From: Telmatocola sphagniphila
Lineage (GTDB): Bacteria; Planctomycetota; Planctomycetia; Gemmatales; Gemmataceae
Assembly (NCBI RefSeq): GCF_018398935.1
Contig: NZ_CP074694.1
Location: 2,070,001-2,102,000, forward strand
Reading direction: 5' to 3'
DNA: 32,000 bases
Below, piece by piece: positions 1-32,000 of this stretch. The notes beneath the pieces were generated by a model. It worked only from the letters and a program-made list of their open reading frames with translations, made no database searches and was not told the origin of the DNA. Position numbers and translations under genes: made by a program. Position 1 is the stretch's first letter, and the number at the start of each line of letters is the position of its first letter.

Positions 1-684
1 ATCGCCTCGGAAGCCCGTTATCCCGAAGTCCATCGAGCGATTCCTGCCTCTTTGGAAGCGACGCGCTGGAGGATAGACCCGGGAGAATCGCACGGGTTGG
101 CTCAGTGCTTGAAGCAGTTGCCGGGCGAGAAAGATCCGCATCGACCGGTGACGGTGGAACTCAACGGTCACGTTGCGATTCGGGCTCGAGGAACCGAAAG
201 TCTGCAAACGACCGAAGTTCACCTCAATCGCTCTCAGGTGGAAGGGAATCCGATGAGTCTCGCCTTGGATCGAGCTTACCTGCAGCGAGCCTTGCAGTTG
301 GGTTTTTCGGAGTTCCAGATCGTTCATCCCGATAAACCGATAGTCTGCCAGCAGGGCAGCCGAAGGTTCGTCTGCATGCCGCTGGGTAAAACCTCGGTGA
401 TCGCGGCTTGTCCAGAGGCCTTGCAGGTGGAGTTGGGAGAGACTGCCCGAGCGATGAGCGGCAAAAATACTTCGACGAGAATACGAGATCGGGCCAGGAA
501 CTTCAGTTCGGCGATTCTGGCCGGTCTTCTGGAAGAAGCGAACTCCCTGCAATCGGTAGTTCAAGCCCTGCTGGAGCGATTGACCTATTTAAGCGAAGAG
601 CTCCATCGGTTGCTTCCTCGCCGGAAATCGGAGCGCATCGGTGTAAATACTCCGTCCGAAGCCATGATCGATCCATTTCTTTAA
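1..684 (+). CDS. Sliding-clamp (DnaN domain III)-like protein, 3' part; the 5' end lies outside the window
   Basis: Frame 1 is open from base 1 to the TAA at 682-684, so the TTG at 52 in the ORF track is probably not the start. Translation from base 1 reads IASEARYPEVHRAIP, which resembles the aromatic-P..Y/V..(V/I)(I/L)P motif that opens DnaN domain III. Later LALDRAYLQRAL and RRFVCMPL resemble the clamp 'FN..YL.D.L' and '..iMPmr' segments. About 90 C-terminal residues have no clamp counterpart. The family was recognised from memory, not from a search. Confidence 0.45.
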   Translation: MASEARYPEVHRAIPASLEATRWRIDPGESHGLAQCLKQLPGEKDPHRPVTVELNGHVAIRARGTESLQTTEVHLNRSQVEGNPMSLALDRAYLQRALQLGFSEFQIVHPDKPIVCQQGSRRFVCMPLGKTSVIAACPEALQVELGETARAMSGKNTSTRIRDRARNFSSAILAGLLEEANSLQSVVQALLERLTYLSEELHRLLPRRKSERIGVNTPSEAMIDPFL

Positions 685-734
685 CCGTTCGAAACTTCGA
701 TTCTTTTTCATTCCAACCCTATCGGAGAAAATGC

Positions 735-890
735 ATGAGTGCGAAGCACAAATTGAATGCGGCCTATATGTCGGGCTCGTTTCTGATAGCGATCTTAGTC
801 GGAGCTTTCTTTCAATCGACGGCGATTGTCCTGGGTACGCTGGCCTTCTTGCTCTTCATGGATTTCGTTGCGGGCAATATCCGCAAATAG
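735..890 (+). CDS. Small hydrophobic (membrane) protein, 51 aa
   Basis: ATG at 735 is preceded by GGAGA (724-728, 6-nt spacer). The product MSAKHKLNAAYMSGSFLIAILVGAFFQSTAIVLGTLAFLLFMDFVAGNIRK is mostly hydrophobic. The TAG at 888-890 is followed directly by a strong hairpin terminator. Confidence 0.5.
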   Translation: MSAKHKLNAAYMSGSFLIAILVGAFFQSTAIVLGTLAFLLFMDFVAGNIRK

Positions 891-896
891 TCCCCG

Positions 897-945
897 CCTC
901 CCGCGTTCCGAAGAGTGTTCAGGAACGCGGGAGGTATATTTCGAT
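897..945 (+). terminator. Rho-independent terminator (13-bp perfect stem)
   Basis: CCTCCCGCGTTCC (897-909) pairs perfectly with GGAACGCGGGAGG (922-934) across a 12-nt loop. The stem is followed by TATATTTCGATT. Confidence 0.6.
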
Positions 946-999
946 TCAACAAAAACAAAGAGACTCCTTGCTTTAGCTATCAGCGATCCTCGGATGGAC

Positions 1000-1058
1000 T
1001 GCGGATTTAATCCGGAACAACCGAGTGTTCAGCGGACGGTCGCCGGTTCGAGTCCAAT
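1000..1058 (+). other. tRNA-derived-looking fragment (anticodon-arm-like hairpin plus T-loop consensus), not an intact tRNA
   Basis: GGTTCGAGTCC (1045-1055) is the canonical T-arm/T-loop consensus. TGCGG-ATTTAAT-CCGGA (1000-1016) can form a 5-bp stem (one G-G mismatch) with a 7-nt loop carrying U33 and A37. The 3' half of the T stem (CCAAT) does not pair with GCCGG, and I could find no D arm or acceptor stem. Confidence 0.25.
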
Positions 1059-1060
1059 TC

Positions 1061-1270
1061 GGGGAGCTTTTCACTTTTCAGCGAAAAATGGTCGAAGAAC
1101 GAGTTAACGGAACCGTATTTTTTCTCTCCCCCAAGTTAGCCGGTTTTCCCAGTGGTTTTTTCAGATTTTCGCACTTTATTCAATTCTCCATTTCGAAAAC
1201 TGAAATTCAGGTACCAGGCAAGAACCGTCGGTTTCGTTTCGCACCCTTCAAGTTTTTTGCGGAAACTCTC
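1061..1270 (+). repeat. Copy A of a diverged ~215-bp noncoding direct repeat (partner at 27139-27356)
   Basis: The core at 1061-1108 matches 27139-27185 in 42 of 48 hand-aligned columns with one 1-nt indel. Collinear anchors follow: TTCGAAAA at offsets 131 vs 130, and (G/A)CGGAAACTCTC at 1259 vs 27345. Confidence 0.7.
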
Positions 1271-1379
1271 AAAGCCTCTTTTTTACGCTGCAATCCAGTT
1301 AACGCGTGCATGTTACTCCCTTGAAGACCCCTTCAGCTTTTCTGTTTGGCTACTGTCCAAAAAAAACGTTACAATTTCT

Positions 1380-4300
1380 ATGCCGATAGAACCCCACAAT
1401 CGATGGACGAAGTTCGAAATGTCAGACATCGACGAAACCGCTCCGCACTTCGAAAAAAGCAATCCCCAGCCAGCCGACACTAATCAACTTCCCCAATTGA
1501 TTGGTCGTTACCGCGTTCAAAAAGTCCTCGGAAAAGGAGGCTTCGGCGTCGTCTACCTAGCCATGGACGAGCAACTTCAACGGTCCGTTGCGATCAAGGT
1601 TCCGCACAAAGAGCGGATCAGCAGTTCCGAGGACGCTGCTGCCTATCTGGCGGAAGCACGAACGGTAGCCAATCTCGATCATCCAAATATCGTTCCCGTA
1701 CATGATGTGGGCAGCACCGACGACTGCCCCGTTTTTATCGTCTCGAAATACATCGACGGGACCGACCTCGCCGCACGGCTCAAGCAGACCCGTCTGTCAC
1801 AGCACGAGGTGGTCGAACTGGTGGCGGCAGTGGCCGAGGCACTTTATTTCGCTCACAAGCAAGGTCTGGTTCATCGGGACATCAAGCCCGGCAACCTGCT
1901 CCTCGACAAGGGCGGCAAGCCGTTCGTGGCCGACTTCGGGCTGGCCCTGCGGGAGCGGGAAGTGGACAAGGGGCCACGCTACGCCGGGACGCCCGCGTAC
2001 ATGTCTCCCGAGCAGGCACGGGGGGAGGGCCACCGGGTCGATGGCCGCAGCGACATCTTCAGTCTTGGCGTCGTCTTCTACGAACTGCTGGTCGGACGCC
2101 AGCCGTTCCGGGCCGACTCGCAGGCCGAACTGTTGGATCAGGTGGTGACCCACGAACCTCGTCCGCTGCGGCAACTGGACGAAGGCGTCCCGAAGGAACT
2201 GGAACGAATCTGTTTCAAAGCGATGGCGAAACGGGCATACGAGCGGTACATGACGGCCAAGGATTTCGCGGACGACCTGCGGCACTTTCTGGCCGAACAG
2301 CCCGGCACGAAGAGCATCACGACGCCAGCAGCCACGCCGGTCGTGCCACCGCCCTCATCTTGGGGTGGATCGGGAAAGGCCGTCACGCCGCCGACGCCGA
2401 CCTCGGACCACCAACTCGTCAAGATCGTGCCGAAGGGGTTGCGGTCGTTCGACGCCCACGACGCCGACTTCTTCCTCGAACTGCTGCCGGGGCCACGGGA
2501 CCGTGACGGGCTGCCAGACAGCCTGCGGTTCTGGAAGACCCGAATCGAGGAACTGGACACCGACAGCACTTTCACGGTGGGCCTCATCTACGGGCCAAGC
2601 GGGTGCGGCAAGTCGTCGCTGGTGAAGGCGGGGTTGTTGCCACGGCTGTCCGAAAACGTGATCGCAGTTTATGTCGAAGCGACCGCCGAAGAAACCGAAA
2701 CGCGATTATTGAACGGCCTGCGGAAGAAGCTGCCAGCGTTGGACAATCGCCCGCTGAAGGAGACGTTGGCTGCGTTGCGCCGGGGCCAGGGCATCCCCGT
2801 GGGCAAGAAGGTGGTCATCGTCCTCGACCAGTTCGAGCAGTGGCTGCATGCCAAAAAAGAAGAGCAGAATACCGAGCTGGTGCAGGCTTTACGCCAATGC
2901 GACGGTGGCAGATTGCAGTGCGTAGTGATGGTTCGTGATGATTTCTGGCTTGCGGTAAGCCGCTTTCTCAGAGAACTGGAAATTCGTCTGTTAGAAGGTC
3001 AGAATAGTGCTCTGTCTGATCTCTTCGACCTGGATCATGCCCAAAAAGTCCTTGCTGCATTCGGTCGAGCGTTTGGCAAACTCCCTGAAAATAGTGGCGA
3101 GGTCAGCTCAGAACAAAAAGAGTTCCTGAAACAAGCGGTCAGCGGTCTTGCTCAGGAAGGCAAAGTCATTTCCGTGCGATTATCGCTCTTTGCTGAAATG
3201 ATGAAAAGCAAACACTGGACCCCGGTTTCGTTGAAAGAAGTCGGTGGTACGGCTGGGGTGGGAGTGACCTTCCTGGAGGAAACCTTCAGTGCGGGGACCG
3301 CTCCCCCGGAACATCGCTATCACCAGAAAGCGGCTCGAGCGATTTTAAAGTCTTTGTTACCCGAATCTGGCACTGACATCAAAGGTCACATGCGCTCCCG
3401 TCAGGAACTGCTGGAGGCTTCCGGTTACGTCAGTCGGCCCAAAGATTTTGAAGATCTCCTGCGAATTCTCGATAGTGAGATTCGCCTCCTCACGCCCACC
3501 GACCCGGAAGGCAAAAACCAGGCTGAATTCGTGCCGAGCGATAATGTTCCCCGGATTACTGGCGACCGATACTACCAACTCACCCATGATTATCTGGTAC
3601 CTTCCCTGCGTGATTGGCTCACTCGCAAACAAAAAGAAACGCGAAAAGGTCGGGCCGAACTGCTTCTGGCGGATCGCGCGGCGGTGTGGGCCGCCCGCCC
3701 CGAGAACCGGCAACTTCCGTCGCTGTCGCAGTGGTTCACGATCCGGTGGCACACCACGAAGAAGAACTGGACGCTGCCGCAGAAGAAGATGATGGCGAGA
3801 GCGGGCCGGCTGCACGCTGTGAGGGGGGCGGTTCTCGGCGTGTTCCTGGCCGTTGCCACGGTGACGGGCTTGGCCGTTCGTGAACGAGTGGTCAAGCAGC
3901 AGAAGGCCACCCACGCCGCCGGGCTGGTGCAGCGGGTTTTGGATGCAGAGACGGCCCAGGTGCCGGGCGTGATAGAGGAGATGACGAAGTACCGCCAGTG
4001 GACCGATGAGCTGCTTCGTCAGGAGAACGACAAGGCGGCGGCGAAGTCCCGCCAGAAGCTCCACGCCAGCCTCGCCCTCTTGCCGGTGGAGCCCGCTCAG
4101 GTCGCTTACCTGCACGGTCGGTTGCTCGACGCCGAACCGCACGAACTGCCGGTGGTCCGTGACGCTCTGGCCCCGCACAAGGACGAATTGCGGGACAAGC
4201 TGTGGGTGGTGGTGGAGAAGCCAGAGAAGGGTAAAGAATCCCAACGGCTCCGGGCGGCGGCGGCACTGGCAAAGTACGACCCCGAGGGCCAGAAGTGGGC

Positions 4301-5927
4301 GACGGCGGGTGGACTTGTGGTGAACGATCTGGTCATGGAGAATCCGGTGTTTCTGGGCCTCTGGAGCGAAGCGTTCCGCCCGGTGAAGAACCGGCTGCTC
4401 CCTCGACTGTCCGACATTTTCCGAGATCACCAGTCGGAACGGACGGCGGAACGCTCCCTGGCGACGAACCTCCTGGCAGACTACGCCGCCGACCAGCCGC
4501 CCGTCCTGGCCGATCTACTCATGGATGCCGATGAGAAGCAGTTCGCCGTGATCTATGCGAAGTTCAAGGAACAAGGTGACAAGGGCTTGTCCCTACTGTC
4601 CGGCGAGATCGACAAGACGCTCCCGCCAAACTTGCCATCATCGGACGGCAAGCGAGAAACGCTTGCGAAGCGGCAGGCGAATGCGGCGGTAGCCCTGCTG
4701 CGGCTGAACCAACCGGCGAAGGTGTGGCCGCTCTTGAAGCATGGCCCCGACCCACGGGCGCGGAGTTATTTGATCCATCGCCTGAGTCCTCTGGGTGCGG
4801 ATGCCAGAGCCATCGTGATGCGTTTCGACGAGGAGACAGACCTCACCATTCGCCGGGCGCTGCTCCTGAGCCTGGGCGAATTCGGCGAGATGGACTTCAC
4901 GCCGAACGACCGGAAGGCCGTTCTACCGAAGGTGCAGGAGGTGTACCGGACGGCGAGCGACCCCGGCCTTCATGCGGCTTCGGAGTGGCTACTGCGGACG
5001 TGGAAGCAGGAGGCGTGGCTGACGCAGGTGAACGAAGAATGGGCGAAGGACGGAGAGGGGCGAGACAAGAGAATGGCCGGGATAAAGAAGTTGATGACGA
5101 AGGACAAGGAGAAGACGCCACCACAGTGGTACGTCAACACGCAGGGGCAGACGATGGTGGTGGTCCCCGGCCCGGTAGAGTTCGTGATGGGTTCACCGAA
5201 GACCGAGAAGGATCGGGCAGAGAGAGAGGCTCAACACAAGCTGCGGATCGGTCGGTCCTTCGCCATCGCCTCAAAGTCGGTGACACTTGCGGAATACCGG
5301 AGCCTGACGAAGGACAATTACGAGATCGGCGAGAAGTTCACGCATTCGCCCGATCTTCCGGTAGTGGGCATTAGTTGGTACATGGCGGCGAAATACTGCA
5401 ACCTCCTCAGCAAGCAGGAGGGCTTGGAGGAGTGTTATGAGATCAAGGGACCACAGAATGTGGCGTTAAGAGAGAACTATCTGAGTCTTAATGGGTATCG
5501 CCTGCCCACGGAAGCGGAGATGGAGTACGCGACTCGTGCGGGGGCTGGGACGAGCCGTTATTACGGCGAAACGGACGAGTTGCTCACCCACTATGCGTGG
5601 TATACGAAGAACTCCGGGGATCGGCTCCAACGGGTCAGTCGGAAGAAGCCGAACGAGTTCGGCCTGTTCGACGCGCAGGGTAACTGCTTCACATGGTGCC
5701 AGGAAGCCTACGAGGAGTATCCGAAAGTGGAAGGCGAGGAAGCGGTCGAGGACAAGGAAGTTGCCACGGACAAAATAGTGGTCAAAAGTACACTTAGCCG
5801 TGTGCTGCGTGGGGGCTCGTTCCGCTTTCAAGCGTCGTACGTCCGCTCTGCCAGCCGTCCCTACGATGTGCCGACGAACCGGGACTACGACTTCGGTTTT
5901 CGTCTAGTGAGGACTTTTATTCCTTAG
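1380..5927 (+). CDS. Multidomain Ser/Thr protein kinase: kinase - P-loop STAND-like NTPase - helical (HEAT/ARM-like) repeats - C-terminal FGE/SUMF1-type domain (1515 aa)
   Basis: Kinase motifs are GKGGFGVVYLA, AIK, HRDIKPGNLLL, DFG and YMSPEQ. The P-loop GPSGCGKSSLVKAGLLPRL (nt ~2592) follows a conserved GLRSFDAHDADFF segment. The C-terminal ~270 aa carry FGE-sulfatase hallmarks (PVVGISWYMAAKYCNLLS, GYRLPTEAEMEYATRAG, RVLRGGSF, FGFRLVR). I start the gene at ATG 1380 (MPIEPHN). The ORF-track start at 1152 lies inside the noncoding repeat. Confidence 0.9.
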   Translation: MPIEPHNRWTKFEMSDIDETAPHFEKSNPQPADTNQLPQLIGRYRVQKVLGKGGFGVVYLAMDEQLQRSVAIKVPHKERISSSEDAAAYLAEARTVANLDHPNIVPVHDVGSTDDCPVFIVSKYIDGTDLAARLKQTRLSQHEVVELVAAVAEALYFAHKQGLVHRDIKPGNLLLDKGGKPFVADFGLALREREVDKGPRYAGTPAYMSPEQARGEGHRVDGRSDIFSLGVVFYELLVGRQPFRADSQAELLDQVVTHEPRPLRQLDEGVPKELERICFKAMAKRAYERYMTAKDFADDLRHFLAEQPGTKSITTPAATPVVPPPSSWGGSGKAVTPPTPTSDHQLVKIVPKGLRSFDAHDADFFLELLPGPRDRDGLPDSLRFWKTRIEELDTDSTFTVGLIYGPSGCGKSSLVKAGLLPRLSENVIAVYVEATAEETETRLLNGLRKKLPALDNRPLKETLAALRRGQGIPVGKKVVIVLDQFEQWLHAKKEEQNTELVQALRQCDGGRLQCVVMVRDDFWLAVSRFLRELEIRLLEGQNSALSDLFDLDHAQKVLAAFGRAFGKLPENSGEVSSEQKEFLKQAVSGLAQEGKVISVRLSLFAEMMKSKHWTPVSLKEVGGTAGVGVTFLEETFSAGTAPPEHRYHQKAARAILKSLLPESGTDIKGHMRSRQELLEASGYVSRPKDFEDLLRILDSEIRLLTPTDPEGKNQAEFVPSDNVPRITGDRYYQLTHDYLVPSLRDWLTRKQKETRKGRAELLLADRAAVWAARPENRQLPSLSQWFTIRWHTTKKNWTLPQKKMMARAGRLHAVRGAVLGVFLAVATVTGLAVRERVVKQQKATHAAGLVQRVLDAETAQVPGVIEEMTKYRQWTDELLRQENDKAAAKSRQKLHASLALLPVEPAQVAYLHGRLLDAEPHELPVVRDALAPHKDELRDKLWVVVEKPEKGKESQRLRAAAALAKYDPEGQKWATAGGLVVNDLVMENPVFLGLWSEAFRPVKNRLLPRLSDIFRDHQSERTAERSLATNLLADYAADQPPVLADLLMDADEKQFAVIYAKFKEQGDKGLSLLSGEIDKTLPPNLPSSDGKRETLAKRQANAAVALLRLNQPAKVWPLLKHGPDPRARSYLIHRLSPLGADARAIVMRFDEETDLTIRRALLLSLGEFGEMDFTPNDRKAVLPKVQEVYRTASDPGLHAASEWLLRTWKQEAWLTQVNEEWAKDGEGRDKRMAGIKKLMTKDKEKTPPQWYVNTQGQTMVVVPGPVEFVMGSPKTEKDRAEREAQHKLRIGRSFAIASKSVTLAEYRSLTKDNYEIGEKFTHSPDLPVVGISWYMAAKYCNLLSKQEGLEECYEIKGPQNVALRENYLSLNGYRLPTEAEMEYATRAGAGTSRYYGETDELLTHYAWYTKNSGDRLQRVSRKKPNEFGLFDAQGNCFTWCQEAYEEYPKVEGEEAVEDKEVATDKIVVKSTLSRVLRGGSFRFQASYVRSASRPYDVPTNRDYDFGFRLVRTFIP

Positions 5928-6040
5928 TATCTTTACTGTTTTACTGCTTGTTTCTTCTAGATTTTGTCTTTATGCCTACCCCGTAGGGGTCGAATTTCAA
6001 ATTTTGTATTTATCTGACAATTTGTACAGTATCGGTAGTA

Positions 6041-6165
6041 ATGATGGCCGTTCCCCGAGGTCAAGAAGAATTGACCGTGATCACAAAGACCTACGACTTC
6101 GTTCTGTGGTCATGCAATCACACCGGCAAATTCCCTCGCAATCACCGCTTCGTGCTGGGCGAGTG
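6041..6165 (+). pseudogene. Avd-like / four-helix-bundle protein gene, N-terminal ~40 codons only, cut by an IS end
   Basis: ITKTYDFVLWSCNHTGKFPRNHRFVLGE resembles the N-terminus of Avd-like four-helix-bundle proteins (..Y.F..W......KFP...RF.LG.RI). The reading frame then runs straight into the IS terminal repeat at 6163 and becomes IS-derived sequence. Confidence 0.4.
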
Positions 6166-6220
6166 TAAACGCCGGTCGAAAAGGGGCTCTGTCGCACAGT
6201 TGGTGCAGTTCAACCGATAT
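6163..6220 (+). repeat. Solo terminal repeat (remnant end) of the ISL3-type element found at 14995-16862
   Basis: GTGTAAACGCCGGTCGAAAAGGGGCTCTGTCGCaCAGTTGGTG matches 14995-15037 with one mismatch, and matches the reverse complement of 16820-16858. The next ~13 nt (CAGTTcAAcCCGAT) follow the interior of the right IS end (CAGTTaAAtCCGAT on the reverse complement) rather than the left end. Confidence 0.75.
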
Positions 6221-6675
6221 GTGAAGCCGAACTGTCGAAGACGATGGGTCTGGAAGACGCCTACCGGTTGCTGAACGAAGAGGTCATGCGTCTGGTGTTG
6301 GCGGAGCAACTGTTCGAATTCGTGACCGCCTCGCCCGTGCAACAACCCAATGGCGAGATGAAATCGATTGGTGGCACGAATAACGAAGCGGAGCGGACGT
6401 TGCGTTTTCCCGCGGAGGCTCGAAAAACGGGTCGCACGAATAAGACTCTAATCGGAGCTCGGCGGCAAACGGTGCTCAAGAGCGTTCTGGAATCGCTGCG
6501 GTTGTATCTGTCGAAGTACACTTTGCAGAAGACGATTGAAGAGATTAACCGGTGGGCAAAAGTGGGGCAAAGTTGTTTCGCCCAGCTTTTAGAGAAGTTG
6601 AAGATTCCCAAAGCGGAAAGCCCGCTACTCGATCGACTCTTTCCTAAAGAACCGCAGCCACTAGGAATCGTTTAA
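6208..6675 (+). pseudogene. DDE transposase C-terminal fragment (IS66-like TNN.AER.LR motif)
   Basis: GGTNNEAERTLRFPAEARKTGRTNKTLIGARRQTVLKSVLESLR fits the 'TNN.AER.LR....RK......S..GA......S' pattern of IS66-type transposase C-termini. No N-terminal or catalytic part is present, and the fragment starts at the solo IS end. Confidence 0.45.
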
Positions 6676-6904
6676 AAGACAATCAGACGAGATTCGACTT
6701 TCCGACAGAAATTGATCGGACCGCCCCCACGCGCCCATACTTTGGACGGCTACTTTCTTTAGCGTGTCGAGAGGTTCGGATCCACTACGAATAGTAACGG
6801 GGAATTTGGCCACTCGCCGTTAGCCGGCCGTTGCTGGACAACCTTCACCCTCGTAGGATTATTGCATTTCCAAGACCCACGCCGGACTTTCGGCCCCACC
6901 GGTA

Positions 6905-8482
6905 ATGAAAACGATGGCGAAAAACGACTCCGAACTTGAACCACCCCCTTGGCATACGGCTGAGGAAAAGCGAGACCTAGCGAAATGGAACTCCTCGGAG
7001 TACGCGGTCCCGTTCCTCGGATTACTATTTCTTCGCTATGCCGAGCTGAAGTTTTTGCTTGCCAAAAAGAAAAGGACCCAACAGAACTCCACGAGACGGC
7101 CTTGGGGCAAAAAAGAGTATCATTCGAAGGGAATAGTCTATCTTCCTTCCCATGTTCGGTTCTCCCAGTTGCTGATGTTGCCAGAAACTGAACCTCTGGG
7201 TAACACCCTTGAGGCCATGATGGAGGCTGTCGAATCTCACAATCCGGATCTAAAAGGAGCGTTGCCGAGAAACTACTCGTCGATCGAGTCTGCCAGCCTC
7301 CGCTCGATGCTTCAGACCGTTTCGAATTTGGCAATCGAGACGCGGGGTGAAAGATTCGGCAAAATCTTTGAATACTTTCTGAGCCAACTCGCTCCGACCG
7401 CTCAACACAAAGGCGGCTCTAGCACGCCGAATTCCCTGGCTAAACTGATCGTGGAAATCCTCGAACCTAATCGCGGTAAAATCTTCGATCCTTGCTGCGG
7501 TTTGGGCGGCATGTTCATTTCCTGTGCCGATTACCTCCGAGCTCGCTCGGGCAAGCCGCCTTCAGCAATTTCCTTTTATGGGCAAGAACGCGTGGAGGAG
7601 ACCCGGCTTTTGGCCCGATTGAACCTTGCTGTGCACGGGCTCTGCGGCGACATCCGCCCAGGCAACACTTACTACGACAATCCCCATAACAGCCTGGAAA
7701 AATTCGACTTCGTTCTCGCCAATCCGCCTTTCAATGAAGATCAGTTCGACAAAGAGAAAGTCCAGGGGGATCCGCGATTACCGTTCGGGAAGCCCAGACT
7801 CGATAACGCCAACTACCTCTGGATTCAACTCTTCTACAGTTCCTTGAACTCTCAAGGACGAGCCGGTTTCGTTATGGCGAATTCGGCCGCCGAGGGCCGT
7901 CAGTCCGATGGGGAAATTCGCAATAAGCTTCTGCAGACAAATGCGGTCGATGTCATCATCGCTATTGGGCCCAATTTCTTCTACACCGGGCCCCTCCCCT
8001 GCTCTCTCTGGTTCCTCGATAAGGCTAAAGCCCAGACCTCCCGCAAGGACCAAGTCCTGTTCATTGATGCTCGCTCTATCTTCCAGCCTCGGGAGCGAAC
8101 GCAGCGCCAATTTAGTCCCAAGCAGATCGAGTTCATCGCAAACATCGTCCGACTCTACCGCGGTGAGAAACCCAAGTTCGTTGCGAGCGACGAAGCCGAG
8201 TTTCCAAATCAGATACCCGACTTCAAACAAACCTTTCCTAAACGGAAGTACACCAACGTCCCCAGATTATGCCAGGTCGCCACGCTGAAAGAAATCGAGA
8301 CCCAGGCAGGAAGCCTGAATCCCGCCCGCTACGTAACAGTCGCGGAGAAAAACAAAGCCGAGCCGAATCTCACCAAGAGACTGAGGTCTTTGAGCGAGGA
8401 ATTAAAAGTCCTCAACAAGCAGGCCAGCAAGTTGGAAAAGCAGGTCGCAGCGAGTATCGCGAAGTTGCTGGAGAAGGAATGA
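6905..8482 (+). CDS. hsdM: Type I restriction-modification system, N6-adenine DNA methyltransferase subunit M
   Basis: The SAM-binding motif I is DPCCGLGGMF and the catalytic motif IV is LANPPFN. An HsdM-N-like region is present (FLGLLFLRYAE; FGKIFEYFL). The gene is translationally coupled (ATGA overlap at 8479-8482) to a specificity subunit gene. Confidence 0.9.
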   Translation: MKTMAKNDSELEPPPWHTAEEKRDLAKWNSSEYAVPFLGLLFLRYAELKFLLAKKKRTQQNSTRRPWGKKEYHSKGIVYLPSHVRFSQLLMLPETEPLGNTLEAMMEAVESHNPDLKGALPRNYSSIESASLRSMLQTVSNLAIETRGERFGKIFEYFLSQLAPTAQHKGGSSTPNSLAKLIVEILEPNRGKIFDPCCGLGGMFISCADYLRARSGKPPSAISFYGQERVEETRLLARLNLAVHGLCGDIRPGNTYYDNPHNSLEKFDFVLANPPFNEDQFDKEKVQGDPRLPFGKPRLDNANYLWIQLFYSSLNSQGRAGFVMANSAAEGRQSDGEIRNKLLQTNAVDVIIAIGPNFFYTGPLPCSLWFLDKAKAQTSRKDQVLFIDARSIFQPRERTQRQFSPKQIEFIANIVRLYRGEKPKFVASDEAEFPNQIPDFKQTFPKRKYTNVPRLCQVATLKEIETQAGSLNPARYVTVAEKNKAEPNLTKRLRSLSEELKVLNKQASKLEKQVAASIAKLLEKE

Positions 8483-9735
8483 ACTCGAAATTCCCTCAAC
8501 AAAAACTCGCCTCGATTGCGAAGGTCTATTCGGGATTTGCCTTCCATAGCCGCGACATGCAACCCGGCGGGGATATTCCGATTCTGAAAATCTCCAACAT
8601 CCAGGACAAGCGGGTGACCCAAGATTGCAGCAGCGGTTTACCCGCCGCGGCGAATTCCCGCCGATTCGATAAATTCCGCTTGCGGGCCGGGGATGTTCTG
8701 GTCGCGATGACGGGAGAACGAAGCGTCGGAAAATTAGGACGGATGCGGAAGATCGATCGTGAGTATCTGGTCAATCAACGCGTGGCCATTATCCGACCGC
8801 TTCCGGATCAAGGCGATCCCGATTACCTGTTTCATGTTTTGACGATGGAGAAGTATGAAAAAACCTTATCCAGTTATGGACTGGGAGCGGGACAACCGAA
8901 CATCAATCCGGTCCAAATCGCCTCACTCATGCTGCCGCTTCCTCCGCTGGGGATTCAACGCAAGATCGGCTCGATTCTCACGGGCTTCGAGGATCTGATC
9001 GAGAATAATAACGAGCGCATCCGGATTTTGGAATCGCTGGCCCAATCGATTTACCGTAAGTGGTTTGTGGATTTTCGCTTCCCTCGCCGTGGGAAACTTA
9101 CTTGGGTGGAATCGCCACTGGGGAAGATTCCTAAAGGCTGGAGAGTTGGCACTCTGGGAGAGTTGATCCAATTTCAAACCGGTTCATCGATCAAACCCGA
9201 TCCCAAAGGAGCGTATGCTCTCTACGGATCGAACGGCCTTATCGGAAAGAGCTCGGGCTTTCAATTCGAACGGGGAATGATCATCGGCCGGGTCGGGAAT
9301 TATTGCGGTTCGGTTCAGTACTCCCATTCCGCCTTCTGCGCTTCGGGAAATACCGTTATTGCGCTACCTCTGGAAGGAAAAGACGAGCTAATTCCTTACC
9401 TCTATTACACTTTAAAGCACCTTTCGCTCGGCCAATTGGCGAGCGGATCGGCCCAGCCCCAGATTACGCAAAGCGTTTTGAAATCCCAACCGGTCTTGAT
9501 CCCTCCGGTATCTTTTCTGAAAAAATTCTGTTCAGTAACATTCGAATTGCTGCGTCAAATTGATCACCTGAAGAAAGAAAACGAGAACCTTCACAAAACC
9601 CGCGAACTGCTCTTGCCGGAACTGATCTCCGGCCGACTCGACCTGGAAAGAGTTGAGAGGAAAGCCAGCTCAACAAGGAGTCGAGAATATCCCCAGCACA
9701 AGAACCCTCGCTTCGATTTAAATAGTCTGATTTGA
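8479..9735 (+). CDS. hsdS: Type I restriction-modification system, specificity subunit S (two target-recognition domains)
   Basis: The central conserved region LPLPPLGIQRKIGSILTGFEDLIENNNERIRILESLAQSIYRKWFVDFRFP and the distal one (VLIPPVSFLKKF...LKKENENLHKTRELLLPELISGRL) are typical HsdS helices flanking two variable TRDs. The start ATG at 8479 overlaps the hsdM stop. Confidence 0.85.
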   Translation: MNSKFPQQKLASIAKVYSGFAFHSRDMQPGGDIPILKISNIQDKRVTQDCSSGLPAAANSRRFDKFRLRAGDVLVAMTGERSVGKLGRMRKIDREYLVNQRVAIIRPLPDQGDPDYLFHVLTMEKYEKTLSSYGLGAGQPNINPVQIASLMLPLPPLGIQRKIGSILTGFEDLIENNNERIRILESLAQSIYRKWFVDFRFPRRGKLTWVESPLGKIPKGWRVGTLGELIQFQTGSSIKPDPKGAYALYGSNGLIGKSSGFQFERGMIIGRVGNYCGSVQYSHSAFCASGNTVIALPLEGKDELIPYLYYTLKHLSLGQLASGSAQPQITQSVLKSQPVLIPPVSFLKKFCSVTFELLRQIDHLKKENENLHKTRELLLPELISGRLDLERVERKASSTRSREYPQHKNPRFDLNSLI

Positions 9736-9966
9736 TACGTTGCGTGCATTTACCCGTAACCTTTATTACACAGTTATGGGTTCAACACACACTCCAATTC
9801 TCTCGTTTCGAAACTATTCGACTTAGAAGTCATCAAAAAGTAAGAGCTTCCCAAATATCGGAATGAAATTTGCTTATATCTCAGCTCTTAGAGACTGCTT
9901 TCCACCAATAAGCGAAATGCTCCCAAAATTGGCCTCATTCCGTTAAGCAACCTAACAGCCGAAGCA

Positions 9967-11184
9967 ATGGGGATTTCTATGAGATTTGTTCGTGGGCTTG
10001 TTTTTTCTCACCTTTCGCTTGTCATCGTAGAAATTGCGTCTTTGGGCTGTCAGGAACGGCCTAAACCAAATGGAATTTCACTGACAAAGGTTATGGTAAG
10101 TTATCCCGTCGAACGGGAGGTCACCGATTACACAGATTTCACAGGTGTGCTATCGGCAGTCGATTCCGTCGAAGTTCGAGCCCGAGTGTATGGCTTTCTG
10201 GACAAAGTGAATTTCAAAGAAGGCGCTCTCGTTAAAAAAGGGGATGTGCTTTATGAAATCGATCCCCGAACTTACCAGGCCGCCGTCAATCAAGCCAAAG
10301 CCAAGGTAGTTACGGATGAAGCTCAGGAACGCTATGCCCGGGCTGATTACGAACGCTACCAAACGCTCGGAAAAACGGGGGCGGTGAGCAAAGAAGATTT
10401 AGAGAAAGCGTTGTCCACACGCGATATCGCGATTTCGACGGTCATTGCGGATAAAGCCGATCTGGCTTCCAAGCAACTCGATCTCGATTTTACCAAGGTC
10501 ATCGCTCCGATCGATGGGAGAATTGGTCGCATCCTCGTCACGGTTGGAAATTTAGTTCAATCCGGCCAGACCGGAGGAACGCTACTGACGACTATCGTTT
10601 CGGTCGATCCTGTCTATTGCAACTTTGATATCGATGAACATACTCTACTACGTGTTCAGCAATTGATTCGAGAAGGAAAGGTGAAATCGGCTCGCAATTC
10701 GGAGCGTCCAGTGATGCTCGGATTGTCGAATGAAAAAGGCTTCCCTCATAGTGGAGTCATCAACTTCGTTGACAATCAACTCAATTCCAAGACCGGCACT
10801 TTACGGCTGCGCGGCGTTTTCTCGAATCCCGATAATAGCCTCTTGCCCGGTTTGTTCGCCCGAATCCGCGTCCCGATCGGCGAACCGCATAAAGCGATTC
10901 TGGTTTCGGATCAAGCGATTGATACGGATCAGGGTCAGAAAATTCTTTACTTGATCGATGATAAAGATACCGTATTCACGCGATCGGTTACTCCGGGTGC
11001 TGTGCATCAAGGAATGCGAGTTATCGAAAATGGAGCTATCAAAGCCGGAGAACGGATCATCGTCGCTGGGCTCCAGCAGGTTAAGGTGGATACGGTCGTA
11101 GAACCCAAACTTATTCCCATGCCAGTGGCCGGCTCGGCGTTTAGTGATGTCGATCCTTCCAAATTAGTAAATCCGAAGAAGTAG
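9967..11184 (+). CDS. RND efflux periplasmic adaptor (membrane fusion protein, AcrA/HlyD-like), probable lipoprotein
   Basis: The N-terminal signal peptide has a lipobox-like SLGC. It carries a lipoyl/hairpin/beta-barrel signature (VRARVYGFLDKVNFKEGALVKKGDVLYEIDP; IAPIDGRIGR; FARIRVP). It sits 8 nt upstream of an RND permease gene. Confidence 0.9.
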   Translation: MGISMRFVRGLVFSHLSLVIVEIASLGCQERPKPNGISLTKVMVSYPVEREVTDYTDFTGVLSAVDSVEVRARVYGFLDKVNFKEGALVKKGDVLYEIDPRTYQAAVNQAKAKVVTDEAQERYARADYERYQTLGKTGAVSKEDLEKALSTRDIAISTVIADKADLASKQLDLDFTKVIAPIDGRIGRILVTVGNLVQSGQTGGTLLTTIVSVDPVYCNFDIDEHTLLRVQQLIREGKVKSARNSERPVMLGLSNEKGFPHSGVINFVDNQLNSKTGTLRLRGVFSNPDNSLLPGLFARIRVPIGEPHKAILVSDQAIDTDQGQKILYLIDDKDTVFTRSVTPGAVHQGMRVIENGAIKAGERIIVAGLQQVKVDTVVEPKLIPMPVAGSAFSDVDPSKLVNPKK

Positions 11185-11192
11185 TAGTCCTT

Positions 11193-14100
11193 ATGCTGGC
11201 ACGTTTTTTTATCGATCGACCGATTCTCGCGTGGGTCATCTCGATCATCATTGTGCTTATCGGCCTGATCGCTTATAAATTTCTTCCCATCGCCCAGTAC
11301 CCTCAGATCACGCCGCCGGTAGTTCGCGTATCGGCGAGTTATCCCGGAGCGAGTTCCGCCGTGGTGGCGGACACGGTGGCCGCCCCGATTGAGCAGCAAG
11401 TCAATGGCGTGGAAGGCATGTTGTACATGTCCTCCCAAAGTAGTAATGACGGCTCTTATAGTCTCGATGTGACCTTTGAACTGGGAACCGATCTCAACCT
11501 CGCTCAGGTCCTAGTCCAAAATCGCGTTGCCATCGCTCAACCCCAATTGCCCGATGTGATCAAAGCCACGGGAGTGACCGTCAAAAAACGCTCCCCCGAT
11601 ATTTTGCTGGTGGTCAATCTCTATTCCGAAGATGACCCCGCGACAGGTCAACCTTATTTTGACCGGCTGTACATGAGCAACTTTGCCACGATTCAACTCC
11701 TGGATCCCATCGCCCGCCTCGAAGGAGTCGGCGATGTCTTCTCTTTCGGAGGACAGGATTACAGCATGCGGGTCTGGCTCGATCCCGATAAGCTGGCGGC
11801 GCACGGTATTTCGGCAGGCGAGGTCGCCGCCGTGATGCAAGAACAAAACGTACAGGTAGCCGCCGGTCAGATTGGCCAGCCTCCAGTGCCAGCGGGTCAG
11901 GAATACCAGTATACCGTCAGCACTTTAGGACGCTTGATTGATGTCGAGCAGTTTGGCAGCATCGTCCTGAAGACCGGGACCAATGGGGAAGTCCTCTATC
12001 TCCGGGATGTGGGGCGTTTGGAGCTGGGAGCAAAAAGCCAAGATCAGACTCTGGCTCTGGATGGCCGCCCTTCCGTTGGACTGGCGATCTTTCAATTACC
12101 CGGATCCAATGCCCTGGATACCGCCGACGGCATCAAAGCGAAGATGCGCCAGTTCGAACGGGACCAGCGTCTCCCAAAAGGCTTGAAATACGACATCGTT
12201 TACGATACTACCCCGTTCATTCGAGAATCGGTCGATGAAGTCATTAAAACCCTGATTATTGCGGTCGTTCTCGTCGCCTTCGTCGTTCTGATTTTTTTGC
12301 AGGATTGGAAATCCCTGCTGCTACCCTTAATCGATATTTGCGTGTCGCTCGTCGGCACATTTGCCGTATTGAAACTGATGGGATTTAGCCTGAACAATCT
12401 GACTTTATTCGGTTTAGTGTTGGCCATTGGAATCGTAGTGGATGACGCCATCGTAGTTCTGGAAAATATCGAACGATGGCTGGACAAGGGACTTCCCGTT
12501 CGGGAAGCCACCATCAAAGCAATGAGCGAAATTACCGGGCCTATCATGGCAATCACTTTGGTACTGTCTTCGGTTTTTATACCCAGTGCCTTTTTGGGAG
12601 GGATCACGGGACAATTCTTTCGACAGTTCGCTTTGACCATATCGGCCGCCATGCTCATCTCGGCCATTAACGCGATGACGATGACCCCCGCTCGCGCCGC
12701 TTCGATTTTTTCAGGTCGTAAGCCGGGCCAAAAAGGAGACCAGGGGAAAGAAGCCCTCCCCTGGTGGGGATTTGGCCTGGCGGGAGGATTGATTTCGGTC
12801 TGGTTACTGAAACAATTGGTGGGCAGTTGGCTGGGACTGATTCCCCACTCGGCCGGAGGGAATGATGCCGTTCAAACCGGATTTATAACATCTATCAAAC
12901 ACTATCTCGTACTTACGGCCTTATTTATGCCCGGCTTGATTGCGGGCGGGATATTGGGTTGGTTCATTATTCGCCCGGTCAACTGGGCGCTCGGCCAATT
13001 TTTTCATGCATTTAATTGGGTATTTGAACGAATTACTCAAATCTATGGCAAAACGGTTTCCAGGCTTTTGCGATGGAGTTTCATTGCCCTTCTCCTGTAT
13101 CTTTTACTTTTGGTCATCACGGGATATGGAATGACCCGAATCCCGGGAGGGTTCATTCCGTCCCAGGACAAAGGGCGATTAATCGTCAATATCACCCTGC
13201 CGGATTCTGCCTCTTTGGAACGCACCGAAGCGATCACTCGACAGATAGAAAAAATCGCTCTCGAAACCCCGGGGGTGGCGCATACTCTGGGAAATCCGGG
13301 GCGCTCTTTCGTCTTAAATGCCATCGGTTCGAATCTGGGTTCGATGTTTGTGACGCTGAAACCGTTCGATGAGAGACTCGCCCCGAATTTGTATGCCGAT
13401 CGGATTGCGGCGCAACTGCGGGCTCGGTTCAAGAACGAAATTCCCGGGGCCGTTATCAACGTTTTTGGCGCGCCCGCCGTGGATGGTCTGGGGAATGCGG
13501 GGGGCTTCAAAGTGATGATCGAAGCCATTGGCGATGTCAACTTCGATCGCTTGCAGGGCCAGGCAGACAATTTAGTGAATAAAGGAAATCAGATACCGGG
13601 CTTAATCGGTATGTTTAATGGGTTTCGCGCGGCGACCCCGCAATTGTTTGCCGATGTCAATCGCGTGCAATGTAAAACCATGGGCGTCAGTCTAACCGAT
13701 GTGTTCGCAACCCTTCAAATTTATCTGGGGGGTTATTATGTCAATGACTTCAATCGATTTGGTCGCACTTGGCAGGTGAATATTCAAGCCGATGCCGCAT
13801 TTCGGAAGGATGTCGAATCGGCGAAGCAATTGAAAGTCCGAAATGCGAACGGGGATATGGTGCCACTCGGCTCCGTGGTCGACTTCCGTGAAATCGGCGG
13901 TCCCTTGACGGTTACCCGTTACAACCTCTTTACTGCCGCGACCGTGGGTGGAGCCTCTTTGCCCGGGATGAGTACCGGTGAGGTCCTTTCGACGATCGAG
14001 CAACTGGCGGTCCAAGAGTTGCCGCACGGCATGACTTACGAATGGACGGAACTGAATTTCCTTCAAAAGCAGTCCAGCCGACTCGAATCTTTCAAAGATC

Positions 14101-14654
14101 TGCAACAAAATCCCTATAGCGCCTTTGTTTTGGGCGCCATCCTGGTGTTCTTTGTCCTCTCCGGCCTGTATGAGAGCTGGTCCTTACCCCTGGCTGTGAT
14201 TTTGGTGGTACCCCTCTGTCTTTCCAGCGCCTTGGCCGGGGTAATCCTTGCTCACATGGACTTGAATATTTTCGTTCAGGTCGGCTTTGTGGTACTCGTG
14301 GGTCTAGCCGCCAAAAATGCCATCCTGGTCGTTGAATTTGCCAGAGATCGCGAAATAGAAGGTGCCAAACCATTCGATGCGGCCGTGGAGGCGGCGACAG
14401 TTCGATTGCGACCGATCATTATGACCTCTTTTGCCTTTATCCTCGGGATGGCCCCCCTCGTGGTCGCAGAAGGCGCGGGTTCGGAGATGCGAAGAACCTT
14501 GGGAATAGCTGTGTTTTCGGGAATGCTGGGCGTTACTCTCTTCGGCATTTTTTTGACTCCGATTTTTTATTATCGCATTCGGTCGCTCAGTGGCCCACTT
14601 GCGAGTCCCACCACAGTGCCTACTGAACAATCTTTACCGGCTGCATCTCCGTAA
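11193..14654 (+). CDS. RND efflux permease (AcrB/HAE1-like), 1153 aa, with an enlarged central loop
   Basis: MLARFFIDRPILAWVISIIIVLIGL is a typical AcrB N-terminus. GIVVDDAIVVLENIERW is the TM4 proton-relay region. The C-terminal half has the matching repeat (LAAKNAILVVEFARD, RLRPIIMTSFAFILGMAPL). Confidence 0.95.
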   Translation: MLARFFIDRPILAWVISIIIVLIGLIAYKFLPIAQYPQITPPVVRVSASYPGASSAVVADTVAAPIEQQVNGVEGMLYMSSQSSNDGSYSLDVTFELGTDLNLAQVLVQNRVAIAQPQLPDVIKATGVTVKKRSPDILLVVNLYSEDDPATGQPYFDRLYMSNFATIQLLDPIARLEGVGDVFSFGGQDYSMRVWLDPDKLAAHGISAGEVAAVMQEQNVQVAAGQIGQPPVPAGQEYQYTVSTLGRLIDVEQFGSIVLKTGTNGEVLYLRDVGRLELGAKSQDQTLALDGRPSVGLAIFQLPGSNALDTADGIKAKMRQFERDQRLPKGLKYDIVYDTTPFIRESVDEVIKTLIIAVVLVAFVVLIFLQDWKSLLLPLIDICVSLVGTFAVLKLMGFSLNNLTLFGLVLAIGIVVDDAIVVLENIERWLDKGLPVREATIKAMSEITGPIMAITLVLSSVFIPSAFLGGITGQFFRQFALTISAAMLISAINAMTMTPARAASIFSGRKPGQKGDQGKEALPWWGFGLAGGLISVWLLKQLVGSWLGLIPHSAGGNDAVQTGFITSIKHYLVLTALFMPGLIAGGILGWFIIRPVNWALGQFFHAFNWVFERITQIYGKTVSRLLRWSFIALLLYLLLLVITGYGMTRIPGGFIPSQDKGRLIVNITLPDSASLERTEAITRQIEKIALETPGVAHTLGNPGRSFVLNAIGSNLGSMFVTLKPFDERLAPNLYADRIAAQLRARFKNEIPGAVINVFGAPAVDGLGNAGGFKVMIEAIGDVNFDRLQGQADNLVNKGNQIPGLIGMFNGFRAATPQLFADVNRVQCKTMGVSLTDVFATLQIYLGGYYVNDFNRFGRTWQVNIQADAAFRKDVESAKQLKVRNANGDMVPLGSVVDFREIGGPLTVTRYNLFTAATVGGASLPGMSTGEVLSTIEQLAVQELPHGMTYEWTELNFLQKQSSRLESFKDLQQNPYSAFVLGAILVFFVLSGLYESWSLPLAVILVVPLCLSSALAGVILAHMDLNIFVQVGFVVLVGLAAKNAILVVEFARDREIEGAKPFDAAVEAATVRLRPIIMTSFAFILGMAPLVVAEGAGSEMRRTLGIAVFSGMLGVTLFGIFLTPIFYYRIRSLSGPLASPTTVPTEQSLPAASP

Positions 14655-14994
14655 GCGATTTTCTTACCTAAGTCAAAAGCTCACCATAAACATAAAATTC
14701 GAGTCGAAGGGCTTATTCAAGATTGTCCTCGAAATTCGAGTCCAGAGCGGAATAACCTCAATCAAAAAAGTTGAAATTGAGCCAATCCAAAAAGGTTTTT
14801 GCCACCAAAGTTTACTCTGTAATCTTGTTGCCGGTTAGCCTCAAACGTATCGATTACATCCGATTGCTCTTGAAAGCCGGGAAGGGAGCCACTCGTTGGA
14901 ATCGATTTCGCATTTGAAATCGCGCGCTCATAAACGGATCAATCGCACTTCGAGTCCGGACTTGAATAATCTCACTCCTAACCATTAAACATGC

Positions 14995-15037
14995 GTGTAA
15001 ACGCCGGTCGAAAAGGGGCTCTGTCGCCCAGTTGGTG
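14995..15037 (+). repeat. Left terminal inverted repeat of the ISL3-type IS
   Basis: It has an exact 39-nt inverted match to 16820-16858 and a near-identical direct copy at 6163-6205. Confidence 0.85.
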
Positions 15038-15090
15038 ACGAGCGTTGGTTAGAATGTCTTTAGGAATTCATTCTGACAGGACGCAGCATC

Positions 15091-16681
15091 ATGACTATGC
15101 AGGACCTCTTTCCTCAAGAGGCCGGTTTGGTCGTTACCGATTTCGCTCTCACTCCGGATCTTTTGGTCCTTGCTCTAAAAACCACATACCCGAGTTTGCA
15201 GTACACCTACTGTGGCCAGCTGACATATCGGATTCACAGCCATTATCAGCGTGTATTGGCGGACTTACCCTGGCAAGCTCGACGAGTACTGCTCAGGATC
15301 GAACTGCGAAAATTTCGATGCATGAATGCCGCTTGCCCCAGGCAAATCTTCTGTGAACGGCTACCTCATGTATTTGCTTCCCATGCTCGAATAACGGATC
15401 GGTTAAAAGCTCTCCAGAAACAGATCGGTTTGGCATTAGGTGGCAGGCTGGGTACTCGACTCACGGGAAGTTATTCGTCCCGACCCCCTTTTACGTCGAG
15501 CCAAAGACAAAGTCGACTCCTTAGCCACTCCCCGTGTTCTCGGAGTGGACGATTTTGCATTCCGAAGAGGCCAAAACTACGGCACCATCTTGGTCGATTT
15601 AGAAAAGCATCGCGTTCTAGACTTACTGCCGGATCGGGAGGCTAAAACCCTGGCGTGTTGGTTGAAGGCCCATCCTCAAGTGGAAATTGTCAGCCGAGAT
15701 CGAGCCACGGCTTACGCCCAAGGCATTCGTGAGGCCTGTCCTCAGTCGATTCAGGTGACGGATCGTTGGCATCTTCTGAAAAATCTGCGGGAAGCCATCG
15801 AACGCTGGTTCGATGGAAAGCGGGAAAAGATTCGGGAGTTGATCCAAAAAAGTCACTGCGAAAAACCATCAATCAATAAGGAACTTACCAATCAGGTAGA
15901 CGCAGGGCTCTCCGATCGGCAGAAATTCCGAATGGAGCAATATAAGCAAGTACGTCGCTGGCATGAGGAAGGTCTATCGAAACGGCAAATTCACAAACGA
16001 ACAGGTCTCCATTTCCGAACGATCGACCGCTACTTGCGGCGAGAGGATTGTTCGAATTGGCTTCCCGGACGAAGAGGTTCCTCTCGTTTGGATGTTCACG
16101 AAGGCTTTATTAAGGAGCAATTGCAACAGCCCAAACAAACGGCCCAAAAAATCCACCAAGCTTTGAGAACAAAAGACTGTTCAATCGGTTATTCGGTCGT
16201 CAAAGCCTGTGTTCGACGTTTGAAAACCGAACTGGGGCTGCCCCTTTCCCGTCCCTCAAAGCCTTTCATACCCAATCGAGTTCCTTTGCCTTCTTCACGA
16301 AGTCTAGCCCTGAACTTGTTGCAAAAATCGGAAACTCGATCCGAGGAAGGAACGCGGATTCTTGAGATTTTGCTCAGTGCCGGAAGCGAGTTTCAGGGAC
16401 CTATCGATTTGACTTTAGCCTTTGCAACGCTGTTAAAAGGAAAGCAGGAATCGGCATTTTCGGAGTGGCTTCAGAAAGTGGAAGCCTCCTCGGTTCTCGA
16501 ATTGAAGCGGTTTGCTCAAGGCTTGCGAAACGACGAAGCCGCTGTTCGGGCCGCCGTAACTCTTCCCTGGAGCAATGGCCAAGTGGAAGGACAAGTTAAT
16601 CGATTGAAATCGATCAAAAGAGCGATGTTCGGTCGAGCCAAGTTCGATTTGCTGAAAGCGAGAGTGATTTGCAACGGGTAA
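15091..16681 (+). pseudogene. ISL3-family transposase, split by a frameshift near 15440-15480
   Basis: The frame-1 ORF (15091-15645) carries the N-terminal zinc-finger part (CGQLTYRIHSHYQRVLADLPWQARRVLLRIELRKFRCMNAACPRQIFCERLP...LALGGRLGTRL). The frame-2 ORF (15440-16681) continues with family motifs VLGVDDFAFRRGQNYGTILVDLE, SRDRATAYAQG, QVTDRWHLLKNL and the C-terminal WSNGQVEGQVNRLKSIKRAMFGRAKFDLLKARV. Confidence 0.8.
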
Positions 16682-16819
16682 ATGAGTAACTTGCCTGGAA
16701 ATAATTTTCTCCGCTCCCTAGTGAAGCGTGTGAACCCGTGCAAATTCGCCTGCCAAAAATCGCCTGGATGAAAAATAAAAACAGCTCTTTCGCGATGCTG
16801 ATCGCCATCGGATTAACTG

Positions 16820-16862
16820 CACCAACTGGGCGACAGAGCCCCTTTTCGACCGGCGTTTTCGG
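16820..16862 (-). repeat. Right terminal inverted repeat of the ISL3-type IS
   Basis: CACCAACTGGGCGACAGAGCCCCTTTTCGACCGGCGTTT is the reverse complement of the left repeat. Confidence 0.85.
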
Positions 16863-17054
16863 GTTAGAGTCACGGATCAAGTGCACCAGGCACTCGGAGG
16901 CCAGATAATCTGGCGACGCATCATCCGTTACCTTTAGCCGTGCACAAAGGGTAGCGAAATCCTGGCCCAATGCCCCATCAATGTTCGCTTCAATCCGACG
17001 TGGGCGAGTATAAAGCTTGCCCGTCCTGGTAAGCTTGGTAAGCGGTTGTGCCAT
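16863..17054 (-). pseudogene. Hypothetical gene truncated at its 3' side by the IS right end
   Basis: ATG at 17054 has GAGG 7 nt upstream. MAQPLTKLTRTGKLYTRPRRIEANIDGALGQDFATLCARLKVTDDASPDYLASECLVHLIRD then reads directly into the IS inverted repeat. I do not recognise a function. Confidence 0.3.
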
Positions 17055-17263
17055 ACGAATACCTCGCATCATGCTGTTACGCTCGTTCAGATGTCCCGTC
17101 CGATGCTCTTTGGGTTAATCGCTCGGAGGCCCTCAACCCGGAAAGGGAATTTCAAAAAAAAACACCCGGCAAGATTCATTCATCCTTATCACATGGTTAG
17201 CCCAGTGTCTTTCCGTAATTCTCGACACGCCAATAACTTCCGGCAAGGGACTTCATCGTCGCC

Positions 17264-18733
17264 TTATCCCAAGCCCTGCGTGAGATCGTTCAAATCCTGC
17301 GGGATGATGCCGTGGCCGGTCAACACAGCTCGTTGATCCGCGTCCAATACTGGTGAGATGCCGACGTACTGGTGAGACCAGCCCTGGTATTTCGGCATTG
17401 TCTGAAGGAATCGTGCGACATGCTGCTTGAAGTTGTTCACGTCGGATATGAGCTTGCCCGGTGAACGCTTGCAGGAACCAAATCGAATTGTTTCAGTCGT
17501 CTCATTGACAGCGACCAGGTCAATTTCGGTGTCCGCCTTATCCCAGAAACCTTGAACTCGATGGGTAATGGGAAAATCGCCTATCCCATTGCGACTCCGT
17601 TCCTCATAAAGCTGGCCCGCCAGTTTCTCCAGGGAACCACCTTCGACATCTGCCAGGCGCAGGTCGGCTTCATCTACGAGTTCCTGGAGCTGCCGAAACG
17701 CTATCGCGGATACCGGATTGGCCAACGCCGCTAGCCATGAACGGAGGAAATTGTCGGTGACATAGTAACGACTGCGCTTTGCTTCCGGTTTTGCGAACAC
17801 GGGCAACTTGCGTTCGATCAACCCAAATCGCTCAATAAGAACCTTCAGGTAGCCGCCCACTTGGGTATCAGGATTTCCGCTGGCGTCCCGAATGGCTTGC
17901 ACAAGTTCGTTGTGCATGCGCCCCGGATTTCGAGCCACGAACTTCAATACCACGTCGTATCGCCCCCGAAGTTCACGCAGGAACCAGTTCTCGGCTTCCG
18001 ACCGGAGAGGTGAGGAACTCTCGAAGAAAATGCGGCGGAGTATCGTCTTGCGGTCAGCGGCAAGTACATTCTGTTCGTAGCAGTCCCGATAGAACTTCGG
18101 TACTCCCTCGAAGAGGTTCCAAAGAAACAACAGGCGCTGCGGGCTCGGCTCTGCATGATCTTTGAGGATGGACAGAATCGAGCCGATGTCGAGATGCGTC
18201 AGGTTGATCGTGTCCGTGACTCGGTTGTAGAGAGGTGCCGTCCGATCTTCGAGCAGGGCCACCATCTCGATGTGGATCGATCCGAGGACGATCAGCCCGC
18301 CCCGCACCTGATCCGCCTTTGCCGCCAATCGGTCCACACTTGCTTGCAAATACGAGCAAAACTGCTCATAGCCCTTGCGATTGAAGTACTGGAATTCATC
18401 GAGAACCAGTATGAAGCCACCTTCAGCCATCGACTCCAGGAGCTTCGCCAGTTGCAACAGGTCATTGGGCCGGGGATACTGGTCAGCGGGAATGTGGAAC
18501 GTCTCCAGGGCGTCATTCACCGCCGAAAGAACGCCGGTCGGCTCGGAGTCGGGAATCTGCACGTAGAAGACCGGCTGTTTGCTTTTGATCTCCTGCATGG
18601 CCTGCTGGATCAGGGTCGTCTTGCCGATTCGGCGCCGCCCCGTCACTTTGGCGAAGAACCAGCGTTTACGGTCGAGCATCCGCTCCAAATCCGCGAGCTG
18701 TTCCTTTCGACCGTAAAACTTCCAGTCGGCCAT
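17264..18733 (-). CDS. AAA-type ATPase of the 'archaeal ATPase'/DUF234 class, with a C-terminal restriction-endonuclease-like module
   Basis: FYGRKEQLADLERML...VTGRRRIGKTTLIQ is Walker A with the family's typical N-terminus, and FILVLDEFQY is Walker B. The C-terminal DTEIDLVAVNETTETIRFGSCKRS resembles the DUF234 'EID....(E)CK' nuclease-fold motif. AGGAGA lies upstream of the ATG at 18733. Confidence 0.85.
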   Translation of the reverse strand: MADWKFYGRKEQLADLERMLDRKRWFFAKVTGRRRIGKTTLIQQAMQEIKSKQPVFYVQIPDSEPTGVLSAVNDALETFHIPADQYPRPNDLLQLAKLLESMAEGGFILVLDEFQYFNRKGYEQFCSYLQASVDRLAAKADQVRGGLIVLGSIHIEMVALLEDRTAPLYNRVTDTINLTHLDIGSILSILKDHAEPSPQRLLFLWNLFEGVPKFYRDCYEQNVLAADRKTILRRIFFESSSPLRSEAENWFLRELRGRYDVVLKFVARNPGRMHNELVQAIRDASGNPDTQVGGYLKVLIERFGLIERKLPVFAKPEAKRSRYYVTDNFLRSWLAALANPVSAIAFRQLQELVDEADLRLADVEGGSLEKLAGQLYEERSRNGIGDFPITHRVQGFWDKADTEIDLVAVNETTETIRFGSCKRSPGKLISDVNNFKQHVARFLQTMPKYQGWSHQYVGISPVLDADQRAVLTGHGIIPQDLNDLTQGLG

Positions 18734-18922
18734 GCCATTCTCCTGAGATAAAGCCGCTTTACCAAAATAAGATAAAACTACTTTACCTTACGCCGCATCG
18801 CATGGCAAGTCCTTTCTATTGAGGATGTTACGGGATTGTCGTGCAAGGAAAAAACCGCCGTATCCCGGCTTCCCAGCCCCGGATGCCGGCGATAAAAAGT
18901 TCAATAGTGACTGTGAATGAAA

Positions 18923-19528
18923 TCAAGAAATAATTGCAACATTTGAATGTTGCCAGAGCTCCTTTTTCTGAACCATTGCATTGATGATTATTAGTAATTT
19001 GTGAGCGACAGCCACCAGCGCGACTTTTGCGGTTTTGCCTCTTACACGCAGCCGTTTGTATAGAGCCCTGGCAGTTGGGTTGTATCGTGCAGCACTCAAA
19101 GAAGCCCTATACATCGCATTACGAACCTGCCTACGTCCCCCTACTGTGTGTCGTTGACCGATGGTAGTTCCACTATCGTTTGCAATGGGAGCAAGTCCTA
19201 CCAACTGCGCGATGACTTTCCGATTGACTTGTCCCAGTTCGGGAAGTTGGCCGATCAGGATCCTAGATGTTTGGGGTCCTATCTCGGGAATCGACTGGAT
19301 GATTCGGTCTAATTCCTTCCATTGCGGGTTTTCGGAAATTCGTTGATCGATCTCCTTTTCGATGGCGTTTATTTCCCGATTGATCCAGTTGATATGCTTC
19401 TTAATGCTTGTGATGGCCTGCTTTAGGACTACCGTTGCTAAACGGTTCGATTCCATAGTCTTCATGTTCATTAATTGCTCCCGACGGTCGAGCAAATCAC
19501 GAAAGAGCCTGATTTCTTCGGTTGGCAA
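18923..19528 (-). pseudogene. IS110-family transposase, C-terminal half only
   Basis: IPEIGPQTSRILIGQLPELGQVNRKVIAQLVGLAPIANDSGTTIGQRHTVGGRRQVRNAMYRASLSAARYNPTARALYKRLRVRGKTAKVALVAVAHKLL matches the IS116/IS110/IS902 C-terminal domain. No N-terminal DEDD catalytic domain lies upstream. Confidence 0.8.
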
Positions 19529-19652
19529 CGGAATGATTGTTTCCCGGGATTACCCTGCACGACCTCCAGAACAAGGGCTGATCCTTCTTTTGAAACCACG
19601 CGCTGTCCCAAATTATTAAAATCAGGCCAACCAAGAGTCGAATCTTTTTGAG

Positions 19653-20258
19653 TTAAACGCAATAGCACGCGGCTTGCAGAACGCGGACTGGGAAGTCGGA
19701 TACGAAAGTGCGATATGCAACGACATCTCCTTTGTCCTTAAGTTTTTGGAGGCATAAATTCCGAGCTGCTTCTGGGCCTTGGAGCCGTTCTCCAAATGGA
19801 ATTTTTCGAGTATAGTCTTTCTCTCCCGTGCGAGTGAGTACTGTCAACTCTTTGGTACCGATTTGCCCCTCGACGACAGTTTTTTGTTTCGAACTGGTGA
19901 TTTCAGCCCGAAACCGGGAGAAATCAAGTTCCTTCGTTTCGTCGCTCTGCGATTTACCTCTGATCTCGACCTTGTTACCCAATCGATTAGTAACGATCAC
20001 GACTTCCATAGTGCTATGGTGAGCACCCGCTTCCGTTCTCACGAGCGTCTCGTGGATATACCCTACCGGACTACCGGCAATCTTGTAGCTGCACCAAGTT
20101 TCAGACACGGTTTTGGATGCTTTTGCGCGTGTTGTCTCTCTTTCCTGGGCTTGAAGTGGTTCCGCAGAGCCCAAACAACCAATTAGACAGGCAAATACGA
20201 GAACTGAAAATACGATTGTTCGACGCCGTCGAACGACGAGAAACGATTCTTTTCGCAT
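19653..20258 (-). CDS. Putative lipoprotein of unknown function, possibly 3'-truncated
   Basis: The signal peptide has the lipobox LIGC (MRKESFLVVRRRRTIVFSVLVFACLIGC). The ORF ends abruptly next to the truncated IS110 fragment. Confidence 0.5.
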   Translation of the reverse strand: MRKESFLVVRRRRTIVFSVLVFACLIGCLGSAEPLQAQERETTRAKASKTVSETWCSYKIAGSPVGYIHETLVRTEAGAHHSTMEVVIVTNRLGNKVEIRGKSQSDETKELDFSRFRAEITSSKQKTVVEGQIGTKELTVLTRTGEKDYTRKIPFGERLQGPEAARNLCLQKLKDKGDVVAYRTFVSDFPVRVLQAACYCV

Positions 20259-20596
20259 GATTTAATGCTCTCCGATAAAATTCGCGGAAAAGTGCCCGCT
20301 TTAGATTGAGCCACGACGCGACTCGTTATCGAAAAGATAACTGCGACGCGAGGCATTTCCTATCGGTAGCTCGCTAGGTTTTATTGTGGGCAGTACGTCT
20401 GATCTGCAAATCCGATTTTAGGTAGAGAATGGTCTCTATCTTTCGGTAGAGGTGGACTTCTGCATTCGAACTACCCTCATCAGTTTCTTAGCCTAACTCG
20501 GTGTCCGTTATTCGTGGGGGAGTCCAAATAGCTCAAGTAAGTGCTGATTTTCCTTGCGGACGTTTGTTAGTCATGTTGACACAATGGGTTCGTTTT

Positions 20597-20749
20597 TCAC
20601 TTTATTTTCTCTTGAATTACGCGGCTCACTTTCGATTGTATTCGTTTGAGTATGCGCCGCACTGCAGGTTCGAAGCATCCCATTTTTTCAGCCGCCTCTT
20701 CATTTGTGTGTTGCTGAAGTTTGATTTCGACTAGCTTTCCATCACTCAT
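20597..20749 (-). pseudogene. Sigma-70 region-4-like HTH fragment (50 codons), probable remnant of an ECF sigma gene
   Basis: My own minus-strand translation is MSDGKLVEIKLQQHTNEEAAEKMGCFEPAVRRILKRIQSKVSRVIQEKIK. The segment L...G.TNEE.AEK.GC....V.R.L..IR is the region-4 HTH pattern of planctomycete-type ECF sigma factors. It is shorter than the ORF-track cutoff. Confidence 0.4.
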
Positions 20750-21112
20750 CTAATTTGGGATAGAGCGATTTCAGTTTATTCCGGGCGTCATCAGTGCGGA
20801 ACTGCCAGTTTACACCGCGTTGTTTCGAATTGGAGGCCTGGGACCACGCGGCGGTTTCGCATACCGCGTCCGAATCAAGTCGGCCAACTCGTTCGCCCAG
20901 TCGGCCTTCGTCCGTCGTGGCCGGGCCGTCACCCGACGCCAACCCGACTTCGGTTCGCAGAACACGAACAGACTCGCCGCTTTGGCCCGCTCGTATTCGT
21001 AATCGATCCGCTTCGGATGCGTCCGCGTCGCCGGGATCGGCTTATGGGTCTCGTTCAACAATTGCACCGGTTGCTCGTCCACCGTAATAGCATAGCTCAC
21101 TACGTGTATCAT
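20742..21112 (-). pseudogene. IS630-family transposase remnant (N-terminus missing, large internal deletion and frame change)
   Basis: The ORF at 20810-21112 contains VDEQPVQLLNETHKPIPATRTHPKRIDYEYERAKAASLFVFCEPKSGWRRVTARPRRTKADWANELADLIRTRYA (the DEKP.QL...DYEY.R.G pattern). The ORF at 20742-20942 ends ...AAWSQASNSKQRGVNWQFRTDDARNKLKSLYPKLDE (the family C-terminus). The DDE core between these two pieces is absent. Confidence 0.7.
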
Positions 21113-21120
21113 TTAACGGA

Positions 21121-24100
21121 CTATTTCTTCTCCAACTCTTTGGCCTTCAGATCGGTTATGAGTTTTTTAAAATCGTCTCGGGCGCGTAGGGAGTCGAAAT
21201 CCTTTTCTCGAGCAAGCTCCGTAGCGTTCCGGTATCCAGCTGCAACCGCTTCCTTTAACCATGCCATGGCTTTATCGGAGTCCGTACGAGCCTGGACGGC
21301 AAGCTCCTCACTAGGAGTAGTGGCAAGCAGCGACTTCTGGCAGACGGCACGGAATCGGGCCGCTTGGTATAGACTCGATGCATCTTTGCGTTTTAATTGC
21401 TCCCACATCTCGGCTGTAGCCCGACAACCCGCCACATCCTTCAACTTCTCACAAGACCGTAGCCTGGTGAATAGCACTTTCGGAATCAGGTGACACTCGA
21501 CGATTTTTCCCGCGGTTCTCTGGAGGCATTCGTCAAGCAATCGCAAGGCTTCCTGACCACGGTTTAAGGCAACTAGACTCTCAGCAACTCCCTGCATACT
21601 TCGTAACGTGTCCGGATGATCAGGACCGAATTTCACCTTCCGGAGGGCCCATGTTTCTTCATGGAGCTTAAGTGCTGCGGCGAACCGATTGGTATCTAGA
21701 TAGCTGCAGGCCAGACAATACATGCTGTCCAGTGTTTCGGGATGTTCGGGACCGAGCTTGGATTTTCGCAAGTTTAGCGTCTCTTCGCGAAGTTTCAGAG
21801 CCTCGGCGTGACGACCCAAAGAAGCGTAACTCTTGGCCAACTCATTGCAACTCCACAATGTGAGTGGATGGTCAACTCCAAACCTGGCCTTCCAAAGCAT
21901 TAGAGTTTCTTCGCGTAATTTTAGGGCTTCGGTATGTCGATCAAGATCGGCATAGCTACTGGCCAACGCACTCATGTTCCAAAATGTCTCGGGATGGCTG
22001 GGGCCGAGTTTGGCTTGGCATAGCGCCAGAGTTTCCTCGCGTAACCGAAGCGCATCTGAGTGTCTCCCTAGAAAGGCGTAACAACTGGCCAGATCACCTC
22101 TGGTGTACAGCGTAAGGCGGTGGTAAGGACCTAGCTGGAGGATTTTCACACGCAGAAGTTCTTCGTTGCGACTCAGCGCCTCATCGTAACGACCGACTGC
22201 TTGATAATTCCAGTTGAGGGCTCCCATACAAGCAAGAGTACGCAGATCGACAGACCCTAATTTGACTTTCTGCAATGCCAAGGTCTCTTCCAAAAGCTTG
22301 ATCGCCTCCGGATAACGTCCAAGAGAACCTAAGCAGCCTGCGACACCAGCCATGCTATTGAGCGTTTCGGGGTCGTCAGGTCCAAGTTTGGACTGTCGTA
22401 ATGCTAATAGTTCTCGATGAAGCTTCAGCGCATCCTCAAAACGACCAAGTCCTAAATAGCATTCCGCCAAAACGAACATACTCCAAAGTGTGTTCGCATG
22501 CTCGGGACCTAGCTTTACTTTTTGGAGAACTAACGTCTCTTCCTCAAGCGTACAAGCCTCTTTGTACCGGCCCAGGTCGAAATAAATGTCGGCGAGTTTA
22601 CTCATGCACTCCAAGGTGTCCGGGTGGTCGAGACCCAAATTTTCGCTCAGTAGCGTCCTTGCCCGTTGATACTGCTCGGCCGCGATTTTTGATCGGTCCA
22701 GCGAGCCAAAGGAACTCCCCAAAGTCATACGCAAATGGGCTTCGATGAGTGGCTGCTTGGAAAATCGTTCCCTGACGGAAGGTAAGGCCGCTTCCAGTGC
22801 CTCGGTTAAAAGCACCTCATGTCCTAGGCCGCCATCCAGCCCCTCCGGGCGAGCCGCCGCAAAAACTTTTTCCTCGAGGAAACTGAGAATTGTCTTACTT
22901 TTCTCCGCCTCTTCATTGGTTCGCTGCTGCTCTTCCTCTACCTCGGCTAAGCTATGGCGGGCCAACCCTTCCGCCACCTGAGCCCGCATCAGGGCCAGAG
23001 AGGTGCCGGTCATTCCAGCCAGCAGGGCGAATAACACCAGGGCAGCTACAATCACAGGCCTCTTGTTTCGCTTGAGGAACTTCTTGAAACGATACGTGGT
23101 TTTCGGGGGGCAAGCGAGCACAGTATCACCTGCCAAGTAACGCTGGATGTCCAGGCCGAAGCCATTGGCAGTTTCATAGCGTCTGTTCCGATCTTTCTCG
23201 ATGGATCTCATAACAATCCAATCGAGTTCGCCCCGTATCTGCTTCGTCAATTTCGACGGGTCCATTTGCCGCTGGGCGGAGATATTCGGCAAGGCCTCAT
23301 CCGTGGAAAGTCGCGTGCTCGGCTTCGGAGGCTCCTCCTCCCGAACCAGACGAAGCATCTCCAGCAGCGCCTGGTGTTTCAGGCTCTTGCGGTTCAGCGG
23401 TGTACTACCGGTAAGCAGTTCATAGAGCAAGACGCCGAGGGCGTAGATGTCGCTGCGAGTGTCGATGTCCTGGTTGTTGAGTTCCGCCTGCTCGGGGCTC
23501 ATGTACTCCAGCGTGCCTATGATCGCGCCGAACTCGGTGTACATCGTCTTATCGGTGAGTCGTTGACCGGTCGCTTTCGCGACCCCAAAGTCGATGACTT
23601 TCACGACCGGATGGCCGTCATAAGGGGCCACCAGAACATTGCTGGGTTTGATATCGCGGTGAATGATCCCTTTCTGATGGGCGTGCTGGATGGCCGCACA
23701 GACTGCAACGAACAGTTCGAGACGCTGTTTCAGCGACACGCGATGTTCGTCGCAATAGTGCGTGATCGGCGTGCCTTTCACCAGCTCCATTACGAAGAAG
23801 GGGCGATTGCCGCTAAGCCCGGCGTCGAAGATGCGAGCGATGTTCGGATGGTCCATCAAGGCCAGGGCTTGACGCTCGGCCTCGAATCGGGCGATGACTT
23901 GGGCGGAATCCATGCCTTCCTTCACCAGTTTGATCGCGACCATCCTGCGGACCGGTTCTTGTTGCTCCGCCATCCAAACGGTGCCCATCCCGCCTTCGCC
24001 GATCTTTTGCAACAATTTATACGGGCCAATCAGGGTCCCAGGCTTGTCCGCTGCCTCCGTTTTCAGCTTATCCGGAGCAATCCAGTTACCCGCGGGCATT

Positions 24101-24288
24101 TCAACGGTGGCTTCAATGCGAGCAGCGGGTTGTTCCAGAAAGCCCGTGTCACTCTCTTGGAGATGAAGAAGTTCCTCGATCTGCTTGCGCAGTTCCATAT
24201 TGTGGCCGCAGGCCTCATCGAGGTATGCCGCCCGTTCGGTGGCCGTCTTTTTTTTCAGGGCCGTCGCAAAAATGAGGCTTTCGTTCAT
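21121..24288 (-). CDS. Ser/Thr protein kinase with one TM helix and a long TPR array (1055 aa)
   Basis: The start MNESLIFATALKKKTATERAAYLDEACGHNMELRKQIEELL is an N-terminal motif typical of sigma-associated kinases, and AGGAAG lies upstream of the ATG at 24288. Kinase motifs are GEGGMGTVWMA, AIK, HRDIKPSNVLV, DFG and YMSPEQ. The TM segment is PVIVAALVLFALLAGMTGTSLAL. It is followed by about ten KLC-like TPR units (LGPDHPDTL.SM..LA). Confidence 0.9.
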   Translation of the reverse strand: MNESLIFATALKKKTATERAAYLDEACGHNMELRKQIEELLHLQESDTGFLEQPAARIEATVEMPAGNWIAPDKLKTEAADKPGTLIGPYKLLQKIGEGGMGTVWMAEQQEPVRRMVAIKLVKEGMDSAQVIARFEAERQALALMDHPNIARIFDAGLSGNRPFFVMELVKGTPITHYCDEHRVSLKQRLELFVAVCAAIQHAHQKGIIHRDIKPSNVLVAPYDGHPVVKVIDFGVAKATGQRLTDKTMYTEFGAIIGTLEYMSPEQAELNNQDIDTRSDIYALGVLLYELLTGSTPLNRKSLKHQALLEMLRLVREEEPPKPSTRLSTDEALPNISAQRQMDPSKLTKQIRGELDWIVMRSIEKDRNRRYETANGFGLDIQRYLAGDTVLACPPKTTYRFKKFLKRNKRPVIVAALVLFALLAGMTGTSLALMRAQVAEGLARHSLAEVEEEQQRTNEEAEKSKTILSFLEEKVFAAARPEGLDGGLGHEVLLTEALEAALPSVRERFSKQPLIEAHLRMTLGSSFGSLDRSKIAAEQYQRARTLLSENLGLDHPDTLECMSKLADIYFDLGRYKEACTLEEETLVLQKVKLGPEHANTLWSMFVLAECYLGLGRFEDALKLHRELLALRQSKLGPDDPETLNSMAGVAGCLGSLGRYPEAIKLLEETLALQKVKLGSVDLRTLACMGALNWNYQAVGRYDEALSRNEELLRVKILQLGPYHRLTLYTRGDLASCYAFLGRHSDALRLREETLALCQAKLGPSHPETFWNMSALASSYADLDRHTEALKLREETLMLWKARFGVDHPLTLWSCNELAKSYASLGRHAEALKLREETLNLRKSKLGPEHPETLDSMYCLACSYLDTNRFAAALKLHEETWALRKVKFGPDHPDTLRSMQGVAESLVALNRGQEALRLLDECLQRTAGKIVECHLIPKVLFTRLRSCEKLKDVAGCRATAEMWEQLKRKDASSLYQAARFRAVCQKSLLATTPSEELAVQARTDSDKAMAWLKEAVAAGYRNATELAREKDFDSLRARDDFKKLITDLKAKELEKK

Positions 24289-24382
24289 GGTAGACTTCCT
24301 TATTCCTGGAGTCGCCAATTCATTTTTTCTCTCTAATCCCAATGCGCCAAATCCGGGGAAAACCCCCGGAAGAATTTAGTAA

Positions 24383-24943
24383 TTATTTCGCTTCGCGCTG
24401 CATGTCCCGTTTCAACCACACTTTAGCGTAAGTCCAATCTTCCTCGGCGGTTGATAAAGAGATGCTTAAAATCGCGGCGGCTTCAGCCAAAGTGCAGCCA
24501 GCAAAATAACGCAGTTTTACCAGTTGGGATTTTCGAAACGATTTGGCTTCTAGTCTTTCCAGACTCTCATTCAAAGCGAGTATGTCAATCGCTTCGACCG
24601 GGGCTTTGATCGAAGGTTCGTGTTGCTCAAGTTCCTTCTGTTGAAGTTGGCCGCCTCGCTTCAGGCGACTTTTGCTACGAGCTTTTTCGACGAGAATCCG
24701 CCGCATCGCTTCCGCAGCGGCAGCAAAGAAATGACCGCGTCCTTCAAAATGCTGGTCGCCGACCAATCTGAGATAGGCTTCGTGTACTAAAGCCGTGGCT
24801 TCCAAGGTCTGCCCGGGCGTTTCCAACGCCATTCTTGCAGCGGCGAGTTTCCGAAGTTCTTCGTAAACCAGGGGTAGCAACTCCGCTGCCGCCTGATTAT
24901 TTCCACGATGAGCTGCCACCAGTAATTGAGTCAGATCGGACAT
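24383..24943 (-). CDS. ECF-type RNA polymerase sigma factor (planctomycete Sigma70_ECF type), 186 aa
   Basis: MSDLTQLLVAAHRGNNQAAAELLPLVYEELRKLAAARM...TLEATALVHEAYLRLV gives region 2. QLVKLRYFAGCTLAEAAAILSISLSTAEEDWTYAKVWLKRDM gives region 4. It lies 94 bp upstream of, and on the same strand as, the kinase-TPR gene. Confidence 0.85.
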   Translation of the reverse strand: MSDLTQLLVAAHRGNNQAAAELLPLVYEELRKLAAARMALETPGQTLEATALVHEAYLRLVGDQHFEGRGHFFAAAAEAMRRILVEKARSKSRLKRGGQLQQKELEQHEPSIKAPVEAIDILALNESLERLEAKSFRKSQLVKLRYFAGCTLAEAAAILSISLSTAEEDWTYAKVWLKRDMQREAK

Positions 24944-25140
24944 AAAGGAATAGTCTATCTCCCAGAAATTAGACTGCCATCCATTGCCTATTTTCAACTG
25001 TCGGACGTAGTTCAGTAGAAGCTAACACGACTACTAACGCACCGTCAGCCCGCGAGAGACAAATAGGTCGCTCAAAAAATGGACTTCCCCACTAAAAACG
25101 GACACCGAGTTAAGCTGATAAGCTAACTTCGGAGGTTCGG

Positions 25141-25389
25141 ATGGAGAAGTTGAAGGTCAAGCGTCGTCGTAAGCGGTATTCTGCCGAGTACAAGAAAGCC
25201 GCCGTAGAGTTGGTGACTGTAACAGGTCAGTCTCCCGCAGAAGCGGCCAAGTCGCTGGGTGTTACCTCGCAGACGATAAAGAGGTGGATCGACGAACTCA
25301 CCAAGCTCGGCGAGAAGGCCTCCCAACGCAAAACTGCGAAGCTGCCTGGGCACAATCACCTGGAAGACCATCGCCGCCTAATGCGATGA
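25141..25389 (+). pseudogene. IS3-family transposase OrfA (HTH) remnant; no OrfB follows
   Basis: KRRRKRYSAEYKKAAVELVTVTGQSPAEAAKSLGVTSQTIKRWIDEL is the IS3/IS911 OrfA HTH pattern. No leucine-zipper/frameshift region or DDE OrfB lies downstream. The 3' end collides with a convergent gene fragment. Confidence 0.65.
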
Positions 25390-25683
25390 ACCGTGCAGGG
25401 AAGCTGATCGTAGTAGCGAAATCCGGTAATCGATCCCCTGATGCTTCATCAGCGCGTCGATCCATCGTACGGGATCGGGGGCACCATTGATTCGGTCTTC
25501 TGGTCGAAGAATCAGATAAAAACCATGACGTGGATTAGCCAAGCGATGCTTCTTGATTAACCGCGTGATCGAGGCCGCAAGCGTTCCGTTTTTCAGGTCG
25601 AGCGCCGACTCCACTTCCTCACGGGAGAAGTTGGCACGACCGTGAATCAACCGGCCCTCAACAAATTGTTCGATCCTCCTCAT
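25378..25683 (-). pseudogene. AbiEi-type (type IV toxin-antitoxin antitoxin / COG5340-like) N-terminal fragment
   Basis: MRRIEQFVEGRLIHGRANFSREEVESAL...ITRLIKKHRLANPRHGFYLIL...PDPVRWIDALMKHQGIDYRISLLRSASLHGSSH fits the wHTH plus 'YY.gLLsAA.lHGa.HQ' pattern of AbiEi antitoxins. The frame stops where the IS3 remnant begins, and no AbiEii toxin gene is present. Confidence 0.5.
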
Positions 25684-25912
25684 TCCCAAATCACATACGA
25701 AAATCGACATTATTACAAGATTTTTGCAGATGAATTGGGAATATCTTGGAATGACAATGCGTTAGCCGACCTGGTCAAAAACCATGTCCAAGGTTTACGC
25801 ATGGCTATTTTATGGGTAAAATGCCGTTCAAGGTGCTTTGAAGTTGTCCAAAAATTGAGATGAGAAACGTTCTCGATAGACAAGAAAAACTGAAATTTGC
25901 AATACGGCGAGT

Positions 25913-25952
25913 GGAATTCCCTCAAAAATCGAGGATCTATCGCATTCAACTC
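25913..25952 (+). repeat. 40-bp leader motif, copy 1 (immediately upstream of the DUF1559 gene)
   Basis: GGAATTCCCTCAAAAATCGAGGATCTATCGCATTCAACTC aligns with 26750-26789 GGAATCACCTAAAAAATCGAAGCTCTTTCGCATTCAAGTC. About 33 of 40 positions are identical by hand alignment. Confidence 0.6.
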
Positions 25953-25964
25953 GAGGTTCATTTT

Positions 25965-26558
25965 ATGCCAAAACGAACAGCCGCATCGATCATTGAGACT
26001 CTGGTGGTACTCGCCATTATCAGCGTTCTAGTGGGCTTCCTATTACCTGCAGTGCAATCGGCTCGCACCAAAGCACTGGAAACCGTTTGCAAAAATAATC
26101 TGCATCAGCTAGGCCTGGCGATCGCGGACTATGCTGAAACACAAACGAAGTTACCTCCTCCGGGAAATAGTCATCTCGTGGGCGGGTGGTCGATCGAGAT
26201 TCTTCCGTATATCGAACAAAAGAATCTATTCGAACGAATTCAGCCCGGGGGCACCATTCTGGCTGCCCCGGATTTTCTTCTCAGGCAACCCCGGATTTTC
26301 AGCTGCCCCGTAAGAATCGCTCATAATTCCACTAATCCGGGCTCAATGGATCCGTCTTGCTATATTTTCGTGCCGGACGCCAAGCGTAAAAAATTCAGCG
26401 TGTTTGATGCTCCGCTTGCGGTGAGTTTGCCCTGGGCGAGTGGACCAGAAATGTCGGAGGGGAGTATTCTTCCGCAGGTGGGTCCCCACAATCGGGGTTA
26501 CTTTCTTACCGCCGGATTCGACGGAGGCGTGGAATTCCGAGGGACGAATGCTCCATGA
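25965..26558 (+). CDS. DUF1559-family protein with prepilin-type N-terminal helix (197 aa)
   Basis: MPKRTAASIIETLVVLAIISVLVGFLLPAVQSARTKALETVCKNNLHQLGLAIADY is the characteristic planctomycete DUF1559 N-terminus (pseudopilin-like helix plus LLPAVQ.AR....C.NNL.Q.GLA). The ORF-track start at 25860 is probably too far upstream. Confidence 0.85.
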   Translation: MPKRTAASIIETLVVLAIISVLVGFLLPAVQSARTKALETVCKNNLHQLGLAIADYAETQTKLPPPGNSHLVGGWSIEILPYIEQKNLFERIQPGGTILAAPDFLLRQPRIFSCPVRIAHNSTNPGSMDPSCYIFVPDAKRKKFSVFDAPLAVSLPWASGPEMSEGSILPQVGPHNRGYFLTAGFDGGVEFRGTNAP

Positions 26559-26749
26559 ATACGCAACAAAATTACGGTTTAGGAAAGCTAGGAATGCAGC
26601 AAACCGTCCTGGTTAAAAAACCATGTCCAACTGTTATACGTGGATTTTTATATGTAAAGTCCTGCCCAAGATCGATCGGCGTAGTCCCCAAATTGGAATT
26701 CGAATCCCAGTCGACTGATACGATGATTGGATTTTGTAATTCGGCGCTT

Positions 26750-26789
26750 GGAATCACCTAAAAAATCGAAGCTCTTTCGCATTCAAGTC
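26750..26789 (+). repeat. 40-bp leader motif, copy 2 (orphan, with no gene behind it)
   Basis: See 25913-25952. It has the same orientation and lies 837 bp downstream. Confidence 0.6.
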
Positions 26790-27138
26790 ACTCGGCTATA
26801 GCTTTTCAAAAGCTCGCGGAGGCGTTCCTTGCAATTGATCTTTGACAAATCGATCTTGGAATGATCCTCAATTAGCATCTTTACGTTCCATTCTGTTTAC
26901 CCGACTGTACCCCAGTTTTCCCACCCGGAAAATCTGCCAATCCGGTTAACACTTGGGAGATATTTTGCAGTTCGAACAGTGTCACTCTCGCATGCCGCAA
27001 TGGACTCGAACTGGAGTGCCCTATCCCGCTTCGATTCTCAAATATGGTCTTAAAAGTACAGCAAAAAAAAGGCTTACATTCTGCTAGCCAAAATTACTCT
27101 CGCCGACTAGAGAATTTATCCCGAAGAGTGTCACGTTT

Positions 27139-27356
27139 GGGGAGCTTTCACTTTTCAGCGAAATAACGACCAAGAACGAGTTAACAGGTTGGTGAATCGT
27201 CGCTAGTCCCAATTTCGTTAGTTTTCCTAGAGTAGTTTGAGTTTTCCGCATCTTGTTCGCTTCTCTGGTTCGAAAATAGGAATTCGTGAACCACACTAGA
27301 ACTACCAGAACCCCCGATTCCGCTTCGCAACCTACATTTTATTTACGGAAACTCTC
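27139..27356 (+). repeat. Copy B of the diverged ~215-bp noncoding direct repeat (partner at 1061-1270)
   Basis: See copy A. The core is GGGGAGCTTTCACTTTTCAGCGAAATAACGACCAAGAACGAGTTAAC, with collinear anchors running to ACGGAAACTCTC at 27345-27356. Confidence 0.7.
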
Positions 27357-27398
27357 TTTCTCTCTAGGTACTCCTACCAAAGAGTGAACAAGGAGCAA

Positions 27399-27551
27399 AT
27401 GCTTATACGGCTATCGTTAGCGGCTGTATTGTACGTATTTTCTATTACTTTTCATCTGATTATTCTGAGTTACCATGATCGCCTGCCTCAGCAATGCACA
27501 TTGCTATGGTCGGTATTACGCCGCAGACAATGGTTGGTAAATTCGCGTTGA
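27399..27551 (+). CDS. Possible small hydrophobic protein (50 aa); weakly supported
   Basis: AAGGAG ends 3-4 nt before the ATG at 27399. My own translation is MLIRLSLAAVLYVFSITFHLIILSYHDRLPQQCTLLWSVLRRRQWLVNSR, with TGA at 27549-27551. There is no other support, and the SD spacing is short. Confidence 0.2.
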   Translation: MLIRLSLAAVLYVFSITFHLIILSYHDRLPQQCTLLWSVLRRRQWLVNSR

Positions 27552-28007
27552 AAGTGGCTACGTGATTTCTTTGAAGACATTTTGCTAGACCCGATACACC
27601 AAATCCGGTAAAGTTGACTCGAACTTAATGGACAGTCGCAGAGTTATCTTCATGAAGCGGGATCCTGGCTTCGAAATTTGTGATTAAAAATAACTTGCAG
27701 TCTAGAGCAAATTTCAGAATCTGTGGATGCTCTTAATGGGGGGCTCTGATGGATTGTGACCACCCTACATCAATCGGGAGAATAGATCGCAAGGAATTGG
27801 ATTACTGAGATAGGGAATTGAGTACTTCCAAGAGCACGAGATTACCATTCTGAAACAAAGTAAACATACCATGCCCCATTGATGTCCTCAAGATAGTGTC
27901 GTTTCTTGAGTGCCCGTACAAAATTGAAATCGGTCGACTATACATCTTTGATGTTCAAAATAACGAGAGAGCATTTAACCAACAACAATCTGGTGGAGGT
28001 GACTCGC

Positions 28008-29264
28008 ATGGCACGGATTCACAATAAGACTGTTGGCGATAATTGGGAAGTCTACACGGAATCATTCTTGAACGAAGTTGAAGATAAGACCCGCCTAACT
28101 TGGGATCGACAATTTTATGAAGAAGTCAACAACAACATACGATACTTAGATTTGGACATCAGTGATCAAACCGGGGAGAGGTTTGCAGTAGTGGAAGTTA
28201 AGTCGGGTTCGATCGAAGATCCCACACAGATCCAAGATCATATCCAGCTAGCCATCGATTCTACTTCTCAGATCTATGTACTTGTTACCCCTGATGGTAC
28301 ATGTTCCAACTTTGCTAACGATCAAGCCGTGATGCAAGAACTGCAATCCACTGATGTGCGACAGCTCATCGAGAACGGGACAGTTGTGTTTGACAATCCG
28401 TCTGGACAAGTCACAGTCGTCGTTGAGTCTCCAGAGAATTTGCCAGCACTTTTCGAAGGCCTATGTGATGGAAAAACTGCGGAAGAAGTGACTCGCGATA
28501 TTCGCGAACGAGAAAAATTATGCGAAGCTACCGAAAAAACCGAAGGCGAAGCTGCCGAAAAGGCTGAACGCGAAGCCGCCGAAAAAACCGAACGCGAAGC
28601 TGCCGAAAAAACCGAACGCGAAGCTGCCGAAAAAACCGAACGCGAAGCTGCCGAAAAAACCGAACGCGAAGCTGCCGAAAAGGCCGAACGCGAAGCTGCC
28701 GAAAAGGCCGAACGCGAAGCTGCCGAAAAAGCTGAACGCGAAGCTGCCGAAAAAGCTGAACGCGAAGCTGCCGAAAAAGCTGAACGCGAAGCTGCCGAAA
28801 AAACCGAACGCGAAGCTGCCGAAAAAACCGAACGCGAAGCTGCCGAAAAAACCGAACGCGAAGCTGCCGAAAAGGCCGAACGCGAAGCTGCCGAAAAAGC
28901 TGAACGCGAAGCTGCCGAAAAAGCTGAACGCGAAGCTGCCGAAAAAGCTGAACGCGAAGCTGCCGAAAAAGCTGAACGCGAAGCTGCCGAAAAAACCGAA
29001 CGCGAAGCTGCCGAAAAAGCTGAACGCGAAGCTGCCGAAAAAGCTGAACGCGAAGCTGCCGAAAAAGCTGAACACGAAGCTGCCGAAAAAGCTGAACGCG
29101 ATCAGACCGCGAGTGAGGAAGGTAGGGATCTAGGGGTTGATTTTAATCTTGAAGAACCTGCTAAAGAATCGATAGGCAGCGAAATGCATGAGGGTGGAAT
29201 TACTGAAACAGGATTTGGTTCTGATTTTCATGGCTGGTTCGGACATGAAGGAGATCATTGGTGA
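28008..29264 (+). CDS. PD-(D/E)xK nuclease-fold protein fused to a 192-aa tandem EREAAEK(A/T) repeat and an acidic/aromatic C-terminal tail
   Basis: GGAGG (27995-27999) lies 8 nt before the ATG at 28008. Alternative upstream starts are ATG 27951 and TTG 27906. The N-domain has E (WEVYTESF), D (IRYLDLDISD) and E-x-K (FAVVEVKSG), followed by Q..IQLAI, in the spacing typical of restriction-endonuclease-like folds. Next come 24 in-frame octads, then the tail ...GFGSDFHGWFGHEGDHW. Confidence 0.8.
   Translation: MARIHNKTVGDNWEVYTESFLNEVEDKTRLTWDRQFYEEVNNNIRYLDLDISDQTGERFAVVEVKSGSIEDPTQIQDHIQLAIDSTSQIYVLVTPDGTCSNFANDQAVMQELQSTDVRQLIENGTVVFDNPSGQVTVVVESPENLPALFEGLCDGKTAEEVTRDIREREKLCEATEKTEGEAAEKAEREAAEKTEREAAEKTEREAAEKTEREAAEKTEREAAEKAEREAAEKAEREAAEKAEREAAEKAEREAAEKAEREAAEKTEREAAEKTEREAAEKTEREAAEKAEREAAEKAEREAAEKAEREAAEKAEREAAEKAEREAAEKTEREAAEKAEREAAEKAEREAAEKAEHEAAEKAERDQTASEEGRDLGVDFNLEEPAKESIGSEMHEGGITETGFGSDFHGWFGHEGDHW
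28530..29100 (+). repeat. Tandem repeat, 24-bp unit x ~24 copies, in frame within the CDS
   Basis: The unit GAACGCGAAGCTGCCGAAAA(A/G)(ACC/GCC/GCT) repeats head to tail with no spacers. The only other substitutions are GGC (unit 1), GCC for GCT (unit 2) and CAC for CGC (unit 23/24). Confidence 0.95.
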
Positions 29265-29455
29265 GAATTTTATGAACTATCATGCATTAACTTCGACGCA
29301 TTCATAGAATCCTTGTAATCTTGGATAATTCGCAAAGTCGTGTGATCATGCCAGGCCGTATCTAAAAACGTACCGACAAATTACTGTAAATGTTTTATGG
29401 AAGAATAAAGAACATTTTTCTTAGTTATTATTAGTGATAACATTGAGGAATTCGC

Positions 29456-30493
29456 ATGGATAGTGTTAGTGAAAGTATTGCCATTTATAAATACATAGGT
29501 GATTATTTGAGTCTAGATAAAGAAAAGCAATTGCTATTTCTCAATCACATGACTGACGTCCGAAAGAAGGGTGGTCGCATCTACGGCCCGTCTTATACCA
29601 GCATTCTTCAGCTCAACACCACTGATCCCCGTGAATCTCTTGACATCATCGGAACTGCATTACTCAATCTAAAAGGAGGTGCATCATCAGAGTCGTACTG
29701 GCAAATCAAACGTAAACTCCATTCCGATCCGGTTAAACCAGGCAACTTCCGCTTTATGGCGTCGTGTCGCTACCTTTGGTTTCCTCACGGAGGATCGCTA
29801 GAAATGTCCTTCGGACGCCAAGATTTAATTGTGTCCGCAAGCCAGAATGAAAACGGTACTTCCACATCGTGTGAACTAACAAACCAGGACGAATGGGGAT
29901 TTACATTTGAGGTGAGTCGAATGGTGGCAGAACAATGTTGGAGATTGCTGCTTCCAGAAATAGTTCAAAGTGGAGCTCTGTCAGAGGTCGTGACTGTTCC
30001 GACATGGCCTCAAAAATTTGAACAATATCGAGTTCCGTATCTTTCAGCGCTTCCCGATTCTACAATGGGGCACCAGCACTTCGCCAAACAAGAATACTCT
30101 GAAGCTATTGCCTCTTACGATAAAGCCATTGCGATCAACCCTTATGACCCAATAAATTTCGGACACCGCGCTCAATGTCATTTCATAAAGGGACAATTAG
30201 ATCTCGCCTATATTGATGCTAGCATGTCAATGCAACTTAATCCGACTGATCCATTCAATTACTGGATGAGGAGTCAATGCTTAAGAAATAGCGGTAAACC
30301 CGATCTTGCAGTGGAAGATGCGGCAAAAGCAGTTCTGCTAGATCCCGCTAATCCCAATATGTTCATCGGGCGGGGCACCATCTTTCAAGATTTAGGAAAA
30401 ACAGAGGAAGCCAGAGCTGACTATAGGAAAGCACTTCAACTTGATCCCAGTTCGACTACAGCAACTACTTTGCTGATGAAACTTAACACGTGA
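29456..30493 (+). CDS. TPR-repeat protein with an unrecognised ~205-aa N-terminal domain (345 aa)
   Basis: GAGGA lies 6 nt before the ATG at 29456. The C-terminal third holds about four TPR units (HQHFAKQEYSEAIASYDKAIAINPYDP; ...MSMQLNPTDP; ...AAKAVLLDPANP; ...YRKALQLDPSS). The stop TGA at 30491-30493 is 2 nt before the next ATG. Confidence 0.85.
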   Translation: MDSVSESIAIYKYIGDYLSLDKEKQLLFLNHMTDVRKKGGRIYGPSYTSILQLNTTDPRESLDIIGTALLNLKGGASSESYWQIKRKLHSDPVKPGNFRFMASCRYLWFPHGGSLEMSFGRQDLIVSASQNENGTSTSCELTNQDEWGFTFEVSRMVAEQCWRLLLPEIVQSGALSEVVTVPTWPQKFEQYRVPYLSALPDSTMGHQHFAKQEYSEAIASYDKAIAINPYDPINFGHRAQCHFIKGQLDLAYIDASMSMQLNPTDPFNYWMRSQCLRNSGKPDLAVEDAAKAVLLDPANPNMFIGRGTIFQDLGKTEEARADYRKALQLDPSSTTATTLLMKLNT

Positions 30494-30495
30494 AC

Positions 30496-32000
30496 ATGGC
30501 AGAACGGAATAAAATCGTGGACACATCACCTAGTTCAAGCGTACGACCGATCCTTCTCGCAGTCTCGGAACAAATTCTCGAAGGAAAGATTACAGATGTT
30601 CTCAGTGCCTGCCGATTTGAAGGTATAAAAGTCCTCCGAGATTCGCGTTTTGCGACCGCTTACCGCAAATCGAAACGTGGAAACTCTGTTATTGGGTCCT
30701 GGGAAAAAGAATCCAGACTTGAACTCAACTGGGAACCCCAGTCGGACTTGGTCAAACTAAATGTTGTGGCGTATGACGCTGCTATTGGAAATCCCAAAAT
30801 TCTCGATACTGCAACTTGCAAGGAAATAACCGAAGCATTTCTGCGACTGGTTCAGCCTTCAATTTCACCAAGTTCAGAGGTTGTCCTGATGCCGGGGGAA
30901 AGCTCTCTTGGCCCGTCACGAGGTCCGATCAGAGATTATTCTCGTTGCGCACGAGAGGAAGAATTGAGTGATCTTTTCCACGGCGACCTACCTTTAGGAC
31001 GATACGCCTTTGGAAGAACACCACAAGCTTTGCGTCACGGCAAGCCACTTTTCCTTTCTCGTTTTCCGCACACAAACCAGCCGATGATATATAATGGCGT
31101 CCTTCTTTGCGCTCCACAAAATTCTGGCAAGACTGAACTATTGCTGACATGGGCAGCGGCTGCAAATCGTGCCGGATACTCTATTTTCATGATTGATGTG
31201 AAAGGCAATTTGAGATCCAAGCTGGATAGGTTTAAGAATACATGGCGAGGTGAATTATTCCACTTTTCCGTACGCCCTGGAATTGACTCAGCTCGACTCA
31301 ATTTTCTAGCTCCACTCGCATACGGCCAACCTTTAGACTCAAAAAGACTGGAAAGTCTTGCTGGAGCAATATTACCTGCTGAAGGATGGGACGGTGAAGG
31401 TGGTGAGGCGGAAATGTTCTATCAGAGCCGATTATTGCGACTAACGGCTTTTCTACATATACTCAAGTTCCGACACGATTACTGCTATAAGTACATAGCG
31501 AAACGAAATCCAAACGGAAGACCGGGCGATTATTACATACTTTCCGAGGGCACTGCTCCGGCCATCCCTAGTTTGTCAGAATTATATAATTTCGCGACCG
31601 ATGAAGAACTTGTTTGCTTCTGGATTAAGCGCATAGCGGAAGCAGAGAAATCTCTTGAAAGTCTGGGAAGAGGGAAGCTGCTACCAGAAAAAAGGGTTGA
31701 AATGTGGGCTCGCGATATTGCGCCAATCCTTCATCCTGATTACTTACCAGGTATAGGACAACGCCGGGATCCGAAAGTCGGTTATAGAGATCTGACTTAT
31801 GGCGTGGCACTTGCACTCCACCCATTTTCGGAAGGCGTATTATTGGAGAGAACTTCACCTTCTGGATCCGGTAAATTGTTTGATTTTCAAACGTTAAATC
31901 GCAGCAAAAATGAACATCCAGTAAGCTTATTGCTGGAAGTCGGGGAGGATGATCCGAAACAAGCCGCGGCTATAACTTCACTCACTGTACGCGCTCTGGA
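30496..32000 (+). CDS. VirD4/TraG-type (type IV coupling protein-like) P-loop ATPase with no N-terminal TM helices; 3' end outside the window
   Basis: My own translation is open from the ATG at 30496 to base 32000 (about 501 codons, no stop). That is why it is missing from the ORF track. GVLLCAPQNSGKTELLLTW (Walker A, nt 31111-31134), SIFMIDVKGNL and LFHFS......ARLNFLAPL mirror the VirD4/TraG pattern 'LLcAPTRSGKG....P.LLtW ... DiKGE ... FdP....s..yNPL'. The first ~190 aa are hydrophilic and unrecognised. Confidence 0.8.
   Translation, partial: MAERNKIVDTSPSSSVRPILLAVSEQILEGKITDVLSACRFEGIKVLRDSRFATAYRKSKRGNSVIGSWEKESRLELNWEPQSDLVKLNVVAYDAAIGNPKILDTATCKEITEAFLRLVQPSISPSSEVVLMPGESSLGPSRGPIRDYSRCAREEELSDLFHGDLPLGRYAFGRTPQALRHGKPLFLSRFPHTNQPMIYNGVLLCAPQNSGKTELLLTWAAAANRAGYSIFMIDVKGNLRSKLDRFKNTWRGELFHFSVRPGIDSARLNFLAPLAYGQPLDSKRLESLAGAILPAEGWDGEGGEAEMFYQSRLLRLTAFLHILKFRHDYCYKYIAKRNPNGRPGDYYILSEGTAPAIPSLSELYNFATDEELVCFWIKRIAEAEKSLESLGRGKLLPEKRVEMWARDIAPILHPDYLPGIGQRRDPKVGYRDLTYGVALALHPFSEGVLLERTSPSGSGKLFDFQTLNRSKNEHPVSLLLEVGEDDPKQAAAITSLTVRAL

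Follow-up and report, generated by a model that had tools for sequence, protein, structure and literature searches.

A coupling-protein-like ATPase without a membrane anchor, a TPR protein and a probable nuclease form a candidate conflict module in Telmatocola sphagniphila

Coupling proteins of the VirD4/TraG type (T4CPs) carry an N-terminal transmembrane domain and are encoded together with a relaxase and a T4SS, which raises the question of what such an ATPase does in a locus where neither is found. The locus examined here lies at the end of a 32,000-nt stretch of Telmatocola sphagniphila DNA (the window), where three consecutive annotated genes on the plus strand, QVL33912.1, QVL33913.1 and QVL33914.1 (A, B and C), have as their products a probable nuclease with a long repeat, a TPR protein and a T4CP-like ATPase. 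Our preferred reading, to which we give a probability of about 0.45, is that they belong to an immunity or conflict module not described before, whose core is a soluble coupling protein that has been repurposed without its membrane anchor and conjugation partners.

The three same-strand reading frames lie where the initial annotation had placed them, with only 2 nt between the stop of B (TGA, 30491-30493) and the start of C (ATG, 30496), and B appears to be translationally coupled to C. A gap of 191 nt lies between A and B, and A could form a transcription unit of its own. A good SD sequence had been claimed for each gene; this holds for A if it starts at ATG 28008 (GGAGG) and for B (GAGGA, 7 nt before the ATG), but there is none before C. 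The suggestion that the cassette continues past base 32000 was correct for C, which runs on to about window position 32505, some 505 bp past the window, according to a public contig (L001, 100% identical over a 2957-bp overlap) from which the full gene was taken. The next 295 bp, which is the Telmatocola sequence covered 3′ of C, also in the search for T4SS genes, contain no convincing same-strand gene, and thus, within the visible sequence, C is the last gene of the cassette. Upstream of A, positions 26559 to 28007 (GC 0.431) hold no credible gene and probably include the promoter of the cassette. The 1.3-kb noncoding region described earlier was recovered, with no ORF longer than 70 aa, Rfam family or tRNA in 26559-27905, and a tblastn search of the upstream stretch for remnants of partner genes from related loci found none. 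The low GC content was borne out for the genes (44-47%, GC3 39-43%, against 50-59% and 50-70% in seven other genes of the window), but not the previous figure of 40-43%: the block lies at 42-50% in 1-kb windows, because the tandem repeat of A is itself 55% GC, and elsewhere the window dips to 46-48%. Composition supports a foreign origin of the cassette by horizontal acquisition.

The window contains the first 501 of the 669 codons of C (30496 to 32000). Its product shares with the T4CPs TrwB, VirD4, TraG, TraD and DotL a homologous nucleotide-binding domain, with a Walker A of the APxxSGKT type (CAPQNSGKT, 31108-31134), a DPKGE-like motif (DVKGN, 31195-31209), a Walker B (LLLLLDETRRIR) and a QS motif (VYQS), the last two lying beyond the window at about 32068-32175. 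In C, about 290 residues are inserted between Walker A and Walker B, and this segment may correspond to the helical insertion of the T4CPs. C matches Pfam TraG-D_C (6.7e-10, 39.4 bits against a cut-off of 22) and T4SS-DNA_transf (24.7 bits, cut-off 20.1), and in its family the former is matched by all 15 members, the latter by 11 and TrwB_AAD_bind by five (best 7e-7; E 0.03 for C itself). A search of PDB sequences reached DotL only at E 0.32. Across the 15 members, with identities down to 26%, 58 columns are invariant; together with the intact ATPase motifs, this points to selection. Judged from its sequence, C genuinely belongs to the VirD4/TraG family of P-loop ATPases, as a very divergent member with Walker A, DVKGN, Walker B and QS intact. 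Unlike the T4CPs, it begins with an N-domain (about 125 aa) that is soluble and variable, and bears a family-specific PGE...RDYSxCA...LPLGRY motif (RDYSRCA at 30931-30951, LPLGRY at 30988-31005). Hydropathy gave no N-terminal transmembrane anchor in C, whose N-terminus is polar and whose highest 19-residue Kyte-Doolittle mean (1.21) falls within the ATPase core, so that the earlier description of a coupling-protein-type ATPase lacking its anchor stands.

Also in contrast to the T4CPs, C and its relatives, whose hosts are planctomycetes, have no relaxase, VirB4 or other T4SS domain beside them, as far as genes were called or scanned in the window and about 13 related loci; by the initial annotation, such genes just downstream would have made the cassette an ordinary conjugative module. 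These scans took in flanks of up to 10 kb where the contig permits, and two loci (L005 and L019) were read as ORFs or scanned in part. By tblastn, C had no match in 72,556 plasmids, 50,697 phages or viral contigs. From these sequence searches, the C family appears to be a very rare gene family, without conjugation genes in the loci examined. Its neighbours instead include vWA, PP2C and kinase-TPR, ThiF/E2/JAB (E1/E2/JAB), DO-GTPase/GAP1 and nSTAND1-TPR (STAND) genes, as well as Zeta toxin and toxin-antitoxin genes, where the Pfam names for the conflict-type neighbours are those of Kaur et al. 2020 (PMC7159879). Family-wide, the ATPase adjoins proteins made of a globular head and a low-complexity tail, and in the related loci C-terminal sequence entropy is lowest mostly in the proteins next to the ATPase. 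Two sister loci, L017 and L018, show 87-90% DNA identity, and their ATPases 95% identity, but their head-coding segments (640-820 bp) are non-homologous while the tail is common to both. Such an exchange of heads on a constant tail looks like the signature of a diversifying effector.

B (29456 to 30493, 345 aa) ends in TPR repeats (aa 205-343, nt 30068-30484; Pfam TPR_1 1.1e-21), and its N-domain (aa 1-204) has an unrecognisable fold, with no match in Pfam, PDB or PADLOC, in agreement with the initial annotation; a single-sequence model of B (pLDDT 38) was unusable. Orthologues of B lie directly upstream of orthologues of C (59-61% identical to C) in L005 and L013, and the pair is kept in 3/3 members of the closest subclade. 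Most of the ATPase family is without a TPR partner, and hence a contact between effector tail and TPR is not needed there. Visual comparison of B with its L005 orthologue shows no obvious retention of the canonical Lys/Asn clamp positions.

The longest reading frame of A starts at TTG 27906 (452 aa, the annotated QVL33912.1, which NCBI names a hypothetical protein), and this start had been taken over previously. TTG 27906 has no SD sequence, and the true start is probably ATG 28008, because GGAGG lies 8 nt 5′ of it and a homologue, P0018 (67% identity), begins at the equivalent residue; A would then span 28008 to 29264 (418 aa), with a head, a helical repeat and a tail. The head (28008 to 28505) contains the motifs GDNWE (28035-28049), YLDLDISD (28143-28166), VVEVKSG (28188-28208) and TPDGT (28287-28301), and an alignment across four relatives at 30-66% identity left E14, E18, D48, D53, E63, K65, Q74 and TPDGT invariant. 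It thus has the conserved acidic residues and the (D/E)xK triad that characterise PD-(D/E)xK nucleases, and this E...D...ExK pattern (E14, D48/D53, E63-V-K65) is also kept in the L017 homologue. A model of the head, with a mean pLDDT of only 47, follows the order alpha-beta-beta-beta-beta-alpha-beta, as expected for the alpha-beta-beta-beta-alpha-beta core, and its top Foldseek matches are nearly all PD-(D/E)xK nucleases, mostly NucS, VRR-NUC, SfsA, RecU and Hjc (TM about 0.3; best E 5.9e-3, none significant). Weak Pfam and PADLOC matches went to HSDR_N_2, SfsA, DUF4143, DUF2130 and PD_DExK, but none to a curated family exceeded its cut-off (HSDR_N_2 0.087 and PADLOC PD_DExK 0.0048 for A; SfsA 0.0052 for the L017 homologue), and a profile of the head found no match in the PDB. 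UniRef names another A-like protein, P0019, 'Mrr domain-containing'. Taken together, the motifs, the pLDDT-47 model and the sub-threshold matches make the head a probable PD-(D/E)xK nuclease of the restriction-endonuclease fold. Support for these domain calls of the initial annotation lies above threshold for the T4CP (Pfam) and below it for the nuclease.

The head is followed by a stalk of 198 aa (28506 to 29099) that consists almost entirely of E, A, K and R in the pattern (EREAAEK[AT])n, encoded by a tandem repeat of 24 x 24 bp (28522-29101; TRF period 24, 24.2 copies, 95% matches). It is Ala-rich with an excess of negative charge (E74 A62 K25 R23), and 90 of 194 i/i+4 positions are oppositely charged. 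ER/K sequences behave as single alpha-helices, and from this known behaviour the stalk is predicted to form a single helix some 30 nm long. The acidic, Gly-rich and aromatic tail (54 aa, 29100 to 29261), which ends in ...GFGSDFHGWFGHEGDHW, gave no homologue when searched.

When 1.84 billion representatives were searched exhaustively with HMMER, only four proteins had the head of A, and a further A-like head was found in L017 (L017:6350-7261, HMM E 1.7e-11), which brings its relatives to about five. The L017 gene begins directly past the stop codon of an ATPase of the C family (40% identity to C), and a single small ORF separates P0018 from a 648-aa T4CP-like ATPase upstream of it; P0019 comes from the filamentous cyanobacterium Microseira wollei. 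With the window itself, the A-like head is thus within one gene of a T4CP-like ATPase in 3/3 cases with known context, and given the extreme rarity of the head, chance is no reasonable explanation. Co-occurrence of the trio in other genomes had been proposed as a check, and here the outcome was mixed: the exact A-B-C order was found nowhere else, but the B-C pair and the association of the A-like head with the ATPase both recur. In L005, the closest relative with upstream sequence, an IS transposase occupies the position expected for A.

How such a module might work can be sketched. As in the T4CPs, C would form a hexameric ring, here a cytoplasmic NTP-driven motor or scaffold, which might engage invading DNA and would hold or activate an interchangeable effector through the extended tail of the latter. 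In the Telmatocola subclade, B could act as the adaptor between the C ring and nuclease A, perhaps, as the initial annotation suggested, by a contact of the A tail with the TPR repeats, and the helical stalk of about 30 nm would determine how far the nuclease head reaches. Foreign DNA, or all DNA in an abortive response, would then be cleaved, by analogy with HerA-effector pairs. More doubtful is the wider proposal of a new class of conflict system, in which a T4CP freed from membrane and conjugation forms a cytoplasmic ring that docks swappable heads (nuclease, lipase, others) via rod-like or disordered tails, with the TPR adaptor and the nuclease stalk as Telmatocola additions, or else of a substrate receptor of an unrecognised export route in planctomycetes and cyanobacteria.

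HerA-effector anti-phage pairs (Sir2-HerA, DUF4297-HerA) join a ring ATPase of the FtsK/HerA superfamily to a nuclease or other effector, and as compact, non-conjugative ATPase-effector modules they offer the closest parallel to the way in which the cassette may act. C, however, is on the T4CP branch and not the HerA branch, the HerA pairs differ from the cassette with its TPR adaptor and head-stalk-tail effector, and the PADLOC models for HerA, Sir2 and DUF4297 did not match. Indeed, PADLOC assigned the cassette to no named defence or conjugation system, as anticipated. The sole defence-library profile matched by the ATPase family is mad8 of MADS (P0009 8.7e-9 over about 230 profile positions, P0014 3.7e-5, P0004 5.5e-4, and weakly C, 6e-3). 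MADS is an operon of eight genes in which mad6-8 are mandatory and required for resistance (bioRxiv 10.1101/2023.03.30.534895), whereas the cassette has no mad6, mad7, methyltransferase or kinase partner and a different architecture, and no other mad profile matched A, B or C. In the conflict systems of multicellular prokaryotes, a constant NTPase core is combined with highly variable effectors (Kaur et al. 2020, PMC7159879), and relatives of C likewise lie beside DO-GTPase/GAP1-N2, vWA, PP2C/kinase and nSTAND1-TPR genes. A T4CP-like core is absent from that study (0 occurrences of 'TraG', FtsK only as rare, inactive effector domains), and none of the core pairs it defines is present in the Telmatocola cassette. 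A precedent for a TrwB-like P-loop domain in immunity is the anti-phage protein NsnA of Menshen, where an N-terminal T4SS-DNA_transf domain, fused in three proteins, is the presumed nucleic-acid sensor (PMC12065111); C differs in that it is not fused to such a protein but stands alone and has partners of its own, and no Menshen profile in PADLOC matched the cassette.

The head-tail build can also be read as export, which we consider unlikely. C would then keep the ancestral job of substrate receptor and feed head-tail toxins, through their unstructured C-terminal tails, to an envelope channel for delivery to competitors, with B as a chaperone or adaptor like those of DotL. Secretion substrates and polymorphic toxins are built as a constant tail with swapped heads, as seen between L017 and L018, and T4CPs recognise the C-terminal tails of effectors. 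P0018 combines the A-type head with Lipase_3; its gene adjoins one for a Zeta toxin, in a locus with two AAA+ ATPases and an FHA-ABC transporter, and this architecture would suit an exported toxin no less than an intracellular effector; membrane proteins moreover adjoin the ATPase in L009 (254 and 223 aa), L006 (165 aa) and L002 (345 aa). Against export, no channel, VirB-type or other secretion gene was recognised in any locus, and A, B and C have neither a transmembrane segment nor a signal-like N-terminus (maximum 19-residue Kyte-Doolittle score 1.2, no membrane-helix-like 19-mer). Likewise, the 191-nt gap after A holds no small immunity-like ORF, and the neighbouring modules are of the cytoplasmic signalling or threshold type that is typical of intracellular conflict systems.

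Quite improbable, in our view, is that only B and C work together, perhaps in a regulatory or housekeeping role, and that A is an unrelated neighbour on the same low-GC fragment. A promoter-like site in the A-B gap (29301-29329), the L005 locus with B-C and no visible A, and the failure to find the exact trio elsewhere would all fit this; yet promoter-like sites are fewer than expected from shuffles (3 vs 5.9), and the recurrence of so rare a head next to T4CP-like ATPases would be left unexplained. We give very little credence to a decayed integrative conjugative element, in which C would be a coupling protein orphaned by T4SS loss and A and B its cargo. The matches to conjugation families of Pfam, the low GC, the several IS elements nearby and the short reach of the sequence downstream of C are compatible with such decay, but they are set against intact motifs and invariant columns, an anchor-less architecture and non-conjugative neighbourhoods that recur in about 13 independent loci, the lack of BLAST-level likeness to any plasmid searched, and Pfam scores of C that barely pass threshold, unlike those of real VirD4/TraG proteins. 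That A is a TolA-like or fibrinogen-binding-like structural or surface protein and not an enzyme is scarcely credible, since the matches behind it (Fibrinogen_BP 4.3e-6, NCBIfam TolA 1.9e-5) are far under their cut-offs (25.7 vs 50 and 23.8 vs 213 bits) and are confined to the E/A/K-rich repeat, hence are compositional, while A has no signal peptide or transmembrane segment and its conserved head bears catalytic-type residues.

The description of the neighbourhood as a defence island was upheld in part. The window does contain hsdM/hsdS, a DUF234 ATPase and a kinase-nSTAND1 protein, but three IS families and not five, the AbiEi remnant could not be confirmed, and RND efflux genes, an ECF sigma factor and kinase genes are present too. 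The sole methylase in the window is the type I hsdM, 22 kb away.

Three plus-strand ORFs fill positions 27906-32000, in agreement with the three same-strand genes of the initial annotation. The longest ORF of gene A starts at a TTG (27906) and encodes 452 aa. Since ATG 28008 has GGAGG 8 nt upstream and P0018, the closest homologue of A, begins at the equivalent residue, A is most likely a 418-aa protein encoded at 28008-29264. A GAGGA precedes the ATG of gene B (29456-30493, 345 aa) by 7 nt, and the ATG of gene C (30496) lies 2 nt past the TGA of B. Hence, of the Shine-Dalgarno sequences claimed for each gene, those of A and B stand, but C has none of its own. The window is identical over a 2957-bp overlap to a public short-read contig (L001), which supplies the full C (669 aa, ending at about 32505). 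The suspected continuation past base 32000 therefore holds for C itself, but no convincing same-strand gene follows in the next 295 bp. In this planctomycete (Telmatocola sphagniphila, 6.59-Mb genome), A is annotated as hypothetical (QVL33912.1), B as a tetratricopeptide repeat protein (QVL33913.1) and C as a TraM recognition domain-containing protein (QVL33914.1).

The region before A is noncoding as described, with no ORF longer than 70 aa in 1.35 kb and no Rfam family or tRNA. Likewise, searches in and around the cassette gave neither RNA families nor tRNAs, promoter and terminator signals there did not exceed chance, and tblastn detected no remnants in the window of the other partner genes from related loci. 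The GC content of A, B and C is 44-47% (GC3 39-43%), whereas that of seven other window genes is 50-59% (GC3 50-70%). The foreign look of the block is thus real, but the percentages first reported need slight correction, as A contains a tandem repeat of 55% GC. The GC content drops directly after a planctomycete-typical DUF1559/N-terminal-methylation (prepilin-like) protein at 25860-26558, which suggests that the left edge of the low-GC block lies near 26.5 kb.

Full-length C matches TraG-D_C (6.7e-10) and T4SS-DNA_transf (24.7 bits, cut-off 20.1), both above threshold, and has no segment hydrophobic enough for a membrane helix, as expected of the coupling-protein-type ATPase without a membrane anchor that had been proposed. 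A search of 5.8 billion clustered proteins turned up just 15 relatives, every one of which matches TraG-D_C; 11 match T4SS-DNA_transf and five match TrwB_AAD_bind. Their alignment keeps invariant the Walker A (CAPxxSGKT) and Walker B (LLDExxRIR) motifs, the Q of a VYQS motif and a DVKG that is the counterpart of the DPKGE motif of type IV coupling proteins (T4CPs), together with a family-specific block ahead of Walker A (PG...DYSxxA...LPLG). In the 669-aa C, the lysine of the Walker A GKT lies at about residue 211. Sequence and profile searches of the PDB with C returned spurious RecA and P-loop matches, with DotL at an E-value of 0.32 only, and its N-terminal domain was uninformative there. 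With C as the tblastn query, neither 72,556 plasmids nor 50,697 phages gave a match, and viral contigs were likewise empty. From the Pfam and motif matches, the lack of a membrane helix and the strong divergence, C is judged by its sequence to belong genuinely to the T4CP branch, as an atypical member that lacks two of the four T4CP features checked, the membrane anchor and the conjugative context. About 80% of C is covered in relatives that have a 240-aa upstream partner and 95-98% in the others; judged from this coverage set against the partner sets, the N-terminal region of the ATPase appears to vary with its partners.

B fits its earlier description as a TPR protein with an unknown N-domain: its C-terminal 140 residues are canonical TPRs in Pfam, and its N-terminal ~200 residues have no match in Pfam, PADLOC, NCBIfam or the PDB, while a word-index search with this domain recovered nothing beyond a fragment of B. 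The C orthologue in each of the two nearest relatives is directly preceded by a B-like gene. In a planctomycete MAG (L005, 59% identity to C), the N-domain and the TPR array can both be made out in spite of frameshifts; in L013 (61% identity), the contig opens inside an ORF ending ...DLGRPEEARNDYRKALQLDPKN, which matches the C-terminus of B. The B-C pairing is thus kept in all three loci of the subclade. In L005 and L013 there is no same-strand gene after C, and in L005 an IS-type transposase occupies the expected place of A. The several frameshifts that break the B and C orthologues of L005 (1500-4610) may be long-read assembly errors or pseudogenisation.

The head of A (aa 1-166 of the 418-aa form) is a probable nuclease domain. 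A word-index search gave no homologues, and HMMER, run exhaustively over 1.84 billion representatives, recovered four proteins only: A itself, P0018 (67% identical, with a Lipase_3 domain at its C-terminus), and P0019 and P0020 (each ~35% identical). P0019 (GET41491.1, on a 31-kb contig), from the filamentous cyanobacterium Microseira wollei, is named Mrr domain-containing in UniRef; P0020 is encoded on a 42-kb contig. The four-protein alignment keeps G10, E14, E18, D48, D53, E63-x-K65-S-G, Q74 and TPDGT. The AlphaFold model of the head has a low pLDDT of 47 and the order helix, four strands, helix, strand; Foldseek matches to it were nearly all PD-(D/E)xK nucleases (NucS/EndoMS, VRR-NUC, R2 endonuclease domain, SfsA, RecU, Hjc, Bax1, LmuA and SduA), a trend only, as none was significant. 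Weak Pfam and PADLOC matches of various family members (HSDR_N_2, SfsA, DUF4143, DUF2130 and PD_DExK) point in the same direction, and searches of the PDB by sequence or profile were uninformative. The nuclease assignment made at the outset is thus favoured by conserved E...D...ExK-type residues and largely nuclease-like matches, but none of these matches reaches significance; a PD-(D/E)xK fold is probable and nuclease activity is plausible.

The head is followed by a tandem repeat (28522-29101) in which a 24-bp unit occurs 24 times, with copies 95% identical, encoding (EREAAEK[A/T])n. Including the repeat flanks, the stalk comprises 198 residues (E74 A62 K25 R23), with frequent opposite charges at i/i+4. 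Because ER/K motifs are known to form long single helices, the stalk is predicted to be a single helix some 30 nm long. Identical variant units occur in runs, which, with the 95% identity of the copies, suggests a recent segmental expansion. Matches of A to Fibrinogen_BP and TolA were rejected as compositional and far below cut-off. L001, a public short-read assembly of this strain, breaks off within the repeat at window position 29044, and the minus strand of the repeat carries a spurious 185-aa (FGSFAFSF)n ORF (28518-29075).

We then examined the wider ATPase family. Among the genes called or scanned in the contexts of 10 further relatives (26-40% identical to C; L019 scanned partly), no relaxase, VirB4 or other type IV secretion (T4SS) domain was found; such genes just downstream of the cassette had been named in the initial annotation as the sign of an ordinary conjugative module. 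A protein that recurs beside the ATPase combines a globular head at its N-terminus with a long tail of low complexity (307 aa in L006, 345 aa in both L009 and L011, 396 aa in L016, 358 aa in L018, 359 aa in L002, 250 aa in L007, and also in L017), and the C-terminal sequence entropies of these proteins and of A are among the lowest of all neighbours. In the sister metagenome loci L017 and L018, the DNA is 87-90% identical and the ATPases are 95% identical, but the head-coding 640-820 bp of the gene after the ATPase (L017 6341-6979, L018 10438-11259) are non-homologous. The tail that follows is again similar (70% protein identity): one P/Q/S-rich tail ending ...SPVSPLGxIKFK is joined to an A-like nuclease head in L017 and to a different, unrelated one in L018. 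At the level of sequence, exchange of the head on a handle that stays constant marks diversifying effectors. In a different subclade, a protein of ~240 aa with no known domain lies directly upstream of the ATPase (L006 9245-10000, L007 8460-9137, L009 5213-5956 and L018 7627-8334; 33-40% identity among copies), often accompanied by LIM/DA1-like peptidases. This family was uninformative against the PDB, and homology of the B N-domain to it was rejected (hhalign probability 0.04).

Signalling and threshold modules also recur near the ATPase relatives: vWA, PP2C and kinase-TPR (L007, L017, L018 and L019), ThiF/E2/JAB (L009 and L019), DO-GTPase2/GAP1/HSP70-vWA (L006), nSTAND1-TPR (L019), LIM/DA1-like peptidases and toxin-antitoxin genes. 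Such modules are typical of conflict systems; their Pfam names follow Kaur et al. 2020 (PMC7159879), where no T4CP-like core is described.

Taken together, the soluble T4CP-type ATPase with intact motifs, its coupled and conserved TPR partner, the nuclease-type head with repeat stalk and tail, the family-wide pairing with head-tail proteins and their head exchange, the non-conjugative conflict-type neighbourhoods and the foreign composition suggest a proposal to which we give a probability of roughly 45%. C would assemble into a hexamer in the cytoplasm, sense or translocate invading nucleic acid, and hold or release an effector via the effector's extended tail; B would be the adaptor in the Telmatocola subclade, and A would act as a nuclease effector with its reach set by the stalk.

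The main rival is that the ATPase keeps its ancestral receptor role and feeds head-tail toxins into an export route. The P0018 locus (JGI 3300047160) fits this reading, as do membrane proteins in some loci. This locus starts with a kinase, an FHA-ABC transporter, 321-aa and 117-aa proteins and two AAA+ ATPases (AAA_2), followed by a 648-aa T4CP-like ATPase, a 45-aa ORF, the A-head-Lipase_3 protein, a 297-aa protein, Zeta_toxin and DUF1810; the lipase and the Zeta toxin are the parts that fit export. However, no channel or immunity gene was recognised in the loci and the neighbours are cytoplasmic signalling modules, so we regard export as unlikely. The P0018 locus may be a larger version of the same system as the cassette.

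A might also be a bystander. The exact A-B-C trio was found in no other locus, so the co-occurrence foreseen for the trio does not hold as such, but the B-C and A-head/ATPase pairs do recur. P0018 lies one 45-aa ORF downstream of the 648-aa protein, which has all three T4CP Pfam domains, on a 28-kb contig with two AAA+ ATPases, an FHA-ABC transporter, kinases and a Zeta-toxin protein, and with no relaxase or VirB4. The stop codon of a C-family ATPase 40% identical to C is followed at once in L017 by an A-like head (HMM E 1.7e-11), and in L002-L004 a weaker A-like head (E 0.0076) lies three genes after the ATPase. Because A-like proteins are so few, yet all three A-head members with known context adjoin this rare ATPase type, coincidence could not reasonably explain the association, which makes a bystander role distinctly improbable. 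A remnant of an integrative conjugative element is very unlikely, given that the motifs are conserved, that the anchor-less architecture recurs and that C has no similarity to the plasmids searched.

As had been noted, no named defence system is recognised: PADLOC found no matching system. For the way in which the proposed hexamer might work, HerA-effector pairs are the nearest analogy, and the cassette would be a ring ATPase plus effector conflict module, a kind already known, in a new version; that it represents something more distinct is less likely, but the chance is a reasonable one. In the literature covered, which is incomplete, no description of a C-like family was found for soluble or orphan T4CPs in defence, for TraG-D_C in defence or for Olokun with TraG. 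The sole PADLOC profile recognising the ATPase family is mad8 (8.7e-9 for the relative P0009, 6e-3 for C), a required component of the validated anti-phage system MADS (bioRxiv 10.1101/2023.03.30.534895), but the other MADS genes are absent from the cassette.

If the proposal is true, a conserved anchor-less branch in conflict-type neighbourhoods would mean that a coupling motor was recruited for another purpose, adding a new core ATPase to the NTP-dependent immunity systems. Coupling proteins are taken as markers of conjugation or type IV secretion, and CONJscan and oriTfinder count them so; planctomycete annotations as TraM recognition domain-containing protein need not mean mobile elements. 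Head exchange on a constant tail in the sister loci would be a starting point for asking how different effectors are recognised and deployed by a ring ATPase, and the long repeat stalk of A would be a simple example on which to test molecular spacers in systems of this kind.

Elsewhere in the window, a giant 1591-aa protein (1152-5927) combines Ser/Thr kinase, nSTAND1 NTPase and FGE-sulfatase domains, an architecture of the type discussed for planctomycete conflict systems. Type I restriction-modification genes hsdM (525 aa) and hsdS (488 aa) lie at 6905-9735 with ORFs overlapping by ~214 bp; the window shows no hsdR, and RND efflux genes follow directly (HlyD-like 9967-11184, AcrB-like 11193-14654). 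A supposed AbiEi scrap (25378-25710, minus strand) has no Pfam match at E 0.05. IS elements or fragments occur at 15091-16681, 18923-19528 and 25141-25389; the pieces include an IS110-family Transposase_20 fragment, an IS3-type HTH_Tnp_1 ORF and a split ISL3 transposase, in which the overlap of the Zn-ribbon ORF with the DDE ORF likely reflects a frameshift.

Follow-up and report, generated by a model that had tools for sequence, protein, structure and literature searches.

Coupling proteins recognize charged C-terminal tails of their clients, and many enzymes of the PD-(D/E)xK superfamily work as dimers. Single α-helices (SAHs) are already known from bacteria, archaea, and eukaryotes (PMC4183817, PMC5378345). 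The persistence length of an ER/K helix has been measured as 15 nm (PMC8964680), and the ends of a 30-nm ER/K helix lie ∼22–23 nm apart on average and still meet with an effective concentration of ∼100 nM (PMC8964680, PMC5552854). Designed Ala-rich charged repeats have self-associated instead of forming single helices: the AEEAKKA repeat (57% charged) dimerized, and AEEEKKK (86% charged) stayed monomeric (PMC5347031). The CAF-1 KER helix is basic and lies along DNA (PMC10335832). We analyzed a stretch of 32,000 nucleotides from Telmatocola sphagniphila (hereafter the window), in which gene A (28008–29264, + strand; 418 aa) encodes a PD-(D/E)xK-like domain, a predicted helix made of octads, and an acidic/aromatic tail. 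The reading that we prefer, at a little under an even chance, is that protein A is the effector of a horizontally acquired, ATPase-based conflict module in which the octads serve as a semi-flexible tether and not as a calibrated ruler.

Gene A corresponds to KIH39_08400 (WP_213498888.1), which is annotated as hypothetical with a start at TTG 27906; the reading frame is open from this codon, the NCBI start, which would give a protein of 452 aa. ATG 28008 is the better start because P0002, which is 67% identical, and the rest of the family start at this point, and because a GGAGG read from the sequence as a Shine–Dalgarno-like site (27995–27999, + strand) lies 8 nt upstream. The whole protein has a net charge of ∼−60 and no basic segment anywhere. 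Neither a signal peptide nor a transmembrane (TM) segment was found in it, and a secreted or periplasmic TolA-like spacer was rejected on that ground. A noncoding or antisense origin was likewise rejected, since the N-domain is conserved at the protein level. On the opposite strand, an open reading frame at 28518–29075 (FGSFAF repeats) arises as a side effect of the octad repeat. PADLOC returned no match for gene A, and in scans of the genome and of metagenomes the gene with the repeat did not turn up a second time.

Relatives of gene A were found by exhaustive phmmer and profile searches; a word-indexed homolog search with the N-domain gave none. The family is very small, with four clusters at 50% identity among 1.84 billion representatives. 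The N-terminal globular domain (aa 1–156; 28008–28475, + strand) was assigned as PD-(D/E)xK-like from family alignments A1 and A2, AF2 topology, and weak profile matches. Its putative catalytic motif (28149–28202, + strand), identified by conservation in the family, comprises D48 (28149–28151) and E63-V-K65 (28194–28202). Across 21 family members E14, E63, K65, and Q74 never vary and D48 and E18 are kept in at least 90%; the signature conserved in these 21 reads G10, E14, D48, E63-x-K65-S-G, Q74, and TPDGT, placed as E(α1)...D(β2)...ExK(β3)...Q(α2). An AF2 model computed from a 21-sequence alignment, of low confidence (mean pLDDT 54, pTM 0.47), has the α-β-β-β-α-β order expected of a nuclease fold (helix 6–24; strands 35–40, 43–53, and 58–64; helix 72–85; strand 88–93).

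The best profile matches all lie below cut-offs: HSDR_N_2 (E = 0.083), PRK14677/UPF0102 (E = 0.079), and DUF234 (E = 0.086, for the relative P0003). We did not detect a significant match of the N-domain to any curated PD-(D/E)xK family in profile searches (best E 0.08) or to a solved structure (best E 0.03), and PDB sequence searches with the single sequence and two profiles gave nothing relevant. Foldseek with the N-domain model gave no match at E ≤ 0.001; PD-(D/E)xK nucleases account for ∼20 of the top 50 PDB matches and for most of the named viral ones, all of these matches being weak. An hhalign comparison of the family profile with a DUF234 protein encoded in the window itself gave a probability of 0.1 and was uninformative. 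UniRef labels the relatives "Restriction endonuclease type IV Mrr domain-containing". The original prediction of a PD-(D/E)xK domain thus keeps its D...ExK signature and its predicted topology and gains no significant database match; signature and modeled topology fit the fold, and nuclease activity is putative. The N-domain has a net charge of −18 and its core a pI of 4.1. An acidic protein without the basic tail of its relatives is unusual for a DNA-binding enzyme.

Two further genes, which the original prediction had missed and which reframe the function of protein A, lie downstream. Gene B (29456–30493, + strand; 345 aa; GC3 0.40) encodes an unknown N-domain of ∼200 aa followed by C-terminal TPR repeats (Pfam TPR_1, 1e-21). 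The first 500 codons of gene C (30490–32000, + strand; GC3 0.39), which continues past the window end, were identified from their translation as encoding a soluble TraG/VirD4-like P-loop ATPase (TraG-D_C, 6.8e-10) with Walker A and B motifs. The full gene is present on a contig from the same strain (L014) that matches the window without a mismatch; the start of the gene is either GTG 30490, which overlaps the gene B stop codon, or ATG 30496, giving 671 or 669 aa. No TM or hydrophobic segment was found in its product and no type IV secretion system (T4SS) genes in the window or in L014; as a candidate T4SS coupling protein of the VirD4/TraG kind it has the TraG-like fold but lacks both the membrane anchor and the T4SS genes. 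The GC3 of the three genes is 0.39–0.43 compared with 0.59–0.60 in neighboring genes, and the foreign, low-GC3 island around gene A is full of IS fragments. The overlap of C with the stop codon of B and the low GC3 shared by the three genes support an A-B-C operon; between A and B, whose cotranscription is putative, lies a gap of 191 nt that contains a promoter-like match.

Gene C is homologous to ATPases encoded beside other family members, and the C-terminal motif CRKPFLVD is common to both. TraG/HerA-class ATPases adjoin family members in Microseira, Microcoleus, and Roseofilum and also adjoin P0002, P0004, and P0017. The family repeatedly adjoins FtsK/HerA/TraG-class ATPases in conflict-system contexts, which include Bil-like E1/E2/JAB/Ubl operons (often, in cyanobacteria), DO-GTPase systems, and zeta toxin or lipase genes. 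One cyanobacterial locus (L002) encodes ThiF (7.6e-50), UQ_con (1e-3), and JAB (3e-9) homologs and an 85-aa protein ending in VGGA. In the Telmatocola window, tblastn found no remnants of E1, E2, or JAB, and no Bil-type operon is present there. ATPase–nuclease partners of this kind are not mentioned in the Bil and Bub papers checked. Likeness to mad8 of MADS is weak, at 6e-3 for the Telmatocola TraG-like gene and 1e-8 for the cyanobacterial ones, and no function is assigned to mad8 in the MADS preprint. A bolder reading, which we consider improbable, would make the PD-(D/E)xK family and the TraG/VirD4-like ATPase the core of an undescribed conflict or defense system, joined to Bil-like, DO-GTPase, or TPR modules according to lineage. 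The Telmatocola helix of ∼30 nm would then be a functional tether and the tail a signal in the style of coupling-protein clients, to which either the TPR adaptor or the ATPase would bind. Placement or release of the nuclease would fall to the ATPase, with changes in repeat number tuning reach or effective concentration.

The octads are encoded by a 24-bp tandem repeat of 24.2 copies (28522–29101, + strand; Tandem Repeats Finder: period 24, 95% matches, no indels, score 957). At the protein level there are 23 clean, in-register octads of the form E[R/G/H]EAAEK[A/T] (aa 179–362; 28542–29093), of which 13 are EREAAEKA, eight EREAAEKT, and one each EGEAAEKA and EHEAAEKA, with a degenerate LCEATEKT before them and ERDQTASE after. 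The 24 octads (192 residues) counted originally were right to within one unit, being 23 clean and one degenerate. The units run in the order ABCCCDDEEECCCDEEEECEEEF and differ at six columns only, and identity within the array is 0.961 at a lag of 192 bp and 0.960 at 24 bp, a higher-order period of eight units. Because the DNA units are 96% identical and carry this 192-bp block pattern, the array appears to be a recent expansion. The same-strain contig L014, assembled from short reads, ends inside the array, at 29044.

A search over ∼15 billion proteins found the octad repeat in no relative. When the tail and last octads were used as the query, only two unrelated repeat proteins were matched: P0027, with six copies of EREAAEKA, and P0026, an FtsY-like fragment with ∼10 copies of EREAREKA. 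Judged from their sequences, the octad arose independently in these two proteins. In the closest relative, P0002, a Lipase_3 domain stands where Telmatocola has the repeat, and homology between the two extends to RD[IL]R, where the helix begins; no remnant of a lipase was found by tblastn 3′ of the repeat. Cyanobacterial members carry basic, disordered tails (pI 9–11), so that relatives combine an acidic core with a basic tail. Comparison of the family's sequences thus shows a variable appendage C-terminal to the N-domain.

The array might instead be a neutral or near-neutral in-frame minisatellite, functionless and sited in a linker where any soluble helix would do, in a gene perhaps decaying after horizontal transfer. 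The near identity of the units, with their few differing columns and an order of blocks indicative of duplications of ∼8 units, speaks for this, as do the absence of the repeat from all relatives, its independent origin in P0027 and P0026, and the position of gene A within an island rich in IS fragments. Against this alternative, the frame remains open through 580 bp of repeat and 54 further codons, and the catalytic signature and genes B and C are intact. We regard this alternative as rather unlikely; it overlaps the preferred reading and differs from it only on whether tethering matters.

Single-sequence AF2 predicts an α-helix at aa 158–371 (28479–29120, + strand), 214 residues with a calculated contour of ∼32 nm, as two segments, 158–264 and 268–371 (pLDDT 80–88), with a break at aa 265–267 near the midpoint. 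By our own pair counts on the octad sequence, opposite-charge i/i+4 pairs number 0.49 per residue and form continuous E3-K7-E3′ and R2-E6-R2′ ladders; at i/i+3 there are 0 opposite-charge and 0.36 like-charge pairs per residue. Each octad is 62% charged and 30–37% Ala with a net charge of −1, and the helix as a whole carries −30. No L, I, V, M, or F occurs in the 184 residues of aa 179–362. Apolar residues have a periodicity of 4.0 (amplitude 0.24), the amplitude at 3.5–3.67 being ≤0.01, and the apolar seam drifts by +80° per octad (+10° per residue). The dense opposite-charge i/i+4 pairing proposed at the outset is thus present, and the array is predicted to be helical. It is not a conventional coiled coil, because it has no hydrophobic heptad; a canonical coiled coil was rejected for want of a 3.5–3.67-residue periodicity and of large hydrophobic core residues. 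A single charged helix is therefore plausible.

A different possibility is that the helix associates with itself through its Ala-rich faces, as an antiparallel hairpin, a dimer, or a higher oligomer, and so multimerizes the nuclease domain. The dimeric habit of many PD-(D/E)xK enzymes and the predicted break near the midpoint of the helix would suit it. The octad's content of Ala and of charged residues is moreover near that of the dimerizing AEEAKKA, and because such Ala-rich designed repeats oligomerized, the monomeric state of the octad helix is not assured (PMC5347031). The lack of any large aliphatic residue or Phe tells against self-association, as does the negligible amplitude at heptad-like periods. 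The Ala patch also rotates by +10° per residue, compared with the −2.9° (heptad) to ∼+4° accommodated by supercoiling, and −1 per octad would repel parallel partners. On balance we find self-association improbable.

The original prediction had been of a rigid SAH ruler that keeps nuclease and binding tail ∼29 nm apart, so that cleavage would depend on distance. In its favor are a long, uninterrupted predicted helix with an i/i+4 salt-bridge network and the placing of this helix between a globular domain and a putative docking tail. The contour of 28–32 nm is, however, about twice the persistence length (PMC8964680); we calculate an expected root-mean-square end-to-end distance of ∼21–24 nm with large fluctuations, and the ends of an ER/K helix of 30 nm can still meet (PMC8964680, PMC5552854). 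The length is conserved in no relative, the array is evolutionarily young, and the octad, with its 62% charge, like-charge i/i+3 pairs, and −1 per unit, has Ala-rich analogs that self-associated (PMC5347031). Nor is a net negative helix likely to lie along DNA as the basic KER helix of CAF-1 does (PMC10335832), and a DNA-binding SAH of that type was rejected on the same charge. A fixed-distance ruler is therefore very improbable.

The C-terminal tail (aa 365–418; 29100–29261, + strand) comprises 54 aa, one more than originally counted, and is acidic, aromatic, and His rich as described (net charge −12; four His, three Phe, and two Trp). It ends in GWFGHEGDHW and is predicted to be disordered (pLDDT below 50); homology searches found no homolog of it. 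With −30 on the helix, −12 on the tail, and no basic segment to match the basic tails that accompany the acidic cores of relatives, helix and tail might act as a cis autoinhibitor, nucleic acid mimic, or entropic shield until removed by the ATPase or TPR partner, or might be a plain disordered polyampholyte. Since E, A, R, and K have very high helix propensity and the AF2 helix is confident, we give these options only a very slight chance.

In the preferred reading, the module would consist of A as a PD-(D/E)xK-like effector, B as a TPR protein, and C as a soluble TraG/VirD4-like ATPase of the hexameric type. A short charged linker at the junction (RDIREREK...) would have been amplified to 23–24 octads by in-frame slippage or unequal recombination of the 24-bp unit. 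The octads would form a long helix of Ala, Glu, Arg, and Lys, highly soluble and for the most part monomeric, acting as a semi-flexible tether with a contour of 28–32 nm and a mean reach of ∼21–24 nm, that joins the nuclease domain to an acidic/aromatic docking peptide. That peptide most plausibly would bind the TPR protein (B), the ATPase (C), or both, so that the nuclease would act around an ATPase-bound site and not at a set distance. The length of the helix would then be a recent, probably variable accident, tolerated or mildly useful.

The helix adds a natural, perfectly periodic candidate of ∼30 nm, built of Ala, Glu, Arg, and Lys, to the few SAH candidates from bacteria, and the fusion of such a helix to a nuclease-like domain, put forward as undescribed, has no description that we found in the literature. 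The helix would be a convenient model polypeptide, since an octad with a rotating Ala stripe probes what sets a single helix apart from an Ala-mediated oligomer. The larger value lies in the context, a tiny PD-(D/E)xK family consistently paired with soluble TraG/HerA-class ATPases and, in cyanobacteria, a nuclease-like/ATPase pair embedded in E1/E2/JAB/Ubl operons. If this pairing is a defense module, it would link ubiquitin-like signaling to an ATPase–nuclease effector arm.

Among described helices, the SAH domains of myosin VI and X, caldesmon, and a Trichomonas Kelch-motif protein, together with engineered ER/K linkers, resemble the gene A helix in being E/R/K rich, with i/i+4 opposite-charge networks and no hydrophobic seam, and in being predicted as one uninterrupted helix that joins two functional parts. 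The gene A helix differs from them in its perfect 8-residue tandem repeat, its 30–37% Ala/Thr, 62% charge, and net −1 per unit, and its like-charge pairs in place of salt bridges at i/i+3; it is known from one strain, as a prediction. Ala-based E/K peptides, (EAAAK)n linkers, and the AEEEKKK/AEEAKKA series, of which the Ala-richer variants oligomerized, likewise set Glu and Lys/Arg at i/i+4 on an Ala scaffold, whereas the gene A helix is natural, runs to 24 units, contains more Glu, and has an octad and not a pentad or heptad period. TolA domain II and the FtsY A-domain, bacterial linkers rich in A, E, K, and R, are also charged helical spacers of short tandem units, and TolA profile NF007065 matches the repeat at 1.9e-5, a low-complexity match far below the curated cut-off. 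TolA and FtsY are envelope or targeting proteins, whereas the gene A spacer belongs to a putative cytoplasmic nuclease-like effector, and the likeness is convergence of composition only, with no homology. The N-domain shares with the PD-(D/E)xK superfamily (Mrr-cat, HSDR_N, UPF0102 YraN, and DUF234-like minimal domains) the E...D...ExK...Q signature and, in a low-confidence model, the α-β-β-β-α-β core, and the family weakly matches three different clan members; it differs in its acidic core (pI 4.1–5.4), its very small size, and its place below every curated threshold. The nuclease-like family is unrelated to NurA. The Telmatocola and Microcoleus ATPases differ from VirD4/TraG in that they lack a TM anchor and that no further T4SS genes were seen with them, and the family-linked ATPases share the TraG-D_C/T4SS-DNA_transf signature with these coupling proteins. 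In HerA–NurA, HerA-associated defense effectors, and VirD4/TraG coupling proteins, a P-loop ATPase of the pumping type is encoded beside a small nuclease-fold protein; here it is encoded beside a putative one.

The reading frame of gene A (Telmatocola sphagniphila KIH39_08400, + strand) has no stop codon between TTG 27906 and 29262-29264, where it ends, and the NCBI record (WP_213498888.1, "hypothetical protein") uses the upstream TTG as the start of a 452-aa protein. Its closest relative (67% identical) and all other relatives start at the residue equivalent to ATG 28008, and GGAGG is found 8 nt upstream of that codon. Because of these N-termini and the GGAGG site, the true start is likely ATG 28008, giving 418 aa, and the NCBI protein probably carries 34 extra N-terminal residues (window 27906-28007). 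The N-domain (aa 1-156) is followed by a degenerate unit, 23 octads in register at aa 179-362 (13 EREAAEKA, 8 EREAAEKT, 1 EGEAAEKA, and 1 EHEAAEKA), and a 54-aa tail; the original description of 24 octads and a 53-aa tail was off by no more than one octad and one residue. Sequence searches found no homolog of the tail anywhere. An antisense ORF (window 28518-29075, - strand; 185 aa with FGSFAF repeats) is a by-product of the repeat and not a gene.

No curated model matched the gene A N-domain above threshold. The best matches were HSDR_N_2 (E 0.083), UPF0102 (E 0.079), and, for the relative P0003, DUF234 (E 0.086), all of which are PD-(D/E)xK clan families. An exhaustive phmmer search of 1.84 billion representatives recovered only four clusters, and a profile search brought in ~20 more proteins after clustering at 90% identity. 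Those with names come from filamentous cyanobacteria, and two are labeled "Restriction endonuclease type IV Mrr domain-containing" in UniRef. In the family alignment, G10, E14, E63, K65, S66, G67, Q74, and T94-P-D-G-T98 are invariant and E18 and D48 nearly so, in the classical E...D...ExK...Q arrangement. Alignment-based AlphaFold2 predicted helix 6-24, strands 35-40, 43-53, and 58-64, helix 72-85, and strand 88-93, and this low-confidence model (mean pLDDT 54, pTM 0.47) places D48 and E63/K65 on consecutive strands. Foldseek returned no match at E ≤ 0.001; among its weak matches, nucleases accounted for ~20 of the top 50 PDB entries (AdnA/B, McrC, VRR-NUC, SfsA, NucS/EndoMS, Shedu SduA, BpuSI, DrdV, TnsA, Cas4, Card1, BsaXI, and cap-snatching endonucleases) and were also dominant among the named viral matches. 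We concluded that the N-domain probably has a PD-(D/E)xK fold with an apparently intact putative active site; the nuclease originally proposed is supported by the residue signature and predicted strand order, although no match to a curated model or in Foldseek was significant. As a caution, the N-domain core has an acidic pI in all of the family (4.1-5.4), and most relatives carry a basic tail (pI 9-11, ending ...RRMTR), but gene A has no basic segment at all.

Gene A is followed by gene B (window 29456-30493, + strand), encoding a 345-aa protein with TPR repeats, and gene C (window 30490-32000, + strand), whose GTG start at 30490 overlaps the gene B stop codon. Gene C, from GTG 30490 or ATG 30496, runs ~505 bp beyond the end of the window and was hidden from the ORF listing, which leaves out such ORFs. 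It is complete on L014, a Logan short-read contig of the same strain, where it encodes 669-671 aa (1447-3462) with TraG-D_C (6.8e-10) and T4SS-DNA_transf domains, Walker A APQNSGKT, and Walker B LLLLLDE. The full-length protein has no hydrophobic segment, and gene C encodes a soluble TraG/VirD4-like P-loop ATPase.

Relatives of gene A are paired with similar ATPases in other genomes. In Microseira wollei, two Microcoleus genomes, and Roseofilum, just 4 nt separate a 216-aa family member from the 576-577-aa TraG-like ATPase upstream of it, within a conserved operon (L001-L004, ~5200-12400) ordered ThiF-E1, 85-aa ubiquitin-like protein ending VGGA, UQ_con-like E2, JAB peptidase, ATPase, family member, and a variable gene. 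Here a Bil-like ubiquitination system is joined to a putative ATPase-nuclease pair. The closest gene A relative has two AAA ATPases and a TraG-like ATPase upstream of it and a zeta toxin downstream; P0004 neighbors a TraG-like ATPase and two DO-GTPases, a conflict system that Kaur et al. have described (PMC7159879); and P0017 follows a 978-aa DUF87/HerA-like ATPase. Among the neighborhoods of family members, one has a TraG-like gene with a double DO-GTPase (L012 8001-15088/L013), and one (L008 2485-13004) contains TPR/RDD, DUF87 (HerA-like), family member, and HSP70-like genes. Gene C is 23-27% identical to the cyanobacterial ATPases, and both have a C-terminal CRKPFLVD. The class of partner ATPase is conserved, with accessory modules varying among neighborhoods. 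Genes just downstream of family members have in common an N-terminal Cys-rich, zinc-ribbon-like module (L001 10557-11519; L002 10686-12353; L004 10670-12187; L010 1905-2699), fused C-terminally to Pilin_GH/ComP_DUS, GUN4, or nothing, and may encode a variable sensor component.

Genes A, B, and C have a GC3 of 0.39-0.43 (gene C 0.39) versus 0.59-0.60 in neighboring RND pump and kinase genes, and are surrounded by IS fragments, an AbiEi fragment, type I R-M M and S subunits, STAND kinases, and an ATPase_2-DUF234 gene (window 17264-18733). The low GC3, IS debris, and defense genes indicate that A-B-C is a foreign island in a variable, defense-rich region. Mobile debris at window 15440-20258 and 25141-25710 comprises an ISL3 transposase, IS110-family fragments, an IS3-type HTH fragment, and a 110-aa N-terminal AbiEi fragment (PADLOC 1.8e-36), marking the region as a variable island. 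HsdM (N6_Mtase) and HsdS (window 6905-9735), with no HsdR nearby, are followed by an HlyD/AcrB-type RND efflux pair (9967-14654). In a 1591-aa protein (window 1152-5927), a Ser/Thr kinase and an nSTAND1 NTPase are joined to a C-terminal FGE-sulfatase domain, a layout that typifies NTP-dependent conflict systems. A 1073-aa Ser/Thr kinase with TPR_12/TPR_10 (window 21121-24997, - strand), matching the PADLOC PD-T4-6 and mad6 kinase models, adjoins a planctomycete-type ECF sigma factor (PF07638).

Homology between gene A and its closest relative ends after ...LFEGLC[DE]GKTA..V.RD[IL]R, in the first turns of the predicted helix, beyond which the relative has a short charged stretch and a Lipase_3 domain (1.8e-13); cyanobacterial members have basic low-complexity tails. 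Since a helix, Lipase_3, or basic tail follows the N-domain, the family combines a constant N-domain with a variable C-terminal appendage, and in Telmatocola the octads appear to have arisen by amplification of the charged junction. Within the family the octads are confined to this strain. As DNA they form a 24-bp tandem repeat (28522-29101, + strand; Tandem Repeats Finder: 24.2 copies, 95% matches, 0 indels, score 957) with 6 of 24 columns variable. Three unit types account for 20 of the 23 units, arranged in runs (ABCCCDDEEECCCDEEEECEEEF), and identity is 0.961 between units eight apart (192 bp), 0.960 between adjacent units, and 0.92 at spacings of 3-4 units, the signature of recent block duplication with single-unit gain and loss. 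The array is young and probably unstable, and it is conceivable, if rather unlikely, that it is a functionless expansion. L014 matches the window with 0 mismatches over a 2,957-bp overlap and ends within the array at 29044; the copy number therefore rests on one complete genome. Two unrelated metagenomic proteins contain similar octads, one with six EREAAEKA units before a zinc-ribbon-like C terminus (P0027) and the other, an FtsY-like fragment, with ~10 EREAREKA units (P0026). These look like convergent charged linkers, and their independent occurrence makes such units a recurrent route to charged linkers.

In the single-sequence AlphaFold2 prediction, aa 158-264 and 268-371 are helical (pLDDT 80-88) and the tail is disordered; disorder of the helix, or autoinhibition by helix or tail, is highly improbable. 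The segment aa 157-372 (216 aa) is 36% Glu, 30% Ala, 23% Arg+Lys, and 6% Thr, with a net charge of -30. Each octad contributes to two continuous i/i+4 ladders (E3-K7-E3' and R2-E6-R2'), giving 0.49 opposite-charge pairs per residue, with 0 salt bridges and 0.36 like-charge pairs at i/i+3, whereas for the designed SAH AEEEKKK the values are 0.70 pairs at either spacing and 0 like-charge pairs. The ladders and predicted helix fit the ER/K-type single helix first envisaged, but the i/i+3 pattern does not. A conventional coiled coil is excluded by the sequence: none of the 184 octad residues is Leu, Ile, Val, Met, or Phe, apolar periodicity is 4.0 (amplitude 0.24, ≤0.01 at 3.5-3.67), and the Ala patch rotates +80° per octad (+10° per residue versus -2.9° for a heptad). 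Wolny et al. found that less charge and more Ala (AEEAKKA, 57% charged) gave dimers/oligomers rather than SAHs (PMC5347031), and the octad, at 62%, is close to that design; self-association is nevertheless improbable because of the rotating Ala seam and net charge of -1 per octad. The most likely predicted state is a monomeric charged helix, although this is not assured.

ER/K helices are worm-like chains with a persistence length of ~15 nm; at a 30-nm contour, mean end-to-end distance is ~22-23 nm and the ends can still meet, with an effective concentration of ~100 nM (PMC8964680, PMC5552854). For 184-214 residues our calculation puts the contour at 27.6-32.1 nm and the rms end-to-end distance at 21-24 nm; set against that persistence length, these values describe a semiflexible tether rather than a rigid rod. 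They speak against the proposed rigid ~29-nm ruler holding a fixed distance, as does a repeat that is unconserved and found in one strain, and a ruler function is very unlikely. Our preferred but tentative reading is that gene A would be the effector of an ATPase-based conflict module, its octads forming a mostly monomeric helix of uncalibrated length that would tether the N-domain to a C-terminal docking peptide recognized by B and/or C.

Charged single helices, bacterial ones included, and PD-(D/E)xK domains are each already known. We found no description of their fusion in the literature, and the fusion occurs, unconserved, in one genome. The Bil and Bub papers that we examined name neither TraG/VirD4 nor a nuclease, and the main interest lies in the ATPase-nuclease pairing, which is unreported, and in how it connects with ubiquitin-like operons.
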